Shown here: one piece after another, positions 1-64,000 of the stretch
Layout of the letters: the number at the start of each line of letters is the position of its first letter
How positions within the stretch are numbered: the stretch's first letter is position 1
Assembly: GCA_964534305.1 (NCBI GenBank)
Contig: CAZHPR010000002.1
Location: 27,986-91,985 of the forward strand
From: an uncultured Candidatus Saccharibacteria bacterium
Lineage (GTDB): Bacteria; Patescibacteriota; Minisyncoccia; Phycocordibacterales; WO2-35-19
DNA length: 64,000 bases
Direction of reading: 5' to 3'
Notes under the pieces: model-generated
The model's database searches: none
The model's input: the letters and a program-made list of their open reading frames with translations, nothing else
What the model was told of the DNA's origin: nothing
Program-made: the position numbers and the translations under genes

Positions 1-536
1 GGAAAAGTAGCTTATGCAAAATTTTGAAGAAAGAGTCTAAGCTTTACGAACATATAAAATTAGACAATTACTTTAAATCCCCTAAAACATTTCCCAAAAA
101 ATTCGGATTTCCAAATTGGGAATTACCATCAAACTTAAAATTTGGCAGATTATTTGCTGATCTGAATAAACTTAAGGCTGGAAAAATTGTAAAGACGAAA
201 GATTTTCCAAAGAGAAAAGGAGAAAAACGAAAACCAATAACTCTGTATCCCAAAAAATACATTTTGGTAGAAGGATTCATGCTTTTTAAAGATAAGGAGG
301 TTCGGAACTTTCTTGATAAGAAAATTTATCTTGAACTGCCAAAAGAGAAAATAATTGAGAGAAGAAAGATCAGATTCGGGCAAGATCATTTGAATGATTA
401 TGATACCAAAGTAGCTATTCCTGAATTTTTGAAATACGGAGTTACTCAAAAGAAATTTGCAGATTACATTGTAGACGCAAACAGACTACAAGAAAAAGTT
501 ATAAAAGAAGTTCAAAATATTATAGAAACCAAATGA
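1..536 (+). CDS. uridine kinase / phosphoribulokinase-family nucleoside kinase, 5'-truncated at the window edge
   Basis: The reading frame is open from the window start with no in-frame stop before the TTG at 24, so the N-terminal P-loop is expected upstream. The C-terminal part (LVEGFMLF... IYLELPKEKIIERRKIR) resembles the uridine kinase core after the P-loop. Confidence 0.5.
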   Translation, partial: KSSLCKILKKESKLYEHIKLDNYFKSPKTFPKKFGFPNWELPSNLKFGRLFADLNKLKAGKIVKTKDFPKRKGEKRKPITLYPKKYILVEGFMLFKDKEVRNFLDKKIYLELPKEKIIERRKIRFGQDHLNDYDTKVAIPEFLKYGVTQKKFADYIVDANRLQEKVIKEVQNIIETK

Positions 537-767
537 GACCACGTGCTCAAGACCTGTCGTTTTTAATTCTGAAAAAATGTTAAAATAACCTTACCTTGTA
601 ATGAACCGCACGGTTCTAACACGAGACGGCCAGCCCGAAATTTTAATGACTGAAAGGAATATAAAATTTCAATGTCCTGGGCGGAGCGAAGGGTTGAGGG
701 AGAAATTCAAAATCCGGGAATATTGACAAAATATAATAAATTTTGTATTTTTTATTCGGAGGAAATT

Positions 768-1082
768 ATGGGAAAAGTTATTCCCTTCGGAAAACCAACA
801 AAACTACAACCTTGCGTTGAACTACAAAAAGCGATCACTGATTTGATTCCCGGCTTGGAGAAGGTAGGTATCGAGATTGATCCGGTACTAAAAATTCAAG
901 CATACCTTTCCACACTAAGGGGAGTCATTTCGAAAAGTGCTATTGCTACTGGTCGGCAAAACTTAAGGTTGATGAGTACTGAAGACCTGAAAGCAATTGC
1001 ACGAAACAGCAACGAACGCCAATGGAAAACTCGACCAGGATATTTTCGAGCACTGGTCGATGAGATTCGATCGCGCTTATGA
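768..1082 (+). CDS. hypothetical protein (GC-richer than its surroundings)
   Basis: The ORF-track frame runs 672..1082, but the internal ATG at 768 is preceded by GGAGG and by TTGACA...TATAAT-like promoter hexamers. No recognisable domain. Local GC is well above the flanks. Confidence 0.4.
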   Translation: MGKVIPFGKPTKLQPCVELQKAITDLIPGLEKVGIEIDPVLKIQAYLSTLRGVISKSAIATGRQNLRLMSTEDLKAIARNSNERQWKTRPGYFRALVDEIRSRL

Positions 1083-1179
1083 ACCCATCAAACAGAGGCC
1101 TGCTCTGCGTTGGTGGGTTTTCTGTTATAGTTCAGTCAGTTCTGTTCTAATATCTTCCTAGGCGGCCAGCTGTTTTCTC

Positions 1180-1247
1180 TATTTGATTTCAATCTCGTGG
1201 AGGTATAGAGTTATGGTGTATTAGTATCTAGCCAAAATATATGGAAA
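1180..1247 (+). repeat. 68-bp direct repeat, copy 1 (includes the start codon of the downstream gene)
   Basis: The sequence tatttgatttcaatctcgtggaggtatagagttatggtgtattagtatctagccaaaatatatggaaa matches 3022..3089 with one mismatch. Confidence 0.9.
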
Positions 1248-1906
1248 AATTAGAAAAAACTTCAGAGGCCGATACTAATATAGGATATTGGGAAAAGGTT
1301 CTGGGTGATCCAACTCCCGCATATCAGGAATTATTTGATGCTGAAAAAGAATATTTGGTAAGCCACATTCCAAACGGTTCCAGAGTTTTAGATATCGGGT
1401 GTGGAGAGGGTAGAAATATGAAAAGTATTTTGGAAGCGACCCGCAACGTTTACGGGGTTGATATGGATACCAAAGCCGTAGAAGATGCTAAAAATAACTT
1501 TAAAGATGTAGAAGGTGTTCGGGTTGTCCAAGGAGAAGCAAAAGCCTTACCTTTTGAGGATAAATCATTTGATGTGGCTACTCTTTTGATGATTTTGCCC
1601 AATTTGGATAATGATAAAGAAGCCTCTTTCAAAGAAGCCGCTAGAGTTCTCAAAGATAATGGTTTTATAGTAGTTAGCACTTTTGCCGAAACCGCTTTTG
1701 ATGAAAGAATGAAGGTATACAAGCAAGTTAATGTACCCATTGAAAAAATTGACGGAACAAAATTTATATTTAAAAATGGAGTAATTTCTGAACAATTTTC
1801 ATTGGAAGAAATTGAAAATTTGGCAAAATCAGCAGGACTTATAATTTCTGAACATCAGAAAGTTGGGACTATAGCTTATATTTGTAAGTTGGTAAAAAAT
1901 CATTAG
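1241..1906 (+). CDS. class I SAM-dependent methyltransferase
   Basis: Motif I VLDIGCGEGRN plus an acidic motif II/post-I pattern. Size (221 aa) is typical of small-molecule MTases. Confidence 0.75.
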   Translation: MEKLEKTSEADTNIGYWEKVLGDPTPAYQELFDAEKEYLVSHIPNGSRVLDIGCGEGRNMKSILEATRNVYGVDMDTKAVEDAKNNFKDVEGVRVVQGEAKALPFEDKSFDVATLLMILPNLDNDKEASFKEAARVLKDNGFIVVSTFAETAFDERMKVYKQVNVPIEKIDGTKFIFKNGVISEQFSLEEIENLAKSAGLIISEHQKVGTIAYICKLVKNH

Positions 1907-1929
1907 CCACTACCTATTTTTGATAAAGA

Positions 1930-2559
1930 ATGAAAGAATTTGATGCAAAAACATATAAAGATGGAAAAGGAGATTTTAATAACGAGGATGAAAACTTATT
2001 AATCTCCCTTCTTAAAACAGACCAAAATCCAAAAAGGATGCTTGATATTGGATGCGGCGATGGAAAATTGACGAAGCGAATAAAAAATCAATTTCCCAAC
2101 ATTGAGATAGTCGCTATAGATAACTCTTCCGACCAAATTGAGATGGCTACCTCTGAACCAAGCGAAATCAGTTTTCAGTTAGTAGACATAGTGGATTATT
2201 CTCCCGAATTAAAATTTGATTGTACATATTCTTTTTATGTTTTTCCTCATATACCAAAAAGTGAGTTGCTACTGGCGCTCAAATCTGTAAAAGAATTGCT
2301 TGAAAAAGAAGGGGTATTTTATCTCTTCACTAATATATGTCTTTTTGATACTTCCAAAGCTACTCTGGAAGATCAGGAAGCTTGTGATATTGTATTTCTA
2401 AACAACTGGCCATCTCAAATAAATCTGGTAGATATGGACGAAATGAAGAAGATGATTACTGGCGCTGGATTTGAAATTATTCAGGATAAAAGATTAGAAA
2501 CTGGAGCCAAGGTTAAGGATTACGGAGATATGATTTCTTGGATGTTTGTTTTAAGATAA
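1930..2559 (+). CDS. class I SAM-dependent methyltransferase (second, paralogous)
   Basis: Motif I MLDIGCGDGKLT. It lies 24 bp after the previous MTase. Confidence 0.7.
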   Translation: MKEFDAKTYKDGKGDFNNEDENLLISLLKTDQNPKRMLDIGCGDGKLTKRIKNQFPNIEIVAIDNSSDQIEMATSEPSEISFQLVDIVDYSPELKFDCTYSFYVFPHIPKSELLLALKSVKELLEKEGVFYLFTNICLFDTSKATLEDQEACDIVFLNNWPSQINLVDMDEMKKMITGAGFEIIQDKRLETGAKVKDYGDMISWMFVLR

Positions 2560-2563
2560 ATAT

Positions 2564-3010
2564 ATGGAAAATTCAGAAGAAAAGATTTGTTTTTATGAAA
2601 GAGAGTTTTACCCGCTTTCTAACTTCTCCTCATTTGCTTTGGAGTGGAAAGGGGTGCTCTATATGACTTCCGAACATGCCTACCACAGCGAGAAATTTAC
2701 TGATCCGGATATAATAGAAAAGATAAAAAACGCGAGATCGGCTCATGATGCTTTTAAGCTCTCAAGAGAATACGAAGATAAAGTGAGGCCGGATTGGCTG
2801 GATGTGCGAGTAGTCGTCATGGAAGAAATAATCAGAGCAAAGGTTGATCAGCATCCATATGTAAAAAAGAAGTTGCTTGAAACTGGAGACAAAGAAATTG
2901 TGGAGGATTCTTGGAGAGATGATTTTTGGGGTTGGGGTCCAAATAAAGATGGACAAAACCAGCTAGGAAAGATTTGGATGAAGGTGAGGGAAGATATAAA
3001 ATCAAAGTAA
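2564..3010 (+). CDS. NADAR (DUF1768, YbiA-like) domain protein
   Basis: FYxxxFYPLSNFS...TSEHAYHSEKF...DW...VMEEIIRAKVDQHP...WGWGPNKDGQNQLGKIWMKVR matches the NADAR signature (LSNF, EH, WG.G.dG.N.LG). Confidence 0.8.
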   Translation: MENSEEKICFYEREFYPLSNFSSFALEWKGVLYMTSEHAYHSEKFTDPDIIEKIKNARSAHDAFKLSREYEDKVRPDWLDVRVVVMEEIIRAKVDQHPYVKKKLLETGDKEIVEDSWRDDFWGWGPNKDGQNQLGKIWMKVREDIKSK

Positions 3011-3021
3011 ATTTATATTTG

Positions 3022-3089
3022 TATTTGATTTCAATCTCGTGGAGGTATAGAGTTATGGGGTATTAGTATCTAGCCAAAATATATGGAAA
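3022..3089 (+). repeat. 68-bp direct repeat, copy 2 (includes the start codon of the SPFH gene)
   Basis: 67/68 identical to 1180..1247. Confidence 0.9.
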
Positions 3090-3829
3090 TAACAATTGGG
3101 ATTATAATCCTTATGATTGTGCTTGTAAGCATCAAGCAGGTCAATCAATATGAGAGGGGGGTTCGCTTTACTCTAGGCAAATTTACAAATATTATGGAGC
3201 CAGGATGGAGACTGGTACTTCCAATATTTCAGTCTTATCAGAAGGTTGATATGCGTGTAAAGGCAGTAGATGTGCCAGACCAAAATGCAATCACCAGAGA
3301 CAATGTCTCTGTTGCGGTCAATGCCGTTATTTATTACAAAGTATCTTCGGCAGAGAAAGCGATTATCGAAGTAGAAGACTTTTATTATGCGGTGTCTCAG
3401 TATGCTCAGACAACAATGAGAAATATTGTTGGAGAAGTTACGCTAGACGAGCTTCTTGCTGGCAGGGAAAAGATTGCAGACAGGATAAGGGAAATCGTAG
3501 ACAAGGAGACGGACGCTTGGGGTCTCAAGGTCAACAATGTTGAACTCAAAGATATAAAGCTTCCAGAGACAATGGAGCGTACAATAGCAAAGCAGGCTGA
3601 AGCAGAGAGGGAGAAGAGAGCGGTCATCATAACTTCAGAAGGAGAGCTCGCCGCAGCGCAAAACATGGCCGGGGCGGCAAAGATACTCGCAGCTTCCGAT
3701 GGAGCTTTGCACCTAAGGACACTTCAGGCTATAAATGATATCTCTTCTGATCAGTCAAATACGGTAGTCTTTACTCTCCCTCTTGAGATAGTGAAGGCAT
3801 TTACAGGTTATAAAAAGGAAGAAAAATAA
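3083..3829 (+). CDS. SPFH/band-7 (stomatin/prohibitin-like) membrane protein
   Basis: An N-terminal TM helix is followed by YERGVRFTLGKF and an AEAEREKRA coiled region typical of SPFH domains. Confidence 0.8.
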   Translation: MEITIGIIILMIVLVSIKQVNQYERGVRFTLGKFTNIMEPGWRLVLPIFQSYQKVDMRVKAVDVPDQNAITRDNVSVAVNAVIYYKVSSAEKAIIEVEDFYYAVSQYAQTTMRNIVGEVTLDELLAGREKIADRIREIVDKETDAWGLKVNNVELKDIKLPETMERTIAKQAEAEREKRAVIITSEGELAAAQNMAGAAKILAASDGALHLRTLQAINDISSDQSNTVVFTLPLEIVKAFTGYKKEEK

Positions 3830-3836
3830 TTAAACA

Positions 3837-4733
3837 ATGAGAAAGTCTCTCTTTTTAATCTTTGTTTTGTTGGTGTTTGGAGCTTTCGCTATTTACTCTT
3901 ATGGTGATGGAGAGGCGAGGGTGTTTTTTGTGGGGGATATTTCTCTCGATAGACATATAAGGGTGGTGGCAGAGAAAAGAGGAGGAGACTTCTTGTTTTC
4001 TTGCATCGGAGACTTTTTGAAAGAAGCTGATGTGGTTGTTGGCAATCTCGAGGGGCCCATTACAGAAAAAGAATCTATAAGCAAAGGTTCTGCTATCGGT
4101 AGTCCCCAAAACTTTATTTTTACATTTCCGACGACGACAGCGAAGCTTTTGCATAAATACAATATAAGGTTGGTAAATCTTGGTAATAATCACTCTGACG
4201 ATTTTGGTAAAGAAGGTCTTCTTTCTACCCAAAAATATTTAGATGATGCTGGTATAAAATACTTTGGTGGTGTATTCGGATTAGAGCCGATCGTTTACAA
4301 AAATATTGGCGGTATTGATTTTGTATTCATTTCTTACAACCAGTTTGGCGGTTTATCCAGAGAGGAAGTGGCAAAAATTATCAAAAAAGAAAAAACAGAT
4401 GAGAACAAGATTGTTGTTTATACTCACTGGGGTGAAGAATATGTCCCGCCAAGTCAGTCAATAAAGGATACGGCAAGATTGTTTGCAGAGAGCGGCGCGG
4501 ATTTTGTAATAGGCTCTCATCCGCACGTGGTGCTAGAGAGAGAATCTATCAATCTTAGTAAGGACAAAAAAACATTTGTTTATTATTCTCTTGGCAACTT
4601 CTTATTTGACCAATACTGGAACAGCGATGTCTCTACCGGTCTTGTCTTGGAGCTTAATATAAAAAATAAAAAAATTGCTATTGCTGAACACAAAGTCTCT
4701 CTTGGTCGCGACGGCCGCACCTGCCTCAAATAA
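3837..4733 (+). CDS. CapA/PGA-cap family metallophosphatase-like protein
   Basis: Signal/TM helix, then the motifs GDISLDR, GNLEGPIT, NLGNNHSDDFG, YTHWGEEY and GSHPHV, characteristic of the CapA family. Confidence 0.75.
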   Translation: MRKSLFLIFVLLVFGAFAIYSYGDGEARVFFVGDISLDRHIRVVAEKRGGDFLFSCIGDFLKEADVVVGNLEGPITEKESISKGSAIGSPQNFIFTFPTTTAKLLHKYNIRLVNLGNNHSDDFGKEGLLSTQKYLDDAGIKYFGGVFGLEPIVYKNIGGIDFVFISYNQFGGLSREEVAKIIKKEKTDENKIVVYTHWGEEYVPPSQSIKDTARLFAESGADFVIGSHPHVVLERESINLSKDKKTFVYYSLGNFLFDQYWNSDVSTGLVLELNIKNKKIAIAEHKVSLGRDGRTCLK

Positions 4734-4786
4734 TTCCAAGGACCGTCCTTGGAAAAAATGAGGTCTTTAAAAATTAAAATTTATAT

Positions 4787-5041
4787 ATGCAAAAGATGTG
4801 GTTTAAAACAAAAAATTATGGGTGGGGTTGGGTACCAATATCTTGGGAGGGATGGGTTGCAACTACTTTTTATGTTCTGGGTATCGTTTATATTTTGTTG
4901 GAGAGAGACAGGGATGCATTGTTAGGTAATAATAGTTGGCTAAATCTTGCAATTAAATTTGTTTTAATAACCGTTATATTTTCAATTATTGCTTATAAGA
5001 AGGGGGGTAAACCAAAGTGGCAATGGGGAGAAGATAAATAA
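4787..5041 (+). CDS. hypothetical small membrane protein
   Basis: Two predicted TM helices, Trp-rich. Bounded by hairpins on both sides. Confidence 0.4.
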   Translation: MQKMWFKTKNYGWGWVPISWEGWVATTFYVLGIVYILLERDRDALLGNNSWLNLAIKFVLITVIFSIIAYKKGGKPKWQWGEDK

Positions 5042-5197
5042 CCCACCCTTACCTTTCCAAGGGTAGCCCTTGGAAAAAATGAGGGCTTTAGATAAGGGTT
5101 TTTGGAAGGTTGGAGTGATATCCACCTTTTTGTTTTTTGGCTGGCCTTTGGCGGTGGTATATTACAGAGTGTAAATTATAAATTGATAAATAGAGAT

Positions 5198-6847
5198 ATG
5201 GCAGTAAAAAAGAAGCACAAGTATATATTTGTAATCGGTGGAGTGATGTCCGGAGTCGGTAAAGGTATAACCACAGCATCTATCGGTACGGTTTTGGAGT
5301 CCAAAGGTTATAAAGTTTCTTTGATAAAAGCAGATCCATATCTCAACGTAGACGCAGGAACAATGAACCCCACTGAACACGGTGAGGTTTTTGTTATGGA
5401 CTCTGGACTAGAGACTGATCAGGATATGGGAAATTATGAAAGATTTCTCGGGCTCTCACTGCCGCCGGAGAATTATATGACAAACGGGATGGTATTTAAG
5501 TATGTTATAGACAAGGAACGAGCTCTCGGATACAAGGGCAAGTGTGTTGAGCCGGTCTACCATATCACAGAAGAGATTTTGAGGAGAATAAAGAAATCTG
5601 TAGACAAGACTGGAGCGGAAATCACTGTTTTTGAAATAGGTGGCACTGTCGGTGAATATCAAAATGCAATATTTATTGAAGCGGCAAGAATGCTCAAACT
5701 ACAAAACCCAAAAGATGTGCTCTTTGTATTGGTGAGCTATTTCCCAATACCTTCCAAGATTGGTGAGATGAAGACCAAGCCTACCCAAAATGCTGTTCGC
5801 CAACTCTCATCTTATGGTGTTAATGCGGACATTATCGTTGCAAGGAGCGAAGAGCCTTTAGACAACAAGAGAAAAGAAAAAGTTTCTCTTTCTTGTGGTA
5901 TACCAGTAGAAAACGTTATTTCTGCACCTGATATAGATTCTATATACGAGGTACCTATAAATTTTGATGAAGGGAGAATATCGGAGATAATCCTAAAATC
6001 ATTTAATCTCAAACCTAGAAAAAAAGATTTGGTAGAATGGCGATCTTTTGTAAATAAATTTAAGAATAGCAAGAAAGAAGTTAGGATCGGTATTGTCGGC
6101 AAATATTTTGATACTGGCAGTTTTGTACTTTCAGATGCTTACATTTCTGTGATTGAAGCGATAAAGATATCGGCTGCAAACCTCGGACTCAAGGCCAAAA
6201 TAGATTGGCTAAATGCAAAGGATTATGAAAAGGATAGTAAGTTGCTCGATAATCTCTCGCATTATCATGGGATACTTGTACCAGGTGGTTTTGGAGAAGC
6301 GGGGATTGAAGGGAAGATAAGAGCTATAAAGTTTTGTAGAGAAAACAAGATCCCTTTTTTTGGTCTCTGTTATGGTATGCAGCTTGCGGTTGTGGAGTTT
6401 GCACGATCTGTCTTGGGGCTTAAGGATGCAAACACAACTGAGATAAATCCAAAAACAAAAAATCCCATAATAGACATTTTGCCAGAACAGAAGAAGCTCT
6501 TAGAGCAGAGCAGAATGGGAGGCACCATGAGGCTTGGGTCTTATCCGTGTCTTTTGAAGAAAGGGACTATTGCCAGAAATGCTTACAATAGTGAGGTGGT
6601 AAGAGAGAGACACAGACACCGCTACGAGGTCAACCCTGAATTTATAGAAAAAATAGAAAAGGCAGGCATGGTCTTTTCTGGGATTTCTCCGGATGGTAGG
6701 CTTATGGAAATCGCAGAATTGCCCAAAGATGTGCATCCATTTTTCCTTGGTACTCAATTCCACCCAGAATTCCTCGCTCGCCCTCTCTCTCCGCACCCTC
6801 TCTTTACTCAATTTATAAAATCAGCAAATACAAGAAAAATTAAATAA
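5198..6847 (+). CDS. pyrG: CTP synthase
   Basis: GGVMSGVGKGITTASIG N-terminal synthetase motif and a C-terminal GATase domain (GLCYGMQ, HPEF). The start is taken at the internal ATG (MAVKKKHKYIFV), not the longer frame that begins at 5102. Confidence 0.9.
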   Translation: MAVKKKHKYIFVIGGVMSGVGKGITTASIGTVLESKGYKVSLIKADPYLNVDAGTMNPTEHGEVFVMDSGLETDQDMGNYERFLGLSLPPENYMTNGMVFKYVIDKERALGYKGKCVEPVYHITEEILRRIKKSVDKTGAEITVFEIGGTVGEYQNAIFIEAARMLKLQNPKDVLFVLVSYFPIPSKIGEMKTKPTQNAVRQLSSYGVNADIIVARSEEPLDNKRKEKVSLSCGIPVENVISAPDIDSIYEVPINFDEGRISEIILKSFNLKPRKKDLVEWRSFVNKFKNSKKEVRIGIVGKYFDTGSFVLSDAYISVIEAIKISAANLGLKAKIDWLNAKDYEKDSKLLDNLSHYHGILVPGGFGEAGIEGKIRAIKFCRENKIPFFGLCYGMQLAVVEFARSVLGLKDANTTEINPKTKNPIIDILPEQKKLLEQSRMGGTMRLGSYPCLLKKGTIARNAYNSEVVRERHRHRYEVNPEFIEKIEKAGMVFSGISPDGRLMEIAELPKDVHPFFLGTQFHPEFLARPLSPHPLFTQFIKSANTRKIK

Positions 6848-6873
6848 TTTTTCTGCTATAATCTGCTCTATCT

Positions 6874-8520
6874 ATGACCCAGAAGGAGGCTTTGGACATA
6901 CTCAAAAGTGGAGAAAATGTGTTTATTACCGGGGCGGCGGGAAGCGGTAAGACCTTTGTGTTGAATGAATATATAAAATATCTAAAGGAACACAATGTCG
7001 ATGTGGGTATCACAGCCTCCACAGGCATCGCAGCGACTCATATGGGCGGAGTTACCATCCACTCTTGGGCTGGTATGGGAATAAAAAACAAACTTACAAA
7101 TTCAGATATAGATGAGATAGTAGAAAAACAGTACTTAAAAAATAAATTAAAAAATGTGAGCGTCCTTGTGATAGATGAGATATCTATGCTGCATCACTTT
7201 CGACTTGATATGGTAGACAGGATACTAAGAAGAGCCAAAAACAAAGAAAGAGAACCATTTGGAGGTATCCAAGTTGTACTTTCTGGAGATTTTTTTCAGC
7301 TACCACCAGTGTCTAGGGCAGAAGAAGGTAAATCTTTTTTTGCCTATCATTCGGACGCTTGGAAGGAAGCCGGTTTTAAAATTTCTTATTTGCACGAGCA
7401 GTATAGACAAGAATCTTCTGATTATCTAAGAGTGCTCAATTCTATAAGAGATAACAATATTGATTCTTATGTTGTAAAGATGCTTGAGTCAAGGTTTAAC
7501 AAAGAGATAAAACATGATAGCTACACCAGGTTGTATTCTCATAACTCGAGTGTCGATACCGAAAACCACAAAGAATTGGAGAGGATATCTGGCAGATTTG
7601 TGGAGTATCAAATGAGAAGTCGGGGAAACAGAAACCTAGTCGAGCTCCTAAAGAAGAGCTGCCTGGCGCCAGAGAGACTTGTTTTGAAGGAGGGGGCAAG
7701 GGTGATGTTTGTAAAAAATAATTTTGAACTAGGCTTTGTGAACGGTACTTTGGGTGTGGTCGCAAAGTGTTCTGAGGATAGTATAAAAATTAGAACCCTA
7801 GAAGGTAAGTTTATAGATGTAGAAGAGGATTCTTGGACAATAGAAGAAGAGGGCAAGATAAAAGCAGAGATAGTACAATATCCGCTCCGGCTTGCCTGGG
7901 CTATCACAGTGCACAAGAGTCAGGGAATGTCTCTTGATGCCGCTGAGATTGATCTATCAAGTTCGTTTGAAAGTGGTATGGGCTACGTAGCTCTCTCTAG
8001 GGTCAGATCACTCGATGGTCTTTATCTAAAAGGTATAAACGATATAGCACTAAAGGTAAATGAGGAGGTGCTTGAATTTGATAGGAGTTTTAGAGAAGCC
8101 TCTGACTCTGCATCAAGCGAGCTAAGGAAAAACAAAAGAGCGCATATAGAAAGTAAACATAATGATTTTATAAAAAAAGTTGGAAATAAAAATAAAGGTA
8201 AAAAAGAGAAGATAGACACGGTTAGTATGACAAAGAATATGCTTTTAGAAGAGCTGTCCATAAAGGAGATCGCCGCACTCAGGAATCTAAAGGAAGAAAC
8301 AATAATCTCTCATATAGAAGAGATACTAGAGAAAGAACCAAATTTTAATATAAAGTTTTTGCAAAAAAGCATCTCTCATTCTCGGCTAGAAAAAATAATC
8401 TCTGCGTTCAGGAAAGTTGGAGTCCAGGAGGGTGGTAAAAGACCGCTCTCACCGGTCAAAAATATCCTAGGCCCCAGCTACTCTTTTAGTGAGATAAGGC
8501 TCGCAAGACTTTTTCTTTAA
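6874..8520 (+). CDS. PIF1/RecD-like P-loop DNA helicase
   Basis: Walker A GAAGSGKTF, ATSTGIAA, a DExx-like VIDEISML, and C-terminal TVHKSQG / YVALSR motifs of the PIF1/AAA_30-UvrD_C_2 family. Confidence 0.65.
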   Translation: MTQKEALDILKSGENVFITGAAGSGKTFVLNEYIKYLKEHNVDVGITASTGIAATHMGGVTIHSWAGMGIKNKLTNSDIDEIVEKQYLKNKLKNVSVLVIDEISMLHHFRLDMVDRILRRAKNKEREPFGGIQVVLSGDFFQLPPVSRAEEGKSFFAYHSDAWKEAGFKISYLHEQYRQESSDYLRVLNSIRDNNIDSYVVKMLESRFNKEIKHDSYTRLYSHNSSVDTENHKELERISGRFVEYQMRSRGNRNLVELLKKSCLAPERLVLKEGARVMFVKNNFELGFVNGTLGVVAKCSEDSIKIRTLEGKFIDVEEDSWTIEEEGKIKAEIVQYPLRLAWAITVHKSQGMSLDAAEIDLSSSFESGMGYVALSRVRSLDGLYLKGINDIALKVNEEVLEFDRSFREASDSASSELRKNKRAHIESKHNDFIKKVGNKNKGKKEKIDTVSMTKNMLLEELSIKEIAALRNLKEETIISHIEEILEKEPNFNIKFLQKSISHSRLEKIISAFRKVGVQEGGKRPLSPVKNILGPSYSFSEIRLARLFL

Positions 8521-8584
8521 AAACCCTCTTTTATTATTTTTTGTCAATACTTTGTTTTTGTAGCATAAATGATAAAATATCGTA

Positions 8585-9223
8585 ATGAAAAAAATACTTT
8601 GGATAGTGATAACTTTATTAGTTTTGGTCGGTCTTTATTTCCTTTTTTCTAGTGGGGCTCCGAAGATAGAGCCGAAGTTGGAAGCTGGTATTTTGCATCC
8701 ATTGGACAACGTAAAGGGTAATAGAGAGGCTAAGGTTGTGCTTATGGAGTACAGCGACTTCGAATGTCCTGCTTGTCGGAGCTATTATCTAGTAGTTAGA
8801 CAAATTATGGAGGAATATGGTGATAGAGTAGCCTTTGTCTATAGACATTTTCCACTTACGGGGATACACGCAAATGCTGAATTTGCGGCAAGAGCGGCTG
8901 AAGCTGCGGGTAAGCAGGGTAAGTTTTGGGAGATGCACGATCTGCTTTTTGAGAAGCAGTCTGAGTGGTCAAAATCTGCAAAAGCTCCGGAGATGTTTGA
9001 ATCCTATGCCAAGCTCCTTGATCTAAATGTAGAACAGTTCGTTATTGATTGGAAAAGCAAGGAGGTAAAAAACTTTGTTTCTGCCCAAAGAGTTCATTCT
9101 CTAAAGTCTGGTCTTCAAGGTACTCCAACATTCTTTATAAATGGAAAACAAATACAAAACCCAGATTCTGTTGAGCAGTTTAGAAAAATTATTTCTGAGG
9201 CAATTTCCAACACCTCAAATTAG
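8585..9223 (+). CDS. DsbA-family thiol:disulfide oxidoreductase (membrane-anchored)
   Basis: N-terminal TM helix and a thioredoxin fold with a CPAC active site (FECPACRSY). Confidence 0.75.
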   Translation: MKKILWIVITLLVLVGLYFLFSSGAPKIEPKLEAGILHPLDNVKGNREAKVVLMEYSDFECPACRSYYLVVRQIMEEYGDRVAFVYRHFPLTGIHANAEFAARAAEAAGKQGKFWEMHDLLFEKQSEWSKSAKAPEMFESYAKLLDLNVEQFVIDWKSKEVKNFVSAQRVHSLKSGLQGTPTFFINGKQIQNPDSVEQFRKIISEAISNTSN

Positions 9224-9280
9224 CTATAAATAATCAACAACTATATCTTTTATTGTTTCTTTTGGTGATATAATTGTTGC

Positions 9281-9577
9281 ATGGAAGAGATCTCTTATAT
9301 CGATACTTATTTTGCAGTAGCTTCTATTGCAACTATTGCTGTGGCTGGACTTCTTGTGATGATACTCTTTTATATCATCGCCGTTTTACGAGACATAAAA
9401 AAGCTTTCTGGTCTTGCAAGAAAAGAGGCAGAAATGATTGCGAGAAGTGTTCAAAAAGGAGCAGAAATATTCGGTAGTGAACTATCAAATGAGGCAGCAG
9501 GCTTTTTAAGGGCAGTATTTGCTCTGTTTATATCCAAAGTTTCGGCTCCTGCTAAGAGGCCTAGAAGAAAAATCTAA
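9281..9577 (+). CDS. hypothetical small membrane protein
   Basis: One TM helix followed by a charged coiled region. No recognised domain. Confidence 0.35.
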   Translation: MEEISYIDTYFAVASIATIAVAGLLVMILFYIIAVLRDIKKLSGLARKEAEMIARSVQKGAEIFGSELSNEAAGFLRAVFALFISKVSAPAKRPRRKI

Positions 9578-9578
9578 C

Positions 9579-10091
9579 ATGAACAATAGTGTAAAATATT
9601 TTATATATATTGCCGGCTCGGTACTAGTTTTCTTGTTTATTATAAAGAGTATGTATGGTCCTAGCTCTGTAAGTACAAATCAGGCTGTCGCCTTTGAGTG
9701 GGAGAAAGAAACCCAAGTCTATTTTTTGGATAGCAAAAAGATAAATGATAGCAATGATTGTTCTGAAGTTACTCCTGTTTATCGCAAGGTTTTGAATGCA
9801 GAGACTTTGGGGCCAGGTACTCTCGAGGCTTTGCTCCAAGGACCAACTGAAGAAGAACGGGTTTCTGGATTAATCACTTCTATAAACAAAGGAGTCCTTA
9901 TACAAAAGTTTGAAATAAAAAACGGAGTCGCTTATGTAGACTTTGATACTACCTTCAATAGTGGGGTAGCGGGTTCTTGTACTGTCTTGGCTATCCGTTC
10001 TCAAATAGAGAGCACTCTTAATGCTTTGCCAGATATTGATTCTGTAATAATCTCCGTAAATGGACAGTCTGAAGGTATCCTCGAGCCGTAA
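9579..10091 (+). CDS. GerMN (sporulation/germination-like) domain protein
   Basis: A TM anchor is followed by ...LEALLQGPTEEE...GLITSI.KGV...GVAYVDFDTTF...QIESTLNALPDIDSVIISVNGQ, which matches the GerMN domain pattern. The start is taken at the ATG of MNNSV. Confidence 0.6.
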   Translation: MNNSVKYFIYIAGSVLVFLFIIKSMYGPSSVSTNQAVAFEWEKETQVYFLDSKKINDSNDCSEVTPVYRKVLNAETLGPGTLEALLQGPTEEERVSGLITSINKGVLIQKFEIKNGVAYVDFDTTFNSGVAGSCTVLAIRSQIESTLNALPDIDSVIISVNGQSEGILEP

Positions 10092-10101
10092 ATAAAATAT
10101 T

Positions 10102-10473
10102 ATGGAAAATATACAAATTATCTCTAATCAAGAGAAAGAGTACGATCATCGCCTTGAAATGCTTTGGAATGAATATGGGTTTCCTGGGCAACCGCCAGTT
10201 ATGGGTAGTAAAGCAGAGAAAAGATTATTAGATTATTGTACAAGCTACTCAAGGTTTTTAACAAGTAACCACATCTCCAAGGATATAAAATCATCTGATA
10301 CAGAAAGAAGGACTTTACATAATCAGATCGCGATAATGGTTGTTGGCAAGCAGAGATCGGGTATGGAGTCTAGTCTTGCAGAGCATATCGCTGATTTTGC
10401 TTTTGAGTATGCTAAAGGTTTTAAATTAAGTGAATTTGAAAAATATAGTAATCAAAATGGCGGTGTCAATTGA
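10102..10473 (+). CDS. hypothetical protein
   Basis: ORF only. Its C-terminus is encoded within a 22-bp palindrome. Confidence 0.35.
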   Translation: MENIQIISNQEKEYDHRLEMLWNEYGFPGQPPVMGSKAEKRLLDYCTSYSRFLTSNHISKDIKSSDTERRTLHNQIAIMVVGKQRSGMESSLAEHIADFAFEYAKGFKLSEFEKYSNQNGGVN

Positions 10474-10480
10474 CACCGCC
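10459..10480. terminator. perfect 22-bp palindrome ggcggtgtcaattgacaccgcc, a bidirectional terminator-like hairpin between convergent ORFs
   Basis: Seen directly. Both convergent ORFs end in GGVN, encoded by the palindrome arms. Confidence 0.55.
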
Positions 10481-10696
10481 AGGGGTTATCCTCACGTTGG
10501 AAACATAGAGGAATGTTTTGTTTTTGAACACCAGGGAGCTTGAGAAGGTACCATCCCCATTGGAAATGTCCAGTTTTTTTAGTATCGCCGAGCCCTCATC
10601 CATGAGGGTGATGAATTCCTCCTTGTCTACTAGATACGATTCCCTGTCGTTCCCTGATTCGCTCGTTTTTTCTTCTAGTATTTGTTCGGGTGTCAT
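10466..10696 (-). CDS. hypothetical small acidic protein
   Basis: ORF only, convergent with 10102..10473. Confidence 0.3.
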   Translation of the reverse strand: MTPEQILEEKTSESGNDRESYLVDKEEFITLMDEGSAILKKLDISNGDGTFSSSLVFKNKTFLYVSNVRITPGGVN

Positions 10697-10720
10697 TCTT
10701 TTACGATTGTATCACGTTAT

Positions 10721-11860
10721 TTATTTAGTGTCAACTTTGGGGACAAACAATAATCCAGAGAGGGTGATAAGGGAGAGGACGATAAAGAGGCCGGAGTAGT
10801 CGGTAAAGTACAGGGCGGGTATTGCGACAAATGGAGAAATTATAAAAGAGAGAGGTGAGGTCGCCCTAAAGAGGCTTATTATCCCAGAATGCCTATCAGA
10901 AACCTTTTTGAAGAAATAGCTCTCGCTACCCATCTCAACAAAACTAGCTCCTACTCGGGTTGAGAAAAGTACTATTGCCCATACCCAAAAACTACTTTCT
11001 CCCAAGACTCCTAAGATGAACGTAGAAATTGATATAAAAATTATTCCAAAAATAATACCTTCTTTTTCACCAGTTTTTTTGTCATATATTTTACCAAGTG
11101 GTATTTCAAGTATGAGAAACGGAAGGATCATCACAGCAAGCATTTTACCGACGGTGCCCCAATCAAACCCAGCGGTTTTTATAAGAAGTAGAGGAAGATA
11201 AATAACCATTATTGCGTAAAACAGTTGTAACAAAAAGTTTATGCTGAGTATTCTAAATGTGTCCCTGTCTTCTTTTAAGAAATTTACAATATCTCTCAAT
11301 CTGAAAACTTTGTTTTTGTGAATGTGGGTATCAAATTTGTAGATTACAATAAGCGCCATCGGTATGAGAGACAGTGCCGATAGTAGATACATTATCCGCA
11401 AAGAATTTTGTGCAACCAAGGAAACAACAATTAAAGAAATGAGGATAGTGATATTTAGGGCGGTGAGAAAGAGAGCTCTCGCAAAACCAGTGTTTTTCTC
11501 ATCTTTGAGCTGGCTCTCCAAAAACAGATCAAGACAATAAAGCAGGAGTATTCCGATTGCTTGGTAGGTTATGAAAGAGATGATTATTGGGGTTGCGGTT
11601 TTGAATATTGAAAGACTAAGAATGGTAAGAAATTCTAAAAATGTTATTGAAATCAAAACAAACTTTGCATTTAGTTTGTTTAGTATTCTCGGAATTATAA
11701 ACAATAAGAAAACACTGAGTGTTGCTCCTATGGTATATAAAATATTTAGTTTTCCGTCGCTGAGGTATTTGGAAAGGAAGTTTGAGTTTATGTAGATTAT
11801 AAGGTAGTAGTGAAAGCCCAAAAACAGGTTCGCTAGGTATACGAAATATCTTTTATTCAT
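10721..11860 (-). CDS. polytopic membrane transporter, MFS-like
   Basis: Roughly 12 predicted TM helices and a basic loop after TM2 (IIPRILNKLNAKF) resembling MFS motif A. Tentative. Confidence 0.45.
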   Translation of the reverse strand: MNKRYFVYLANLFLGFHYYLIIYINSNFLSKYLSDGKLNILYTIGATLSVFLLFIIPRILNKLNAKFVLISITFLEFLTILSLSIFKTATPIIISFITYQAIGILLLYCLDLFLESQLKDEKNTGFARALFLTALNITILISLIVVSLVAQNSLRIMYLLSALSLIPMALIVIYKFDTHIHKNKVFRLRDIVNFLKEDRDTFRILSINFLLQLFYAIMVIYLPLLLIKTAGFDWGTVGKMLAVMILPFLILEIPLGKIYDKKTGEKEGIIFGIIFISISTFILGVLGESSFWVWAIVLFSTRVGASFVEMGSESYFFKKVSDRHSGIISLFRATSPLSFIISPFVAIPALYFTDYSGLFIVLSLITLSGLLFVPKVDTK

Positions 11861-11885
11861 CTATCAGATTATATCAGAATATTTT

Positions 11886-13868
11886 TTAAACTCCGAGTAC
11901 AACCGGTATAACGATAGGCCTCTTTGCTGTTTTTTGGAACAAGAATTTTGCTACAGCGTCAGTCACGTTTGATTTTACAAAGTCAAAGTTTATTGGATTC
12001 ATCCCTTTGGTAGTGTCTTCTATTGTTTTCTTTATGATGAGTCTGGTGTGCTGTAGCAATTCTTGGGATTCTCGTAGATAGACAAATCCTCTAGAAATAA
12101 GATCGGGGGATTTGCGGAGTTTGCCTGTCTTTAGATTAATCATCGCAACAATAACGAACATCCCATCATCAGAGAGCATTTTCCTATCTCGCATAACAAC
12201 TTCTTGAACATCAGCAATAGCAAACCCATCAACCATAACAGGAGATGAAGGAGCGGTGTCTTTGAGGGCTTTTATTTTCTCTCCTTTTTCTTGTATTTCT
12301 ACAATCATACCGTTGTCCGGTACTATTATGTTTTCTGCTGGCATGCCCAAAGATCTAGCAAGCTCTTCGTGGACCCGAAGCATATAGTGGTTGCCATGGA
12401 TCGGCATAAAGAATTTTGGCTTTATCTTTTTGTGTAGCCACTCAAGCTCACCCTTATTACCATGACCAGTAGAGTGGATATAAACATCGCTGGTTCGGTA
12501 ATGTATTATTTTTGCTCCCTGTCTTGCAAGGTTGTCTTTGAGTTTTTGTACAGCTCTTTCGTTGCCCGGTATTATAGAAGAAGATAGCAAAATAGTGTCT
12601 CGGTTGCTTATCTTTATGTATTTATGACTCTTGTTAGACATTCTCATAAGAGCCGCAAATTCATCTCCCTGGGCACCGGTAGCAAGGATTATAACTCTAT
12701 CCGGAGGTAGGTTATCCATTTCTTCTACAGTGACTATGGTGTTTTTGTTTACTTTGAGTCTGTCTAATGACCTTACGATTTCGATGTTTTGCTTCATACT
12801 TCTTCCTTCTACAACCACTTTTTTGCCATTTCTTTCAGCTGCTTCTATGATTGCGATGATTCTCTCTATTTGTGAAGCAAATGTTCCAATAATAAGTCTT
12901 CTTTTTGTGTTTTTTATTATTTCCTCCAGATTTTTGTGTACCAGTTTTTCTGGGGTCGAGAATCCTGGGTTTTCTACGTTTGTAGAATCCATCATAAGTA
13001 GTAGCACTTTTTCTTTTCCAAACCTTGCGTACTCTTCTTGTTCTCTATCGCTAGGTATGCCGTCAGTGTGTTCAAGCTTGATGTCTCCTGGGTTTACGAT
13101 TGATCCGTATGGTGTGTCTATAATGATTCCCATTGAGTCTGGTATTGTGTGTGTGACCGCAAAAAATCTTACTCTAACTTTGCCGAGCATTATTGTGTCT
13201 TCTTTTTCTACAACTCTGATGTCCAAGGTTGGTAGGTGGGGGAATTCTTCCTGCCTTTTCTTTATCATTACTGTTGTAAGAGCGCGGGAGTATAGGGGAG
13301 GGTTGCCGATTCTGTCCATTATATACGGTATGCCTCCTATGTGGTCTAGGTGTCCGTGAGTTATGAGTACCCCTCTTATTTTGTCCTTTCTTTCCTCGAG
13401 GTATTTTGTGTTTGGAAGTATATAGTCAACTCCTGGAGTATCTTCATCTCTAAATTGGAAACCAGCATCAACAACTATAATATCATCACCGATCTCGATT
13501 GCGGTCATGTTTTTGCCAATCTCTTCAACGCCTCCTAGGGGGATGATTCTTATATTGTCTCCTACGCTAGGAATGTTTAAGGTTTCGTTTGTTGGGGCTC
13601 TCTCTACTCTCGGGGCTTCAGGTCTCTTTGGGGCTCTTCTGCTAGAAATTCTAAGAGAAGGGCGGGCTCTCTTTGCTGAGTGACTATTTGCCCCGGAGAC
13701 AAAAGGAGCACGGTGAACTCGTCTTTCTGTGGAGACAGAATTTTTGGAATTCTCCGTTTGGTAGCTTGTTGAGTTTTTGGTCTCTACACTTCTAAAGCTT
13801 CTTATCCTGCTTCTGTTGTGAGGTGTAGATCTTCCACCAGAAGAATGAGACCTTTGATTTGGGTTCAT
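11886..13868 (-). CDS. rnj: ribonuclease J (metallo-beta-lactamase / beta-CASP) with an Arg/Ser-rich N-terminal extension
   Basis: VLITHGHLDHIGGIPYI (HxHxDH), the beta-CASP region and a C-terminal domain are present. The first ~110 aa are low-complexity and basic. Confidence 0.85.
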   Translation of the reverse strand: MNPNQRSHSSGGRSTPHNRSRIRSFRSVETKNSTSYQTENSKNSVSTERRVHRAPFVSGANSHSAKRARPSLRISSRRAPKRPEAPRVERAPTNETLNIPSVGDNIRIIPLGGVEEIGKNMTAIEIGDDIIVVDAGFQFRDEDTPGVDYILPNTKYLEERKDKIRGVLITHGHLDHIGGIPYIMDRIGNPPLYSRALTTVMIKKRQEEFPHLPTLDIRVVEKEDTIMLGKVRVRFFAVTHTIPDSMGIIIDTPYGSIVNPGDIKLEHTDGIPSDREQEEYARFGKEKVLLLMMDSTNVENPGFSTPEKLVHKNLEEIIKNTKRRLIIGTFASQIERIIAIIEAAERNGKKVVVEGRSMKQNIEIVRSLDRLKVNKNTIVTVEEMDNLPPDRVIILATGAQGDEFAALMRMSNKSHKYIKISNRDTILLSSSIIPGNERAVQKLKDNLARQGAKIIHYRTSDVYIHSTGHGNKGELEWLHKKIKPKFFMPIHGNHYMLRVHEELARSLGMPAENIIVPDNGMIVEIQEKGEKIKALKDTAPSSPVMVDGFAIADVQEVVMRDRKMLSDDGMFVIVAMINLKTGKLRKSPDLISRGFVYLRESQELLQHTRLIIKKTIEDTTKGMNPINFDFVKSNVTDAVAKFLFQKTAKRPIVIPVVLGV

Positions 13869-13900
13869 AATTTAATTATTTGTAATATATTTTCTAATTT

Positions 13901-15670
13901 TTACCTTTGAGCGAATATGTTCCAAACTTTATCAGTTTCTATAAACAATTTTTCTATATTCTGGAATCTTTCGTTTGGAGAAGAAACTGGTTTAAGGGAA
14001 ATATTTTTTATTTTTGATGTTGGTACATAAACGAAGTCTGGAGAAAAGAGGAATATCGCCGGCACATCTTTCTTTATTTCTTCAATGACCTCTCTCCTTT
14101 TTTCTTTTATCAGTTGCTGGTCGCTGGTTGATCTGATCTCTTCGAGCAGTTTGTCTGTCTTTATGTTTGCGTATAGTGCTACATTAAGTCCAGGATCGTT
14201 TCTTTGTGAAGAATGCCAGAATGGATAGAGATCTCCCTCAGATCCGATAACCTCACCAAAAAGTAGGGCGTCATACTTTCTTGGTCTGATGACATTCTGA
14301 TTTAAGTCTGATATTTCAAAAACCTTTATATCTACTACTGCTCCGATTTTCTCCCATTCTTCCTTTAGGATCTCAGCAGACCTTTTTAGCTCGGGTACTT
14401 CTGAAGTTGATAGAGAGAAACGTAGAGAAATTGTATCAGATCCTTTTTTCTTTTCAAGCACACCTTCTTCATTTAAAGACCAGCCGTTATTTTCTAGCAA
14501 ACTCTTTGCTTCGGCAATCGATTCTTCTTGGGTTTTGGTACTTTCATATATGTCTAAAGGTGTTGGTCCATCTATTTTTTTACCGAAGCCCATAAGTATT
14601 TCTTGCACAATCCTCTCTCTGGGAGCTGATATGCTGAGCGCCTGACGAACTTCTTTGTTTAGAAATAGGGCAGATTGGTTTTGGTTTAAGAATAGTCCAA
14701 AAACTCTAGGCAGAGAAGATACTACTGTCTTTTTGCCATTGTCCTCAAGTCTCTTGGCTATATTTTGGGATATATTGCTTATACTGTCTATTTCCCCGTT
14801 CTCAAAAGCTTTTATAAGATCATTCTCGTTGTTAAAAAATTTGAACGTTATATTTTTTATAAGAGGTCGTCCTTGGGTGTATTTGTTGTAGCTTTCTAAC
14901 TTTATATTTACAGGGATACCACCGGAATTTCTTTTCAAATCCTTTATTTTGTATGGTCCAGAACCTACTGGTGTTATATTGAATTCACTAAAGGCAAATT
15001 CTTCGGAAGTTACATTTTGCCAGATATGTTTTGGCAAAATCCCTAGTGTTGCGACTTCACTAAACATGGAATAAGGTTTCCTTAGAATAAATCTTATGTT
15101 TTTTTCATCTATCTTTTCTATTGATACTCCTTCCCAACTAGCTCTCTTCGGACTTTTTATTACAGGATCCAAGACTTTTTCAATTGTAAATATTATATCG
15201 TCAGAAGTTACCGGCTTTCCGTCGTGGAAAAAGGCATCATTTCTTATACGAAAATCATAAACAATACCGTCGCTTGATATAGAAAATGATTCGGCCAGAT
15301 CTCCCTCAAACTCACCCGATTCACTCTGCTTTAGAAGTCCTGAATATATAATTTCTACCAAATCTTTGTCCGTGTCCCCGAGTGAGAGTACTGGGTTTAT
15401 AAACCGGGGACTTCCTACCATCCCTTCAGAAAAGGAGCCTCCAAACTTTGGCATTTCTGTTGTAAACACACCTTGTGTTTGCCAGAGCATCAATATACTT
15501 GTCACAGAAAATATGATTGCAAGGACAAAGAAAGCAACCCTTGTTGATGGCCCCATCGATCCTACCGATCTTTCAATCCAAGAAATTATCTTTATTTTTC
15601 TTGTCCTTATAAAAAGAACATCAAAAAAAGATATTATTTTTTCGTAAGTTTTCATTTTAATTACACACAC
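13901..15670 (-). CDS. ABC-type substrate-binding protein, family 5 (peptide/nickel-binding-like)
   Basis: An N-terminal TM/signal is followed by a large periplasmic domain with VRQALSISAPRERIVQEIL and other SBP_bac_5-like blocks. Confidence 0.55.
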   Translation of the reverse strand: MCVIKMKTYEKIISFFDVLFIRTRKIKIISWIERSVGSMGPSTRVAFFVLAIIFSVTSILMLWQTQGVFTTEMPKFGGSFSEGMVGSPRFINPVLSLGDTDKDLVEIIYSGLLKQSESGEFEGDLAESFSISSDGIVYDFRIRNDAFFHDGKPVTSDDIIFTIEKVLDPVIKSPKRASWEGVSIEKIDEKNIRFILRKPYSMFSEVATLGILPKHIWQNVTSEEFAFSEFNITPVGSGPYKIKDLKRNSGGIPVNIKLESYNKYTQGRPLIKNITFKFFNNENDLIKAFENGEIDSISNISQNIAKRLEDNGKKTVVSSLPRVFGLFLNQNQSALFLNKEVRQALSISAPRERIVQEILMGFGKKIDGPTPLDIYESTKTQEESIAEAKSLLENNGWSLNEEGVLEKKKGSDTISLRFSLSTSEVPELKRSAEILKEEWEKIGAVVDIKVFEISDLNQNVIRPRKYDALLFGEVIGSEGDLYPFWHSSQRNDPGLNVALYANIKTDKLLEEIRSTSDQQLIKEKRREVIEEIKKDVPAIFLFSPDFVYVPTSKIKNISLKPVSSPNERFQNIEKLFIETDKVWNIFAQR

Positions 15671-15697
15671 AAAGAAAACTCTTTATATATGTATTTA

Positions 15698-15913
15698 TTA
15701 ATATAGTAAGTTAACCAAAGCAAATACAACAAAAAGTACTGCTATAAATATTGTAAGTCTAAAAACAATAAGTTCTGCACCTCTCCTTGTTCTGGTATTG
15801 CCGGCAAAGTCACCACCGCCAAAAGCGCTTCCGAGAGAGCCTTCGGACTGTTGTAGTAATATGAGTGCTCCTAGAAAAACACTAAGGATTATCTGAATAT
15901 AAGACAATATCAT
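15698..15913 (-). CDS. secG: preprotein translocase subunit SecG
   Basis: MILSYIQIILSVFLGALILLQQSEGSLGSAFGGG... is the SecG signature (LLQ..G.GLG.AFGG). The start is taken at the internal ATG 15913, directly behind a TTGCAA-17-TATAAT promoter. Confidence 0.75.
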   Translation of the reverse strand: MILSYIQIILSVFLGALILLQQSEGSLGSAFGGGDFAGNTRTRRGAELIVFRLTIFIAVLFVVFALVNLLY

Positions 15914-15922
15914 TGTTTTTGG

Positions 15923-15951
15923 TATTATAGCATAGCATTTGTTTCTTGCAA
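15923..15951 (-). promoter_or_regulatory. sigma70-like promoter TTGCAA-17-TATAAT for secG (near-leaderless)
   Basis: Hexamers read on the minus strand. The -10 element ends ~10 nt before the secG ATG. Confidence 0.5.
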
Positions 15952-16022
15952 CAGTTGGTATATAATATTGCCGCGACCATGCAAAATGGTGCAAAACTAA
16001 TTACAATTAAATAAAAAAGAGT

Positions 16023-16361
16023 ATGAAGAAGAATCAAAAGACAAAAAAGACTGCAAATCCTCGGACGGAGCTTCTTCCTCTGGGGGATAGGGTAATCATA
16101 AGACCTCTTTCTGTAGAGGAAGTTAGCAAGACTTACTCCGGCATAATAATCCCTGATACGGTAAGCAAGGAGAGATCTGAGCAGGGAGAAGTTATCGCTG
16201 TGGGTGAAGGTAGATTGCAGGATGGCAAGAGGGTACCGGTTTCTGTAAAAAAAGGAGATAGGGTGGTCTTTTCAAAATATGGTTATGATGAAGTAAAAAT
16301 AGACGAAAAAGAGTACTACATTCTTAGAGAAGAAAACATTTTGGCAGTGATAAAAAACTAA
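16023..16361 (+). CDS. groES: co-chaperonin GroES
   Basis: LPLGDRVIIRP...GIIIPDT...GEVIAVGEG is the classic GroES pattern. There is a ~17-aa basic N-terminal extension. Confidence 0.9.
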   Translation: MKKNQKTKKTANPRTELLPLGDRVIIRPLSVEEVSKTYSGIIIPDTVSKERSEQGEVIAVGEGRLQDGKRVPVSVKKGDRVVFSKYGYDEVKIDEKEYYILREENILAVIKN

Positions 16362-16387
16362 ACTAATTTCTAATTATTCTAATTTAA

Positions 16388-18034
<1,647 letters not shown>

Positions 18035-18276
18035 GGAACTACCTCACCCTTCTTCTCGCTTAAGCAGCTACCTCATCCCCAGCCCTTCCTTACAGGAACT
18101 GTCCACTCATTGGATTTTTATTAAAAAATCTCAATGAGCCTTACGAAGCTCCAAGTATTCGCTTCTCACCCCTTGCAAAGGGGAAGGGAGAAGAGAAAAA
18201 CAATGTATTTTTTGGTACCCCCTCTCCTCTTGCAAGGAGAGGGGGATAGGGGGTGAGGTAGATTTCATAGCTTCAT

Positions 18277-18307
18277 GAAAAAACGGCTTATTTAAGCCGT
18301 TTTTTGA
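18277..18307 (+). terminator. intrinsic terminator after groEL (aaaaaacggcttatttaagccgttttttg)
   Basis: GC stem with a T-tract; the A/T tracts are symmetric, so it is bidirectional-capable. Confidence 0.7.
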
Positions 18308-18336
18308 TACTTACTCCAAACAAAATGAAATTTCCC

Positions 18337-18364
18337 TTGACAAAAAATACAGTTATGCTATACT
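18337..18364 (+). promoter_or_regulatory. strong sigma70-like promoter TTGACA-16-TATACT
   Basis: Consensus -35 element and a near-consensus -10 element immediately upstream of a high-GC block. Confidence 0.6.
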
Positions 18365-18371
18365 TATATAC

Positions 18372-18735
18372 AGATGGTTCGACGGAACCTTCCGTACGAC
18401 TCTCTAAGCTTCGTGTTTAGAGAGAAGTACAACACAGTGCGCGCGCAATAGCGCGGCGTTCTGGGGAATCCGACACCCGGTTGATGTTTTAGGGCTCGGA
18501 CACGTCCCGTGCAAAGGACGCCGCATAGTCCCCGCTTTCGCTAGCCGGTTTTTTATCGGTTGGCCGGCAGCGTCGCGAGCGGGTTGGTGGGGCCGCCTGA
18601 GGCTGTGCCCCTTGAGGCCGGTGTGCGGATGTGGAGATCGTCGCAGGCTCCCTTCCGCCACCGGCTCGAAAGTTCTTTTAAGATAATATGATCGCCACTC
18701 ACAATCATTCATTTGGGGTTGAGTGGCGGTTTTTC
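18372..18735 (+). ncRNA. unidentified structured RNA (~365 nt, high GC) with its own promoter and terminator
   Basis: GC content is far above the genome average. It is flanked by a promoter (18337-18364) and a hairpin plus T-tract terminator (gccactca...tgagtggcggttttt, ~18696-18735). The only ORF across it is an R/P-rich artefact on the minus strand. Identity not established. Confidence 0.45.
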
Positions 18736-18794
18736 TTTTTATAATCTATTCTTTTTAATTTTTATTTTTGCATTTTTAATTTATAATTATCCCC

Positions 18795-19313
18795 ATGGAT
18801 ATTTTTGCACACGCTGCTTGGACCAATATTGTTTTTTACAAAAAATACAAGAATGAAAGATTGAACAGGTTCTTAGCAATAATTTTTGGAGTCTTGCCTG
18901 ATCTTGCTTCTTTTGCCCCCGTTTTTATTTACGGGATTTTTAGTCGCAAGGAATTTTTTGATCTTATAGGTTCAAATATCTGGGTGGTCAACTTTGCCAG
19001 CGAGTCTTACAAATACACTCACAGTATAGTGGTTTTTGTTTTTGTAGTTTTGGTAATTGCGGTAGTCAGAAAATTTTTGAACAAAAATCTAATCTACTGG
19101 CCAATGTTTGGTTGGGCTCTCCATATTCTAATTGATATACCCACACATAAAAATTTCTATGAGACTCCGTTTCTTTTCCCTCTTTCTGGTTATAAGTTTG
19201 GGCACGGTATCTCTTGGGGGCACCCCACCTTTATGATAATCAACTATTCGGTGCTTGCTCTCTTCTATATTGCCTGGGTTTTGTATAGAAATAAAAGGTT
19301 AAGTAGACCTTGA
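18795..19313 (+). CDS. membrane protein, possibly a YdjM/DUF457-like metal-dependent hydrolase
   Basis: 4-5 predicted TM helices with conserved His residues (HAAW, HILIDIPTH). Weak assignment. Confidence 0.35.
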   Translation: MDIFAHAAWTNIVFYKKYKNERLNRFLAIIFGVLPDLASFAPVFIYGIFSRKEFFDLIGSNIWVVNFASESYKYTHSIVVFVFVVLVIAVVRKFLNKNLIYWPMFGWALHILIDIPTHKNFYETPFLFPLSGYKFGHGISWGHPTFMIINYSVLALFYIAWVLYRNKRLSRP

Positions 19314-19514
19314 CATTTTTTTTGGTTTTTGTATTATATACGCAGTCTCGCCCTTGAGCCCAATCGACGGGCCGTCCCGGGGCGATAGGAGAGGACCTTA
19401 CCCTCCGAAGGGGTCCTCTCCCCGCGCGCGCGGTCTGTGCATCTCACCTCCCTCCAAGGTGACACAGTCGCGCGCTTTTAATTTGCCTATTTTTTGTGAT
19501 ACAATACAGCCATT

Positions 19515-20069
19515 ATGGAAACATCACTAATCATTTTAATATTACTAGCAGTACTAATTTTTTGGTTCATAATCTCTTACAACAGGTTTGTAAGGCTTGT
19601 AACTAGAGCAAAGGAAGCTCTTTCTGATATAGAAGTGCAGATGAAGAGAAGGTATGACCTCATACCCAATTTGGTAGAGACGGTAAAGGGTTATGCTTCT
19701 CATGAACAGGCTACCTTTGAAAAGGTGATCAATGCCCGCAATATAGCAATGTCTTCAAGGGGGGCAAAGGCAGAAGGGGAGGCGAACAATATGATTACTG
19801 AGAGCCTCAAGTCTATCTTTGCTCTATCAGAAAATTATCCAGATCTAAAGGCAAATCAAAACTTCCTAGAGCTACAAAGAGAACTTTCTGATACCGAAAA
19901 CAAAATACAGGCTTCAAGAAGGTTTTATAACACAAACGTAAGAGATCTAAATATCGGCATAGATTCCTTCCCAGGCAATATTGTTGCAAAGATGTTTAGT
20001 TTCTCAAAGATGGAGTTTTTTGAGACTGATAATGAAGCTGAAAAAGAACCAGTCAAAGTACAATTCTAA
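19515..20069 (+). CDS. LemA family protein
   Basis: N-terminal TM helix, then YNRFVRL...QMKRRYDLIPNLVETVKGYASHEQ...ARN...NYPDLKAN, which is LemA-family typical. Confidence 0.8.
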   Translation: METSLIILILLAVLIFWFIISYNRFVRLVTRAKEALSDIEVQMKRRYDLIPNLVETVKGYASHEQATFEKVINARNIAMSSRGAKAEGEANNMITESLKSIFALSENYPDLKANQNFLELQRELSDTENKIQASRRFYNTNVRDLNIGIDSFPGNIVAKMFSFSKMEFFETDNEAEKEPVKVQF

Positions 20070-20094
20070 ATTTAAAAAATAATCCAAATGCAAC

Positions 20095-20328
20095 ATGAAA
20101 GAAGTAACAATATACTCAACACCAACCTGCCACTTTTGTCACCTTGCCAAAGAGTTTTTTAAAGAAAACGGGGTTTCTTATACAGAATATGATGTTCTAA
20201 GTAACCTAGAAAAGAGACAAGAGATGGTAGAGAAAAGCGGTGGGCTCGGGGTACCGGTTATAGTTATAAACGGGGAAGTCATTGTTGGTTTTGATCAAGG
20301 GAGAATAATGTCTCTTTTAGGTATCTAA
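20095..20328 (+). CDS. glutaredoxin-like / NrdH-like small thioredoxin-fold protein
   Basis: 77 aa with CxxC (TCHFCHLAK) at the N-terminus and a GVPVIVINGEVIVGFD C-terminal motif. Confidence 0.75.
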   Translation: MKEVTIYSTPTCHFCHLAKEFFKENGVSYTEYDVLSNLEKRQEMVEKSGGLGVPVIVINGEVIVGFDQGRIMSLLGI

Positions 20329-20341
20329 TTTAAAATATTTT

Positions 20342-20599
20342 ATGGACCAAGAGATGAAAGATTTGAAAGAGATGCTCCGCAAGAACCTTGAGCTCTCTGC
20401 TGAGAACAATAAGATGCTTCACTCTATCAAGCGAGGCATATTGCTTTCTAGGATAATGCGAATTGTATACTGGGTTATAATCCTTGGCGTTGGTGTTGGT
20501 ATCTACTATTACATAGAACCTTACGTAGATAGCGCTATAGGCGCTTACGGAGATGTAAAAGGGGACCTCCAAGGCTTCAAAGAAGTCTTCACACAATAA
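20342..20599 (+). CDS. hypothetical small membrane protein
   Basis: Coiled N-terminus plus one TM helix. Same strand and tightly spaced after the glutaredoxin gene, so preferred over the antisense ORF 20330..20596. Confidence 0.4.
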   Translation: MDQEMKDLKEMLRKNLELSAENNKMLHSIKRGILLSRIMRIVYWVIILGVGVGIYYYIEPYVDSAIGAYGDVKGDLQGFKEVFTQ

Positions 20600-20607
20600 G
20601 TTGTTTG

Positions 20608-20681
20608 GTGCTGAGAGCCGGGTTCGAACCGGCGACCCTTCCCTCTTCAGGGGAATGCTCTACCAACTGAGCTATCTCAGC
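20608..20681 (-). tRNA. tRNA-Phe (GAA), CCA encoded
   Basis: Cloverleaf read by eye: acceptor GCTGAGA/TCTCAGC, D-arm AGCTCAGTTGGTAGAGC, anticodon loop CTGAAGA, T-arm GGTTCGAACCC. Confidence 0.85.
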
Positions 20682-20722
20682 ATTTTTGGTGTAGATAATT
20701 ATACACAAAAATATAAAATTTC

Positions 20723-21178
20723 CTAATTACCCCTTACTTTTAAGCGGGTGGAGCGGTTTTTGTCTAGTTTTGGAAGACGGATTATGAGAAGACCATGCTT
20801 TTCTATCGCTTCTGAAGCATCTACGTCTATTTCTTGTGGAAGTACAATTGTCCTCGAGAAACTACCCCAGTACAACTCTCGATGGAAGTAATCCTCATCG
20901 CTTATCGTCTTTTCATTCTCTCTTTTGCCTTTGATCGTTACCATATCTCTTGAGATAGAAACATCTAGGTCTTCTGGCTTTACTCCCGATACCATGGTCT
21001 TTATAATTATTTCGTTTTGATTTTGGTATACGTCAACAGAGAGCTCACCCTCTTCTGGGGCCATCCAATCATCTTCTCTTGGGTTTGTGTTGTTGTTTTG
21101 AAAGCTTACCTCAGTCTCTACTTCTTCCGGTATTGTTATTGAGCCGGTTAGTCTTTCAAAAAAAGATCTTTTTGCCAT
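20723..21178 (-). CDS. Hsp20/alpha-crystallin family small heat-shock protein
   Basis: The alpha-crystallin domain pattern is present, including YHRELYWGSFSRTIVLP and the surrounding ...V.VY...I.I....GV..E.L.....D..TI.G blocks. Confidence 0.8.
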   Translation of the reverse strand: MAKRSFFERLTGSITIPEEVETEVSFQNNNTNPREDDWMAPEEGELSVDVYQNQNEIIIKTMVSGVKPEDLDVSISRDMVTIKGKRENEKTISDEDYFHRELYWGSFSRTIVLPQEIDVDASEAIEKHGLLIIRLPKLDKNRSTRLKVRGN

Positions 21179-21188
21179 TTTTTTATAT

Positions 21189-21875
21189 TTATATATGAGT
21201 CTTTTTTACCTTCTCTATTGCGACGATAATAAATGTTACAACTATCCACACACCAGAGAAAACAAAAAATATCTTATCGCCACTTTCAATTATAAGTAAA
21301 TTGAAGATTGTGTGCAATATGATTGATGTAGATATTCCTACAAAAATAAACAGGTTTTTTACGGTTCTGCTTAGGTAAAATGATAGTCCGTACATTATAC
21401 CTATTGTCGCAGAAGAGGCTGTGTGTAGAAGCGTCGCACCCAAAAATCTCATATTGCCGGTTATTACACTCTCAGCGAAGTGCCCTCCACTGATCAAGTT
21501 TGATAAGAAAAGAGAGTTTTCTAAAGCGGAAAATCCAAGGGCAACTGTTATCATATAAATTACCGCATCTATCGGTTCGTCATTTTCGCGCATTCTTAGG
21601 GCCAGTATGTATGCGGCTCCAAATTTGAAAAGTTCTTCTACGGTAGACCAATAAAATATCGTCAGAGTGTTTATTTCTCCACCCTGCAAAGAAAACAAAA
21701 TTTTTTCTATCGGTAATACAAGGATTACTGCCAAAGCACCACCAAAAAATGTAAGAGCCAGTCTCCATCTAGGTTCTGGGTGCAGCTTGTCTTCTCTGGT
21801 CCAAAACCATAGCCAGAGAAGCGCAGGCATAATGCCTCCGAGTAAAGATAGAAATATTGTCAAAGAAGCATTCAT
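21189..21875 (-). CDS. PrsW/CPBP-like intramembrane metalloprotease
   Basis: Polytopic, with an EExxK-type motif (VEELFKFGAAY) and a distal HxxxN (LHTIFNLL). Confidence 0.5.
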   Translation of the reverse strand: MNASLTIFLSLLGGIMPALLWLWFWTREDKLHPEPRWRLALTFFGGALAVILVLPIEKILFSLQGGEINTLTIFYWSTVEELFKFGAAYILALRMRENDEPIDAVIYMITVALGFSALENSLFLSNLISGGHFAESVITGNMRFLGATLLHTASSATIGIMYGLSFYLSRTVKNLFIFVGISTSIILHTIFNLLIIESGDKIFFVFSGVWIVVTFIIVAIEKVKKTHI

Positions 21876-21883
21876 TTATATTT

Positions 21884-24097
21884 TTAATATTTTGGCCAAG
21901 ATTCGATCATCAATAATTTTTTGTTATTAACCAAGATTTGCCATAACTTTTCTGTAATAAACGGCATAAATGGGTGAAGTATTTTTAGTTGTTCTTTAAG
22001 TAAAAATAATAACATATTTTTTCTTGAAGACGATTTTTGTTCTGATTCTTTAAAAATAGTTTTACTTTCTTCTATAATAATGTCCGCAAAAGTATGCCAA
22101 GCGTAGTGATAGATTTTTTCGGCTGCAAGATAAAACCTAAAATTATCCATATCAGAAGTTATATCCTTGGCGATATTTTCAAACTCAGCTACCAGTTTCT
22201 TGTCTGTTTCTTCTGTTACCTTTTCTTTATCACCGTCTATCCCTTCGGTATTTTCAACTACAAATCTGGATATATTCCAAAGCTTGTTTGCGAAGTGTTT
22301 GTAAGCTTTGAATTTGTCCTCTGAAATTTTGCTATCATTCCCCGGTCCAGTGCCTACTATCATAGCCATACGTAGTGCGTCTGCGCCATACTTTTCTACT
22401 ATCTCAACCGGATCTACGTTGTTTCCTAGGGACTTGCTTATTTTTCTCCCTTGATTATCCCTTACTAATCCATGGAGATAGACCTTACCAAAAGGTACTT
22501 CTCCTGTGAGGTAGGTGGACATTAGGATCATCCTGGCTACCCAGAAGAAAAGTATGTCGTAGCCAGTCTCTAAAACAGTAGTAGGGTGATAATTTTTTAG
22601 ATCGTCTGTTTTTTCTGGCCAACCCAGAGTAGAGAACGTCCAAAGACCTGATGAGAACCAAGTATCTAGTGTATCACTGTCTTGTAACCAACCCTGGCCT
22701 TCTGGCGCTTCAACGCCAACGTAAGTCTCCTCACTCTCTGTTGTAGATGGATCGGATCGGTACCAAACAGGAATTCTGTGGCCGTACCATATTTGTCTAC
22801 TTATACACCAGTCTCGAAGGTTGTTTATCCAATTTGTGTAAACTCGTTCAAATCTTTCTGGGATTATTTCAATATTTTTATTCTGAACAACAGAAAGCAT
22901 TAATTTTTTTAGTGTAACCTTTTCTCCTTTTTTTATGCCTGGCAACGTATCAAACTGGTATTCAAATTCCTTGTTTACATTTACAAACCATTGCAACTTT
23001 GGAAGCGGCTCCACGATACCTCCTGTACGTTCTGCTGTTGATATATTTTGGACGATTTCCTCTTCTTTTAACAACAGACCTTCTTTTTTAAGCCAATCTA
23101 CTATTATTTCTCTAGCCTCCAAAACTTTTTTGTTTGAAAGTAGTGGAGAGTCAACTGACATTTTGGCGTATTCATTTATAACTGGTTTAATATCTAAGTT
23201 ATGCCTCTCTGAAATCTCCCAATCTATTGCGCTATGAGCGGGGGTTACACCGAGTGCTCCTGTTCCAAATTCTGGATCTACCGATGAATCAGCGATTATC
23301 TTGATAGACAATCTTTCTCCAGCAAAATTTTCAATGTTGAATATTTTACCGATATATTCTTTGTAGCGTGAGTCTTCGGGGTGTACGGCAACTGCTGTAT
23401 CACCAACTTTTGTTTCTGGTCTTGTGGTAGAGATATAGATAGGAAAATCTTTCGAATATTTAAATGTGTATAGCACCGCTTTTCTTTCTTCGTAAACAAT
23501 CTCATCATCTGATATTGTCGTTTGTCCCTTTGGGTCCCAGTTAACTATCCTATGACCACGATAAATTATTCCATCGTCGTACATCCTCTTAAATGCAGTT
23601 TTTACGGCCAGATTCCTTTTTTCATCAAGAGTAAATGCTTCTCTAGACCAATCTAGGGAGCTACCAATCCTCTTCGTTTGGTCTACTATTATGTCGTGAC
23701 TATTCTTTGCAAAATCTTGAATTCTTTTTAAAAATTCTTCTCTTCCTAGGTCATGCCTGTTTTTACCTTCTTCTTTTTGAATTATTTTTTCTACCTTTGA
23801 CTGGGTGGCTATCGCAGCGTGGTCAGTTCCAGGGATCCAAAGTGTTTTTTTACCAAGCATCCTATTGTATCTAACCATGATGTCCTCAATGGTCAACATA
23901 AAGGCACTACCCATATGAAGGTTGCCGGTGACATTTGGTGGGGGAAGAACGATAGAGAAAAATTCAGAATCCTTATTTGTGACACCTTTTTCTATACAAA
24001 TATCAGGGTTAAAAAAGCCACTTTCCTCCCAGGTCTTGTAAATACTAGACTCTGTTGACTTTGGGTCGTATGGTTTTTTCAGCTCATCATTCATCAT
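21884..24097 (-). CDS. valS: class I aminoacyl-tRNA synthetase, most likely valyl-tRNA synthetase (compact form)
   Basis: PPPNVTGNLHMGSA (HIGH region, ValRS-typical) and KISKS (KMSKS). Shorter than canonical ValRS. Confidence 0.7.
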   Translation of the reverse strand: MMNDELKKPYDPKSTESSIYKTWEESGFFNPDICIEKGVTNKDSEFFSIVLPPPNVTGNLHMGSAFMLTIEDIMVRYNRMLGKKTLWIPGTDHAAIATQSKVEKIIQKEEGKNRHDLGREEFLKRIQDFAKNSHDIIVDQTKRIGSSLDWSREAFTLDEKRNLAVKTAFKRMYDDGIIYRGHRIVNWDPKGQTTISDDEIVYEERKAVLYTFKYSKDFPIYISTTRPETKVGDTAVAVHPEDSRYKEYIGKIFNIENFAGERLSIKIIADSSVDPEFGTGALGVTPAHSAIDWEISERHNLDIKPVINEYAKMSVDSPLLSNKKVLEAREIIVDWLKKEGLLLKEEEIVQNISTAERTGGIVEPLPKLQWFVNVNKEFEYQFDTLPGIKKGEKVTLKKLMLSVVQNKNIEIIPERFERVYTNWINNLRDWCISRQIWYGHRIPVWYRSDPSTTESEETYVGVEAPEGQGWLQDSDTLDTWFSSGLWTFSTLGWPEKTDDLKNYHPTTVLETGYDILFFWVARMILMSTYLTGEVPFGKVYLHGLVRDNQGRKISKSLGNNVDPVEIVEKYGADALRMAMIVGTGPGNDSKISEDKFKAYKHFANKLWNISRFVVENTEGIDGDKEKVTEETDKKLVAEFENIAKDITSDMDNFRFYLAAEKIYHYAWHTFADIIIEESKTIFKESEQKSSSRKNMLLFLLKEQLKILHPFMPFITEKLWQILVNNKKLLMIESWPKY

Positions 24098-24360
24098 TTA
24101 TAAAAATAATACCCTAAAATTAGTAAATCTAGAAATCAAACAAATTGTAAAGGACAAAATATACTATAATCCGAGATCTATTTTTGTCCTTTATGGTCTT
24201 ATACAATATTTTAAACAAAAAAAAGACATATAAAGGACAAATACTAAAAAACCTTTAAAATAAAGCTTTTTTGACCTATAAAACCTTGACATTCTCATTA
24301 AAATATGAGAAGCTTTGGTCGTCAAGTTTAATAAAAATCATACAGAATAAAACAAATTCT

Positions 24361-27300
24361 ATGGAAAATAATATGAATATGAAAAAAATATTGAATTCCG
24401 CGCTTTCATTAGTGTTTATTTTTGTAATGATTTTTTCTAATTTTGCTGCTTTGCCTGTAAAGGTATCTGCTGAAGATGAAGCCTTTGTCCAAGAAAATAT
24501 GTTTTTTGGAGCACAGGAAGAAAGCAATACTGAAGTCGTTGTTAACAACAATAATACAGAAAGTGCCGGTGATTTGACTACTGATTTATCTGTTGCAGAT
24601 CAGACAAGTGGGGCAGCTGAACAGACAGAGACTATCTCCACAGAAGAAGTGAATAGTAATGTAAACTTTTCTACATCAGAAACAGAGCAAAGATCTTCAC
24701 AAGAAAATTTGTTTTCTACCTCTTCGTCTGGCGCTGATAATAATCAATCACTTCTTTCTATAGATAAGTTTGTTAAAAATGTTACAGATAGTACAGATTA
24801 TTCAAAACAAGTAGACGCAAACTTTGATGAAATAGTTAGATTTAAATTAGTTATCACTAATATTGGAACAGCCAATCTTAGTGATTTGTATGTTTCTGAT
24901 ACTTTGCCAGAGAAACTTTCTTATGTAGATGGTAGTCTATCTGTCCCAGAGCCTGTATATGGAGGCAATATATTTTCTACTCAAGGGCTCAATGTTCACG
25001 ACCTAAATCCTGGACAATCTATCACTATAACTTTTGATGCTAAAGTTTCTGGATCAAGCAGTTTTGGTTTTGGCGAGACCATACTTACCAATAATGCTAG
25101 TTCGGTTGAAATAGGTGGTACGCCTGCAAGTCCAGACACTGATTCTGCATCCGTTAGAGTTTTTAAGCAGCAAGAGACCACTCCGCCTCCAGTTAATGTT
25201 TGTAATGAAATAAAAGATAAAACTGGTTGGTATGGAAAATACTATGACTACAACTCTAGTCATCCAAATATGGAGGAGGTTACTTCTACCTGGAATACCT
25301 ACTATGGGGACCCACTAAGCAATGATGTTGCTTGGACAGCAGATTGGTATGACTCAAAATATTTTAAACTTGGTAGGGTAGATAGCAATCTTATTTTTAA
25401 TAACAACTTTTTCCCTCTAGATTCTGTTTCTGGTGCAGAGATTATAAACGGACACAACTACCACTTCGGTGTTCACTGGAAGGCTGTTGTGACAGCATCA
25501 AGTTCAGCTAATTATGGATTTAGGATTGATTCTGACGATGATGCTTGGGTTTATGTTGATGGTGATTTGATAAAAGATAACAGAGGGGTACACCCAGTGT
25601 TGTCCAAGACCGGTTCAGTTTATTTAACAAAGGGTGATCATATTGTAGATATTTTCTTTGCTGAGAGACACACAACACATTCAAATATGTACTTCAAGTT
25701 TAATGATACATCTCTAGTCATAAAACCTTTTGTTGATGGATGTACTTCAGTAAATACTCCACCGGTTATAACTCTAATCGGTAACAACCCACTATTTCTA
25801 ACAGTTGGTGATATATTCGTTGATCCAGGGGCAACATCTACCGATGCACAAGACGGAGATCTTACATCAAGCATTGTAAAAACTGGAACAGTTAACACCT
25901 CAGCTGTTAGCACAACAACACTAACTTATTCAGTTACTGACTCCGGTGGACTCTCTGCTTCTACTACAAGATTGGTAGTGGTTAAGCCAAAGGTTACTCC
26001 TCCTGGAAATGGTGGCGGCTCTACGAATACTCCACCGGTGATAACTCTAATTGGCAATAATCCTTTGAATATATTTATAGGTAGTACTTTTGTTGACCCG
26101 GGCGCAACAGCAACCGACGCACAAGACGGCAACCTTACTTCAAGCATAATAGTATCTGGTACTGTTGCTACCTCTACACTAGGTACATCAACTCTTACTT
26201 ACTCTGTCTACGATTCAGGCGGACTTGGCGCAACTACTACAAGGGAAGTTGTGGTACTTGCAACAACTACTCCGCCGGTAGTCAAACCACAGTGTTCTGA
26301 TGGTTTGGATAACGATGGAGATGGCAAGATTGATTCTCTAGACCCTGGCTGTCATAGCGATGGGAATGTAGAGAATGGTAGTTCTTTTGATCCAAATGAC
26401 GACAGTGAAGTCGATGTTCCTTCTAATCCTCCTAGCGATGGTGGTGGTAATGGCGGCGGAGGCGGTGGTGGTAGTTCTTTGAGTGGTAGAAGACGAGACG
26501 TAAGCAACCTCTTTGCAAGCGGGGGCGAGATTCTCGGTGCTTCAAGTTGTTCTTATCTTAGGGATTACCTGAGAATTGATTGGGCTAATGATAGAGTAGA
26601 AGTCCTAAAACTTCAGTCTTTCTTGAATATTTATGATGGAGCAAAATTAAACATGACAGGTGTCTTTGATCAAAACACACTTGTTGCTGTAAATAATTTC
26701 CAGAATAAATATGAGAGTGACATACTTACTCCTTGGGGGCACGATGCACCTACTGGATTTGTATACATTCTTACTAAGAAAAAGATAAATGAGATTTATT
26801 GCAACACTACTTATCCTCTAACTAGCGAACAAGCAGAGGAGATAAGAGAATTTAGAAGTTTCCTTGACGGTCTAAAGAGTTCTAACCCTGGCGCAACTTA
26901 TGATGCTGGTGGTATAGGAGGTGATCTAGAGGGAGCAATAAAGGGCGTTGTTGTATTAGATCAAAATGGTGAAGTTGTTGATACTGCTACCACAAGTGTA
27001 GTAGATCTTGTAAAGGACGATTCATTCTCCAGCTCAGTTCTCAGAAACGCTGCAGTTTCTATATTTGCAGTCCCAGATAGTACAACCGAGACACTAAGAT
27101 GTCTTATCGCTTTCCTCATAATACTTCTTGTTATGTATATAGTGTCTGGAATACTTGCAAACGGTACAAGAGAGAGGAGGATAGTATTTTTGATACTTTC
27201 TGTTATTGCGATAATTGTCTCTATAATTATAAACTTCTATTGTGTCGTCGCGCCGCTACTACTTGCACTTATAATCTCTGCGCTTCTCATAATCTTTGAT

Positions 27301-27525
27301 AATAAAAATGGCGATAGCGGAGACTCTAACCTTGAACAACCAAAGAATACCAATTCTTCAGAGGTAGAAGACAAAGCTCCAGAAAATCTACCTGCGCAGA
27401 CAGACTTACCAACGAAAGAAGAAGCTTCTAGTGTTATAGAAATGCCAGGAGAAATAGTTGTTGAGAATGACGAGGAAGAGGTGATAGAACCGTCTACTAT
27501 AGACTCAGAAAAAACAAACAACTAA
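24361..27525 (+). CDS. large secreted/membrane-anchored surface protein with DUF11-like, PA14, 2x DUF5011 (Ig-like) domains, a Gly-rich linker and C-terminal TM helices
   Basis: Signal peptide (MKKILNSALSLVFIFVMIF...AEDE). PA14-like block (DWYDSKYF...YGFRIDSDDDAWVYVDGDLI...TKGDHIVDIFFAERH). Two near-identical ~85-aa repeats (TPPVITLIGNNPL...VDPGAT.TDAQDG.LTSSI...TLTYSV.DSGGL). The start is taken at the internal ATG of MENNMNMKK; the ORF-track frame begins at 24271. Confidence 0.7.
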   Translation: MENNMNMKKILNSALSLVFIFVMIFSNFAALPVKVSAEDEAFVQENMFFGAQEESNTEVVVNNNNTESAGDLTTDLSVADQTSGAAEQTETISTEEVNSNVNFSTSETEQRSSQENLFSTSSSGADNNQSLLSIDKFVKNVTDSTDYSKQVDANFDEIVRFKLVITNIGTANLSDLYVSDTLPEKLSYVDGSLSVPEPVYGGNIFSTQGLNVHDLNPGQSITITFDAKVSGSSSFGFGETILTNNASSVEIGGTPASPDTDSASVRVFKQQETTPPPVNVCNEIKDKTGWYGKYYDYNSSHPNMEEVTSTWNTYYGDPLSNDVAWTADWYDSKYFKLGRVDSNLIFNNNFFPLDSVSGAEIINGHNYHFGVHWKAVVTASSSANYGFRIDSDDDAWVYVDGDLIKDNRGVHPVLSKTGSVYLTKGDHIVDIFFAERHTTHSNMYFKFNDTSLVIKPFVDGCTSVNTPPVITLIGNNPLFLTVGDIFVDPGATSTDAQDGDLTSSIVKTGTVNTSAVSTTTLTYSVTDSGGLSASTTRLVVVKPKVTPPGNGGGSTNTPPVITLIGNNPLNIFIGSTFVDPGATATDAQDGNLTSSIIVSGTVATSTLGTSTLTYSVYDSGGLGATTTREVVVLATTTPPVVKPQCSDGLDNDGDGKIDSLDPGCHSDGNVENGSSFDPNDDSEVDVPSNPPSDGGGNGGGGGGGSSLSGRRRDVSNLFASGGEILGASSCSYLRDYLRIDWANDRVEVLKLQSFLNIYDGAKLNMTGVFDQNTLVAVNNFQNKYESDILTPWGHDAPTGFVYILTKKKINEIYCNTTYPLTSEQAEEIREFRSFLDGLKSSNPGATYDAGGIGGDLEGAIKGVVVLDQNGEVVDTATTSVVDLVKDDSFSSSVLRNAAVSIFAVPDSTTETLRCLIAFLIILLVMYIVSGILANGTRERRIVFLILSVIAIIVSIIINFYCVVAPLLLALIISALLIIFDNKNGDSGDSNLEQPKNTNSSEVEDKAPENLPAQTDLPTKEEASSVIEMPGEIVVENDEEEVIEPSTIDSEKTNN

Positions 27526-28739
27526 ATATCTAGATTGCCGTCCGCCTTTAGTTCATACTCCTTGCTCTCCTTTCTGAGAGAGTCTATATAAGCTGATATC
27601 GCTATCATTGTTGCGTTGTCTGTAGTCAAACTTTTTTCTGGAATATAGACCTTAGGCCATAGAAAACTATTCTCAAGTTCCAAAATTTTCTCTCTTATTA
27701 GTTTGTTTGCTATAACTCCTCCTCCAACGATAATACTTTTTGGAGAGAATTCTTGGATTGCCTTTTTTGTTTTTGAAAGCAAAACCTCAACTACGGCATC
27801 TTCGAATTCTCTGGCAATTTCTTTCTTTTGATTTTCTGATAGTTTTGGTAGATCTTCTTTGGCCCCACCCCCTGCCCCCTCCCCTAAGGGGAGGGGGTTT
27901 GGGGGAGGGGATGTGTTATCTTTTCCTTTGCTTATTAAGTCCCGGATATAATACAAAACAGAAGTTTTAAGACCAGAAAATGAAAAGTTGTAATCTTTTG
28001 AGTGAAGCATCGGTCTAGGGAAATTCTTTTCTTGTTGGATACCTTCTTTTCTTGCTTCTTCTGCTAGTCTGCTTATCTCTGGCCCTCCTGGATAAGGGAG
28101 GTCAAGCATCCTGGCAACCTTATCAAAAGCTTCTCCTACTGCGTCGTCTAATGTCTCACCAATCTTTTTTTTATCGTGCCAGCTTTCCATGAGTACAAGC
28201 TCTGTGTGCCCACCGGAAATAAGTAGGGCAAGCGCAGGAAACTCAACACCTTGATTCATGATTCTTGATTCATGATTCTGCGCCAGTAGTACTGATGCAA
28301 TATGTCCTTCCATATGATTTGCACCGACAACTTTTACCCCCCAATTTTTACCAAGCTCTTCTGCGAACTTTATACCAGTCCAGAGAGCTGGCTCAAGCCC
28401 GGGCCCCACTGTTACCGCGATCATGTCAATGGGAAATTTTTTGCCTGGTTTGTTTTTTTCCCATAATTCATAATTCATAATTCCTAATTCATCTTCAAAA
28501 CCTGCTTCCTTTAGTGCTTCTTCCAAGACTATAGGTAAGTTTTTCTCATGCTCTCTTTTTGCAAGAGTGGGGAAGACACCGCCATACTCTTTGTGTATGT
28601 CTATCTGACTATTTACAGCACTTCCGAGTAGCTTGAAAGAGAGAGAATTTATGTCTCCTTCTGCTTCTACTATGCTTATTGCTGTTTCGTCACAACTAGT
28701 CTCTATCCCAAGTATTCTCATCACAACAATATACAACAA
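27522..28739 (-). CDS. tsaD: tRNA N6-adenosine threonylcarbamoyltransferase TsaD, with an internal low-complexity insertion
   Basis: MRILGIETSCDETAISIV, HMEGHI and LISGGHTEL motifs. Carries an inserted PPPNPLPLGEGAGGG segment encoded by a GC palindrome. Confidence 0.85.
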   Translation of the reverse strand: MLYIVVMRILGIETSCDETAISIVEAEGDINSLSFKLLGSAVNSQIDIHKEYGGVFPTLAKREHEKNLPIVLEEALKEAGFEDELGIMNYELWEKNKPGKKFPIDMIAVTVGPGLEPALWTGIKFAEELGKNWGVKVVGANHMEGHIASVLLAQNHESRIMNQGVEFPALALLISGGHTELVLMESWHDKKKIGETLDDAVGEAFDKVARMLDLPYPGGPEISRLAEEARKEGIQQEKNFPRPMLHSKDYNFSFSGLKTSVLYYIRDLISKGKDNTSPPPNPLPLGEGAGGGAKEDLPKLSENQKKEIAREFEDAVVEVLLSKTKKAIQEFSPKSIIVGGGVIANKLIREKILELENSFLWPKVYIPEKSLTTDNATMIAISAYIDSLRKESKEYELKADGNLDI

Positions 28740-28933
28740 TATTTTAATTTATCCACTTATTTATATATTATGTAAGTTAGCCTTTGTTATAATATAAAAA
28801 TCGCCCATGCAAGGAGGCACTTCGCGTCTAGAGCTAAACAGGTGGCTGAATAGCAATAGCCGGAGTGCCTCGCAAAATCCAAGCTCCTTTATGAGGAGCT
28901 TTCTGTAAAATAAAATAATTGAAAGACCCCGCG

Positions 28934-29101
28934 CTACTCACAGCGCAGGGCCTGTCTTGTCTTGGAGATCATAAGCAAGACCAACCCTCCTACCATCAAA
29001 AGAGAGATCAGGATGGTGAGTCCTGCCTTGAATATGACTTCTGCTACCGGCATCGTGTACTTTGAGATGCCGTCGTACGAAGAACAGTCCAGGTTTTCCA
29101 T
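28934..29101 (-). CDS. small (55 aa) membrane protein, hypothetical
   Basis: Not in the ORF track (<60 aa). The ATG at 29101 is preceded by AAGGAGG, there is one TM helix, and GC is higher than the surroundings. Confidence 0.35.
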   Translation of the reverse strand: MENLDCSSYDGISKYTMPVAEVIFKAGLTILISLLMVGGLVLLMISKTRQALRCE

Positions 29102-29245
29102 GTCCGCCTCCTTTTTTAATATATCATAAAATTCTGTATGGAGAATCGGTCGCGAATAAATTTGCTAGTGCAAATTTTTCTCGACCCCGACTCCCTCGCT
29201 TTGCTCAGTCCGTCTTTCGATTCTCGCCATACTAGGCGATCATGT

Positions 29246-29288
29246 GCCAAAAATAAAATACCAGCTGAACTGGTATTTTATTTTTGGC
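29246..29288. terminator. long perfect hairpin (gccaaaaataaaataccagctgaactggtattttatttttggc) abutting the tRNA-Glu 3' end
   Basis: A 17-bp stem flanked by A/T tracts, seen directly. Confidence 0.6.
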
Positions 29289-29289
29289 A

Positions 29290-29361
29290 TGACCCTACGG
29301 GGAATCGAACCCCGATTACCGCCTTGAAAAGGCGATGTCCTAACCGTTAGACGATAGGGCC
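29290..29361 (-). tRNA. tRNA-Glu (UUC)
   Basis: Cloverleaf read by eye: acceptor GGCCCTA/TAGGGTC, anticodon loop TTTTCAA, T-arm GGGGTTCGATTCCCC. CCA is not encoded. Confidence 0.8.
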
Positions 29362-29597
29362 GCAATACTTCACCCCGCTTATAGCGGAGTTTCGTAGGGC
29401 TTACCTACAATATGAAGTATTACGCAAAATAATAACACCATTTTTGTATAATGCAAAATCTGGATTATTCTATGTTAAAATTTATAAAGATAGCCTTCAT
29501 GGCTAGCTAGAGAGGAGTAGAGGAGTAATTCCCAAGAGCCCTTCGCAGGAGGGGCTCTAAATATTTACTCAATTTTATATTATACTTCGTTTGTATT

Positions 29598-29685
29598 GGA
29601 GGGTTGGCAGAGTGGTCTAATGCGCCGCACTCGAAACGCGGTTTCCGCCCAAAGCGGATCAAGAGTTCAAATCTCTTACCCTCCG
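29598..29685 (+). tRNA. tRNA-Ser (CGA), type II with a long variable arm
   Basis: Acceptor GGAGGGT/ACCCTCC, D-arm GCA..TGC, anticodon loop CTCGAAA, variable arm TTTCCGCCCAAAGCGGATC, T-arm AAGAGTTCAAATCTCTT. Confidence 0.8.
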
Positions 29686-29689
29686 CAAA

Positions 29690-29930
29690 ATAAGGAGTCG
29701 CGTCAGCGACGACTATATTTTGCGAGAGTCCTGAGCAAAGCGAAGGGCAACCCGCAAAAACCCACTATATTTTGCGAGAGTTCCATTCGAGCCTTGCTCT
29801 CAGGACCTACGGCCTCAGCGCAGTGAAGGGCAGTCGCAAAATGCGAGAGTTCCATTCGAGCTCCGCTCTCAGGACTTGCAGCCTGAGGCTTGCAGAAGGG
29901 CAACCCGCAAAGACAAAATAAACGTGTTAT
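29690..29930 (+). repeat. complex nested/tandem repeat region downstream of tRNA-Ser
   Basis: actatattttgcgagag appears twice, ttccattcgagc twice, ctctcaggac twice and gaagggcaacccgcaaa twice within ~240 bp. Confidence 0.7.
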
Positions 29931-29939
29931 AATTTGGGC

Positions 29940-30566
29940 ATGAAAAAGACCTATTATTTTGTGATATTTGGCGCTATAATCCTAATTATGTTTTCATTTC
30001 TAAATTTTTTTAAGGACAAGAATGATCGTGATGATGTTTTACCCAAAGGTGATGATAAAAAGGTTTTACTGAACGAAGAGTTTGAACTACAAGAGGGAGG
30101 CAGAGCTTCTATGGGAGGGTTAGATATCGCTTACAGAAGTACAACACTACCTCCAGATTCTTATACTGGAGACAGGGAAGAGTTTACCTATCCTCAAATA
30201 GAGTTGAGTGAGAATGACGATACTCTCAGGTTTCCAATAAATAAAAAATTTCCAACAAGATTATTTCATAAGTATGAAATACAGCTCATAAATATGATCG
30301 TAAACAGCTCAGAAAGAACGGTTGTCCTAAAAGTTGTTACAAAAGAAGTGAACGCCAGAGTGCTAGAAGAAGATGCGGTGAAGATTGCTCTCAAAGAGGC
30401 AGAAGAGAACGGATTAGAAGACGGCGAGGCGATAAATAGGGTACTGGAATATGGTCTTTGGAAAATTGAAGTCTCGTCCCCTTCCGGCGGTGACTTATAT
30501 ATAATGGTAGAAATTGATGCGAACACTGGGGCAGTGAGGAATTCTTACAAAGAAAATAGAGCTTAA
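29940..30566 (+). CDS. PepSY domain membrane-anchored protein
   Basis: N-terminal TM helix and a C-terminal PepSY-like block (EDAVKIALKEAEENG...YGLWKIEV...YIMVEIDANTGAV). Confidence 0.55.
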   Translation: MKKTYYFVIFGAIILIMFSFLNFFKDKNDRDDVLPKGDDKKVLLNEEFELQEGGRASMGGLDIAYRSTTLPPDSYTGDREEFTYPQIELSENDDTLRFPINKKFPTRLFHKYEIQLINMIVNSSERTVVLKVVTKEVNARVLEEDAVKIALKEAEENGLEDGEAINRVLEYGLWKIEVSSPSGGDLYIMVEIDANTGAVRNSYKENRA

Positions 30567-30608
30567 AATCAAGTTCCAATTTGATTTTTTTGTGGTAGGA
30601 TACTATAT

Positions 30609-31256
30609 ATGATTATTTCTTATCAGGGTATACAGTCATTTAAGGTGCAGTTTGGAGACACGGTCTTGGCCTTTAATCCTGTATCAAAATCTTCAAAATT
30701 TAAGGCTGGTAGTTTTGGGGCTGATGTTGCTCTGATTACCAACAATCATCCAGATATGAATGGAGGCGATCAGGCAAGCCGGGGTGAGAAGAAAGCCTTT
30801 GTTATAAATGGTCCGGGGGAGTATGAAGTAGAAGGAGTATTTATAAAAGGTGCTCCAGGGACAACAAATTATGGTGGGGAGACGCTTATCAATACAATTT
30901 ATTCTGTAAATCTTGAAAACATTAATCTCTGTTTCCTTGGTTCTTTGGGAGAGACCAATCTTTCTACGGAAGCAAAAGAAACTCTTGATGGAATAGACAT
31001 ACTTTTTGTGCCAATAGGAGGGGATGGAGTACTTGACGCAAGTGAGGCTTACAAGTTTGCTGTATCTCTAGAACCTAGCATCATAATACCTATGCATTTC
31101 CCATCTGGTAACTATGATGTTGGAGAGAAAGATGCTCTAAAGAAATTTCTAAAAGAAGCTGGCGCAGAGGGGACTAAACCGATAGACAAACTAACAATAA
31201 AGAAAAAGGATTTGGAAGGAAAGGAGGCTGAGGTTGTAGTACTAAACTCAGAGTAG
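30609..31256 (+). CDS. MBL-fold metallo-hydrolase (Lactamase_B_3 / UlaG-like)
   Basis: A ~215-aa protein whose MIISYQG..F.V.FGD.VLAFNP.......ITNNHPD...G and ...ILFVPIGGD....EA.....L.P.IIIPMHF blocks are typical of this family. Confidence 0.55.
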   Translation: MIISYQGIQSFKVQFGDTVLAFNPVSKSSKFKAGSFGADVALITNNHPDMNGGDQASRGEKKAFVINGPGEYEVEGVFIKGAPGTTNYGGETLINTIYSVNLENINLCFLGSLGETNLSTEAKETLDGIDILFVPIGGDGVLDASEAYKFAVSLEPSIIIPMHFPSGNYDVGEKDALKKFLKEAGAEGTKPIDKLTIKKKDLEGKEAEVVVLNSE

Positions 31257-31266
31257 TGATATAATT

Positions 31267-31635
31267 TTGTTGATATTTTTTCTAAAGAATAAAATGATCA
31301 ACCAAACTATAGATCGCATAAACAAAAGAGACGAAGAGTATAGGCGCAAGTTAGCCTTCTTCAGTTCTCTCATTGTTTTGCTGTTGGTATTTAGTGTTTG
31401 GTCTATAGAGAGAGATATTTTTGAGCTAAAATCTAAGGGTAATAATCTTTCTCTGTCAAACAGATCTGGTCAGCTTGCTTCTGTAGCAAGCGCCCCTTCA
31501 CCTATAGATAGCTCAAAACAAGCACTTGATTCAGTCTGGTCCGAAGTCGGGAAAAGTTTTAATGACTTCAAAGAGTCACTATCAAACGTGTTTGTGCCCT
31601 TTTTTACAGGAATAGAAGTTTACGAGAGGAAATAA
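31267..31635 (+). CDS. hypothetical membrane-anchored protein
   Basis: ORF with one TM helix and no recognised domain. Confidence 0.35.
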   Translation: MLIFFLKNKMINQTIDRINKRDEEYRRKLAFFSSLIVLLLVFSVWSIERDIFELKSKGNNLSLSNRSGQLASVASAPSPIDSSKQALDSVWSEVGKSFNDFKESLSNVFVPFFTGIEVYERK

Positions 31636-31643
31636 TTGCAAAG

Positions 31644-31772
31644 ACCCTCCCAAATCATTTTTGCTCGTTAGGTCATAAGGATTAAGGCTCTCGCAAAAAT
31701 GATTTGGGAGGGTCTGGTATTTCATAAAAATGTTTTGAGCGACTTTAAGAGGCTCTCGCAAAAATGATTTGG
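31644..31772. repeat. 22-bp perfect inverted repeat (gaccctcccaaatcatttttgc / gcaaaaatgatttgggagggtc) plus a third direct copy of ggctctcgcaaaaatgatttgggag
   Basis: Seen directly. It shares the TTTTGCGAGAG core, in reverse complement, with the 29690-29930 repeats. Confidence 0.75.
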
Positions 31773-31839
31773 GAGATTTTTAAAAATAAACTTTTTGCTT
31801 GAAAAGAGCTTCTGTTTTTGCTATAATAGATAAATAATT

Positions 31840-34302
31840 ATGGCAAAAAGCTCAGAAAAAGAGTCTCAAAATAACGGCGGTACGGGTGTCTTGCCTCGTT
31901 CTATAGTGAGCGAAATGAAGAAGTCTTTTATAGACTATGCGATGTCTGTAATTACAGACAGAGCCCTCCCTGATGTTCGTGATGGTCTAAAGCCGGTGCA
32001 CCGAAGGATACTTTATGCGATGCATACCATGGGTCTAGGCCCTTCTAGCAAGACTCGTAAATCAGCTACGGTAGTGGGAGAGGTGCTCGGTCACTTCCAT
32101 CCTCATGGTGATACAGCCGCTTATGATGCGATGGTAAAGATGGCGCAAGATTTTTCTATGCGCTATCCGCTTATAATAGGTCAAGGAAACTTTGGTTCAA
32201 TAGATGGAGATGGAGCTGCGGCAATGCGTTATACCGAAGCAAAGATGAGTAGGGTTGGAGCTGAGCTTTTGCGTGATATACACAAGGATACGGTAGATTT
32301 TATCCCAAACTTTGATGGTACTGATAAGGAACCAAAAGTTTTGCCTGCTGCTGTGCCTCAGCTTTTACTCAATGGGACTTTGGGTATTGCGGTAGGTATG
32401 GCAACAAATGTTCCTCCTCACAACTTGCGTGAGGTTATAGATGCAACCGCATATCTTATAGACAACAAAGATGCAACAACAGAAGATTTACTTCAATTTA
32501 TACAAGGACCGGACTTCCCTCTTGGGGGCATAATATTCAACCAGAAAGATATACACCACGCTTACACCACTGGAAGAGGCGGTATAGTGTGTAGGGGTGT
32601 AGCTGAAATTGTAGAAGAAAAAAATCTATCCCAGATAGTCATAACCTCAATCCCATACAGGGTCAACAAGCAGACTCTGGTTGAAAAGATTGCCGAACTT
32701 GTACGTGACAAAAAACTCGAAGGGGTAAAGGGACTTAGAGATGAATCAACAAAGGATATAAGAGTTGTGATCGACCTCAAAGGAGGTAGCCATCCGCAAA
32801 GAGTCCTAAACTTTTTGTACAAACACACCCAACTCGAAGAAACATTCCACCTCAACCTGGTGGCGCTCGTTGATGGCGTACCCCAGACACTTTCTCTCAA
32901 GGGTATTATTCAAGAATTTATAAACCATAGGCAGGTTGTCATAAAAAGAAGGACAGAGTTTGATCTGAGGGAGGCAGAAGCAAGAGAGCATATACTCCTT
33001 GGTCTCAAGAAAGCTCTTGATCACATAGATGAGATCATAAAACTCATAAAGAAAAGCAAGGATGTTGAGACAGCCAGAGACAACCTCATGAAGCAGTTCA
33101 AGTTTTCTCTTATACAAGCAAATGCGATACTAGAGATGAGACTACAAAAGCTCGCTGGTCTTGAGAGACAAAAAATAGAAGACGAGCTAAAGGCGGTCCA
33201 AGCTATCATCAAAGAGCTAAAAGATATTCTTGCTAACCCAAAAAAGATTTTTACTATAATAAAGAAAGAACTATCAGAAATAGCAGAAAAGTATGGCGAT
33301 GACAGGAGGACGAAGTTGATAAAGGGTGGTGTAAAGGTGCTCTCTGTTGAAGATTTGATACCAAATGAAGAAAACACCCTTATCCTTACTGCCGGCGGTT
33401 ATATAAAGCGCACCAACCCAGATGAATACAAGAAGCAAAAACGTGGTGGGGTAGGAGTAGTCGATCTGGATACAAAAGAAGAAGATTTCGTTACAAACTT
33501 CCTCACAGCTGAGACTCATTCAGACCTACTATTCTTTACTGATAAGGGTAAGGCTTATCAAATAAAGATGTACGACATCCCAGAGGGCAAGAGAGCAACA
33601 AGAGGTAAGTCTATAATGAACTTTCTCTCTCTTTCTGATGATGAAAAAGTCACCTCAATCCTCCCGATGCCTAAGAATCTCAAAGACAACAAAGACCTTT
33701 CCCTACTTATGATTACAGAACAAGGGGTAGGCAAAAAAGTTTCTGCAAGTAGCTTCCATGATGTACGAAGTAGTGGAATTATTGCTATCAAGCTTCAAGC
33801 TGGAGACAGGTTGGTTTCTGTTTGTCAGACGGCGAAAGGTGATTCTTGTATGCTTATAACCGCAAAGGGTCAGTCAATCAGGTTCAAAGAAAATGATATA
33901 AGAGAGATGGGTAGAACAGCTGGAGGAGTAAGAGCCATGAAGCTAGGCAAGGGAGATAGAATAGTTGGTGCTCACACAATACACAAAGAAATAGAAAAGG
34001 AGGCTAGTATCCTAACTGTCGGTGCAAATGGTTATGGCAAAAAGACTCCTCTCAAGGAATACAAGATTCAAAAACGCGGTGGCTCCGGTATAAAAACATC
34101 AAGTGTCACTACAAAGACAGGTGAAATAATGTCTTCAGAGATAGTTGTGGGTTCTGAGGCAGAAGTAGTCGCAATGTCAAAGAAGAGTCAGGTCATAAGG
34201 CTAGAACTAAATGAGATACCTACACTCGGCAGATCTACTCAAGGTGTCCGGATAATGAAGCTTCGAGAAGGCGACTCCCTCGCTTCTCTCATCTGTCTCT
34301 AG
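31840..34302 (+). CDS. gyrA: DNA gyrase subunit A
   Basis: The N-terminal GyrA signature ([40 protein letters not shown]) with the active-site Tyr region, and a C-terminal beta-pinwheel region. Confidence 0.9.
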
Positions 34303-34362
34303 TTCTGTTAGCAATCCACGCTTTTGTAGATAAGCAAAATTTGTTTTTGCTATAATTAAGAC

Positions 34363-35649
34363 ATGTCAACAAAGTTTCAGATAATCCTAACTGGTGTATT
34401 TGCTCTTTTTATTGTTGTGGGAGTTATTGTATTTTCTATGTACAGAGGCTCTCAGGGTCAGGTTAGTAATGTAATTGTTTGGGGTACTATAGAGCAAACC
34501 GATTTCTCTCAGATACTTATGGCGACTGGTCTCGCTCAGAGCAAAGAATACTCAGTCCAGTATGTAAAGAAAGCAGAAGAAACTTTTGATAATGATCTAG
34601 TAGAGGCGATCGCTGCTGGTGAGGGCCCAGACGTCTTCTTTTTGCCTAGTGACAAGATAATAAAAAATATGAACAAGACGTTTATAATACCTTACAACGT
34701 CTTTACCGAGAGGAATTTTAAAGACTCTTTTATAGAGGGTGCCGAAATATTTATGTTGCCGGAGGGTGTTGTTGCGATGCCGTTTGTGGTTGATCCGCTG
34801 GTGATGTATTGGAACAGAGCTATATTCAATGATTCAAAGATAACCGTACCTCCAAAATATTGGGATCAATTCTTCAATCTGGCTTCAGTTATTTCTATAA
34901 AGGATGGTAGTCTCAATATTTTGAGAAGTGCTGTCGCGCTTGGAGAGTTTTCAAACATATCACATGCAAAGGAGATAATCTCTACCCTTGCAATGCAAGC
35001 CGGTACCCCTATAACTTATTGGAGCGGTGGTAAACCAATGAGCAGCTTCTCTCTTAGACTAGACAAACCGACAATACCAGCAGAGGCCGCGGTAAACTTT
35101 TATACAGAATTTTCAAATCCAGCAAAAACATCATACTCCTGGAACAGATCAATAGTCTCTTCTACAAATTATTTTCTGGGAGGAGATCTCGCTATGTATT
35201 TTGGTTTTGCAAGCGAGATTGCTGGTATACAATCAAAAAACCCAAATCTAAACTTTGATGTTGCTCCTATGCCGCTTTCTAGAGAGGGTGGCAATGACTC
35301 TATCTTTGGTAGGTTTTATGGTTTGGCGATAACAAAAACTTCCAAAAATCCTAACGCCGCCTTTGGTGTAGTTTCAATACTTACTTCTACTCAAGGCTCA
35401 AAAGCTTTTGCAGAGATACTAAGGCTTCCTCCAGTGAGACGCGACCTCCTAGCCGAGAGACCTACCGGCGCGTATCTTAGTGTGTTTTATGATAGCGCAA
35501 TAAGGGCTAGAGGATGGCTTGATCCAGATAGGGTAGAGACCAATATTATATTTAGAAATATGATAGAGTCAGTTACAAGCGGAAGATCTAGGGTAAGTGA
35601 GGCGGTTGCAAGGGCAAACAGAGAAATATCAAATCTTTTACAAAAATGA
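34363..35649 (+). CDS. TM-anchored extracellular solute-binding-like protein (SBP_bac_1-like); function uncertain
   Basis: N-terminal TM helix plus a ~400-aa periplasmic-type domain. Its stop overlaps the start of the first small-protein gene (ATGA). Confidence 0.4.
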   Translation: MSTKFQIILTGVFALFIVVGVIVFSMYRGSQGQVSNVIVWGTIEQTDFSQILMATGLAQSKEYSVQYVKKAEETFDNDLVEAIAAGEGPDVFFLPSDKIIKNMNKTFIIPYNVFTERNFKDSFIEGAEIFMLPEGVVAMPFVVDPLVMYWNRAIFNDSKITVPPKYWDQFFNLASVISIKDGSLNILRSAVALGEFSNISHAKEIISTLAMQAGTPITYWSGGKPMSSFSLRLDKPTIPAEAAVNFYTEFSNPAKTSYSWNRSIVSSTNYFLGGDLAMYFGFASEIAGIQSKNPNLNFDVAPMPLSREGGNDSIFGRFYGLAITKTSKNPNAAFGVVSILTSTQGSKAFAEILRLPPVRRDLLAERPTGAYLSVFYDSAIRARGWLDPDRVETNIIFRNMIESVTSGRSRVSEAVARANREISNLLQK

Positions 35650-36050
35650 TATCGGGTTCTAAAAAAAATATATTTAATACATTTGTAACCATACTTTTGG
35701 TGTTTGTCCCTGTCTTGTCATTTGCGGCACCGCTCATCCCTTCTCCTGTTGTCCCTAATTGTCCAAATCCAGAAGGCTGTGGTTTTGTTGAATTTATAGA
35801 GCTTATAAACAATGTTGTTAGTTTGCTAATCGCATTGTCGTTCCCTATCGCTGCGGGAGTTATCGCTTGGGCAGGTTTTAATATGATTATGGATGGTGGT
35901 AATGGGGCAAAGAGGAAGGAGTCTATAGAGATGATAAAGAAAGTTGTTATCGGTTTTGTTATAATGCTCTCAGCTTGGATTGTAGTCTCTACCTTGCTAA
36001 ACGCACTAATATCAAGTCAATTTAAAGACGCGGTACAAATAGTAAAATAA
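35646..36050 (+). CDS. small two-TM membrane protein, paralog 1 (VirB2/TrbC-pilin-like architecture)
   Basis: Signal peptide (VPVLSFAAP). A Cys pair (CPNPEGC). SLLIALSFPIAAGVIAWAGFNMIM, then a basic loop (GGNGAKRKES), then a second TM helix. Confidence 0.6.
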   Translation: MISGSKKNIFNTFVTILLVFVPVLSFAAPLIPSPVVPNCPNPEGCGFVEFIELINNVVSLLIALSFPIAAGVIAWAGFNMIMDGGNGAKRKESIEMIKKVVIGFVIMLSAWIVVSTLLNALISSQFKDAVQIVK

Positions 36051-36054
36051 TAAA

Positions 36055-36477
36055 ATGTTTAATAAAACAAAATTTTCAAAACTTTTAATCTTCACTCTTT
36101 CTCTCTTTATTGCACTTTCTCCTGTTTTTGTTTTTGCAGTCGATGATACCGGTAATAACCCTAAACCAGATGATGTTGGTAAAAATCCAACTCCTGTCTC
36201 TTATCAAATAAAAATAACAAACCCATTCAAATCAAACAGCGTAGAGGGTTTGTTAAAAGCGATAGTCAATGAAATATTGATACCAATAGGAAGCGTTGTT
36301 GCCGCTATTATGGTTATATATGCAGGCTTTTTGTTTGTAACTGCAAGAGGGGACGCTGGCCAGATAAAGACCGCAAAACAAGCCCTGTTGTATGCAGTTA
36401 TAGGAGCAGCGATACTTCTCGGTGCTTGGGTTATTATAAACGCGATAAGTGCGACAATAGACAAACTAAGAGTATAA
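36055..36477 (+). CDS. small two-TM membrane protein, paralog 2 (VirB2/TrbC-pilin-like)
   Basis: Signal peptide (SPVFVFAVDD). ILIPIGSVVAAIMVIYAGFLFVTARGD, a loop, then LLYAVIGAAILLGAWVII. This resembles the P.G...R hairpin of TrbC/VirB2. Confidence 0.6.
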   Translation: MFNKTKFSKLLIFTLSLFIALSPVFVFAVDDTGNNPKPDDVGKNPTPVSYQIKITNPFKSNSVEGLLKAIVNEILIPIGSVVAAIMVIYAGFLFVTARGDAGQIKTAKQALLYAVIGAAILLGAWVIINAISATIDKLRV

Positions 36478-36481
36478 AATT

Positions 36482-36757
36482 ATGGATCTTGCTGGTTTAA
36501 TAAAAATGTTTACAGATATGGGGCTTAGGGTGATACCCTTTATTGGCTCTATCGCCTTTCTTGCATTTGTCTGGGGGATTGCAAGATTTATAAAGTCTAG
36601 TGGTAGTGAGGCAGAGATGAAAAAGAGCAAGGAGTTCCTTATCTGGGGTGTCATTGGGATCTTTGTACTTGCGACAATATGGGGCATTATCTCTTTTATA
36701 AGAGGTGAATTCGGGTTTAGTGGTACCTTCGGTATCCCACAGATAAGAGTAAAATAA
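36482..36757 (+). CDS. small two-TM membrane protein, paralog 3
   Basis: VIPFIGSIAFLAFVWGIARFIKS, the loop SGSEAEMKKSKEF, then LIWGVIGIFVLATIWGIISFIRGE. Confidence 0.6.
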   Translation: MDLAGLIKMFTDMGLRVIPFIGSIAFLAFVWGIARFIKSSGSEAEMKKSKEFLIWGVIGIFVLATIWGIISFIRGEFGFSGTFGIPQIRVK

Positions 36758-36765
36758 AAAATATT

Positions 36766-37041
36766 ATGGGATTAATGAAATTATTAGAAGCGGCACAGGG
36801 GATAGTCACAGGAATACTTATTCCACTTGCCTTTGCCCTTGCTCTCCTGTACTTCTTTTGGGGGGTTGCAAAGTATATAAACTCTGGGGCTGGTGGCGAG
36901 AAGGCGGCAGAGGAGGGTAAGAGAGTTATGATTTGGGGTATAGTAGCCCTCTTTATTGCAACATCAATATGGGGTATAGTTAACTTTATAAAATCAGAAC
37001 TTGGGTTGCCGGGTATACAAAAAGTGAATATCCAAAATTAA
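36766..37041 (+). CDS. small two-TM membrane protein, paralog 4
   Basis: ILIPLAFALALLYFFWGVAKYINS, the loop GAGGEKAAEEGKRVM, then IWGIVALFIATSIWGIVNFIKSE. Confidence 0.6.
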   Translation: MGLMKLLEAAQGIVTGILIPLAFALALLYFFWGVAKYINSGAGGEKAAEEGKRVMIWGIVALFIATSIWGIVNFIKSELGLPGIQKVNIQN

Positions 37042-37060
37042 TTTAATAAATTAAAATAAT

Positions 37061-37486
37061 ATGAAAGAAAAAATAAAATATATAGTAGGTCTTGCACTTT
37101 TATCTCCAGTTTTTGCTTCTGCTCAATTAACACAGACTAGAACTTTGCTGCAAAGTGCAATGAATATAGTTACTCAGATTCTAATACCCCTAGTATTTAC
37201 CCTTGCTCTTTTGTTTTTCTTTTGGGGAATTGCAAAGTATATAAGGTCAGAGGGCACTGGTAAGGAGGAGGGTAAGAAAATAATGATCTGGGGAGTTGTT
37301 GCACTATTCGTAATGTCTACAATTTGGGGGTTAGTTTCTTTTATAAGGGGAGAACTTTTGGGTAATACTAGCGCTCCTATATCTCAACCTGTTCCTACAA
37401 TTGGTGCCGGGGCTGGTGGGGGAGCTTCTATTCCTGGTCAAGATCCTGGTAGTGGTTATATATCAGGGCTGCCTGCAGGATTCTAA
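37061..37486 (+). CDS. small two-TM membrane protein, paralog 5 (signal peptide plus a Gly-rich C-terminal tail)
   Basis: Signal peptide SPVFASAQ. ILIPLVFTLALLFFFWGIAKYIRSEGTGKEEGKKIMIWGVVALFVMSTIWGLVSFIRGE, then a GAGAGGGASIPGQDPGSG tail. Confidence 0.6.
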   Translation: MKEKIKYIVGLALLSPVFASAQLTQTRTLLQSAMNIVTQILIPLVFTLALLFFFWGIAKYIRSEGTGKEEGKKIMIWGVVALFVMSTIWGLVSFIRGELLGNTSAPISQPVPTIGAGAGGGASIPGQDPGSGYISGLPAGF

Positions 37487-37509
37487 AATTATCTGTGGAT
37501 AAGGATTTG

Positions 37510-37538
37510 TTGAAAATAAACTAAAATATTGGTATAAT
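37510..37538 (+). promoter_or_regulatory. sigma70-like internal promoter TTGAAA-17-TATAAT inside the small-protein array
   Basis: It lies in the only ~100-bp gap of the array, upstream of paralog 6. Confidence 0.5.
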
Positions 37539-37585
37539 TAACAGGTAAAAAATTGGTCGTTTAATTATTAATTTTTGCAAAAATT

Positions 37586-37933
37586 ATGAAAAAAATAGCT
37601 ATAATCGGCGTTGCTTCATTGCTTCCAGTGTTTGCTTCAGCTCAGGATCTGAGCAATATCCAGACACTTGTACAATCTATAGGTAATATTATAAACATAG
37701 CAATACCTATAGTCTTTGCTTTGGCAATGCTATTCTTCTTCTGGGGTCTTGCAAAGTACATCCTAGGCTCAGAGCACGACAAGGATGCGGCGAAGAAGAC
37801 TATGATCTGGGGAGTTGTTGCACTATTCGTGATGGCTGCTGTATGGGGCCTTGTAAGCTTCATAAGTAGGGCTGTTGGTGTAAACTCTCAGGGTCCTGGA
37901 TTTACTCCAAGCAGCTTGGTTCCAAGAGGCTAG
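37586..37933 (+). CDS. small two-TM membrane protein, paralog 6
   Basis: Signal peptide LLPVFASAQ. AIPIVFALAMLFFFWGLAKYILGSEHDKDAAKKTMIWGVVALFVMAAVWGLVSFISRA. Confidence 0.6.
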   Translation: MKKIAIIGVASLLPVFASAQDLSNIQTLVQSIGNIINIAIPIVFALAMLFFFWGLAKYILGSEHDKDAAKKTMIWGVVALFVMAAVWGLVSFISRAVGVNSQGPGFTPSSLVPRG

Positions 37934-38013
37934 AGATATTCCAAAATCTATATAGAAAAAGAAAATCCCCATCCTTTTTAGGTGGGGGATTTTCTTTGTG
38001 ATAAAATGCTTTT

Positions 38014-38271
38014 ATGGATGTAAAGATGCTACTTGGTAAAATAGCAGAGCTTATAATAAATCCTATTATAATTTTGGGATTTGTTATTGCGACTATTTAC
38101 TTCTTTTACGGTATTTTTGAGCTTATTTACAAAGCAGACGAGGGGAAGGATGAACACAAAAAGAATTTGATATACGGTATTATCGGTCTCTTTGTAATGT
38201 TTTCTGTTTATGGAATTTTGAATATTGTCTTAGATACTTTTGGTATTACTAACAAAGGTCTCATACCTTAA
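38014..38271 (+). CDS. small two-TM membrane protein, paralog 7 (divergent, no signal peptide)
   Basis: IINPIIILGFVIATIYFFYGIFELIYKADEGKDEHKKNLIYGIIGLFVMFSVYGILNIV follows the same hairpin plan. Confidence 0.5.
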   Translation: MDVKMLLGKIAELIINPIIILGFVIATIYFFYGIFELIYKADEGKDEHKKNLIYGIIGLFVMFSVYGILNIVLDTFGITNKGLIP

Positions 38272-38303
38272 TTTTTTATGAAAAAAGGGGATCTTGCGAT
38301 CCC

Positions 38304-39764
38304 CTAGAAAAATATCACCAGAACCTTGACTGGTTCTTTCTCTCTGGATTTTAGTCTAAACTTGTAGACCTCTTTGGGTTTTTTGGAGTCCTCTTCTCGG
38401 GGTAGTTTTTCCTCAACCGTGTCGTTCCAGAGTACGACGTACTTTTTACCACCTCCATCAAGGGAGTGATTTCCTCCATTGCGAGGTATATTAACCTCTC
38501 TTCCAAACTCATTAACTGGCGCCTCAACGTGTAATACAACTGGGATCCTTGTTGGGCCTAGAGAGGTCATTCCTGCAAGGACTGGTTCCCAGCAGTACCG
38601 CGACGCTTCCCAAGGGTGCTCTTTGTAAGCGCTTGGGTTGGCAAGGTACCTCTCGAGGATGACCTTGCCCAGGCGGTAGTTGTCCTCTTTGGACTTCGCC
38701 GGGTCAATACCCGTCTCCTTGATCAAGTCGGCGTGGATACGCGTGTTGATCTGGAGTGCCCCCGTGTCGTCGGGGTCTTTCTTACCCTTGACGGGGATCT
38801 TCTTCTCCTCGTCTTGCCACTGCTTGCCCCCCGGTTCCCCAGGCGACTCGCAGTTGCCGTACTCGGTGAGCTGGTCGTCGAGACTAGCAGCAATTGGCCG
38901 GTAGGTCGGGGAGTTAGCAGTGCCAGCTCGTGGCTCTGTAAACCCCGGCAAGGGGCGCCAGTAGATGTTGAAGGCGAGAATTACTATTGTTGCAACCATC
39001 ACAAACCTCCTTAGAGATTTTGCAAATGGTTTTATCTCGCTTTTCTCGTTGCGATAGCTGGTGAGTATGCAGACAAACAGTAGTCCCAGGTTGAAAACCC
39101 AAAAAAACTGCTTGTCGCTGTAGTACCAATTCCAGTACCTAGGCTGTACCGAGGTTCCAAAGTAGCCGATAAGGTTTAGAGAAATCAGACCAAGGCAAGA
39201 AAGAACTATCATCGCAGTATCGGGTGCGTACTCCTTGCCGGGTATTTTTTCCAAACTAACCTTGCCCTTTAGTCTGCGAATTAGGAACCAAAGCAAGACG
39301 GATCCGACGATGATTGCGAGTATCCACTTTACCACATCAATGTGAATCAGTGTGGTAGCAATTATTGCAACAACCATCGGTACGAAGAAAATTGCTGTAT
39401 TTGATCTTGGTGGTTTTCCATCACGCTCTGTCATTCTTGGAAAGATAGACAGTAGTAAAATGGTGAACACCAGGGCTTCAGCCCAGACAAGTCCAGTTAT
39501 GGACATCCGGGAGAAGAAGAAAACAAGAATTGGTAGGGGAAGGACCAGTAATACAAAAACCCACCTAGCTGGTTTTATTGATCCAGCTTTTCTCCCCGTG
39601 CTTTTGGCTAGTTTCCCAAGCCAGTTTTTCATTGATTCAGGTGAAATCTCACGAATAGTCCAAAATGAGAAATGGCCTGTCAGTACCAGTGCAAGCACCA
39701 GTGCTAAAATCGAAAGGCTGTATCCAAGGTAGCCAACCGTTTTCCCAAAGAGTGCTTCGAGCAT
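38304..39764 (-). CDS. polytopic membrane protein (~10 TM) with a C-terminal soluble domain that is GC-rich and weakly SLT/lytic-transglycosylase-like
   Basis: An AAAAAGGAGAG RBS precedes the ATG. The N-terminal 320 aa are hydrophobic helices. The C-terminal ~160 aa are encoded by ~58% GC DNA and carry ES...P...GALQI...NYRLG..ILE, with wider spacing than canonical SLT. Confidence 0.5.
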   Translation of the reverse strand: MLEALFGKTVGYLGYSLSILALVLALVLTGHFSFWTIREISPESMKNWLGKLAKSTGRKAGSIKPARWVFVLLVLPLPILVFFFSRMSITGLVWAEALVFTILLLSIFPRMTERDGKPPRSNTAIFFVPMVVAIIATTLIHIDVVKWILAIIVGSVLLWFLIRRLKGKVSLEKIPGKEYAPDTAMIVLSCLGLISLNLIGYFGTSVQPRYWNWYYSDKQFFWVFNLGLLFVCILTSYRNEKSEIKPFAKSLRRFVMVATIVILAFNIYWRPLPGFTEPRAGTANSPTYRPIAASLDDQLTEYGNCESPGEPGGKQWQDEEKKIPVKGKKDPDDTGALQINTRIHADLIKETGIDPAKSKEDNYRLGKVILERYLANPSAYKEHPWEASRYCWEPVLAGMTSLGPTRIPVVLHVEAPVNEFGREVNIPRNGGNHSLDGGGKKYVVLWNDTVEEKLPREEDSKKPKEVYKFRLKSREKEPVKVLVIFF

Positions 39765-39828
39765 CTCAACTCTCCTTTTTCAAATATCGTTGTCCTGTCG
39801 GATTATATCATATTTAATATAAAAAAGC

Positions 39829-39868
39829 AACCCCAGTTCCTGCAGCCGTAGCCTATAGGAACCGGGGT
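39829..39868 (-). terminator. intrinsic terminator hairpin (aaccccagttcc...ggaaccggggtt plus a T-tract on the minus strand)
   Basis: Seen directly downstream of the 39888..40946 gene. Confidence 0.6.
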
Positions 39869-39887
39869 TTTCTGGGGGCTTTTGCCC

Positions 39888-40946
39888 TTATGGTTTTGGA
39901 GGATCCTGCTGGTTGGCGATGAGTGAAGTATTTGCTCCACCCTCGACAAGGGTTGTGAGTTTTCCACCCACCATCCTTTGTCGTAGAAGGTCTTTGTAAT
40001 TCTCACCCGCCGCATTTTTTTCTGCTGTAATTCTTGAGGACTCACCTTCTCCAAGGAGGATTAATTCCCTCTTTTTCCCCTCAGCTATAGTGATTGTTGC
40101 GTCCCTCTCGGCTTGAGCCCTGGTTCTCTCGACGTCGGCGTCCCTCTCGGCTTCTGCGCGCCTGATATTTGCAGCTTCGTACTCCTTGTTGGGTGTGATT
40201 CCAGATATCGAGATATGCAGGATATCAACACCAACTTGTTCCTCGAGCAACCTTCTGAAGTCGCTCACATTTCCTTGCTTGCCGATAATGTAATCGGTGA
40301 AATCCTTGGATATGCTCTTGCGTGCTTCTCTCACCATGTTTTCATAGGTGAAATCACCACAGAAATCCTTGAGCTCTGCTTGGAGTCTGGGCACGAGCGC
40401 TCCACCGAACCAGTCGCCTCGGTTTTGCATCAAGGCAATCATCGGCCGAACGATCCTCACCCTGAAGGTGAGTTCAAAACCGATCGGAATTAATGGTTGT
40501 TTGGCGTCTGGATCTCTGACTTCACCGCGCATCTCGATTCCTTTGAATGGTAGTGCATACTGCGATTCAAATGGTGTGATGTAGATGATCTCTGGTGCGT
40601 GAGCGATGACGCTATGTGAAGCGTCGCCGTCATCTATTTGGTATTTTGACCAGGAGAACTTATAGCGGTACATTCCCTGGAATGGCGGTACCCCGACAAA
40701 ATGGTAGCCAAGTTGGTCTTGACAAAGTTCGTCAAAAAAACCAATTGGTTGCCGGTCCCCGGTATCCTTGACGAAAACAAAGTCTTCGTTCACGCCCCAA
40801 CCACGGACGTTGTGAATGATCCGGCGAAGTTTTTCACCTCTTACGATTAGGATAAAGCGCTCTTGTGGGCAGGTTGTAAACAGTGAATACTTTGGTAGTA
40901 TCCTTGCTTCTTCCTGCTGGGGAATAGTTTTTGTTGCTGAAGCCAT
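39888..40946 (-). CDS. SPFH/band-7 domain protein (flotillin/stomatin-like), GC-rich
   Basis: AAGGAGG RBS. An SPFH core is followed by an AEAERDADVERTRAQAERDA coiled-coil region. GC is ~50%, against ~37% for the neighbours. Confidence 0.65.
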   Translation of the reverse strand: MASATKTIPQQEEARILPKYSLFTTCPQERFILIVRGEKLRRIIHNVRGWGVNEDFVFVKDTGDRQPIGFFDELCQDQLGYHFVGVPPFQGMYRYKFSWSKYQIDDGDASHSVIAHAPEIIYITPFESQYALPFKGIEMRGEVRDPDAKQPLIPIGFELTFRVRIVRPMIALMQNRGDWFGGALVPRLQAELKDFCGDFTYENMVREARKSISKDFTDYIIGKQGNVSDFRRLLEEQVGVDILHISISGITPNKEYEAANIRRAEAERDADVERTRAQAERDATITIAEGKKRELILLGEGESSRITAEKNAAGENYKDLLRQRMVGGKLTTLVEGGANTSLIANQQDPPKP

Positions 40947-41044
40947 GGGCTCCTCCTTACCTCTCTTATTTTTTCATCGATCTAGTCTACTTACAATTAT
41001 ATCACATTTGCAATATAAACGCAAATAGTATAGAATTGAGGCAG

Positions 41045-41380
41045 GTTTCCTTTCCGGATGGTTACTCCTCACTATAAAAATGGTGGGGGGAGGAAAGTCC
41101 GAACACAGCCCTATTTTTTAGGGAGCAGGTAATGGGTAACACCCATCGGGGTAATCCTAGAGATGCGAACAGAAACGACCCGGTTAAGTCCGGCTGAAAC
41201 GGCTAAATTCTTATCTCTGTGCAAGGCCGTACTCAAGTAGCAATACTTGTTTGTGCCGCTAAAATCTTTAGACTTGTTTTAGATTTTATCTTGAGCCTGT
41301 CGAAAGATGTGAGGTTGTCGGCAACGACAATCCCAGATAAATACCATTTAAACAGAATTCGGCTTATGAGAGAGGAGACC
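41045..41380 (+). ncRNA. rnpB: RNase P RNA (bacterial type A-like)
   Basis: P4 strands GGAGGAAAGTCCGAACAC and ACAGAATTCGGCTTAT. P1 pairing GGTTTCC/GGAGACC. An upstream TTGCAA-17-TAGAAT promoter and a downstream terminator at 41388-41420. Confidence 0.85.
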
Positions 41381-41387
41381 TAAAAGT

Positions 41388-41420
41388 GCAAAAGCCGCCC
41401 TAACGGGCGGCTTTTGCTAT
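41388..41420 (+). terminator. intrinsic terminator after rnpB (aaagccgccctaacgggcggcttttgc)
   Basis: GC stem plus a T-tract. Confidence 0.7.
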
Positions 41421-41485
41421 TATTAAAATAATTTTCAAACTTCTATTTTTTTGTATTTAAAGAAGGGGACGGCGTACCGTCCCCT

Positions 41486-42031
41486 TCAGGGTTGGAGCTC
41501 CCGGGTAAGTAAGGGTAAAACGTAGTCCCTGATCTTATCCCACGGATAAAGAATTTTTTTTGGGTCTCTTGCGTCGTCAGTGTGGTCACCGATTTTCTCG
41601 ATGGCGACTCCGAATTCTTTGACTACACATCGAGTCACGTAACGGTGTTGCATTATTGCCTCTTGCAGTTTAGCCTGAGAGCTTGGGCTCAATGGTTTGT
41701 TCAGTCTGAACAGAAGAAAGTTTTTTCCCGATAAAGGGGTAAACCTGTCCGATTCTGATTTCCCAAGTTCCTTGCTAGAGTTTTCGATCGACAGATCGTA
41801 TTTGACACCCTTTACTCCAGGGAGGTCATCTCCCTGAACTATCTTTATGGTGTCTACGATGGGCGCCTCTACGTTCTGTGTGTTTTGGTTTTTGAACAAC
41901 ACAGAAGCAACAACTACTATCAAAATTCCACAAACAAAAGCGATGGAAGCTCTTATGATTCTGGGTTTTTTGTACCATTTGACCCTCCGGCGTCTGCGAG
42001 AGACGGGAGGGTCATGGGATGGGGGACTCAT
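41486..42031 (-). CDS. hypothetical bitopic membrane protein (basic N-terminus, one TM, ~130-aa extracytoplasmic domain)
   Basis: The start is taken at the ATG of MSPPSH, which overlaps (ATGA) the stop of an upstream 32-aa ORF. The ORF-track frame extends to 42091. Confidence 0.45.
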   Translation of the reverse strand: MSPPSHDPPVSRRRRRVKWYKKPRIIRASIAFVCGILIVVVASVLFKNQNTQNVEAPIVDTIKIVQGDDLPGVKGVKYDLSIENSSKELGKSESDRFTPLSGKNFLLFRLNKPLSPSSQAKLQEAIMQHRYVTRCVVKEFGVAIEKIGDHTDDARDPKKILYPWDKIRDYVLPLLTRELQP

Positions 42032-42126
42032 TTTACCCCCAGGAACATCAGTGCGAACGTTGCTCCTGCGAAGAGCGGCAAGACAATCCAAATTGCCTCA
42101 CCCTTGATTACTGACAGTGTCCTCAT
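42028..42126 (-). CDS. 32-aa hydrophobic peptide, translationally coupled to the downstream gene
   Basis: AAGGAGGT RBS 6 nt upstream of the ATG at 42126. MRTLSVIKGEAIWIVLPLFAGATFALMFLGVK. Its TGA overlaps the next ATG. Confidence 0.4.
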   Translation of the reverse strand: MRTLSVIKGEAIWIVLPLFAGATFALMFLGVK

Positions 42127-42206
42127 AGAGGAACCTCCTTTCTTGTCCTTAACTATTATATACTATCCAAAACAATTTGTCCACTATCTATTTTGTAAAA
42201 TATGTG

Positions 42207-42287
42207 TGCCCAGGGTGGGACTTGAACCCACACTTCTTACGAAACTCGATCTTAAGTCGAGCGCGTCTACCATTCCGCCACCCGGGC
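42207..42287 (-). tRNA. tRNA-Leu (UAA), type II
   Basis: Acceptor GCCCGGG/CCTGGGC, anticodon loop CTTAAGA, long variable arm, T-arm GTGGGTTCAAGTCCCAC. Confidence 0.8.
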
Positions 42288-42291
42288 AATG

Positions 42292-42363
42292 AGGCCTAGG
42301 GCGGAATTGAACCGCCGTATATTCCTTTTGCAGAGGAATGCCTTACCACTTGGCTACTAGGCC
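42292..42363 (-). tRNA. tRNA-Cys (GCA)
   Basis: Acceptor GGCCTAG/CTAGGCC, anticodon loop CTGCAAA, T-arm GGCGGTTCAATTCCGCC. Confidence 0.8.
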
Positions 42364-42431
42364 TGATAATACTTAAATTAGCTTACCATAAAAATAGTTT
42401 TATGGTATATTCTTAGATACAAAATAATATA

Positions 42432-42504
42432 CCGCCCATAGCTCAGTTGGTAGAGCAGCTCCCTCTTAAGGAGATGGTCGTAGGTTCGACTCCTACTGGG
42501 CGGA
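42432..42504 (+). tRNA. tRNA-Lys (CUU)
   Basis: D-arm GCTCAGTTGGTAGAGC, anticodon loop CTCTTAA, T-arm GTAGGTTCGACTCCTAC. The acceptor begins with C (CCGCCCA/TGGGCGG), which is unusual. Confidence 0.7.
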
Positions 42505-42508
42505 CACT

Positions 42509-42591
42509 GCTGGGGTGGCGGAATTGGTATACGCGCTAGTCTTAGGAACTAGTTCCCTTGTGGATTAGGAGTTCAAGTCTCCTCCCCAGCA
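42509..42591 (+). tRNA. tRNA-Leu (UAG), type II
   Basis: Acceptor GCTGGGG/CCCCAGC, anticodon loop CTTAGGA, long variable arm, T-arm GGAGTTCAAGTCTCC. Confidence 0.8.
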
Positions 42592-42727
42592 CAAAAATGA
42601 GTCCAGCGAATTTTTGTGCTGGGGAGCGCATCTTTTTGCTTTGCAAAAAGGAGAAAGACTTGAAAGACGGAGGCTCTATGAGCCGAGTCGGGGTCGAGCA
42701 AAAATTCAACAGAATTTTATGCGTGAC

Positions 42728-42750
42728 CAAGTCTCCTCCCCAGCACAAAA
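42728..42750 (+). repeat. 23-bp direct duplicate of the tRNA-Leu(UAG) 3' end (caagtctcctccccagcacaaaa)
   Basis: Identical to 42574..42596. The 136 bp between the copies contain an inverted copy (tttgtgctgggga) that forms a hairpin with the tRNA 3' end. Confidence 0.8.
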
Positions 42751-42751
42751 T

Positions 42752-43078
42752 TTATTCACTTAATAACTCGTCGATGCGTTGACGGTTGCGTTCGCCTTGG
42801 TCTAGAAAAAACTTTATTTGTGGAGCAAAACCAAAGGCTCGTGTTTCTGTAAGATGTCTTCTAAAATCTCTGCTTTTTCTGTTCATAAATTCAAGTACCG
42901 ATTCTTCTTTGTTCTCTGGTAGTACCGTAAAAAATACTTTTGCATTTTTGCCTCTATTTTCTATTTCTGTTTTGGTGATGGTGATGAGGGCATCTCTATT
43001 TGACTCTATGTTGAAGTACTTTGAGGCCAACTCAGTAATAAGAGAAGACATTCTTTCGTCTTTGAAGTTATGTATCAT
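42752..43078 (-). CDS. rbfA: ribosome-binding factor A
   Basis: 108 aa immediately downstream of infB on the same strand, with KH-like RbfA pattern (RVFFTVLPENKEES...FRRHL). Confidence 0.75.
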   Translation of the reverse strand: MIHNFKDERMSSLITELASKYFNIESNRDALITITKTEIENRGKNAKVFFTVLPENKEESVLEFMNRKSRDFRRHLTETRAFGFAPQIKFFLDQGERNRQRIDELLSE

Positions 43079-43079
43079 T

Positions 43080-44567
43080 TTAGCCTTTTACTTTTGAAAC
43101 AGATTTTATAATATCTCCAGGCACTATCTCTATTTTTGATTCGATCATCATGCCAAACTCAGATCCTTCTAGTACCGAACTAGTTTTTACTTTTTGGTTT
43201 TGTAGTTCTTTTATTTTTCCATCGCCAATCTCGTTTTCTCTCCTTATAATTTTTATATTATCACCAACCTTTATTTCGCCAGTTATAACTCTACCTCCGG
43301 CAACATGTTTATCTTTGTTGGTACTAAAAGTTTTTAGTATCTTAGCTTCTCCGGTTGTGATCTCTACCATCTCGGTTGGAGTTTCTTCTATCAATCTCTC
43401 ACTTATCCAATCCTTGAGATCGTATATGATGTTAAATTTTTTTATTTGCACTGAGTCCCTTTGAGAGAGCACCTCAGCATTCTTGTCAGAGTCAACATTG
43501 AAGCCTACAAGATAAGCCTTGCCGGCGGAAGCACTTTTAACGTCTTTTTCTGTTATATTACCAACACCTTGACTTATGACTCTTACATGGATTCTTTCGT
43601 TTTTTAGTTTTTTTAACTCATAGATTATCGCATCCAGTGATCCAATGGTGTCCGCCTTTATTATAACGTTTAAACTTTTGGTATTTAGATCGTCTTCTAG
43701 GTCATGAGGGTTTACAGTTATTTTTCTTGAGGAGAATTCCTCGGCTTCCTTTTTTGTTTTAAAGGATGTGAACTCGCTTCCGACTATCGGCATATTGTTC
43801 CACCCTACAATACGCACTGGGCTAGAGAAAGAAGCTGAGTTTATATTTTTACCCATAAAGTTTTCTATATTTCTTACTGGAGCAAAGGCACCTTCGGTCG
43901 CAACAAAATGACCTTTTTCTAAAGTTCCATTTTTGATGATAAGGGAGGCAGAGATTCCTTTTTTTGGATCAAGGTTGCTCTCTATTACAAATCCATGAGC
44001 CAATTCACCGCTCTCTCCTTGCAGTTCAAGAAGATCTGCTTGTAAGACAATCATCTCCAAAAGTTCTGGTACCCCAGTTCCGTGTTTTGCTGATATAGGG
44101 ACTACTGGTACTATACCACCCCAACCCTCTACAAAAATTTCATTTTCGGCCAAGTTCTGTTTTGTTTTGTCTACGTTTGCTCCCGGCTTGTCTATTTTGT
44201 TGATGGCGATTATAAAAGGTAGGCAATCAGCTTTGATACAACCGAGCGCTTCTAGGGTTTGTGGCTTCACGCCGTCCTCGCCAGAGACGACAAGTACCGC
44301 AATGTCTGCAACCCTAGAACCTCGTTCTCTTACTTTGCAAAAAGCTTCATGCCCCGGGGTATCAAGGAAGGTGATGGTTCTTTTGTTTTCTCCTTCTTCA
44401 ACGAGAACTTCATAAGCAGAAATATGCTGGGTTATACCGCCAGCTTCGCCTTCTACCACCTTGGTCTTTCTTATATAATCAAGCAGAGTTGATTTACCGT
44501 GGTCAATATGACCCATAACAACCACGACAGGTGGGCGCGCTATTTTTTTGTTCGCGTTTTTATCCAT
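43080..44567 (-). CDS. infB: translation initiation factor IF-2 (short form, G domain onward)
   Basis: VVVMGHIDHGKSTLLD (G1), DTPGH, NKID, plus the C-terminal beta-barrel domains. Confidence 0.85.
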   Translation of the reverse strand: MDKNANKKIARPPVVVVMGHIDHGKSTLLDYIRKTKVVEGEAGGITQHISAYEVLVEEGENKRTITFLDTPGHEAFCKVRERGSRVADIAVLVVSGEDGVKPQTLEALGCIKADCLPFIIAINKIDKPGANVDKTKQNLAENEIFVEGWGGIVPVVPISAKHGTGVPELLEMIVLQADLLELQGESGELAHGFVIESNLDPKKGISASLIIKNGTLEKGHFVATEGAFAPVRNIENFMGKNINSASFSSPVRIVGWNNMPIVGSEFTSFKTKKEAEEFSSRKITVNPHDLEDDLNTKSLNVIIKADTIGSLDAIIYELKKLKNERIHVRVISQGVGNITEKDVKSASAGKAYLVGFNVDSDKNAEVLSQRDSVQIKKFNIIYDLKDWISERLIEETPTEMVEITTGEAKILKTFSTNKDKHVAGGRVITGEIKVGDNIKIIRRENEIGDGKIKELQNQKVKTSSVLEGSEFGMMIESKIEIVPGDIIKSVSKVKG

Positions 44568-44583
44568 AACCTTTTATCTTTAC

Positions 44584-45048
44584 TTACTTTTGTTTGCCTA
44601 GAGATTTTTGTTCTTCATCTGAAAGATCATGCGTACTTTTCCAACCCTGTACTGGTTTTACGAATATGTTGGTCCTTTCTCTAGTATGAATACTAGAGAG
44701 TATAGACCCATTGCCTTCTTCGTCAACCAGGGCAACAGAGAAGCTGTTGTTGCCGCCTACACTACCATCATCAAACGGATTAAATCTTATTGCTTGTTTA
44801 CTGGAGACCTTTTCTCTTATTCGGCTATCAACCTTTTTGAAATAGTCTACCGCGCTGTTTCTAAACTCTATAAGCTCTTCTATTACTGAACCATGTTTGC
44901 CGATTACGCTCTCTAGGCTCTTACCGTCTCCACTTCGGAGTAGTTTGTTTATCCTTGATAGGATGTATATAAAAAGTCCTATATTTATAAACCCCAAAAG
45001 GAGGGAAAGAAGGAGAGCAACGTTGTTTGGTGTAGGTTCTATATTCAT
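44584..45048 (-). CDS. membrane-anchored protein, DUF4446-like
   Basis: N-terminal TM helix, then RFNPFDDGSVGGNNSFSVALVDEEGNGSILSSIHTRE, which resembles the DUF4446 core. Tentative. Confidence 0.35.
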   Translation of the reverse strand: MNIEPTPNNVALLLSLLLGFINIGLFIYILSRINKLLRSGDGKSLESVIGKHGSVIEELIEFRNSAVDYFKKVDSRIREKVSSKQAIRFNPFDDGSVGGNNSFSVALVDEEGNGSILSSIHTRERTNIFVKPVQGWKSTHDLSDEEQKSLGKQK

Positions 45049-45126
45049 ATAACTTATGTAAATGAATTACTTGACCATTCTACATTTTTTGTTGTTAATT
45101 TGCAAAATTTGAGGTAGAAATAGGTT

Positions 45127-46317
45127 GTGGCCAAAAAGATAAACCAAAAAAGAATATACCTTGATTATGCCGCAAGCACCCCTATAGACAAGAGGGTTTC
45201 TTTGGTTATGAGTAGAGCTGAGTCCAAGTTTTGGGCAAACCCAGCTTCGCTTCATGCTGAAGGGGATTTGGCAAAGAACGCTTTAGAAGATTGTAGAAAA
45301 AGAGCCGCAAGAATATTGCACTCTAGAAGTAGCGAAATATTTTTTACATCTGGCGGTACTGAAGGTCTCAATATTGCGATCCAAGGAATTGTAAAAAAAG
45401 CTTTGGATAAAAAAAAGACGGTTCACGTTGTAGTAAGCAGTATCGAACATCCAGCCGTACTTGAACCAATAAAAAACCTTTTGGAGAAAAAGCTTGTAGA
45501 AGTTTCTTTCGTTGTACCCGGTGAGAACGGTTTAGTAAAACCTGCTTCAATCCAAAAGGAGTTGCGGGATAATACGGTCCTTGTTGCCTTGATGCATTCA
45601 AACAACGAAATAGGTACTATACAACCAGTAAGCAAAATCTCTTCTATAATAAAAGAATTTAGAAAAGGCAAAGACAAAAATAACTTCTCTACAATCGATT
45701 ACCCTTATTTGTTGGTAGATGCATCTCAGTCTGTTGTCTATGAGGATGTTTCGATAGAAAGACTGGGTGCTGATATCTTGGTGATTGATGGTATAAAAAT
45801 GTATGGTCCTAGGGGGGCGGGGATTATGTGTATAAAAAATGGGATAGACCTAGACCCTCTTACCTTTGGTGGTGGACAAGAGTCTGGCAAAAGACCAGGT
45901 ACTCAAAATGTTATCAGTATTATGGGTATGATAGAAGCTCTAGAAATTGCAGAAAAGGAAAGAGAGAAAGAATCAAAAAGAATTTTAAAAATAAGAGATT
46001 ATGCGATAAATAAGATCCTAAAAGAAGTACCTGGCTCGTCTTTGAATGGTGGTCTGGAGAGTAGGCTACCGAATAATATAAATATTTGTATAGAGGGAAC
46101 CGATAGTGAATTTTTGGTTATCAAGCTAGATACCCTAGGGTTTGCAGTTTCAGCCGCTTCTGCTTGTAGTAGTTTGTCTCTGGAAAATTCTTCTTATGTG
46201 ATAGAGGCTCTTGGCAAAAAGGGTTGCGGTTCATCATCACTTAGATTTACTCTTGGTAAAGGTACAAAAAAATCTGACGTTGACAAACTCATATCAACAC
46301 TAAAAAGAATAATTTAA
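45127..46317 (+). CDS. cysteine desulfurase (class V aminotransferase; IscS/NifS-like)
   Basis: DYAASTP, SSIEHPAV, a PLP-Lys region, and the SAASACSS active-site Cys loop. GTG start. Confidence 0.8.
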   Translation: MAKKINQKRIYLDYAASTPIDKRVSLVMSRAESKFWANPASLHAEGDLAKNALEDCRKRAARILHSRSSEIFFTSGGTEGLNIAIQGIVKKALDKKKTVHVVVSSIEHPAVLEPIKNLLEKKLVEVSFVVPGENGLVKPASIQKELRDNTVLVALMHSNNEIGTIQPVSKISSIIKEFRKGKDKNNFSTIDYPYLLVDASQSVVYEDVSIERLGADILVIDGIKMYGPRGAGIMCIKNGIDLDPLTFGGGQESGKRPGTQNVISIMGMIEALEIAEKEREKESKRILKIRDYAINKILKEVPGSSLNGGLESRLPNNINICIEGTDSEFLVIKLDTLGFAVSAASACSSLSLENSSYVIEALGKKGCGSSSLRFTLGKGTKKSDVDKLISTLKRII

Positions 46318-46349
46318 ATTGTTTTTGTTTTTTGTTTTTGATAAAATAA

Positions 46350-47165
46350 TTGCAAATGGAAGATCTCACTAAACATCAACTAATATTGCTCACCCTGCTG
46401 GTAAGCTTTGTGACTTCTATTGCGACAGGCATCATTACTTATACATTGTTGCAGGAAGCTCCAGTTGAGGTAACTCAAACCATCAATCGTGTGGTAGAAA
46501 AGACCATAGAAAGAGTTGTGCCTGAAGAGGGTGGTGGCGGAGAGACCATAAAGGAGGTTACTACAGTTGTAAGTGAAGAAGACTTGGTCCTTGATTCTAT
46601 AGATAAGAATTCAAAATCTATAGTTAGATTAAAGACAGTTGGATTTGATGGTTCGGAGATATTTTCTGGTATAGGCATCGTTGTTTCTGATAGTGGAGTT
46701 ATTGCTGTAGATAGCGACAGCTTTGTCTCCGGTAATTACAGCGCAACTTTTTATGACGGAGCGATCTATAACATTTCAAAAAGCTACAAGGATTCAATTT
46801 CAGGATTTACATTTCTAAAGATAGGCAAGGCGGCAAGCGATACTTACAAGTTTTATCCAGTATCATTCGGTAATCCGAACTCATTAAGACTTGGTCAAAC
46901 TGTTATAGCAATATACGGTAGAGACAGAAACGCCGTCTCTATCGGTAGGGTTTCAGATCTAAAAAAGAATGATAACGGGGCGATAACGCAGATAGGTACT
47001 GATATAAAGTTTTTAAAACAAAACCTGGGAAGTCCGATAGTCAATCTTTCTGGAGATGTTATCGGTATAGAGAAAAAAGAGGATGATGTTTTTGCTCACT
47101 CCTATATCCCAATCATAGATCTGCAAAAATCCATAAAAACAGCCGTTACCGAGCTCTCAAAATAA
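46350..47165 (+). CDS. membrane-anchored trypsin-like (S1C/HtrA-like) peptidase domain protein, catalytic motif degenerate
   Basis: TM helix then a trypsin-like fold. GSPIVNLSGDVIGI sits in place of GNSGGPL, so catalytic competence is uncertain. Confidence 0.45.
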   Translation: MQMEDLTKHQLILLTLLVSFVTSIATGIITYTLLQEAPVEVTQTINRVVEKTIERVVPEEGGGGETIKEVTTVVSEEDLVLDSIDKNSKSIVRLKTVGFDGSEIFSGIGIVVSDSGVIAVDSDSFVSGNYSATFYDGAIYNISKSYKDSISGFTFLKIGKAASDTYKFYPVSFGNPNSLRLGQTVIAIYGRDRNAVSIGRVSDLKKNDNGAITQIGTDIKFLKQNLGSPIVNLSGDVIGIEKKEDDVFAHSYIPIIDLQKSIKTAVTELSK

Positions 47166-47230
47166 TCTTGATTTTGCAATCCAAATAGTGTATAATAATC
47201 GAAGTTATTATTGAAAAATAAAGGTATTTT

Positions 47231-49912
47231 ATGACCCCATTTAATCAATTTACAACAAAAGCAAAGGAAGTGATAAGGAGAGCTCATGAGCTCGTTATTG
47301 AACGTGGCCAAAATCATGTCGGCCCACTACATCTTTTGACCGCTCTTATTTTGCAGGAAGAAAGTATGGTTGCTTCTATTTTAGATCGACTTGAGGTTGA
47401 TACCATATTACTCACAGACTCTTTGCTCGAGGCGATGGAGACTGGTACAACTGGCAGCACAATGTCTCCTTCTTATCAGATATATCTGACTCCAGAGCTG
47501 GCTCACATAATAGACAACTCTTCAAAGGTTGCTTCGTCTATGAATGATGAGTTTGTTTCTACTGAACATCTCTTCCTTTCTTGTCTTGATGTTCCAAGTA
47601 GCGCAAAGGATATGCTTTCTAAATTTAAGATAGAGAAAGAGAAAGTAATGTTTGTGATTCAAGAAATAAAACAGGGCAAGACTGTAGAAAGTAAGCCGGT
47701 AACAAAAAACAAAAACATAATAAAATACACGAGATCACTTACCAAACTAGCAGAAGACAATAAATTAGACCCTGTCGTTGGTAGGGACGATGAGATTTCT
47801 AGAATAATCCAAATTCTTTCAAGGAGGACCAAGAATAATCCTATCCTTATTGGAGAAGCAGGAGTGGGTAAAACCGCGATTGCAGAAGGTCTTGCAATGC
47901 GTATCGCTTCTGGCAACGTACCAGAGTCACTAAAGGGTAAGGAGCTCGTCTCTCTTGATTTGGGACTCCTTGTTGCTGGTACCAAATATAGAGGTGAATT
48001 TGAAGAGAGACTGAAAAATATAATCAAGGAGATAGAAAAGTCAGAGGGTAAAATAATCTTGTTTATTGATGAGATACACACCATCGTCGGTGCGGGCTCT
48101 GCTGAAGGCTCTCTCGATGCTTCAAACATGCTAAAGCCACCTCTTGCTAGAGGCGAACTTCGTGCGATAGGAGCGACAACCCTCAAGGAATATCAAAAGC
48201 ATATTGAGAAAGATCCAGCTCTTACAAGGAGATTTCAACCTGTTATGGTTGCAGAACCTTCGGTTGAGGACGCCATTACAATCCTAAGAGGTCTCAAAGA
48301 AAAATACGAGTTATATCACGGAGTGCATATTACAGATGATGCGATAAAGGCTGCCGTAAACCTCTCGTCTAGGTATATCACCGATAGATTTTTGCCGGAT
48401 AAGGCAGTAGATCTTATTGATGAAGCTGCGAGCCACCTCAAGATTTCTCTAGAAAATATGCCGCCGATACTCCAAGAGACAAATTCAAAAATTGTAAAAC
48501 TTGAAATAGAAAGAGAAGCTCTCAAAAAAGAAAACGGCAAAAATGCAAAAGCCAAAGCCAGACTCAAGGAGATAGAAAAGGAGATTGCTGATCTCAGAGA
48601 AAAAACTTCGGAGATAGATTTGAAGTGGAAGAATGAAAAAGAAACAGTAAATGAAATAAAATCTCTCAAAAAAGAATTGGAAAACGCGCGTCTTGAAGCA
48701 GAGTCTGCTGAGGCTCATGTTGATCTCTCAAGAGCGGCTGAAATAAGATATGGCAAGATTCCAGAACTACAAAAAGATCTTGATACAAATATGAAGAAAC
48801 TCAAAAAGCTTCAGAGTTCAAGACAGATACTTCGAGAAGAGATTACCGAAAATGATATTGCATCCATTGTTGCAAAATGGACAGGTATACCTGTGAGCAG
48901 AATGCTTGAAGAAGAAGCTGGTAAGCTTTTGCGAATGGAAGAAGAACTCAAAAAGAGGATTGTTGGTCAGGATGAAGCCGTACAAAAAATCTCGGACACT
49001 ATAAAGAGAAGTAGAGCTGGTATTGGCGATCCGAACAAGCCGATAGGTTCTTTTATCTTCCTAGGACCTACTGGAGTTGGTAAGACAGAACTTACAAAGG
49101 CCTTGGCTGAATTTATGTTCAATGATGAAAAGGCGCTTATAAGAGTAGATATGTCAGAGTTTATGGAAAAGCACAGCGTCTCAAAGCTTATCGGTGCTCC
49201 TCCTGGTTATGTTGGTTTTGATGACGCTGGTGGTATTACCGAAATGGTAAGACATAGACCGTACTCAATAGTTCTCTTTGATGAGATAGAAAAGGCACAC
49301 CCAGAAGTGTTCAACGTGCTTCTACAAGTATTGGATAATGGTAGACTCACTGACTCAAAGGGTAGAACTGTAAACTTCAAAAACAGCATCATAATAATGA
49401 CCTCAAATATCGGAGCTCAGTTTATAGAAAAGATGGAAAGAATGGGTTTTGGTGAAAGAGGGGAGACAAAAGAATATGAAAATGTGAAGGATAAGGTTTT
49501 GGAAGCCCTCAAGGATTACTTTAGACCTGAGTTTCTAAACAGGGTAGATGATATTGTTGTCTTTGACGTGCTTCCGAAAGAGGCTATTAGGGATATTGTT
49601 AGGATCCAGATTGGTCTTGTGGAAGAGAGGCTCAAGGAAAAGGAGATAGAGCTCGTTGTTTCTAATGAGGCGCTTGATTATCTTGCAAAAGAAGGATACA
49701 ACCCTCAGTACGGTGCAAGACCTCTCAAGAGACTTATCCAAAACAAGATACTCAACAAGGTTGCTTCTCTTATCATCTCAAAGTCTATTGTGAGAGGTGG
49801 TTCTGTTTTGGTTGGGCTTAAAGATAATGATCTCACTTTTGAAGTAAAAAAGGGAAGGAAGGGTTCAATCATTGAAGCAAGTATCTTAGACGTTGGAGTG
49901 CCTACAAACTAA
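47231..49912 (+). CDS. clpB: ATP-dependent chaperone ClpB
   Basis: Clp N-domain, two AAA modules (GEAGVGKTAIAEGLA; GPTGVGKTELTKALA) and the long coiled-coil M-domain between them. Confidence 0.9.
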   Translation: MTPFNQFTTKAKEVIRRAHELVIERGQNHVGPLHLLTALILQEESMVASILDRLEVDTILLTDSLLEAMETGTTGSTMSPSYQIYLTPELAHIIDNSSKVASSMNDEFVSTEHLFLSCLDVPSSAKDMLSKFKIEKEKVMFVIQEIKQGKTVESKPVTKNKNIIKYTRSLTKLAEDNKLDPVVGRDDEISRIIQILSRRTKNNPILIGEAGVGKTAIAEGLAMRIASGNVPESLKGKELVSLDLGLLVAGTKYRGEFEERLKNIIKEIEKSEGKIILFIDEIHTIVGAGSAEGSLDASNMLKPPLARGELRAIGATTLKEYQKHIEKDPALTRRFQPVMVAEPSVEDAITILRGLKEKYELYHGVHITDDAIKAAVNLSSRYITDRFLPDKAVDLIDEAASHLKISLENMPPILQETNSKIVKLEIEREALKKENGKNAKAKARLKEIEKEIADLREKTSEIDLKWKNEKETVNEIKSLKKELENARLEAESAEAHVDLSRAAEIRYGKIPELQKDLDTNMKKLKKLQSSRQILREEITENDIASIVAKWTGIPVSRMLEEEAGKLLRMEEELKKRIVGQDEAVQKISDTIKRSRAGIGDPNKPIGSFIFLGPTGVGKTELTKALAEFMFNDEKALIRVDMSEFMEKHSVSKLIGAPPGYVGFDDAGGITEMVRHRPYSIVLFDEIEKAHPEVFNVLLQVLDNGRLTDSKGRTVNFKNSIIIMTSNIGAQFIEKMERMGFGERGETKEYENVKDKVLEALKDYFRPEFLNRVDDIVVFDVLPKEAIRDIVRIQIGLVEERLKEKEIELVVSNEALDYLAKEGYNPQYGARPLKRLIQNKILNKVASLIISKSIVRGGSVLVGLKDNDLTFEVKKGRKGSIIEASILDVGVPTN

Positions 49913-49936
49913 GAATAAGGAGGTAAAAGCAAAATT

Positions 49937-49959
49937 AAAACAGGCTTTACGCCTGTTTT
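49937..49959 (+). terminator. intrinsic terminator after clpB (aaaacaggctttacgcctgtttt)
   Basis: Seen directly. Confidence 0.7.
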
Positions 49960-49971
49960 AATTTTGCCCTG

Positions 49972-50053
49972 TGCGCCGAGAGGGACTCGCACCCCCGAAG
50001 GCCGAAGCCGCGAGATTTACAGTCTCGTGTAATTGCTACTATACGATCGGCGC
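49972..50053 (-). tRNA. tRNA-Tyr (GUA), type II
   Basis: Acceptor GCGCCGA/TCGGCGC, anticodon loop CTGTAAA, long variable arm CGGCTTCGGCC. The T-loop is atypical (TGCGAGT), so the call is moderately confident. Confidence 0.6.
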
Positions 50054-50156
50054 ATTTTATTAGGACAAAAAGATTTTAGCAGATTTCTCTCAATTTTTCA
50101 AAAATTGCTTATTTTGTTATAAGTAGTATAAATAAAAATAGAAAGGTGGGTTTAGC

Positions 50157-50450
50157 ATGATTCTTTTTAGTAACACCGAGCAGGATTGGCCGGAAGCTGT
50201 AAGAAACGTTTATTTTGCCCGTGTTCTGGGCTTTGATGGGCAGCGTCCGTACAAAGATGTTTATCCGTGGTTTGATGAAGAGATTGAATTCATCAGACGA
50301 CGTTTCGGTCACAAACTCACTGGTGATGAGTGTAAAAAGATCTTGACCCAGATGATCAGTGACGGTCTGCTTACTCATGAAGGCGGTATACTGAAGATCA
50401 CCGAACTCGGTCGTGAGAAAGCTAGAGAATATATCACGGTCTTGAGTTGA
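50157..50450 (+). CDS. hypothetical protein
   Basis: GGTGGG RBS and moderately elevated GC. No recognised domain. Confidence 0.35.
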   Translation: MILFSNTEQDWPEAVRNVYFARVLGFDGQRPYKDVYPWFDEEIEFIRRRFGHKLTGDECKKILTQMISDGLLTHEGGILKITELGREKAREYITVLS

Positions 50451-50529
50451 CGACAACGACATGAAAGGTCGGCGTAATCAGTCGCTGACCTTTTATCTTT
50501 GTGTTATATTTAAAAAAGGAAAGGGGACT

Positions 50530-50643
50530 ATGAAGTTATCTTTTGTTATTTTCGTTTTGATTATCGTGGCTATCGGATGCACAGCTATTTCATCAAGCAA
50601 GAAACCAAAAAGCTGGTCGCAAGACACGGAGTCAAAGAAATAA
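50530..50643 (+). CDS. small putative lipoprotein (37 aa)
   Basis: MKLSFVIFVLIIVAIGCTAISS carries a lipobox-like AIGC. A GGAAAGGGGA RBS precedes it. Internal start of ORF-track 50461..50643. Confidence 0.3.
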   Translation: MKLSFVIFVLIIVAIGCTAISSSKKPKSWSQDTESKK

Positions 50644-50703
50644 GTAGTGGTTTGTAAAAACTGTAGTAGCTCGGGATGCACAAGTTGCGCCCGGGTTTGT
50701 TTT

Positions 50704-52011
50704 TTATAAAAGTTTCTTGGTCCAGGTGTAGATATTGCCGGCGCCCATAAGGACGACGCAGAGAGGTTTGCCCGCCTGCACTGATGGGTCTGTTTTTATA
50801 TTTTCTAATTTTTGTTTCAATTCCTCAACGTTTTCTACCGTTTCTGCGAGCTCTTTGTTGCTGTTTTTGTTTATAGCGTCGCTAAGTAGGGTGTTTGTGA
50901 TAGTCGGGTCAAACTCTTCTCTTACTGTAAGTATGGGGGCGAGGTAGACTTTGTCTGAGAGAGATAGGGCTTGTATAAAGTCATTGAACAAAAGTTTTGT
51001 TCTACTCTGCTGGTGAGCCTCAAAGACACAGACTATTTCTCTCTCTGGATACTTTTGTTTGAGTGCAAGGAGAGAAGCTCTTATCTCTGTTGGGTGATGA
51101 GCGTAGTCGTCGTAGTACACTGTATTATCCTTCTCGCCTTTGTATTCAAGTCTCCTCCAGGTGCCGTGGAAACTTTTTATGTACTCAAAACACTTTTCTT
51201 TTTCTACTCCAAGAGATTCTAGTGTTTTGATTGCGGCCTTTGCATTATCTTGATTGTGTTCTCCTGGTAATTTTATTTCCAGATTTTCTTTTATATCTTT
51301 ATAGTTTATTACTTTTGCTTTTGCTTCCATCAAACAGTCTTGTATATTTTGGCTTTCTAAGTCAGTTATGATAAATCCATCCTCTGGCACCTTGTTTGCT
51401 ATTTCTCTAAAAGCATTTTTTATATCCTCAAGGTCTTTGTAATAATCAAGATGGTCTGCCTCAATGTTTGTTATCACAAGTATTTGGGGTGAGAGGTTTA
51501 GGAAAGATCTTTTGTATTCACAAGCCTCCACAACAAGATAGTTGCTTTTGCCGGATAAGAAGTTGCTATTTTTGCCGTTTAGTTTTGATCCGATTATTAC
51601 TGTCGGATCTAGTCCGGCTTCTTTCATAATATGCGAGATCATGCCGGTCGTTGTTGTCTTACCGTGAGTTCCAGAGATTGCGACTGTATACATCTCTTTT
51701 GAAATCTCACCAAGTGCTTCTGGATAGGTTTTGCATACAATACCTCTATTTCTCGCTTCCAAGAGTTCTGGATTATTCTCTGGTATTGCAATCGTGTATA
51801 TAACCATCTCAGTATCTTCTTTTATATTTTCAGCTTTTTGTCCGATGTTTATTTTTATACCTGTTTTTTCTAGGTCTTCTGTTATCTCAGATTTGCTTGA
51901 GTCTGATCCGGACACATTTTTGCCCTTTTCTTTGAGCATTCTGGCGATAGCAGAAACGCCAATTCCACCTATTCCTATAAAATAATAATTTTGGTAATCA
52001 AATAATTTCAT
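50704..52011 (-). CDS. murC: UDP-N-acetylmuramate--L-alanine ligase
   Basis: YFIGIGGIGVSAIA, GTHGKTTTT and DDYAHHPTEI. Confidence 0.9.
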   Translation of the reverse strand: MKLFDYQNYYFIGIGGIGVSAIARMLKEKGKNVSGSDSSKSEITEDLEKTGIKINIGQKAENIKEDTEMVIYTIAIPENNPELLEARNRGIVCKTYPEALGEISKEMYTVAISGTHGKTTTTGMISHIMKEAGLDPTVIIGSKLNGKNSNFLSGKSNYLVVEACEYKRSFLNLSPQILVITNIEADHLDYYKDLEDIKNAFREIANKVPEDGFIITDLESQNIQDCLMEAKAKVINYKDIKENLEIKLPGEHNQDNAKAAIKTLESLGVEKEKCFEYIKSFHGTWRRLEYKGEKDNTVYYDDYAHHPTEIRASLLALKQKYPEREIVCVFEAHQQSRTKLLFNDFIQALSLSDKVYLAPILTVREEFDPTITNTLLSDAINKNSNKELAETVENVEELKQKLENIKTDPSVQAGKPLCVVLMGAGNIYTWTKKLL

Positions 52012-52060
52012 TGTTTGATTATCTCATATATGGTATAAAAAAGCAGGAAGGAGGTGCTTC

Positions 52061-52252
52061 TTGCGCCAAAGGAATAGACGTTTTTTGATTGGAAGGATCA
52101 TCCGTTGTTTTGAGAGGAAACAGCGGTTGCCCCGTAGACTTTCGTTGCTGCCGCCGTCTCTCATCGAAGAAATGATCGACGGAGTGCCTGAGAATAAGGG
52201 GGGTGTAATCAATGCACTCAGGGATATTTTGAGAGCGCAAGGGGTGTTATGA
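52061..52252 (+). CDS. hypothetical small basic protein, coupled (ATGA) to the downstream dipeptidase gene
   Basis: 63-aa ORF, GC-rich. Its stop overlaps the next start. Confidence 0.3.
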   Translation: MRQRNRRFLIGRIIRCFERKQRLPRRLSLLPPSLIEEMIDGVPENKGGVINALRDILRAQGVL

Positions 52253-52977
52253 TCTACCATCCCTACATGGATGTTAAGATACCAGACCTTTCGTACCTAA
52301 GGGCGCGGAAGGATGGGTATAAGTCTGTGCCGATAAGACCTGTTGCAGAGGAGTGTGTTGTTGTAAATGACAGATTCTTGTGCAGAAGCTACTATTGGCA
52401 TTATGACCCCAGGCCTCCTGGCGCGATGGAGGAGATCCTGCTCAGAACTTCTGTTGTGGAGAAGCTTCTCAGGATTGAGAGGCAGTTACTACCACTTGGT
52501 CTGAGACTTATCATTCAGGAGGGTTACAGGCCAATTTCTGTGCAAGATTTTGTGCAGGGTTACTCTGTCACTAAACAGCTCAGGAAAGAAAACCCCAATT
52601 TAAGTGATGGGCAGATTGTTGAGCTCGCAAAGCAATTTGCAGCTTCAGCTAACGGCAACGTACAGACTTCTCCTCCGCCACATCTGACTGGCGGTGCAGT
52701 TGATCTGAATTTGGTTTATATCGATAGCTACGAGCAAGTCAATATGGCCAAAAAACTCGGTCTTTTTAGTACCGCGTATCCCGATTCTCTCGAAAGCATG
52801 GACGCTGAGGGGATTGAGGAGGCGCGCAGGTTCAGAAGGCTCCTTTACTGGATGCTCTTTTATGAGAACATGGTCACCAACCCGACAGAGTGGTGGCATG
52901 CCTCATGCGGCGATCAACTATGGGCCTCGGTCAAGTGTAGGCCTTATGCTCACTTTGGTCCTGCGAGGTTCGATTGA
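52249..52977 (+). CDS. peptidase M15 family D-Ala-D-Ala dipeptidase-like protein (VanX/DdpX-like)
   Basis: PPPHLTGGAVDL (H..G.AVD) and PTEWWHAS (EWWH) are the zinc-ligand motifs of VanX-type dipeptidases. GC is ~50%. Confidence 0.6.
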   Translation: MIYHPYMDVKIPDLSYLRARKDGYKSVPIRPVAEECVVVNDRFLCRSYYWHYDPRPPGAMEEILLRTSVVEKLLRIERQLLPLGLRLIIQEGYRPISVQDFVQGYSVTKQLRKENPNLSDGQIVELAKQFAASANGNVQTSPPPHLTGGAVDLNLVYIDSYEQVNMAKKLGLFSTAYPDSLESMDAEGIEEARRFRRLLYWMLFYENMVTNPTEWWHASCGDQLWASVKCRPYAHFGPARFD

Positions 52978-53021
52978 GCGGGCTCTAGAGATGGAGCCCG
53001 CTTTCTAATTTATGTTATTAT

Positions 53022-54368
53022 ATGCAAATGCAAATAAAAGGTAAAAAAGTGCTTCTTATGGGGCTTGGTATATTAGGTGGTGGGGTTGCAACAGCAGAAT
53101 GGCTCTTGGAACAAGGAGCAGCTTTGACTATAACAGACATGAAGGACGCAGAGGCACTCAAGGTTTCTTTGGAAAAATTAGATAAACATAAAAAAAATAT
53201 AAAATTTGTACTTGGAGAACACAGAGAAGAAGATTTTTTGAATAATGAAATAATTGTAGTAAATCCAGATGTACCGATAGATAACAAGTTTGTAAAATTT
53301 GCAAAAGAGAATGGCAAGGTTATAGAAAATGAGCTAAGTCTTTTTTATAAACTTTGTAATACTATAAACACAGTGGGTATAACAGGTACGAGAGGTAAGA
53401 CGACCACCGTCAATTGGACCGCCCATCTTTTGGAAGCGCCTATCGTTGGTAACTCTCCAGATAATCCATTTTTGGGGGATCGGGTTTCCCAAAACCTTGA
53501 AAGATTAGTGCTAGAAATACCCTCTTTTCAACTTGAACTTGTGGGAGAGTATACAGATAGTTTGGATTACAAGCTCTCTCCTCACGTTGCCGTTATTACA
53601 AACCTGTACAGAGATCATATAAACAGACACAAGACTATGGAGGGCTATGCGCTTGCAAAAGCAAATATATTTAAATATCAAGATGAAAACGACTATCTTA
53701 TTTTAAACAAAGATAATGAATGGACGGATTTTTTCTTGCAGCAAAAACCAAAGTCAAAAGTAATCTTGTTTTCCAAAGAAGATAATTTTGATTTTTTGGA
53801 TAAAGATAATTTTGTTGCAAAGTGGGGAGAACACAATCTTGCAAACCTTGTTGTCGCGATACGGGTAGCAAAGATTTTTGGTATTGCTGATGACAAGATA
53901 AAGGAGAGGATAGAAACCTTGCCGCAGATAAAATTTAGGCAAGAAAAAGTTTTTGATAATGGAGAAATTGAAATATATAATGATACCTCAGCAACTTCTC
54001 CAGAAGCTACAATCGCCGCAGTAGAAAGGTTTAAAGTTTCTGAAAATTTGATACTTATATCTGGTGGTACAGATAAAGAATTAGAATTTGATGGTTTTGC
54101 AAAGGAGATCAGGAATATGATCAAGCCAGAAAATATGATACTACTTTCTGGTAGCGCGACAGAAAAGATGAAAAAAGAATTAAATCTTGATTCTTATAAT
54201 GAATTCGATACCCTTGAAGACTGTGTCAAAAAAGCTCTTGATTTGGCAAAAAGCTTGATAGGCAAAAAGGTTATACTGTTTTCTCCTGCTTCAAAAAGTT
54301 TTGAGAAGTTTAAAAATGAGTTTGACAGGGGAGAGAAGTTTAATGTTATAGTTAAAGAATTGATATGA
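53022..54368 (+). CDS. murD: UDP-N-acetylmuramoylalanine--D-glutamate ligase
   Basis: KKVLLMGLGILGGGVATAEWLLEQGA (N-terminal Rossmann), VGITGTRGKTTT, and Mur ligase C-terminal blocks. Confidence 0.85.
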   Translation: MQMQIKGKKVLLMGLGILGGGVATAEWLLEQGAALTITDMKDAEALKVSLEKLDKHKKNIKFVLGEHREEDFLNNEIIVVNPDVPIDNKFVKFAKENGKVIENELSLFYKLCNTINTVGITGTRGKTTTVNWTAHLLEAPIVGNSPDNPFLGDRVSQNLERLVLEIPSFQLELVGEYTDSLDYKLSPHVAVITNLYRDHINRHKTMEGYALAKANIFKYQDENDYLILNKDNEWTDFFLQQKPKSKVILFSKEDNFDFLDKDNFVAKWGEHNLANLVVAIRVAKIFGIADDKIKERIETLPQIKFRQEKVFDNGEIEIYNDTSATSPEATIAAVERFKVSENLILISGGTDKELEFDGFAKEIRNMIKPENMILLSGSATEKMKKELNLDSYNEFDTLEDCVKKALDLAKSLIGKKVILFSPASKSFEKFKNEFDRGEKFNVIVKELI

Positions 54369-55213
54369 ATCCATATTGTTTTCTAAATGGACAAATATTG
54401 CCACTGAGTGAGGCAAAGGTTTCTATAAACGATATTGGGCTTTTGAGAGGCTTTGGTATCTACGATGGGCTTGCGGTTTTTAGCGGTAAGCCGTTTAGGT
54501 TTGCTGATCACTTCAAAAGATTTTTAGATGGAGCTCATGCTTTGAATCTAAACGTACCTATCACAGAAGAAAAAGCCGAAAAGGTCATAATAGAAATAGC
54601 TGAGAAGTCTGACCTAGCTTCCCCGGGCAGTAGGGCTAATGTAAGGATGATACTTACAGGAGGAGAGACAATAGGGGGCATAGAGTATGATTTTGATAAA
54701 CCAACATTTTATATAATTATAGAAAAGTTTGAACCACTACCAAAAGAACTCTATGAAAAGGGTAGTAAGCTCATTACTTATAGGTATAAAAGAGAGTTGC
54801 CAGAGCACAAGACAATAAACTATATAACCGCGGTAAATTTGCAGAATTACAAAAAGGATCAGGGCGCGGTAGAAATACTTTATGTCTATGATGGAGAAGT
54901 TTTGGAATGTAGCACCAGCAATATTTTTTTGGTAAAGGACAACAAACTCATTACTCCACTCGATGGCGTCTTAGAAGGTATTACAAAGAAGGTTGTACTA
55001 GAGATCGCAAAGCAAGAGGGGATAGAAATAGAAGAGAGGGTTGTTTATGAGGAGGAGCTTGGTACGTCAGATGAAGTTTTTATCACCTCTTCCTTTAAGG
55101 ATCTGGTGCCGATTGTAAAGGTTGATGATTTTGTTGTTGGGAATGAAAATATCGGTGAGATGACAAAGAAGCTAATGCTCAAATTTGAGCAATATATTGC
55201 AAATTTTTCCTAA
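54365..55213 (+). CDS. class IV (D-amino acid / branched-chain) aminotransferase
   Basis: ~280 aa with the fold-type IV layout. It lies next to murD, so a D-Ala/D-Glu aminotransferase is plausible. Confidence 0.55.
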   Translation: MNPYCFLNGQILPLSEAKVSINDIGLLRGFGIYDGLAVFSGKPFRFADHFKRFLDGAHALNLNVPITEEKAEKVIIEIAEKSDLASPGSRANVRMILTGGETIGGIEYDFDKPTFYIIIEKFEPLPKELYEKGSKLITYRYKRELPEHKTINYITAVNLQNYKKDQGAVEILYVYDGEVLECSTSNIFLVKDNKLITPLDGVLEGITKKVVLEIAKQEGIEIEERVVYEEELGTSDEVFITSSFKDLVPIVKVDDFVVGNENIGEMTKKLMLKFEQYIANFS

Positions 55214-55279
55214 TGTGTTAGTATTGTTTTGCTTACAACTTTTGTAACAATTCGTTAATTAATTCGTTATTTTGTATTT

Positions 55280-55435
55280 ATGTCACAAGATCAGCTTATA
55301 AAACTAGTACACAAAGACACTGGAGAGGTGTATTGGACACGCAAAAATAAGCGCAAAGTAGAGCGCAAAATCGAGCTAAAGAAGTACTCAAAGAAGCTCA
55401 AGAAAAGGGTGGTTTTTAAGGAAGCGAAGAAATAA
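55280..55435 (+). CDS. rpmG: 50S ribosomal protein bL33 (51 aa; missing from the ORF track)
   Basis: MSQDQLIKLVHKDTGEVYWTRKNKRKVERKIELKKYSKKLKKRVVFKEAKK matches the bL33 C-terminal pattern Y.T.KNKR....LELKKY...KH..HKE.K. Confidence 0.7.
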   Translation: MSQDQLIKLVHKDTGEVYWTRKNKRKVERKIELKKYSKKLKKRVVFKEAKK

Positions 55436-55535
55436 TTGCTTTGCAATTATTTCAGTAGCTAGTAGCAAGAATCCAGTATCGAGGTAGTAACAAAAATTCG
55501 CCAAAACGGCGAATTTTTGTTAAGTTATAACACAA

Positions 55536-55606
55536 GGGTGATTAGTTAAATGGTATAACAGCGGTCTCCAAAACCGCGGTTGGGGGTCCGATTCCTCCAT
55601 CACCCG
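55536..55606 (+). tRNA. tRNA-Trp (CCA)
   Basis: Acceptor GGGTGAT/ATCACCC, anticodon loop CTCCAAA, T-arm GGGGGTCCGATTCCTCC. Confidence 0.8.
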
Positions 55607-55612
55607 CAAAAA

Positions 55613-56632
55613 TTATCTTAAAAATTTTTTGACTTCTTTTTGTACCAAACTAGATTTTGGTGGGAGCCAGATGATACTCTTGTCCTTCTTGAAATAAGTC
55701 ATTTGGCGTTTTGCATAATGCCAGATTTCTTTTTGCAACCTATCTATCATTTCTAGCTTGGTTATTTTTTTATCCAAAAGGTCTGCCATTGCTCCATATT
55801 CAAGACCAAGCCCTCTCATTCTTTTGTAACTTAAACCTTTCTTGTAAAGTCTCTTTGCTTCTTGTATCATCCCTGATTTTATTCTTTTTTCTAACCTTTT
55901 GTTTATTCTTTTCCTCAACTTCTCTTCATCTAAAAAATAACTCACCCTGCCCTCTCTTACTACAAGAGAGGGTTCTGGGAGCCCCTTCCTATTGTTGTAA
56001 GAGGAAGGGGTGGGGGATGGAGTTATCGGCGCAACACCAATCTTCAAAACATCATATTTCCTAGATGCTAGGTACTGGCTACTAGCTACTTGCTTCGGGA
56101 CTTTTCCCAAAGCTTTGCAGATTTCTATCGCCCGCACTAGTCTCCTTGGATTTTTGCTATCAATGTTTGAAGCTCTTTCTGGATCAAGTTTTTGTAAAAT
56201 TTTAAAAAGTTCTTCTGTGGTCTTTTGTTCTAATTCTTTTCTTAACTCCAAATTGGGTGGGACTTCTGGAATAATTTTTTCTCCCAAAAAAGCGTCTATA
56301 TAAAAACCTGTTCCTCCACATATGATGGGTATTTTTTTCTTGTTAACAATTTGGACGGTCGTCTTATTTGTTAATGAGACAAAATCAGAAGCGGTAAAAA
56401 CTTTTTTTGGAGAGCAGACATCGAGTAGGTGGTGGGGGACACCCTGCATTTCTTTTTTGGTAATTTTGCCGGTACCAATATTTAGACCTTTATAAACTTG
56501 TCTTGAGTCAGCAGAGATTACCTCTCCGCCAAACTTTTTGGCAATTTGTACAGCCAAGTCGCTCTTGCCACTTGCAGTAGGTCCTAGGATTACAATTGTT
56601 TTGGGTAAGTTATTTTTCTCTGACATAGGCAA
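55613..56632 (-). CDS. miaA: tRNA dimethylallyltransferase, with a C-terminal extension/insert
   Basis: IVILGPTASGKSDLAVQIAKKFGGEVISADSRQVYKGLNIGTGK P-loop signature. 339 aa, with an inserted ITPSPTPSS segment. Confidence 0.85.
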   Translation of the reverse strand: MPMSEKNNLPKTIVILGPTASGKSDLAVQIAKKFGGEVISADSRQVYKGLNIGTGKITKKEMQGVPHHLLDVCSPKKVFTASDFVSLTNKTTVQIVNKKKIPIICGGTGFYIDAFLGEKIIPEVPPNLELRKELEQKTTEELFKILQKLDPERASNIDSKNPRRLVRAIEICKALGKVPKQVASSQYLASRKYDVLKIGVAPITPSPTPSSYNNRKGLPEPSLVVREGRVSYFLDEEKLRKRINKRLEKRIKSGMIQEAKRLYKKGLSYKRMRGLGLEYGAMADLLDKKITKLEMIDRLQKEIWHYAKRQMTYFKKDKSIIWLPPKSSLVQKEVKKFLR

Positions 56633-56846
56633 ATCTCGGTCCTTTGTATCCGATTTCAGGCTTGTCTATCTTCTCTAGAAACATAGCAATAGGTCTCACC
56701 CACATTGTGTTTGCCTCCTTTCCTTTCATAGGATCAGGGTGTATATAAACAACCATTTGTTCCTGTGTTTCGCTGTGTAGAGCGACCCCGATTACCTCAA
56801 CTTCTGTTCCTTTAAAATATCTGTAAATACCCTTTTTGATTTCCAT
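56610..56846 (-). CDS. DUF1653 domain protein
   Basis: YRYFKGTEVEVIGVALHSETQEQMVVY...WVRPIAMF matches the DUF1653 core. Confidence 0.6.
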   Translation of the reverse strand: MEIKKGIYRYFKGTEVEVIGVALHSETQEQMVVYIHPDPMKGKEANTMWVRPIAMFLEKIDKPEIGYKGPRFAYVREK

Positions 56847-56928
56847 TTTTGTTTTGGTCTGTATTGATTTTAGACCTATTTATAGTAAAGTTGATTATAG
56901 GATAAAGATTTAAAGTTATCAATTAATG

Positions 56929-57009
56929 CCGGAGTGGCGGAATGGTAGACGCGCACGACTCAAAATCGTGTCTCGCAAGGGGTGAGAGTTCAAGTCTCTC
57001 CTCCGGCAC
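56929..57009 (+). tRNA. tRNA-Leu (CAA), type II
   Basis: Acceptor GCCGGAG/CTCCGGC, anticodon loop CTCAAAA, long variable arm, T-arm GAGAGTTCAAGTCTCTC. Confidence 0.8.
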
Positions 57010-57101
57010 AACGAAAAGGTTTGCAATTAATAATAAAAAGCTACATGCATACATAGTTGGCATGGTTCTTGGTGATATAAATCCATAAAACAATTAATGG
57101 A

Positions 57102-57815
57102 TTAAATTTTTACAGTCTTTTGATTGCTTACAAATTCATACCACGGTCCAGCCAAAAATCCCCAAGTAAATCCCCAAATCATCTCTGTCAAAGGGATGTC
57201 TACTATTCGTATATCTAGTCTTGAGTTGTATAGTAACCAGCCTTTTGATAATAGTTCTTCACTGTTAGCAACGAAATTGTATAGGAATATATAACATACA
57301 AACATAACCAACATTACTCCAAATCCGCTACCAACAGCATTAATAAATAGATCATGCCTTATTATGATAATAACCAAAGCTGTAATTCCAAAGGCTATTG
57401 CGGAAGCATATATTGAATTTAAACCCAATTTTAATGATATCAAAAGGAAAATAGTAAAAGTTAACGCTAAATATATAGATTTGACAGCATGTTTTGAATT
57501 TTTTGAAAACTTAGAAAGTTTTTTCCTAAATAATATCTCATAAACTATCGCTGATATTCCTCCGATAGAAAATCCAAAAATAATATCTTCTACCATTAAA
57601 GGGAATTTGCCTATAAAAATAGGAAAAATACTTTCAGGAAGCCAGTAATCTCTAAAATATATTATTTCACTAAATGGGCCTAATATTGCTGCTATATAGC
57701 TCATTCTGAGTTGTTCTTTTCGGGTGTCTTTTCTAATAAGAAAGAGCAGTATCCATACTAAAATAAATGGAATTGTTAGAACTATATACCCATACTGAAA
57801 GGGTAGATTAATCAC
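57102..57815 (-). CDS. polytopic membrane protein with two lycopene-cyclase-domain-like repeats
   Basis: 6-7 TM helices. Two copies of a P-L-x-x-E-(D/M) motif (FPLMVEDIIFGF; IPLTEMIWGF) as in CrtYcd-type lycopene cyclase domains. Tentative. Confidence 0.4.
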   Translation of the reverse strand: MINLPFQYGYIVLTIPFILVWILLFLIRKDTRKEQLRMSYIAAILGPFSEIIYFRDYWLPESIFPIFIGKFPLMVEDIIFGFSIGGISAIVYEILFRKKLSKFSKNSKHAVKSIYLALTFTIFLLISLKLGLNSIYASAIAFGITALVIIIIRHDLFINAVGSGFGVMLVMFVCYIFLYNFVANSEELLSKGWLLYNSRLDIRIVDIPLTEMIWGFTWGFLAGPWYEFVSNQKTVKI

Positions 57816-57881
57816 TGTTTTATTTTATCATACTAAATTAACCTTTTATATTTATTCAAAATAATTTTATGGTAATATGGT

Positions 57882-58913
57882 TTGGTAATGAATAGCAATT
57901 CAAATTTTTATCAGAATTCAATATTTTGGGTTGAGGTAGATAAGATAAAGCCAAACCCTTTTCAACCAAGGCGAGAGTTTGATCCTGTTGCGCTGCAAGC
58001 TCTGGCCGACTCTATAAAACAGTATGGGGTACTTCAGGCCTTAGTTGTAACTCGCAAAGAATTTCAAAAAGAGGATGGTCTTGGGGTAGAATACGAACTG
58101 ATTGCTGGAGAAAGAAGACTCCGCGCCTCAAAGCTTGCTGGCCTTTCTCAGGTGCCGGTGCTTATAAGGATGGGTGATGATAACAAAGCAGATGATGACC
58201 TAATGAAATTGGAGCTAGCAATAATAGAAAATGTCCAAAGAGAAGATCTAAATCCGGTAGAGAGAGCTAGAGCTTTCAAAAAGCTAGCAGATGAATTTGG
58301 TTTTAAACACCATCAGATTGCACAAAAGATAGGCAAGAGCAGAGTCTATGTGACTAACACAATGCGCATTTTGGACTTGCCGGAAGAGATGCTCACCGCC
58401 CTTTCTGAAGGCAAGATAACAGAAGGACACACAAGACCACTCCTTATGCTTATAGAAAGACCTGAGGAACAAAAAGTTTTGTTCAAAGATATCTTGCTTC
58501 ACAAGATGAATGTACGTGATGCAGAGACTGCTGCAAGGAAGATTGCAATAGAAAGGGTAAGACGATTCAAATCAGATATTGACCCGACAATCTCCGCTTT
58601 TGAAGAGAAGTTTACAGAAAGTTTGGGTACCAGAGTTCAAATAGAAAAGAGAGACAATGGCGGCAAATTGATGATTGAGTTCTTTTCTTATGATGATTTG
58701 GAAGATTTGTTAAAACAGCTTAAGGGCGAGATTTCTAATGCTGTAGAAAGTGCCAACAGCGCTCAAACTCCTGATACCGCGCCAGAACAAAATCCAATTG
58801 ACGATAGGATGCCAGAGGACGTAAAGAAGCTTGAAGATACCCCGATACCAACAGAAGAAGAGGTTGCAAACTCAGACGATGATCTATATTCAATAAAAAA
58901 TTTCAGTATCTAG
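57882..58913 (+). CDS. parB: ParB/Spo0J chromosome partitioning protein with a long acidic C-terminal tail
   Basis: ParB box II GERRLRASKLAGL, an HTH (IAQKIGKSRVYVTN), and C-terminal dimerisation plus a low-complexity tail. Confidence 0.85.
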   Translation: MVMNSNSNFYQNSIFWVEVDKIKPNPFQPRREFDPVALQALADSIKQYGVLQALVVTRKEFQKEDGLGVEYELIAGERRLRASKLAGLSQVPVLIRMGDDNKADDDLMKLELAIIENVQREDLNPVERARAFKKLADEFGFKHHQIAQKIGKSRVYVTNTMRILDLPEEMLTALSEGKITEGHTRPLLMLIERPEEQKVLFKDILLHKMNVRDAETAARKIAIERVRRFKSDIDPTISAFEEKFTESLGTRVQIEKRDNGGKLMIEFFSYDDLEDLLKQLKGEISNAVESANSAQTPDTAPEQNPIDDRMPEDVKKLEDTPIPTEEEVANSDDDLYSIKNFSI

Positions 58914-60316
58914 ACCAAATTCCTTATATGCTTTCTGGCAAGGCTCGTTTTTACATAATCGAGCCATTTGCGCTTTGGCTTTGCGTTTTTGTTGGTGATT
59001 ATCTCTACAATATCTCCACTCTTTAATTCTGTTTCTAGAGATGACATTTTGTTGTTTATCTTTGCTCCGGCGGTATGATTGCCTATGTCTGAATGTATCG
59101 CATAAGCAAAATCAAGCACCGAAGAACCCAGAGGCAGATCTACGACGTCTCCTTTTGGTGTAAATACAAAAATCTTGTCACTCAGAAGTTCTTCTTTCAT
59201 TTCTCTCAGACTGTTTTCTGTCATATTCCTTATCCAAGAAAAAACTTCTTTTTTATTTTTGTTTTGAGTTTTGTATATAATATGTGAAGCGACTCCGTAT
59301 TCAGCTTCCTTGTGCATGTCTTCTGTCCTTATTTGTACCTCAACGATATCACCATTACCGGTAAAGACCGTAGTGTGCAAGCTTTGGTAGCCGTTTTTCT
59401 TTGGAAAGGCTATATAATCTTTTATCCTGCCGGGCATTGGTTTCCAGTTTGAGTGAATAACACCAAGTAGTTTGTAACACTCGGACTGATCTTTTATTGT
59501 TATCCTGATTGCGAGGATATCGTATATTCGGTCAAAGTCTTTTTTGTTTTTTATATATTTTTTATAAAGACTATAGGTACCTTTTACCCTATAATCAATT
59601 TTGAAATCTTTGAATCCAGATTTTACCAACTCTTTTGCAACTGATCTTCTAAATTTGTCTAGTGATTCAAGCCTTTCTTTTTCTCCTATCTTTAGTAGTG
59701 ATGTTATTTCATCGAAGCCTTCTTTGTTGACGTATGGGAATGAGAGATCCTCTAGCTCTCTAGATAATTTTCTTATTCCAAGTCTGTAAGCAATAGGGGC
59801 GTATATTTCTAAAGTTTCCATCGCTATCCGGTGTTGCTTTTCTTTTGGGACAAACTCAAGTGTCCTCATGTTGTGTAGTCTGTCGCAGAGCTTTACTATC
59901 AGAACTCTGATATCTTCTCCGGTAGCTATAAGTAATTTGCGTAGAGATTCGTTGTGTTTGTCAGCACCATGATAGCGCAAGGTTCCTATTTTTGTAACTC
60001 CTTCAACAATAAACCTTATTTCTTCCCCAAACTCTTTTTCCAGATCTTCTTTTTTTGTCTCTGTGTCTTCGAGTACATCATGCAAAAAACCAGCAGCTAC
60101 CGCCTTGCTGTCCATACCAAGTTCTGCAATATTTTTTGCTGTTTCAAATAGGTGATAGTAGTAAGGCTCTCCACTGTTTCTCTTTTGGTCACCGTGAGCT
60201 GTTTTTGCAAAATTATAAGCCTTTTCCAAGAGAAATTTCTCTTCGGGGGTGATATTTTTTATGATAGAAATTATGTTTTGAATATCGTATTTCTCCATAA
60301 AAGAATAATACAACAA
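58910..60316 (-). CDS. rel: bifunctional (p)ppGpp synthetase/hydrolase of the RelA/SpoT family (short, HD + synthetase + TGS)
   Basis: HD motif HLFETA...HDVLEDT. Synthetase block (DILAIRI...YQSLHTTV). TGS-like VFTPKGDVVDLPLGSSVLDFAY. Confidence 0.8.
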   Translation of the reverse strand: MLYYSFMEKYDIQNIISIIKNITPEEKFLLEKAYNFAKTAHGDQKRNSGEPYYYHLFETAKNIAELGMDSKAVAAGFLHDVLEDTETKKEDLEKEFGEEIRFIVEGVTKIGTLRYHGADKHNESLRKLLIATGEDIRVLIVKLCDRLHNMRTLEFVPKEKQHRIAMETLEIYAPIAYRLGIRKLSRELEDLSFPYVNKEGFDEITSLLKIGEKERLESLDKFRRSVAKELVKSGFKDFKIDYRVKGTYSLYKKYIKNKKDFDRIYDILAIRITIKDQSECYKLLGVIHSNWKPMPGRIKDYIAFPKKNGYQSLHTTVFTGNGDIVEVQIRTEDMHKEAEYGVASHIIYKTQNKNKKEVFSWIRNMTENSLREMKEELLSDKIFVFTPKGDVVDLPLGSSVLDFAYAIHSDIGNHTAGAKINNKMSSLETELKSGDIVEIITNKNAKPKRKWLDYVKTSLARKHIRNLV

Positions 60317-60347
60317 AAAACAATTTTTTCAATATTCTGAATTATAT

Positions 60348-62531
60348 CTATTCAGTCTTCTTTTTTCTCCTTGCAAACCTACTTTTCTTTGGCTCTTTGA
60401 GTATCTCTAGGGCTCTTTCAAGCGTTATGGTGTAAACATTATCTTCTTTTATAGAACGAAAATCATCTTGATGAACGATGTATGGACCAAACCTACCTAT
60501 GTTTGCGGTAATCATTTCTCCAGTTTCTGGATGCTTACCCAATTCTCTCGGTAGGCTAAGGTAATGTAGAGCATCTTCAAGAGTTACTTCATTTGGATCC
60601 TTATCTTTGGGTATACTAGCTCTCCTTGGCTTTTTGTTTTTATCATCTTTGTTGCCGACTTGTACATACGGACCAAACCTGCCGTCCATTACAAATATTG
60701 GCATACGAGTAGCCGGGTCTTCTCCTATCGGCTCTGCTTCTTTTATCTCTTCTCCATTTATATTTCTCATCCCCTTACATTCTGGAAATTTTTCACAAGA
60801 AAGAAATTTGCCACCACGTCCGAGTTTTACAACCATACCACTTCCACAAAGAGGACATTTGTAATCCTTGTCTGCTTCTCCTAGGGTTGTTAGCTTGTCT
60901 ATTTTTTCTTTTGATTTTACTTCCTTTAGGAATGGCGTATAGAATTCTTTTAAAGTTTTTATATACTCTGCTTTGCCTTCAGCTATTTTGTCTAGCTGGT
61001 CTTCCATTTCTGCGGTAAAGTTGTCGCTTATGTACGACTCAAAATTGTTTTCTAAGAAAGTGGAGACAACATCTCCAGTGTCGGTCGGTACCAAAGCCTT
61101 ATTGTCTTTTATCACATATTCTCTATCTACCAACGTTTTTATAATTGATGCATAAGTAGAAGGTCTGCCGATGCCTCTCTTTTCTAACTCCTTGACTAGA
61201 CCCGCTTCAGAGTACCTGTTTGGTGGCTGTGTTTGTTTGCCCTCACTTTCTATTTTTTTCAAAGTTAAGGTATCTCCCTTTTCTGTCTTTGGTAGTTCTA
61301 CATCTTCTCCTCTAGCTCGTGGATCTGCTTTGAGCCAACCTTCATAAATAACCCTCTGGCCGTTTGAAGAAAAGTTCGGTATACCTTCGTCTTCTATATT
61401 TGCTTCTATCTTGGTGCGTAGCATTGTTGCGTCCTTCATCTGGCTAGCAACAGTCCTCGCCCAGATAAGATTGTAAAGTTTTTTTTGCTCCTCGGTATGT
61501 CCTAGGGATTCTTTGTTCAAATTTGTTGGTCTTATCGCTTCATGCGCTTCTTGGGCGTTTTTTGCTTTTTTTGAAAATAGTCTTACTTGAAAAAGATTTG
61601 GTCCATATTTGCTCTCTACGACATTTCGTATTTGACCAATTGCATTTTGTGAAAGGTTTGTTGAATCCGTACGCATATAAGTTATGTAGCCGGCCTCGTA
61701 TAATTTTTGGGCAATACCCATAGTTCTAGAAGGTGAAAATCCTAATCTAGAAGAGGCTGCTTGTTGCAATGTTGATGTTATAAAAGGTGGGCGAGGCGAT
61801 CTCTTTACTTCCGTTTCTGTGATGTCGACAATTTTCCATTTACCAGCCTTTCCTTTTTCTACAATTCTCTCTGCCTCAACCGCTGTCTTTGGTTCTTCGT
61901 TGCAGACAAAGGGCATCTCTACATTTGCTTTGTTTGAAAGGTTTGCGGTAATTACCCAAAAATCTTCTGGTTTGAAATTTCTTATTTCTCTTTCTCTTTC
62001 CATTATTATTCGCAAAGCGGGGGATTGTACTCTGCCGGCGGAGAGTCCGTATCTTACCTTTTTCCAAATAAGGCCCGAGAGATCGTAGCCGACTAGTCGG
62101 TCCAAAACTCTTCTCGCTTCTTGCGCCTCCTTTAGATTCTCATCAATTTTTCTTGGGTGCTTCAGTGCTTCTTCTATCGCTTCTTTTGTAATCTCGTGAT
62201 AGGTGACTCTCTTTATCTTTGATTTGTCTACGCCGCCCCTTATAAGTTCAGAAAGGTGCCAGGCGATGGCTTCTCCTTCTCTGTCGGGGTCGGTTGCAAG
62301 CAATACTTCGTCGGCTTTCTTTGCGAGTGACTTTATTTCTTCTACCACTCTTTCCTTGCCTTTGCTTATTTCATAGTGCGGGATGAAGCCCCCTTCTATA
62401 TCTATCGCTTTCTTGTTGCTCTTGGGCAAATCTCTTATATGCCCAACAGAGGCGACCACTTTATAATCGCCTCCCAAGTATTTTGAAATTGTTTTTGATT
62501 TTGCAGGGGACTCTACGATTAATAGACGCAT
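60348..62531 (-). CDS. topA: DNA topoisomerase I
   Basis: TOPRIM N-terminus MRLLIVESPAKSKTI...GHIRDLP, the active-site Tyr region, and a C-terminal C4 zinc ribbon (CPLCGSGMVVK...CEKFPEC). Confidence 0.9.
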   Translation of the reverse strand: MRLLIVESPAKSKTISKYLGGDYKVVASVGHIRDLPKSNKKAIDIEGGFIPHYEISKGKERVVEEIKSLAKKADEVLLATDPDREGEAIAWHLSELIRGGVDKSKIKRVTYHEITKEAIEEALKHPRKIDENLKEAQEARRVLDRLVGYDLSGLIWKKVRYGLSAGRVQSPALRIIMEREREIRNFKPEDFWVITANLSNKANVEMPFVCNEEPKTAVEAERIVEKGKAGKWKIVDITETEVKRSPRPPFITSTLQQAASSRLGFSPSRTMGIAQKLYEAGYITYMRTDSTNLSQNAIGQIRNVVESKYGPNLFQVRLFSKKAKNAQEAHEAIRPTNLNKESLGHTEEQKKLYNLIWARTVASQMKDATMLRTKIEANIEDEGIPNFSSNGQRVIYEGWLKADPRARGEDVELPKTEKGDTLTLKKIESEGKQTQPPNRYSEAGLVKELEKRGIGRPSTYASIIKTLVDREYVIKDNKALVPTDTGDVVSTFLENNFESYISDNFTAEMEDQLDKIAEGKAEYIKTLKEFYTPFLKEVKSKEKIDKLTTLGEADKDYKCPLCGSGMVVKLGRGGKFLSCEKFPECKGMRNINGEEIKEAEPIGEDPATRMPIFVMDGRFGPYVQVGNKDDKNKKPRRASIPKDKDPNEVTLEDALHYLSLPRELGKHPETGEMITANIGRFGPYIVHQDDFRSIKEDNVYTITLERALEILKEPKKSRFARRKKKTE

Positions 62532-62624
62532 GGGTTAAAAATTAAAAGTTATGGATTTAAGAATAAAGAATAAAACCAAAAATTGCAAAAACTTCTCCTC
62601 ACACTCTCTACTTATAGTGGTGTG

Positions 62625-62677
62625 CCAAGGGGCGCCCTTGGCAGATGGTGACGGGGGTGTCAAAGGGCGCCTTTGAC
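62625..62677. promoter_or_regulatory. pair of related perfect palindromes (ccaaggggcgcccttgg; gtcaaagggcgcctttgac) upstream of topA
   Basis: Seen directly, with a shared GGGCGCC core. Candidate operator or terminator elements. Confidence 0.4.
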
Positions 62678-62777
62678 ATATGCGAGGGGAGACACGGGCG
62701 GGATAAATCAAAAGGCTCCGGGGCTGTGAGTGGGTATCTCTACCACACATCACAACTCCGGAGCTGTAGTCCGAGAA

Positions 62778-62999
62778 TCATTGATTCTTCTTCATCTCGG
62801 CGTGAAGGTCGTTGCATCCTCTTAGCGACCCGTGGCCGCCAAGGGAGGTTCTCGCGTCGCACTCGGCGACAGCAATACCTCTCCTGACTTCACTCACAAT
62901 TTTGTTGGCGGCCTCGACCATCAGGGGGACGGCATTAATTAATCCCCACCAGATAATCAAGGAAAAAAATACCAGAGGAACTATTGGGTGTTTCAACAT
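62778..62999 (-). CDS. small (73 aa) membrane-anchored hypothetical protein, GC-rich
   Basis: An AAGGAG RBS lies 7 nt before the ATG at 62999 (internal start of ORF-track 62778..63068). One TM helix. Confidence 0.4.
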   Translation of the reverse strand: MLKHPIVPLVFFSLIIWWGLINAVPLMVEAANKIVSEVRRGIAVAECDARTSLGGHGSLRGCNDLHAEMKKNQ

Positions 63000-63092
63000 A
63001 CTCCTTATATTAAAACATATTTGTATGTAAAAAGCAAAAGGCCCTGGGTGCTCGTAGTGAGCTCCCAAGGGCCTTGGTTTCCAAGACGATGC

Positions 63093-63230
63093 CTATGGCA
63101 TCGTCTTGATCAGAGCGAAGAGGGGCGCGAAGCCCGTCTCCGCAATCTTTTTTACTGCGGGGTCCATGATGGTCCCGGCAGCGATGGCAGCAAGTGCCCA
63201 CATCGCCGCCAAAGTAACGAGTCTGCTCAT
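63093..63230 (-). CDS. small (45 aa) hydrophobic hypothetical protein
   Basis: A GGAGGA RBS precedes the ATG. Not in the ORF track. GC-rich. Confidence 0.3.
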   Translation of the reverse strand: MSRLVTLAAMWALAAIAAGTIMDPAVKKIAETGFAPLFALIKTMP

Positions 63231-63317
63231 GCCGTCCTCCTGCTATATATTATAGCATACTCTTATAAAAATTGCAATATATCAGCCGATGAGGTGGGGT
63301 GGAAAATGTTCAGGTCG

Positions 63318-64000
63318 TCAAACAAGCCTTATTTCACCGAGCTTTTCTTCTATCAGGCCTTTTATTTCTAGGAGGGTGAGGAGGGTCTGGATTTCGGATA
63401 CGGGTAATTGCGCTGAGGCGGTGCGGATAAGCAAGTCTCTCTCCATGGGGGTTTCTAGTATCTTTATCAAAAATATTTCTTTCTCACTACACTCACTATA
63501 TTTGTTATTTATGTCTTTATCTTGAATCTTTAATCTTACATCGTAATTCATATCCAAGGTGCTTATATGTAATGCCTCGAGGATATCGTCGGAGTTTCTG
63601 ATCGGTGTTGCCCCGAGTTTGAGAAGCAGGTGTGGCCCGTCTGAATTGGGAGAAAATATTGAACCAGGAACTACGAGCACATCTCGGTTGTACCCCGTGG
63701 CAAGCTTGGCGGTGATGAGGGTTCCTGATTTTGTCTCTGCCTCTACGATGAGCACTGCGTGGCACATCCCAGCCATTATCCTATTGCGTTGTGGAAAGCT
63801 CCACTGCGTTGCTTTAAAATCATTTTCGTATTCTGAGATAAGCGTCCCACCACTTCCGACGATTTCTTCTGCAAGGGAGACGTGTGTTGATGGGTGTAGG
63901 GCCACAGGCGAGAGTCCTGATCCGGGGACAGCAATCGTTGGCAATTTATTTTTGATAGCGGCTCTGTGAGAGAGCGAGTCGATGCCGAGCGCAAGCCCAG
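63318..64000 (-). CDS. dprA: DNA processing protein DprA (Smf), N-terminus beyond the window edge
   Basis: FPQRNRIMAGMCHAVLIVEAETKSGTLITA and RDVLVVPGSIFSPNSDGPHLLLKLGA are DprA Rossmann-domain hallmarks. The frame is open to position 64000. Confidence 0.75.
   Translation of the reverse strand, partial: GLALGIDSLSHRAAIKNKLPTIAVPGSGLSPVALHPSTHVSLAEEIVGSGGTLISEYENDFKATQWSFPQRNRIMAGMCHAVLIVEAETKSGTLITAKLATGYNRDVLVVPGSIFSPNSDGPHLLLKLGATPIRNSDDILEALHISTLDMNYDVRLKIQDKDINNKYSECSEKEIFLIKILETPMERDLLIRTASAQLPVSEIQTLLTLLEIKGLIEEKLGEIRLV

Follow-up and report, generated by a model that had tools for sequence, protein, structure and literature searches.

Homology-facilitated illegitimate recombination, or microhomology-mediated unequal recombination, in natural transformation has been described in Acinetobacter and Streptococcus pneumoniae, with joins that are typically a few nucleotides long. 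It is a close described process for the locus presented here. Other candidates for comparison are integron cassettes, tRNA-linked islets and transposable elements and, for the genes themselves, the NADAR proteins. NADAR families differ in one residue of the last beta-strand, which is glutamate in the YbiA family, aspartate in the DarT1-linked BC4488 family and histidine in phage gp30.3 (PMC11125620). NADAR enzymes can act as antitoxins, YbiA-family members (YarT-YbiA) included, and only BC4488-family proteins are reported to be associated with DarT (PMC11125620).

The window, that is, the whole 64-kb stretch of DNA that was analysed, comes from a strain of the uncultivated CPR group Parcubacteria and carries two methyltransferase genes (MT1 and MT2) and a NADAR gene between two copies of a direct repeat, R. 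The features are:

24–536, + strand: PRK/uridine-kinase-family gene, 3' part (Pfam PRK, 7e-07)
656–708, + strand: 53-nt block common to contig L004 at 94% identity (blastn, motif scans)
723–751, + strand: promoter-like TTGACA-17-TATTTT before the small gene (scan, 10/12 matches)
768–1082, + strand: small gene, 104 aa, uncharacterised small protein family (no match in Pfam, NCBIfam, PHROG or PADLOC)
1180–1247, + strand: R copy 1, duplicated SPFH promoter/leader before MT1, T at 1217; missing here in L002 and L003
1183–1211, + strand: promoter-like TTGATT-N17-TAGAGT in R copy 1 (read from the sequence)
1234–1247, + strand: AAAATATATGGAAA, 14-nt microhomology, putative recombination junction (blastn)
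1241–1906, + strand: MT1, class I SAM methyltransferase, 221 aa (Pfam Methyltransf_11, 9e-23)
1930–2559, + strand: MT2, class I SAM methyltransferase, 209 aa (Pfam Methyltransf_25, 5e-14)
2564–3010, + strand: NADAR protein, YbiA family, 148 aa, 4 nt after MT2 (Pfam NADAR PF08719, 1.2e-31)
3022–3089, + strand: R copy 2, native SPFH promoter with a leader of about 23 nt and the first 7 nt of SPFH
3083–3829, + strand: SPFH/Band 7 membrane protein, the owner of R (Pfam Band_7, 3e-41)

The repeat R and the SPFH upstream region

The two copies of R (1180–1247 and 3022–3089) are equal at 67 of 68 bases, an identity far beyond chance. The sole mismatch is repeat position 38, a T in copy 1 (1217) and a G in copy 2 (3059). 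Outside the copies, the sequences differ at once to the left and to the right. Both copies end with ATGGAAA, which opens the coding sequence of MT1 (at 1241) and that of the SPFH gene (at 3083). The first-pass annotation had described a 68-bp pair with one base off, each copy ending in the start of the next gene; its coordinates proved exact. Its gene content between the repeats, two class I SAM methyltransferases and a NADAR protein, is supported by Pfam for all gene calls.

R is present twice in the 64-kb window. Apart from L004's own copy, no further R was detected in the loci of 80 related species, in viral contigs or in JGI metagenome contigs, and a dispersed repeat was rejected on these counts. 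The annotation had itself considered a common multi-copy intergenic repeat and a universally conserved gene order as readings that would undo its cassette. R was not found as a multi-copy element in the window or the other collections, and the gene order is not kept in 80 other species. Repeat analysis revealed no terminal inverted repeats in R, and neither a transposase nor an integrase is located near it. The folding energy was no better than that of shuffled sequence (z = +1.1 and +1.4) and Rfam gave no matches even at E <= 1; a regulatory RNA or riboswitch in R was rejected on these grounds. The variable bases among the three versions of R are all located in codon 2 of a mini-ORF (GGAGG-9 nt-ATG NNN TAT TAG). 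The mini-ORF was rejected as functional because the homologous region in L011 conserves neither GGAGG nor ATG.

R is most likely the native upstream region of SPFH. Copy 2, with G at 3059, is identical in L002 and L003 and 97% identical in L004, in each case directly before SPFH. An alignment of R with the sequence before SPFH in L011, a different species, scored 38; 500 shuffles averaged 13.9 (sd 2.1), and none of them reached 38. Both hexamers of TTGATT-N17-TAGAGT, which is also present in copy 2 at 3025–3053, are kept in L011. They were not flagged by the promoter scan because the 8/12 matches are below the threshold of 9/12. The hexamers and this one cross-species comparison suggest a promoter function and agree with the earlier description of the repeat as promoter/5'-end sequence. 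The SPFH protein is well conserved, with 75–93% amino acid identity in 80 Paceibacteria species.

Three arrangements of the locus

Related contigs revealed three arrangements, which all begin at a tRNA-Gln(CTG) as left border. Arrangement A, the window, is small gene-R-MT1-MT2-NADAR-R-SPFH. Arrangement B (L002 and L003, 97.7% nucleotide identity) is MT1-MT2-NADAR-R-SPFH and lacks the left R. Arrangement C (L004) is small gene-R-SPFH and has no cassette. This is the outcome of the synteny comparison proposed in the first-pass annotation: in L004, one R and then SPFH directly follow a small hypothetical gene. The SPFH protein is the same in all three arrangements, with 18–25 synonymous differences.

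The homology between A and B opens exactly at AAAATATATGGAAA, where L002 position 783 corresponds to window position 1234 (blastn). Upstream of this junction, the B sequence is unrelated to A. The 14-mer is common to the starts of MT1 and SPFH and occurs in the 64 kb only at 1234 and 3076; a 13-mer is limited to the starts of MT1, NADAR and SPFH. The C-type contig L004 matches the window in the left flank of R copy 1 and in the 53-nt block.

Sequence identity along the locus is mosaic. A and B differ by one SNP over 1781–3159, yet SNPs are clustered densely within MT1, whose 5' half differs by up to 14%. In L004, R and SPFH share about 98% nucleotide identity with the window, and the identity is about 79% immediately past the SPFH stop codon. 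L004 originates from a diverged lineage (PGA_cap 77% amino acid identity) and carries another small gene. A donor with the 104-aa gene followed by R and SPFH was not found among the contigs. A second repeat-flanked gene indel is located 1.6 kb downstream, at 4734–5090.

The left flank is a variable islet. In A and in C, the same pair of flanks encloses small genes of about 460 nt that are unrelated to each other: L004 carries, from the 53-nt block to R, a 96-aa gene unrelated to the 104-aa gene of the window. The 53-nt block is the left border of this swappable segment. It holds the motif CCTGGGCGGAGCGAAGGG, then GAGGGAGAAATTC, and is followed without a break in L097 and L004 by a repeat of the tRNA-Gln 3' end, either perfect or degenerate. 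In other Parcubacteria, the islet motif precedes small GIY-YIG genes. L097 reaches 345 nt further upstream than the window, to the 3' end of the tRNA-Gln. The tRNA 3'-end duplicate is a perfect 15 nt at L097 204–218; degenerate copies are present in L004 (about 869–886) and the window (about 709–720). These repeats bracket PRK and NUDIX cargo and not the methyltransferase-NADAR block. Islet cargo varies by strain and includes the PRK kinase, NUDIX, a 218-aa gene and small genes. The PRK-family gene, whose start lies upstream of the window, is whole in L097 (194 aa); it is absent from L002 and L004 and is islet cargo in the window strain only. The islet contigs, which are short, contain no integrase.

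The 104-aa gene had been called a GC-rich orphan with its own promoter. The promoter site was confirmed (TTGACA-17-TATTTT at 723–751). The gene is no orphan: 51 homologous cluster representatives align from residue 1, many of them at full length. Its GC content is only mildly raised, at 43% compared with a window mean of 39.6%, and equals that of SPFH. Neither the gene nor the 53-nt block matched a viral contig. The gene also had no PHROG match, and a phage origin of either was rejected. The impression of a mobile island holds for the tRNA-Gln-proximal islet to the left and fails for the cassette.

The MT2-NADAR pair

MT2 and NADAR, with a spacing of 4 nt, are kept together in L090, L091–93, L094–96, L100–101, L102 and L103, which makes seven Parcubacteria lineages with that of the window. 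The six other lineages carry the pair without MT1. L094 has the order tRNA-Gln(CTG)...MT2-NADAR...SPFH. With the tRNA-Gln upstream and SPFH downstream in L094, the pair appears ancestral here rather than recently inserted, and the tRNA-Gln...SPFH backbone seems to predate the duplication. A discrete mobile cassette, as proposed in the first-pass annotation, does not agree with this distribution, since L002 and L003 carry all three genes ahead of R-SPFH but lack the left R, and MT2-NADAR recurs without MT1.

MT1 appears to be a lineage-specific neighbour that is unlinked to MT2-NADAR elsewhere. It is not upstream of MT2 in L090–L096, L100, L102 or L103, and none of its 97 homologues apparently shares a contig with MT2 or NADAR matches, except for the source contig. 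NCBIfam gave no specific match for MT1. The AlphaFold model of MT2 (pLDDT 92) has a generic Rossmann methyltransferase fold. Despite this confident model, no substrate could be assigned by structure, because the best PDB matches are heterogeneous class I methyltransferases at TM 0.6–0.7, including Trm9, NTMT1, DhpI and ToxA.

The NADAR protein belongs to the YbiA family and not to the DarT-linked family. It scored 110.6 bits with PF08719 (cutoff 35.1) and, in the subfamily search by HMM, 99.6 bits with TIGR02464 (cutoff 73.7), a score above the cutoff that assigns it to the YbiA family. Among solved structures, E. coli YbiA (2B3W) is the closest match (2.7e-20). In the phmmer sequence alignment, 'eiVEds' of the window protein pairs with 'klVEht' of 2B3W, which would place the VE(D/H) glutamate in the last strand. 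Features of the BC4488 type were not found: the residue is Glu instead of Asp, and the 148 aa make up the bare domain without N-terminal extension. No ART Pfam domain is located next to NADAR at this locus or downstream in the seven lineages. The earlier hint at a DarT antitoxin is not borne out, given the glutamate, the TIGR02464 assignment and the lack of a conserved adjacent ADP-ribosyltransferase. Membership in a defence system was rejected, as PADLOC matches are at the domain level only.

The genomic context of the pair changes on the 3' side. The gene after NADAR varies by lineage: SPFH, DKNYY, NTP_transf_2, CYTH, DUF1905, DUF1801 or an unknown gene. L100 has a tight NUDIX-MT2-NADAR-CYTH operon amid ribosomal and tRNA-modification genes. 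In L098, a Q_salvage N-glycosidase takes the place of NADAR after the MT2 homologue. Operon context and glycosidase replacement point to nucleotide salvage or damage control, and they hint at a two-enzyme module. Such a module, uncharacterised and widespread in Parcubacteria, would combine a YbiA-type N-glycosidase with its own methyltransferase to act on a modified or damaged ribonucleotide, and the strain-level rewiring by R copy 1 would be an adaptive co-regulation with the SPFH membrane scaffold and not neutral debris; this combined reading is quite doubtful. Possible roles of the module are base salvage (7-deazaguanine/queuine-like, methylated purine) or the removal of an ADP-ribosyl-type base adduct.

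Origin of the duplication and known systems

The window strain is probably a recombinant joined at a microhomology, by which the SPFH promoter/leader R was copied before the MT1 block (probability about 0.6). The interval between tRNA-Gln(CTG) and SPFH would be a recombination hot spot, with cargo that differs among related strains, and MT2-NADAR, with MT1 in this clade, an older resident. DNA from a small gene-R-SPFH lineage may have been joined to an MT1-MT2-NADAR-R-SPFH backbone. The join would have missed the long R-SPFH homology and occurred ectopically at AAAATATATGGAAA, common to the start regions of MT1 and SPFH, by homology-facilitated illegitimate recombination or unequal recombination. 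The product would be an extra R fused in frame to MT1. Of the earlier proposals, recombination between gene 5' ends fits this geometry best. Identical promoter/leaders would then drive MT1-MT2-NADAR and SPFH, and the 1.84-kb segment would now be deletable by recombination between the two copies of R. The genes are likely of a housekeeping or salvage type: NADAR is predicted to be a YbiA-family N-glycosidase or de-ADP-ribosylase and MT2 its dedicated methyltransferase. The direction and number of events are not readable from the three arrangements.

A Campbell-type insertion, which corresponds to the main idea of the first-pass annotation, would yield an identical product, exactly the structure seen, from a circle formed at the same microhomology. 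A 1,842-bp circle of MT1-MT2-NADAR and R, excised from B via two AAAATATATGGAAA, would have entered the single R of a cassette-less genome. L004 provides an empty site with one R, and the near-identity of 1781–3159 in A and B (1 SNP) suggests a recent exchange. The divergence of the MT1 5' half between A and B (up to 14%) argues against the whole cassette being one recent import, and the ancestral position of MT2-NADAR upstream of SPFH speaks against the model. The model also needs two rare steps and the transfer of a non-replicating circle. Logan contig L007 (1,872 nt), whose first 30 nt equal its last 30 nt, resembles a circular form but was rejected as such: at low coverage, the cycle is the expected k=31 de Bruijn product of a 37-nt common run. 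In L006, from the same sample, the first 27 nt of R are missing. Circle insertion is rather unlikely. An assembly artefact, in which the assembler looped through the repeat and produced a false second R or a false join, is very improbable. In its favour, the k=31 Logan contigs of the window strain all break inside R. Against it, the single SNP limits the identical runs within R to 37 and 30 nt, which any assembler resolves with k >= 39 or 150-nt reads. Independent assemblies contain small gene-R (L097), R(T)-MT1...NADAR followed by R (L007) and NADAR-R(G)-SPFH (L001, L008), and B-type contigs independently show NADAR-R-SPFH. The link small gene-R(T)-MT1 is spanned solely by the window's own assembly.

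A role of R as an autonomous or dispersed element that recruits or marks cassettes, be it MITE-like, an attachment site of the integron type or a structured regulatory RNA, is hardly credible. R does border a gene block, and the repeat-flanked indel at 4734–5090 shows that the geometry recurs. Its count of two in 64 kb and none in related loci or viral contigs, the lack of terminal inverted repeats, transposase, integrase, Rfam match and a fold beyond that of shuffled sequence, and its orthology to the ordinary SPFH upstream region in L011 all speak against an element. A toxin-antitoxin or anti-phage module of the DarT/YarT type with NADAR as the antitoxin is equally hard to maintain. The known antitoxins among NADAR proteins, YbiA family included (YarT-YbiA; PMC11125620), and weak sub-threshold matches to defence models that contain NADAR (NF053876, 86 bits with a cutoff of 240; PDC-M42C, 3e-10) would favour it. 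No ART-like gene adjoins NADAR, its downstream neighbour changes in every lineage, its conserved partner is a methyltransferase, and the L100 operon and the L098 Q_salvage replacement point to nucleotide metabolism of the salvage or damage-control type.

With its probable recombination at the microhomology, the locus is a product of ordinary genome shuffling, neither a mobile cassette nor a toxin-antitoxin system. The apparent mobile cassette consists of a conserved MT2-NADAR pair and an unrelated methyltransferase beside a hypervariable tRNA islet. Specialists of bacterial genome evolution will find nothing surprising here. The value of the locus is that of a clean natural case, in which a short common start-codon context probably mis-paired in CPR recombination and a promoter was duplicated before a neighbouring operon. 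The states with cassette, without cassette and without left repeat are all present, as needed to read the event. MT2-NADAR alone holds promise for biology more widely, since little is understood of what YbiA-family NADAR proteins do physiologically (PMC11125620).

The NADAR protein resembles E. coli YbiA/COG3236 (TIGR02464), a bare domain of about 150 aa with the family-defining Glu. Unlike E. coli YbiA, it has a dedicated upstream methyltransferase at a fixed spacing of 4 nt; methyltransferases are unmentioned in PMC11125620. As in integron cassettes, direct repeats bound a gene block, and relatives with and without the block exist. R has no imperfect palindrome or hairpin of the attC type, and no IntI tyrosine recombinase is encoded in window 1–8500, L001–L004 or L097. 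Integron cassettes are usually promoterless, whereas R carries a promoter and a start codon, and the B relative keeps the genes without the left repeat. The 68-nt direct repeat, with two copies, far exceeds any target-site duplication of a transposon, IS or MITE. The common start of A, B and C at tRNA-Gln(CTG), the strain-variable cargo and the tRNA 3'-end duplicates are reminiscent of tRNA-linked islets; in contrast to these, the contigs at hand contain no integrase and R is not an attachment site.

Homology-facilitated illegitimate recombination is matched closely. Cases elsewhere differ in that the event here is deduced from comparative sequence alone, and the 14 nt are longer than the typical join. 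This microhomology sits exactly on two start codons. One long anchor with the other end joined at a short string, foreign DNA together with a duplicated segment, and mosaic tracts around the locus are shared with the described process.

The repeat R and the upstream region of SPFH

The two copies of the 68-nt direct repeat R enclose genes for two class I SAM methyltransferases (MT1 and MT2) and a NADAR protein:

1180-1247, R copy 1, T at 1217
1241-1906, MT1, class I SAM methyltransferase
1930-2559, MT2, class I SAM methyltransferase
2564-3010, NADAR protein
3022-3089, R copy 2, G at 3059
3083-3829, SPFH/Band 7 protein
3837-4733, PGA_cap protein
4734-4769 and 5055-5090, 36-nt direct repeats bracketing an 84-aa gene (4787-5041)

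The copies differ in one base over 68 nt and have unrelated flanks on the left and right. Both end with ATGGAAA, the first seven bases of each downstream ORF. The first-pass annotation had described two near-identical 68-nt repeats ending in gene starts, and its coordinates, the ATGGAAA end and the gene calls hold. R is located immediately 5′ of SPFH in every close relative (contigs L002, L003 and L004). L011 represents a different species with an SPFH protein 92% identical to that of the window. The local alignment of R with its SPFH upstream region scored 38 (shuffle mean 13.9, sd 2.1; 0 of 500 shuffles reached 38). Conserved blocks are CTTGATTTC, GTATAGAGTT, TATTAG and AAAATAT. Judged by sequence, R is the upstream region proper to SPFH. 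The conserved blocks include TTGATT-N17-TAGAGT, plausibly a non-consensus sigma-70 promoter, which would produce a leader of ~23 nt.

Other identities of R were rejected. Fold z-scores of +1.1 and +1.4 and the lack of an Rfam match spoke against a structured RNA. A dispersed element, such as the common multi-copy intergenic repeat considered in the first-pass annotation, was not observed: the 64-kb window holds no third copy, and R was detected neither at the SPFH loci of 80 related species nor in viral contigs, and among JGI metagenome contigs only on one contig of a relative. A GGAGG with a three-codon mini-ORF after it inside R was discounted because neither is conserved in L011. In copy 1, 10-12 nt at 1219-1230 (GTATTAGTATC) are complementary to MT1 codons 11-14 at 1271-1282 (GATACTAATA), allowing a 12-bp hairpin across the MT1 start in the copy-1 context only. 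It is probably due to chance, since the L002 MT1 allele differs at those bases.

Three arrangements and the origin of A

Exact-protein look-ups recovered independent contigs of relatives. These have three gene arrangements, all starting at the same tRNA-Gln(CTG):

A (window, L001, L007, L097): tRNA-Gln, ~190 nt, tRNA 3′-end duplicate, PRK-family kinase, 53-nt block, 104-aa gene, R, MT1-MT2-NADAR, R, SPFH
B (L002/L003, 97.7% nt identity): tRNA-Gln, 218-aa gene, MT1-MT2-NADAR, R, SPFH
C (L004): tRNA-Gln, NUDIX, 53-nt block, unrelated 96-aa gene, R, SPFH

In C, the site of MT1-MT2-NADAR is empty. The relative without the three genes, proposed as a synteny comparison in the first-pass annotation, thus exists, with the 96-aa gene, a single R and SPFH. 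The sequence just left of R and the 53-nt block in L004 match the copy-1 side of the window. B has the three genes and lacks the left R; its homology to the window begins at 1234, the first base of AAAATATATGGAAA. A therefore looks C-like on its left half and B-like on its right. AAAATATATGGAAA, the site of the join in A, is a 14-mer common to the MT1 and SPFH start regions and was not found elsewhere in the window. Within the window, the 13-mer AAATATATGGAAA is present only at the starts of MT1, NADAR and SPFH.

In the simplest event producing A, C-like DNA would have recombined with B-like DNA, whether chromosomal or incoming, with one of the crossovers in ordinary homology and the other shifted to the 14-nt string. 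Such an event counts as homology-facilitated illegitimate (or unequal) recombination and would explain that R ends exactly at ATGGAAA, that its left border is the NADAR/R junction of B and that the left copy is absent from B. We assign this origin of A, with the join at the 14-nt start-region string, a probability of about 0.6. The integration of a 1,842-bp circle into R, an earlier alternative, would yield the same product but requires a circle to form at the same microhomology and a second event; we consider it unlikely. Its apparent support comes from L007, a contig of 1,872 nt whose ends overlap by 30 nt, and a k=31 graph yields such an overlap from a 37-nt shared run at low coverage. After a misplaced crossover, MT1-MT2-NADAR would now have a second SPFH promoter/leader in front of it, and recombination between the R copies could delete the 1.84-kb segment.

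Sequence comparisons indicate that the tRNA-Gln-SPFH locus recombines often. L004 1337-2144 and window 3022-3829, comprising R and SPFH, share ~98% nt identity, which falls at once to ~79% after the SPFH stop (~3830; PGA_cap ~77% aa). All three arrangements encode one and the same SPFH protein (100% identity), with 18-25 synonymous differences between the genes. This points to a recent movement of the R-SPFH block between lineages. A and B differ by one SNP across 1781-3159 and by dense clusters (up to 14%) within MT1. A second indel of the same geometry is located 1.6 kb downstream: L002 has one 36-nt repeat and no 84-aa gene, which had no family match. Each 36-nt repeat starts with a hairpin (TTCCAAGGnnnnCCTTGGAA) and continues with AAAAATGAGGnCTTTA; between the two copies, the stem tops differ by a compensatory change.

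A conserved MT2-NADAR pair

The three genes are not a unit. A further six Parcubacteria lineages (L090, L091-93, L094-96, L100-101, L102 and L103) have NADAR 4 nt after MT2, with 61-81% identity for MT2 and 77-88% for NADAR where tblastn/blastp values were obtained. Outer neighbours differ in each lineage, and MT1 adjoins the pair in none of the six. MT1 is a member of a separate Patescibacteria family, which shares only the source contig with MT2/NADAR matches. The discrete cassette first proposed is contradicted by this recurrence without MT1 and by the presence of the genes without left R in B. In L094, tRNA-Gln(CTG), GIY-YIG, a 132-aa gene, MT2, NADAR, three small genes and SPFH follow each other; the backbone from tRNA-Gln via MT2-NADAR to SPFH is therefore older than the R duplication. 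B probably resembles the older state, with the pair lost or replaced in C. By its SPFH relatives, the organism belongs to Patescibacteria/Parcubacteria (Paceibacteria). Across 80 other species, SPFH had none of the neighbours described here; this excludes the universal gene order that the first-pass annotation named as a refutation, and the linkage is confined to this clade.

The NADAR protein scores above the TIGR02464 cutoff, aligns best with E. coli YbiA (2B3W, 2.7e-20) and has the family-defining Glu of the last strand. A DarT association, suggested initially together with an antitoxin role, is reported to be confined to BC4488 NADARs of the Asp type; known YbiA-type antitoxins (YarT-YbiA) adjoin a small ART (PMC11125620). 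No small ART was a conserved NADAR neighbour here, and the suggestion was abandoned. The predicted MT2 structure (pLDDT 92) is a generic class I methyltransferase without a specific structural neighbour. Neither MT1 nor MT2 reached a specific NCBIfam cutoff, and PADLOC and PHROGs matched at the domain level only. L100 encodes a tight operon NUDIX-MT2-NADAR-CYTH (4597-6649). In L098 (5001-6603), a Q_salvage (PF10343) N-glycosidase follows the MT2 homologue in the place of NADAR; one N-glycosidase may have replaced another non-orthologously. Both contexts hint at nucleotide salvage or damage control rather than defence. The conserved pair is the only element of some wider interest.

The tRNA-Gln islet and other repeats

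The impression of a mobile island, unsupported for the methyltransferase-NADAR block, fits the tRNA-Gln-proximal part with its tRNA 3′-end duplicate and the motif in the 53-nt block. In L097, 15 nt of the tRNA-Gln(CTG) 3′ end (CCAGGTCCGGCAGCC) are directly repeated without mismatch, at 16-30 and 204-218 with starts 188 nt apart, resembling an attachment site. No integrase was visible in the islet in the contigs recovered. The 53-nt block contains CCTGAGCGnAGCGAAGGG, which immediately precedes small GIY-YIG genes in other Parcubacteria and, in L091, directly follows a tRNA. The motif TATAAAATTTCAG..CCTGAGCGnAGCGAAGGG, present at window 662-708, L004 823-886, L097 60-222, L090 ~6800-6850 and L091 ~3380-3460, borders the cargo of the tRNA-Gln islet. 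In L091 it comes after a tRNA 3′ end and GCCAATTTT, which also follows tRNA-Gln in L097. These sites suggest remnants of GIY-YIG elements beside tRNA genes. The 104-aa gene, initially labelled a GC-rich orphan, has 51 homologous representatives; its GC content is above the window mean, but only at 43% versus 39.6%.

Another tRNA-side repeat cluster follows tRNA-Ser (29598-29686). Between 29700 and 29900, a related motif (GAGAGTCCTGAGCAAAGCGAAGGGCAACCCGCAAAA and GCGAGAGTTCCATTCGAGC) is repeated in tandem, with some of the copies inverted; repeat family D7 (29773-29887) is part of this cluster. In family D1/D2 (36617-37866), an 86-nt coding segment (…IWGVV…WG…FI…) recurs as four diverged copies along a series of small ORFs, which probably encode tandem paralogous small membrane or secreted proteins.

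The first interpretation is partly supported: it stands for a promoter/5′-end sequence duplicated by recombination, R being the SPFH upstream region, and fails for a discrete mobile cassette, which dissolves into an MT2-NADAR pair and a separate MT1. The structure is most likely a strain-specific promoter/leader duplication that arose by recombination where two start regions share a short sequence. It sits in a recombination-prone, tRNA-adjoining interval of a Parcubacteria genome and adds one more case to a known kind of event.

Follow-up and report, generated by a model that had tools for sequence, protein, structure and literature searches.

A structured RNA gene of an apparently undescribed family in the groEL-ydjM spacer of a Paceibacteria (CPR) sub-clade

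The window considered here, the whole 64-kb stretch of DNA that was analysed, contains between groEL and ydjM a self-contained, GC-rich, non-protein-coding unit of ~365 nt at positions 18337–18740, referred to below as the RNA unit. Past the end of groEL at 18034 come palindromic repeats rich in GC, then a bidirectional terminator hairpin (Table 1). This hairpin accompanies the RNA unit and precedes the promoter in L081, L087, L093 and L121 also. The repeats, of the CTACCTCACCCC..TTGCAA..GGGGTGAGGTAG type, fill the post-groEL spacer at 18035–18260 of the window and at 2450–2570 of L093, which is another species; L081 and L086 have in their place another long hairpin element, AAGCCGCAAAATTG...CAATTTTGCGGCTT. 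The post-groEL spacer is an indel hot spot. A conserved A/T-rich element directly 5′ of the −35 box is UP-element-like and may act as such.

An earlier reading made from the DNA by itself (the sequence-only reading) had described an independent transcription unit for a structured RNA, with a near-consensus TTGACA-16-TATACT promoter after the groEL terminator, a ~365-nt segment of raised GC content and a closing stem-loop with a T-tract. Each of these features has held up. The promoter is the single site in the 64 kb that fits TTGACA-N16-TATAMT with zero mismatches, and the RNA is predicted to start at ~18371/18372, inside CAGAU. The GC content is about 0.60–0.62 at 18400–18699 compared to 0.396 for the window; measured over 120 nt, the GC content of the window is highest, at 0.68, in the island of the RNA unit together with 19311–19510. 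In the terminator, AUCGCCACUCA (18691–18701) is paired to UGAGUGGCGGU (18720–18730) and followed by UUUUUCUUUUU; it was overlooked by a simple terminator scan because its loop is longer than 8 nt. The minimum free energy (MFE) of the + strand was −164.9 kcal/mol (z = −6.95). Since the − strand also folds well (z = −5.87), the strand was assigned from the promoter, the terminator and U-G pairs, which in the 3′ module described below are compatible with the + strand only.

The sole long open reading frame across the RNA unit, an Arg/Pro-rich frame of 102 aa on the minus strand (18404–18712), had been taken for an artefact, correctly as it turned out. It has no Pfam match, and between two strains its frame is broken by indels of 4, 25, 1 and 2 nt. 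Because Pfam has no match and none of the indels between strains has a length divisible by three, the RNA unit is judged to be non-coding and a protein-coding reading was rejected. A protein-coding homologue, which the sequence-only reading had named as grounds against an RNA, was not found by Pfam, and the unit is conserved in relatives. Short ATG frames at its 5′ end and tail are not conserved among the homologues.

Table 1. Positions of features in the window and of a promoter cassette in metagenome contigs
Feature	Position	Strand	Remarks
Bidirectional terminator hairpin ending groEL	18278–18305	+	A-run, CGGCUU/AAGCCG stem, T-run
Conserved A/T-rich element AAAATGAAATT, directly 5′ of −35 box	18322–18332	+	Identical in window, L087, L093 and L096
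Sigma-70-type promoter TTGACA-16-(TGC)TATACT	18337–18364	+	11/12 score, TG extension
5′ hairpin H1, GGUUC-GACG-GAACC	18376–18389	+	5 nt past predicted start
Hairpin H2, GUAC..CUCUCUAAGC-UUCGU-GUUUAGAGAG..GUAC	18394–18430	+	Predicted fold
Central GC-rich hairpins, hypervariable	18437–18612	+	Not alignable between lineages
Helix H3, GGCCGGUG-GCGGA...UCCGC-CACCGGCU	18616–18666	+	Covariance model R1 match 18613–18741, 58.9 bits
Single-stranded A/U-rich linker CGAAAGUUCUUUUAAGAUAAUAU	18667–18689	+	Conserved GUUCU and AUAUGA/AUAUAG motifs in alignments
Intrinsic terminator	18690–18740	+	11-bp stem, 18-nt loop with conserved AUUCAU, then T-run
ydjM −10 box/ATG region	18782–18797		Same position in L086, L087, L088, L093 and L140
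RNase P RNA, bacterial type A	41046–41382	+	87.5 bits, E = 5e-27
Cassette CTTGACAAAATAATTCACTTGTGTATACT-N6-CAGATTGAAA	Contigs L102, L104-L106, L109, L110, L112, L115-L119, L124, L125, L128, L130-L132		

The groEL of the window has at most 69% identity to GTDB species representatives, all of them labelled Paceibacterota, Parcubacteria or Minisyncoccia, and the organism is therefore a CPR bacterium. No homologue of the RNA unit was present downstream of 14 CPR groEL loci from GTDB; the lineage is narrow. Since these groEL loci carried nothing similar downstream, the product of ydjM, a 172-aa YdjM/PF04307 membrane protein, was used as the anchor, and its relatives were traced to contigs. The gene order secG / groES-groEL-[spacer]-ydjM-(lemA)-grx is conserved. 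Homologous RNA units occupy the same groES-groEL-[RNA]-ydjM slot in L081-83, a strain variant of the window; in L121, a close relative whose unit runs off the contig end; and in L087, L140, L088 and L093-95, the YdjM proteins of which have 83%, 75%, 72% and 70% identity to that of the window. The units range from about 205 nt (L088) to 365 nt and have in common the promoter, the 5′ hairpin and a 3′ module of ~130 nt. The string CTTGACA-N16-TATACT-N6-CAGAT was found in every homologue with a promoter recovered complete; the exception is L140, whose contig does not reach the −35 box and which has TAGAA in place of CAGAT.

Comparison of the window with L087 by nhmmer gave E = 1.5e-8, and a profile HMM of the 3′ part matched all members with E = 1e-19 to 1e-31. 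A covariance model (CM), R1, was built from L088 and L140 only, so that the window sequence was not in it; the 3′ part of the window nevertheless matched (Table 1), as did L093 (71.6 bits), L081 (51.7 bits) and L087 (18.5 bits). L096 and L139 agree with the window in slot, promoter and layout, yet were not detected by the CM, and the slot of L137 holds a unit of only ~85 nt. As homology of these three is not demonstrable by profile HMM or CM, they are treated as positional analogues. In L139 the positional analogue is preceded by a further GC-rich structured stretch at 2433–2700, in which TGCTATAAA may be a −10 box, and the spacer of L139 may therefore hold two RNA units.

When metagenomes were scanned for the promoter pattern, L121 and L123 were the sole additions, the remaining matches being unrelated promoters. 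A near-identical promoter cassette with differing downstream sequences recurs on some 18 metagenome contigs, several of which come from the same samples (Table 1); this cassette is a repeated, highly conserved promoter of some other low-GC organism or element. On L123, a different low-GC contig, a unit of ~410 nt with a GC content of 0.60 directly follows uvrB (about 730–300, − strand). Its promoter is of consensus type, its start is CAGAUG and its terminator is strong; it matches no Rfam family and is a marginal match to the CM of the 3′ module (21 bits, E = 0.03). As far as can be judged from these comparisons, the RNA family is undescribed and so far limited to one Paceibacteria (CPR) sub-clade, where it always lies in the groEL-ydjM spacer.

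In no member does the MFE fold have a closing stem; each is a chain of hairpins. The 5′ hairpin, H1 in the window, starts no more than a few nt past the start of the RNA, and its stem is preserved by compensatory changes, GGUUU/AAACC in L121, GAUAGU/ACUAUC in L087 and AGAUG/CAUCU in L088. A G to A change in H2 of strain L081 converts a G-U pair to A-U, and the GUAC closing stem of H2 is retained in L087 with a different interior. Among the central hairpins, that at 18531–18583 has a shorter replacement in a conspecific strain, in which its CCCGCU/AGCGGG base is retained. The loops of the upstream hairpins and that of H3 both have UCGA-type motifs; intramolecular kissing between them was no better than in shuffled sequences (z 0 to +1.6).

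The 3′ module consists of the long GC helix H3, an A/U linker with GUUCU, and the terminator hairpin with its AUUCAU loop. The apical loop of H3 is semi-conserved (GAUCGUCG in the window, GGUCUUCGAUAAAC in relatives), one of its pair positions is C-G, U-G or U-A across the homologues, and the GC-rich helices have stem bases conserved in sequence, CCGGYG/CRCCGG. The linker may serve as a seed or as a binding segment. In a model-derived alignment of the module, which was fitted to the structure and comprises six sequences, two of them nearly identical, 92.6% of the cells were paired compared to 37–58% in slid controls, and 11 of 30 pairs had changed on both sides compared to 0–4 when the partners were slid. 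None of 500 column shuffles reached the observed covariation score. For the terminator hairpin alone, changes on both sides were seen in 5 of 11 pairs, with 98% of cells paired, and a register set by hand agrees, giving the variable H3 position and five covarying terminator positions. These statistics are thin, since only five lineages are confidently homologous. Among the identities that the sequence-only reading had listed was a lineage-specific RNA, and the homologues at the same locus in related genomes, with compensatory base changes in the 3′ module, speak for that choice.

The RNA unit differs in its occurrence among closely related strains. L086 and L087 have identical YdjM proteins and flanks that are 99.0–99.5% identical; the gene is present in L087 only, and L086 has 102 nt where L087 has 417 nt. 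L089, L099 and L101, with spacers of 45–83 nt, also have no RNA unit, and L090 has another gene in the spacer. From this absence at the locus in some strains, the RNA is probably dispensable and therefore not an essential housekeeping RNA, unless those genomes have a copy elsewhere.

Presence or absence within a species is also what might be seen with a non-functional or selfish insert, either a GC-rich spacer element that is transcribed or a remnant in decay, lying in an intergenic hot spot of indels, and the wide variation in length, with the ~85-nt unit in the L137 slot, and the palindromic repeats in the same spacer favor that explanation. It is nonetheless unlikely, since the promoter and 3′ module are conserved, with compensatory changes, across YdjM lineages of 70–83% identity. 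No further copies of the RNA unit were found in the 64-kb window or the fetched loci, and the filled and empty junctions of L087 and L086 have no target-site duplication; on these grounds a mobile element was rejected. A phage or viral origin was also rejected: blastn against phages gave nothing, and two pattern scans of viral contigs gave chance matches only.

The adjacency to ydjM, conserved in all homologues, and the succession on one strand of promoter, long structured RNA, terminator and, after ~55 nt, the ydjM ATG would be compatible with a cis-acting leader or attenuator, in which the strong promoter drives ydjM-lemA-grx and the structured RNA and terminator control read-through. Several observations make this quite improbable. 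In every locus, with or without the RNA, a −10 box (TATAAT, TATACT or TAATAT) lies 6–8 nt 5′ of the ydjM ATG, and the ydjM mRNA is probably leaderless, transcribed from its own promoter; a role of the RNA as a cis-leader is therefore disfavored. L086 lacks the RNA yet has the same YdjM as its conspecific L087, the RNA differs from an aptamer in being hypervariable over two thirds of its length, and there is no evident antiterminator alternative. A riboswitch or T-box leader was specifically rejected from the lack of an Rfam match, the hypervariable interior and the −10 box of ydjM itself. No obvious Shine-Dalgarno sequence is seen upstream of the groES, groEL, grx and hsp20 starts.

Comparison with known RNA families gave no assignment. 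A scan of the whole window with Rfam 15 at gathering thresholds found tRNAs only, and at E ≤ 0.01 RNase P RNA was the sole addition, lying where the sequence-only reading had placed rnpB (Table 1). Its 87.5 bits are below the gathering score of 100, and default Rfam annotation therefore misses RNase P RNA in this lineage. This divergent RNA still reaches that score in the same window, unlike the RNA unit against the tmRNA, SRP and 6S models. At 18200–18850, scanned to E ≤ 10, only weak matches to terminator-like models appeared, and in five homologous loci no known family was found at E ≤ 0.5. Identity with RNase P RNA was rejected, as there was no match at 18337–18740 and the RNase P RNA of the genome lies elsewhere. 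The large SRP RNA and the OLE- or GOLLD-like RNA that had also been considered found no support: SRP models, small or large bacterial, had no match at E ≤ 10, and the gathering and E-value scans were negative for OLE and GOLLD. The 6S, Y RNA and CsrB models matched neither the RNA unit nor its homologues. A 6S RNA was rejected also because the 5′ and 3′ ends form no rod, as in the MFE structures only 0–7 pairs join the first 40 nt to the final 40% of the RNA. A sponge of the CsrB/RsmZ type was rejected because GGA counts equal the shuffle means and 0–1 GGA per RNA is unpaired.

The tmRNA question deserves separate mention, since the sequence-only reading had pointed to a GGUUCGACGG string and an A-K-D-A-A-stop frame, GCA AAG GAC GCC GCA UAG, while declining to call a tmRNA. 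Both strings are indeed present, and with the tmRNA-like size and GC content they are what a divergent housekeeping RNA (tmRNA, large SRP RNA, 6S or a second RNase P) has in its favor. The frame is limited to the window and its strain variant, and neither string nor frame occurs in L087, L088, L093 or L140; the resemblance consists of chance matches without a counterpart in the homologues. ARAGORN, with standard and permuted forms, found no tmRNA in the window or in five to six homologous loci, there is no acceptor stem or T-arm, and the 5′ end is a local hairpin. A tmRNA was rejected, in keeping with the caution of that reading. With Rfam tmRNA, SRP and 6S models negative at E ≤ 10, a length range of about 205–365 nt and absence in a conspecific strain, a housekeeping RNA of any of these kinds is highly improbable. 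The RNA unit has the general features of a bacterial small RNA (sRNA) gene, namely an independent promoter, an intrinsic terminator, lack of coding capacity and conservation in relatives, and is a new family within that generic kind.

What might such an RNA do? On balance it is probable that the unit is a stable, structured non-coding RNA gene of an undescribed family that acts in trans as a regulatory sRNA. A trans-acting RNA fits best because of the promoter, the 5′ hairpin, the stable helices, the conserved 3′ domain with its several conserved single-stranded patches, and the dispensability. Our best guess as to its mode of action is a multi-hairpin base-pairing sRNA, RNAIII-like in design, with a protein-binding RNA as a close second. 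Transcription would begin at the near-consensus extended −10 sigma-70 promoter and end at the unit's own intrinsic terminator; contacts with mRNAs, or possibly with a protein, would be made by the conserved single-stranded loop and linker segments of the 3′ module; the main contribution of the GC-rich hairpins would be stability, and the 5′ hairpin would be protective. Duplexes of the linker with translation starts of neighboring genes were no better than shuffles (|z| ≤ 2), and nothing consistent across species was seen in such pairing. The high GC content and long conserved helix are unusual for a base-pairing sRNA and would suit a protein-binding RNA equally.

The RNA may instead bind, sequester or scaffold protein, as do 6S, Ms1, CsrB and Y RNA in principle, with the H3 helix, the H3 loop and the AUUCAU loop serving as a platform for a CPR protein. 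We hold this to be a possibility of lesser weight. High abundance, implied by the consensus promoter, stable GC helices with sequence-conserved stem bases, several separate conserved single-stranded patches within ~130 nt, the lack of an mRNA target among the neighboring genes, and apparent dispensability, as for 6S and CsrB, all favor it. Set against these are the lack of a 6S-like rod or closing stem, GGA that is not enriched, the failure of the 6S, Y RNA and CsrB models to match, and the lack of an evident repeated binding motif or a co-located candidate partner gene.

Between ydjM and lemA, at 19310–19480 (+), the window has a second GC-rich, sRNA-like unit. Its promoter, TTGACA-16-TATTAT at 19310–19337, is followed by ~135 nt with a GC peak of 0.68 and a GCGCGCGCGGUCUGUG...CACAGUCGCGCGC hairpin with a T-run; it matches no Rfam family. 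Strain L081 retains the unit, with one U-A pair of the terminator stem turned into C-G by compensatory change, and analogous units with CCUCC-type C-rich motifs in their loops follow ydjM in L088 and L093. One could imagine that a CPR-specific ribonucleoprotein has the 3′ module as its protein-binding platform and takes over, for example, the function of a regulatory RNA directed at RNAP or the ribosome, the hypervariable GC hairpins being tolerated expansion segments, and that with the 19310–19480 sRNA it forms a dedicated RNA-based stress regulon around groESL, ydjM, lemA, grx and hsp20 in these minimal genomes; this broader proposal is doubtful.

Literature searches found no described regulatory RNAs in Patescibacteria/CPR. 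The RNA unit is a concrete, well-delimited candidate for one, conserved and supported by covariation, and a second candidate adjoins it; both have consensus promoters and are set in a stress-gene cluster. GC islands in AT-rich CPR genomes are thus a workable route to such RNA genes. Given the narrow distribution, the variability and the apparent dispensability, the view of core CPR biology is unlikely to change.

With respect to known systems, the RNA unit shares with tmRNA (SsrA) a size of ~360 nt, a GC-rich composition in an AT-rich genome, a strong promoter and, in the window sequence alone, a short Ala-initiated frame ending in AA-stop. Unlike tmRNA, it has no tRNA-like domain, the frame is not conserved, the length is variable, and a conspecific strain does without it. 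Like 6S RNA and Ms1, it is probably abundant, structured and dispensable; unlike these it forms no rod with a central bubble, its ends are unpaired, and no Rfam 6S match was obtained. OLE, GOLLD, ROOL and raiA, which come from comparative genomics, are also structured RNAs with their own transcription signals, orphans whose function is likewise unassigned. The RNA unit is much smaller than OLE, GOLLD and ROOL, matches none of the models, is conserved over only about one third of its length and has a very narrow distribution.

RNAIII of Staphylococcus aureus, a series of hairpins several hundred nt long, has a promoter and an intrinsic terminator of its own. Conservation is highest in its 3′ domain, with the loop of the terminator hairpin, and its central part is variable. 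The RNA unit has no sequence or Rfam relationship to RNAIII, lacks the C-rich UCCC loops and the encoded peptide, and comes from a different phylum (CPR). It is like RNAIII in its length of several hundred nt, its own promoter and terminator, a series of hairpins that does not form a closed fold, a best-conserved 3′ domain that includes the loop of the terminator hairpin, and a variable center.

What the first reader, a model, noticed from the sequence alone, without database searches (positions are those of the whole stretch)
35646..38271. Tandem array of seven paralogous small two-TM membrane proteins with VirB2/TrbC-pilin-like architecture
Seven consecutive same-strand genes (85-141 aa), mostly separated by 4-20 bp, encode proteins built to one plan. 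The plan is an optional Sec signal peptide (paralogs 1, 2, 5, 6), a first hydrophobic helix ending in a (F/Y)FWG(I/V)AKYI-type motif, a 12-17 aa Lys/Glu-rich loop, and a second helix (IWG(V/I)VALFV...WG(L/I)V(S/N)FI). Paralog 2 reads ILIPIGSVVAAIMVIYAGFLFVTARGD-loop-LLYAVIGAAILLGAWVI. That resembles the P-x-G...hydrophobic...R hairpin of conjugative T-pilins (VirB2: ILGPFGQSLAVLGIVAIGISWMFGR; TrbC: TGPIGTALAVIAIIVLGLIVLFGRGD). A sevenfold diversified pilin-like set with a shared core and variable N- and C-termini (Cys pair, Pro-rich segment, Gly-rich tail) suggests a surface-exposed, antigenically varied fibre or channel subunit. The array is co-transcribed from upstream (ATGA overlap with the SBP-like gene) and has an internal TTGAAA-17-TATAAT promoter at 37510-37538. 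No ATPase (VirB4/VirB11/VirD4) is present in the window, so if this is a secretion or pilus system its motor lies elsewhere, or the family does something else entirely.
Basis: partly seen in the sequence, partly recalled or inferred. Interest (0 to 1): 0.8.

Follow-up and report, generated by a model that had tools for sequence, protein, structure and literature searches.

The report
VirB2-like pilin gene array, Patescibacteria
The seven small membrane-protein genes are real and belong to the T4SS_pilin (VirB2-like) family, but tandem arrays of this kind are already described in the ultra-small Patescibacteria, so this is a new example of a known thing with a few new details.

Summary
Seven same-strand ORFs lie at 35646-38271 and encode proteins of 134, 140, 91, 91, 141, 115 and 85 aa. 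All seven pass the Pfam gathering threshold for PF18895 (T4SS_pilin), and paralogue 2 also passes PF04956 (TrbC/VirB2). The host is a Parcubacteria/Paceibacteria-type Patescibacterium related to Ca. Zambryskibacteria.

Tandem arrays of 2-11 VirB2-like genes in Patescibacteria are already published (PMC12102498). A six-gene array is essential in Southlakia epibionticum (PMC10633639).

Details not found in the papers read:
- The array is an ancient, colinear set. P1-P7 each have orthologues, in the same order, in species whose GyrA is only about 60% identical.
- It always follows GyrA and a tightly coupled, membrane-anchored solute-binding-fold protein.
- It is always followed by a convergent membrane protein with a weak lysozyme-like domain and an SPFH protein.
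- It lies more than 10 kb from any T4SS machinery gene.
- Between near-identical strains only the P4 tail and P5 are replaced.
- P6 has its own near-consensus promoter beside the window's only perfect DnaA box.

Filament formation and a VirB4 motor in this genome remain untested.

The parts
34327..34356 (+). Promoter-like site upstream of the SBP gene (TAGATA-18-TATAAT with TG); candidate operon promoter
   Evidence: 10/12 match; consensus match only
34363..35649 (+). 428-aa membrane-anchored protein with a solute-binding fold (SBP_bac_1/SBP_bac_8). Its stop codon overlaps the P1 start (ATGA). No ABC permease or ATPase gene was found in the window.
   Evidence: PF01547 E 1.5e-16, PF13416 E 4.6e-16; always immediately upstream of the array; 2969 homologues, some named Ca. 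Zambryskibacteria
35646..36050 (+). P1: pilin-like, 134 aa. Signal peptide, then an N-terminal extension with a conserved Cys pair enclosing a variable loop, then the two-helix core.
   Evidence: PF18895 39.9 bits; PF04956 19.9 bits, below cut-off
36055..36477 (+). P2: pilin-like, 140 aa. Signal peptide, Pro/Gly-rich N-terminal extension, and the most TrbC-like core of the seven.
   Evidence: PF18895 33.1 bits; PF04956 29.7 bits against a cut-off of 27.9
36482..36757 (+). P3: pilin-like, 91 aa, no signal peptide in this genome (the L007 orthologue has one)
   Evidence: 33.4 bits
36766..37041 (+). P4: pilin-like, 91 aa, no signal peptide. Its C-terminal tail differs between strains.
   Evidence: 33.0 bits
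37061..37486 (+). P5: pilin-like, 141 aa, signal peptide, long Gly/Pro-rich C-terminal tail. The whole gene is replaced by a 115-aa allele (about 65% identical) in otherwise near-identical strains.
   Evidence: 32.5 bits
37494..37502 (-). Perfect DnaA-box 9-mer (TTATCCACA), the only one in the window, 7 nt upstream of the -35 hexamer of the P6 promoter
   Evidence: similar boxes (at most 1 mismatch) lie 75-105 nt upstream of P6 in 6 of 11 loci, against 0.055 expected per locus.
37510..37538 (+). Near-consensus extended -10 promoter-like site (TTGAAA-17-TGgTATAAT) for P6
   Evidence: the roughly 100-nt gap before P6 is conserved in relatives
37555..37563 (+). Conserved GGTCGTTTA box downstream of the -10, in the presumed P6 leader
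   Evidence: present in window, L007, L008, L012, L016, L017/L006
37586..37933 (+). P6: pilin-like, 115 aa, signal peptide (ASA|Q). Best family score of the seven and identical between strains. Candidate major subunit (inference).
   Evidence: 48.2 bits, E 1.2e-12; 464 homologues; AF2 pLDDT 78.5, helices 22-60 and 63-97
37958..37997 (.). Terminator-like hairpin after P6: 18-nt arms, 4-nt loop, A-run and T-run flanks
   Evidence: I1
38014..38271 (+). P7: pilin-like, 85 aa, no signal peptide
   Evidence: 29.6 bits against 26.6
38286..38305 (.). Terminator-like hairpin between the convergent P7 gene and the 486-aa gene
38304..39764 (-). 486-aa convergent neighbour, conserved in synteny. Polytopic N-terminal membrane region, then a weak lysozyme/SLT-like domain (CES...GGKQ...DDtGALQIN...H), then a C-terminal beta domain. 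Candidate VirB1 analogue (inference).
   Evidence: orthologues and motif; profile against PDB C-type lysozyme/alpha-lactalbumin, E about 0.003; Pfam Lys 8.7e-4 and SLT 2e-3 in single members, all below cut-off; AF2 low confidence in that domain
39888..40946 (-). 352-aa SPFH/Band 7 protein, conserved next to the lysozyme-like gene
   Evidence: PF01145 E 2.7e-10

Best explanation
This is a chromosomal, vertically inherited VirB2-like pilin array of a Parcubacteria/Paceibacteria-type Patescibacterium. It is the same kind of locus as the essential six-gene array of Southlakia epibionticum.

Shown:
- Seven PF18895 paralogues sit in an operon-like block behind a translationally coupled, membrane-anchored protein with a solute-binding fold.
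- P6 has a separate strong promoter-like site.
- Gene order and content are conserved across species.

Inferred mechanism:
- Each protein inserts into the cytoplasmic membrane as a two-helix hairpin. Both termini face outside and the K/E-rich loop faces the cytoplasm.
- P1, P2, P5 and P6 lose a Sec signal peptide.
- The membrane pool is then extracted and polymerised by the monoderm-type (MPF-FATA-like) VirB4/VirB6/PrgI machinery that about 80% of Patescibacteria encode elsewhere in the chromosome.
- The product is a heteromeric pilus or conduit towards the host cell.
- P6 is the abundant major subunit. P1-P5 and P7 are specialised minor subunits whose exposed N- and C-terminal extensions (Cys loop in P1, Pro/Gly stretch in P2, strain-variable tail in P5) contact the host surface.
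- The convergent lysozyme-like membrane protein would open the peptidoglycan, as VirB1 does.
For: Family:
- All seven exceed the PF18895 cut-off and P2 exceeds the PF04956 cut-off.
- All seven give sub-threshold hits to NCBIfam NF045849, a pilin-like conjugal transfer protein of Mycoplasma ICEs.
- The TraM pilin is the top PDB sequence hit of the P6 profile.
- hhalign against VirB2 is in register over both helices.
- The AF2 model is a hairpin.
- No holin or defence-system match was found.

Topology:
- Hydropathy and charge are consistent with the proposed hairpin.
- Signal peptides come and go among orthologues of P3, P4 and P7, as expected if the N-terminus is always exported.

Organism and conservation:
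- Searches place the window in Patescibacteria.
- Colinear P1-P7 orthologues follow GyrA-SBP in L006-L013, L016 and L017.

Co-assembly:
- Many single polypeptides in the 1.84-billion-protein library carry 2-15 fused hairpin repeats, with no start codon or signal peptide at the three junctions inspected.

P6 as major subunit:
- It has its own promoter and a hairpin after the gene.
- It has the best family score and is invariant between strains.

Precedent:
- 441 VirB2 arrays of 2-11 genes with mean identity 25% have been reported, and the Patescibacteria-clade VirB4 is present in 2,407 of about 3,030 assemblies.
- The S. epibionticum array SEML1_0014-0019 is essential and sits beside VirB6, PrgI and VirB4.
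Against: - No T4SS machinery gene lies within about 35 kb upstream or 26 kb downstream in the window, nor within 10 kb in the relatives with precomputed Pfam annotation.
- Whether this genome has a VirB4 could not be checked.
- No T4SS pilus has been seen in any monoderm or Patescibacterium. The reviews call it a possibility only.
- The hhalign probability is low, at 26% for the seven and 1.3% for the P6 family alone.
- The lysozyme-like assignment of the neighbour is below every curated threshold and the AF2 model is poor there.
- The role of the SBP-fold protein is unexplained by this model.
Confidence: 0.55

Rival explanations
1. The hairpins are homologous to VirB2 but are not filament subunits. 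They assemble side by side into a fixed-stoichiometry hetero-oligomer in the cytoplasmic membrane. This would be a channel, stator or platform of the monoderm T4SS or of another envelope machine.
For: - Natural fusions carry 2-15 hairpins in one polypeptide, for example 820 aa with 8 repeats and 1775 aa with 15. Their simplest reading is a multi-pass membrane bundle.
- Seven distinct paralogues are kept in fixed order over deep divergence, as expected for parts of one complex.
- Gram-positive T4SSs are not known to make pili.
- All seven give sub-threshold hits to the Mycoplasma ICE pilin-like family.
Against: - The proteins belong to a family named and modelled on pilins.
- The exported N- and C-terminal extensions are long, variable and low-complexity (Cys loop, Pro/Gly tails) and vary between strains. 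This fits surface exposure better than a buried complex.
- Fusions are also compatible with neighbouring subunits in a filament, because both termini lie on the same face.
Confidence: 0.25
2. The module is independent of any T4SS ATPase. The anchored SBP-fold protein, the seven hairpins, the lysozyme-like membrane protein and the SPFH protein form a lineage-specific envelope device, for example a ligand- or glycan-sensing uptake or adhesion structure. The pilin-like proteins would have been co-opted into it.
For: - The SBP gene is tightly coupled to P1 in every locus (overlap, or a gap of at most 9 nt) and is better conserved than the pilins.
- Its dN/dS is 0.04.
- No ABC permease or ATPase and no T4SS gene was found in the ORFs scanned.
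- Synteny of all four components is conserved.
Against: - In S. epibionticum, and in 1,135 of 1,948 assemblies, the pilin genes sit next to virB4.
- In L014, a more distant array lies near a PrgI-family gene.
- No known system polymerises or gates VirB2-like hairpins without VirB4.
- Operon membership of an SBP can be historical rather than functional.
Confidence: 0.1
3. One reading: the seven genes are alternative, antigenically varied versions of one surface subunit, expressed or exchanged to evade hosts or phages, as proposed for the VirB2 paralogues of Bartonella and Anaplasma.
For: - The P4 tail and P5 form a replaced block (55-75% nt identity against a 98-99% background). P5 tails range from absent to 45 aa among strains and species.
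- P1 and P2 show higher dN/dS (0.36 and 0.22) than GyrA or the SBP (0.02 and 0.04), though from only 5-6 substitutions each.
- PMC12102498 raises this idea.
Against: - One-to-one colinear orthology shows the paralogues predate speciation, and each is under its own constraint.
- P3, P6 and P7 have no amino-acid change between strains.
- DNA identity among paralogues is at most 78% over at most 106 nt. There are no long repeats, invertible segments or silent cassettes.
- The genes are co-transcribed rather than alternatively expressed.
Confidence: 0.1

Closest known systems
VirB2-like pilin arrays of Patescibacteria (S. epibionticum SEML1_0014-0019; N. lyticus TM7x 'Sec-secreted array'; 441 arrays in PMC12102498)
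   Same: - Tandem same-strand PF18895/PF04956 genes of about 85-185 aa.
- Low identity between paralogues (about 25%).
- A mixture of genes with and without signal peptides.
- Chromosomal location in an ultra-small monoderm.
   Different: - Here the array is more than 10 kb from any VirB4, VirB6 or PrgI gene. It is flanked by GyrA and an SBP-fold gene upstream, and by a lysozyme-like gene and an SPFH gene downstream.
- The published arrays were reported mainly in Microgenomatia and Saccharimonadia, and the S. epibionticum array lies inside the T4SS cluster.
- The colinear one-to-one orthology, the P5 allele replacement and the P6 promoter with its DnaA box are not mentioned in the papers read.
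Conjugative and T-pilins of diderm T4SSs (A. tumefaciens VirB2, RP4 TrbC, pKM101 TraM, F TraA)
   Same: - Signal peptide with an A-x-A|Q site.
- A two-helix hydrophobic hairpin with a short basic loop.
- P2 passes the PF04956 threshold.
- The weak profile matches are in register.
   Different: - Sequence similarity is marginal for six of the seven.
- There are seven co-encoded paralogues instead of one.
- The host is a monoderm.
- No adjacent virB1-virB3-virB4 genes are present, unlike the plasmid loci fetched.
- Cyclisation and lipid-bound filament assembly are untested.
Tandem virB2 paralogues of Bartonella and Anaplasma phagocytophilum
   Same: Several divergent VirB2 copies side by side, proposed to diversify surface interactions (cited in PMC12102498).
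   Different: Those are diderm, host-cell-targeting T4SSs whose paralogues are thought to serve antigenic variation. Here the copies are ancient, ordered and mostly invariant between strains.
Mbov_0395/MMCAP2_0565 pilin-like conjugal transfer protein of Mycoplasma ICEs (NCBIfam NF045849)
   Same: A small two-helix pilin-like membrane protein of a monoderm MPF-FATA-type system. All seven paralogues hit the model (E 2.6e-7 to 1.8e-3).
   Different: All scores (17.9-30.2 bits) are below the 40-bit cut-off, so the seven are not members. That protein is a single-copy ICE gene, not a chromosomal array.

Membership tests
Pfam PF18895 T4SS_pilin | Whole-protein HMM score at or above the gathering cut-off (26.6 bits) | tested here: met
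   39.9, 33.1, 33.4, 33.0, 32.5, 48.2 and 29.6 bits for P1-P7. The precomputed annotation of the same genes in Logan contigs agrees.
Pfam PF04956 TrbC/VIRB2 pilin | Whole-protein HMM score at or above the gathering cut-off (27.9 bits) | tested here: inconclusive
   P2 scores 29.7 bits (met), P1 scores 19.9 bits (not met), and P3-P7 have no hit at E 1 or below. hhalign of the seven against eight VirB2/TrbC proteins gives E 7e-4 and probability 26%.
VirB2-type T4SS pilin (functional class) | Two hydrophobic helices joined by a short charged loop, both termini on the same (outer) side, preceded by a cleavable signal peptide | tested here: inconclusive
   The hairpin and K/R-rich loop are present in all seven. 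By heuristic only, a signal peptide is present in P1, P2, P5 and P6 and absent in P3, P4 and P7. No dedicated signal-peptide or topology predictor was available.
VirB2-type T4SS pilin (functional class) | Encoded with, or in the same genome as, a VirB4 ATPase and VirB6/VirB3 (PrgI) channel components | tested here: not met
   For the window: no such Pfam hit in about 57 ORFs scanned, and none in the 10-kb flanks of L016 and L017. The rest of the genome could not be reached, so genome-wide presence is untested.
VirB2-type T4SS pilin (functional class) | Polymerises into an extracellular, lipid-containing helical filament | not testable with these tools
   No multimer prediction or experiment was available. 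Fold searches of the monomer are non-diagnostic.
Patescibacteria VirB2 array (as defined in PMC12102498) | Two or more PF18895/PF04956 genes in tandem (or separated by one gene) in a Patescibacteria genome, with low identity between copies | tested here: met
   Seven in tandem. Identity to P1 is 18-25% and the maximum between any pair is 62%. Patescibacteria origin is supported.
NCBIfam NF045849 Mbov_0395 pilin-like conjugal transfer protein | Score at or above the 40-bit curated cut-off | tested here: not met
   17.9-30.2 bits
VirB1 / SLT lytic transglycosylase (for the 486-aa neighbour) | Significant match to a lysozyme-like or SLT domain with the catalytic Glu-Ser and GxxQ motifs | tested here: inconclusive
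   The motifs (C/A)ES and G(A/I/F)(L/F/M)QI(N) are conserved in most orthologues that retain the domain. The profile against PDB hits only lysozymes and alpha-lactalbumins, at E about 0.003. Single members hit Pfam Lys at 8.7e-4 and SLT at 2e-3, below the cut-offs. The AF2 pLDDT is below 50 in this domain.

The most novel reading that the evidence does not exclude
In this Parcubacteria lineage the pilin-like hairpins have left the T4SS cluster. Together with the anchored SBP-fold protein, the lysozyme-like membrane protein and the SPFH protein, they would form a separate host-contact or uptake organelle. Its major subunit gene (P6) would be switched by DnaA, tying construction of the structure to the replication and cell cycle of an obligate epibiont.
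Probability: 0.08. Interest if true: 0.7.

Novelty: new member of a known kind. Interest (0 to 1): 0.3.

Why it matters
The T4SS and its pilin array are among the few envelope systems shown to be essential for an epibiotic Patescibacterium, and what they do is unknown. This locus adds comparative constraints that any model must satisfy:
- The paralogues form a fixed, ordered, anciently diverged set, which points to co-assembly rather than alternative variants.
- One position (P5, with the P4 tail) is exchanged between strains.
- One gene (P6) has its own regulated promoter.
- A solute-binding-fold protein is an obligate operon partner in this lineage.

These are leads for experiments, not a new kind of system.

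Tried and rejected
- **hhalign of the P6 family alone against VirB2.** It aligned only the signal-peptide cleavage region (probability 1.3%).
- **Reaching the rest of the 104-kb source contig or genome to look for VirB4.** One look-up gave a 1.5-kb contig and the other found nothing. The exact-cluster look-up gave no names.
- **AF2 of the C-terminal half of the 486-aa neighbour.** The lysozyme-like part has low confidence. Foldseek of that model hit only cupin-like or jelly-roll beta domains at E about 3e-3 with low TM-scores, so it is uninformative.
- **Holin or phage origin.** PHROGs gave two unknown-function families for P1 only. Rejected.
- **Defence system.** PADLOC gave no hits. Rejected.
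- **Phase variation or gene conversion.** No long repeats or invertible segments were found. Rejected.
- **Non-coding RNA in the array.** Rfam found only 10 tRNAs in the window, all elsewhere.

Full report

Yes. Seven + strand ORFs occupy 35646-38271 and encode proteins of 134, 140, 91, 91, 141, 115 and 85 aa. The first starts with an ATGA overlap on the stop of a 428-aa upstream gene. The next four follow after 4, 4, 8 and 19 nt. The last two follow after 99 and 80 nt.

Every protein has two strongly hydrophobic stretches separated by a 14-22 aa Lys/Glu-rich loop. P1, P2, P5 and P6 also have an N-terminal Sec-type signal peptide, with an ASA|Q site in P5 and P6. A profile of the seven finds no further copy among all 359 ORFs of 40 aa or more in the window.

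**2. What are they?**

All seven exceed the Pfam gathering threshold of PF18895 (T4SS_pilin), scoring 29.6-48.2 bits against 26.6, with E from 7e-7 to 1e-12. P2 also exceeds the threshold of PF04956 (TrbC/VIRB2), scoring 29.7 against 27.9.

Supporting but weaker evidence:
- NCBIfam gives only sub-threshold hits, all to the Mycoplasma ICE pilin-like conjugal transfer family NF045849.
- A profile of 61 P6 orthologues has the pKM101 TraM pilin (8cw4) as its best PDB sequence hit, at E 0.096.
- hhalign of the seven paralogues against eight annotated VirB2/TrbC proteins fetched from plasmids aligns both helices in register. The statistics are weak (E 7e-4, probability 26%).
- AlphaFold2 models P6 as a signal-peptide helix plus a long helical hairpin, residues 22-60 and 63-97 (pLDDT 78.5).

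Fold searches cannot discriminate such a simple fold. PHROGs and PADLOC give no competing assignment. The "VirB2/TrbC-like" reading therefore passes the family test. It rests on sequence profiles, not on structure.

**3. Whose genome, and is this known?**

The window is chromosomal. It carries GyrA, CTP synthase, GroEL, LeuRS-type synthetase, ClpB, a short IF-2, MurC/MurD, TopA, RelA, ParB, DprA and 10 tRNAs. Homologues of P6 and of the upstream protein come from MAGs labelled Patescibacteria, Ca. Paceibacterota and Ca. Zambryskibacteria, which belong to the Parcubacteria group.

The literature already covers this kind of locus:
- Quinonero-Coronel et al. 2025 used exactly these two Pfam models. 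They report 441 "VirB2 arrays" of 2-11 genes in 383 Patescibacteria assemblies, with mean identity 25% (PMC12102498).
- Wang et al. 2023 showed that the six-gene array SEML1_0014-0019 of Southlakia epibionticum is essential and lies inside the T4SS cluster (PMC10633639).
- A 2025 review highlights the possibility of a T4SS pilus in a monoderm (PMC12857230).

The finding is therefore a new member of a known kind.

**4. What this locus adds**

*(a) Deep, colinear conservation.*
- Ten further loci from other species carry the same block: Lactamase_B_3, a small gene, GyrA, the SBP-fold gene, then the array. GyrA identity in these loci falls to about 60%.
- The array members are one-to-one orthologues of P1...P7 in the same order.
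- Orthologue identity is 41-70% in the closer species (L006-L008, L012, L016, L017) and 30-55% in the most distant loci. Paralogue identity is mostly 27-54%, with P4/P5 at 62%.
- The paralogues are thus old and individually constrained.
- Two subgroups exist. P1 and P2 are TrbC-like with long exported N-terminal extensions. P1 always has a Cys pair around a variable loop, and P2 always has a Pro/Gly-rich stretch. P3-P7 share the FFWG..AKYI and IWGV motifs.
- Signal peptides appear and disappear among orthologues of P3, P4 and P7. This fits a constant N-out topology.

*(b) A constant partner.* The 428-aa upstream protein has an N-terminal membrane anchor and an SBP_bac_1/8 fold. It is coupled to P1 by an overlap or a gap of at most 9 nt in every locus. 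It is under strong purifying selection, with dN/dS 0.04. No ABC permease or ATPase was found in the window.

*(c) Conserved convergent neighbours.* Downstream lies a fast-evolving polytopic membrane protein, 486 aa here. Its soluble part carries conserved (C/A)ES and G-x-x-Q-I-N motifs. As a profile it hits only C-type lysozymes and alpha-lactalbumins in the PDB, at E about 0.003, and single members hit Pfam Lys or SLT. All of these are below curated thresholds. An SPFH/Band 7 protein follows it. I treat the lysozyme-like protein as a candidate VirB1 analogue, not an established one. Its AF2 model is poor in that domain.

*(d) Strain-level variation is focal.*
- Against a near-identical strain (L001; background 98-100% nt identity), the segment 37000-37500 is only 55-75% identical. 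This segment covers the P4 C-terminal tail and all of P5.
- P5 switches between a 141-aa form with a Gly/Pro-rich tail and a 115-aa form.
- P3, P6 and P7 show no amino-acid change. P1 and P2 have dN/dS of 0.36 and 0.22, based on few substitutions.
- No repeats or invertible elements that could drive programmed variation are present.

*(e) P6 stands apart.*
- A gap of about 100 nt precedes P6 in all relatives.
- In the window this gap holds the best promoter-like site of the region, TTGAAA-17-TGgTATAAT.
- It also holds the only perfect DnaA box of the 64-kb window, at 37494-37502, 7 nt upstream of the -35 hexamer.
- DnaA-box-like 9-mers sit 75-105 nt upstream of P6 in 6 of 11 loci, where 0.055 per locus is expected.
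- A conserved GGTCGTTTA box follows the -10.
- A strong hairpin follows P6.
- Together with the best family score and invariance between strains, this suggests P6 is the abundant major subunit. This is an inference.

*(f) Natural fusions.* The profile of the seven hits 54,575 cluster representatives in the 1.84-billion-protein library. Many top hits are single polypeptides with 2-15 hairpin repeats. The junctions I inspected in three of them lack start codons and signal peptides, so they appear to be real fusions. This argues that different hairpins work together in one assembly. It is compatible with either a filament or a membrane bundle.

**5. Mechanism and its limits**

The best-supported model runs as follows. 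The hairpins insert N-out/C-out. Four of them are processed by signal peptidase. All are then assembled by the monoderm-type VirB4/VirB6/PrgI machinery, which about 80% of Patescibacteria encode, often near dnaA. The product is a heteromeric pilus or conduit to the host. P6 would be the major subunit, and the exported, variable termini of the others would face the host.

The membership, the architecture and the conservation are shown. Everything about assembly is inferred. Three weak points remain:
- No T4SS gene lies in the 64-kb window or in the 10-kb flanks of the relatives with precomputed Pfam annotation (L016, L017).
- I could not reach the rest of the genome.
- No T4SS pilus has ever been observed in a monoderm.

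The main rival is a membrane-embedded hetero-oligomer, and the fusion proteins favour it. A T4SS-independent SBP-linked module and a true antigenic-variation set are less likely. The evidence for each is listed under the rival explanations.

**6. Verdict**

The family assignment is supported. The "antigenically varied" and novelty claims are not. Interest is modest at 0.3. The SBP coupling, the fixed seven-member order, the P5 allele swap and the DnaA-box promoter are useful leads for groups working on the Patescibacteria T4SS.

Noticed in passing
window 37494-37563: The only perfect DnaA box (TTATCCACA) in the window lies 7 nt upstream of the -35 hexamer of the P6 promoter. DnaA-box-like 9-mers occur at the equivalent place in 6 of 11 related loci, on either strand. 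A conserved GGTCGTTTA box follows the -10.
   Followed up: partly
window 37000-37500, compared with L001 7215-7620: An allelic replacement block covers the P4 tail and all of P5. It is 55-75% nt identical between strains that are otherwise 98-100% identical. P5 is 141 aa with a Gly/Pro-rich tail here and in L005, and 115 aa in L001-L003.
   Followed up: yes
P0250, P0252, P0272, P0361: Single polypeptides with 2-15 tandem pilin-like hairpin repeats, up to 1775 aa. The junctions of the three sequences read lack Met and signal peptides, so they look like genuine fusions. Their genomic context was not examined.
   Followed up: partly
window 38304-39764 (-) and 39888-40946 (-): A conserved convergent pair sits downstream of the array. 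The first is a polytopic membrane protein with a weak lysozyme/SLT-like domain and a C-terminal beta domain. The second is an SPFH/Band 7 protein. A second SPFH gene lies at 3083-3829.
   Followed up: partly
window 35646-36050 (P1) and its orthologues in L007-L013 and L016: The exported N-terminal extension of P1 always carries two Cys residues that bracket a loop of very variable length and sequence (6 to about 16 residues), followed by a conserved G(Y/F)xD(F/L) motif. A DsbA-like thioredoxin is encoded at 8585-9223.
   Followed up: partly
window 29934-30566: A PepSY-domain protein is only 51% identical between the window and strain L001, while neighbouring genes are 98-100% identical. This is a second strain-variable gene. 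Short indel-rich intergenic stretches lie at about 31600-31800 and 41000-41200.
   Followed up: no
window 24271-27525: A 1084-aa surface protein with PA14, DUF11 and bacterial Ig-like domains. It is a possible adhesin of an epibiont.
   Followed up: no
window 13901-15670 (-) and 34363-35649 (+): Two solute-binding proteins (SBP_bac_5 and SBP_bac_1/8) are present, but no ABC permease or ATPase gene was detected in the window ORFs scanned.
   Followed up: no
window 57882-58913, 60348-62531, 63318-63944: ParB, topoisomerase I and DprA cluster near the right end of the window. ParB suggests the replication origin may be near. Published T4SS clusters of Paceibacteria often lie near dnaA. The region beyond the window could not be fetched.
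   Followed up: no
L014 3451-7929 and 15882-16946: A distant array in a MAG labelled Gammaproteobacteria, probably mis-binned. It includes a 484-aa and a 226-aa protein that each end in a PF18895 domain, and it lies near a PrgI-family (VirB3-like) gene.
   Followed up: partly
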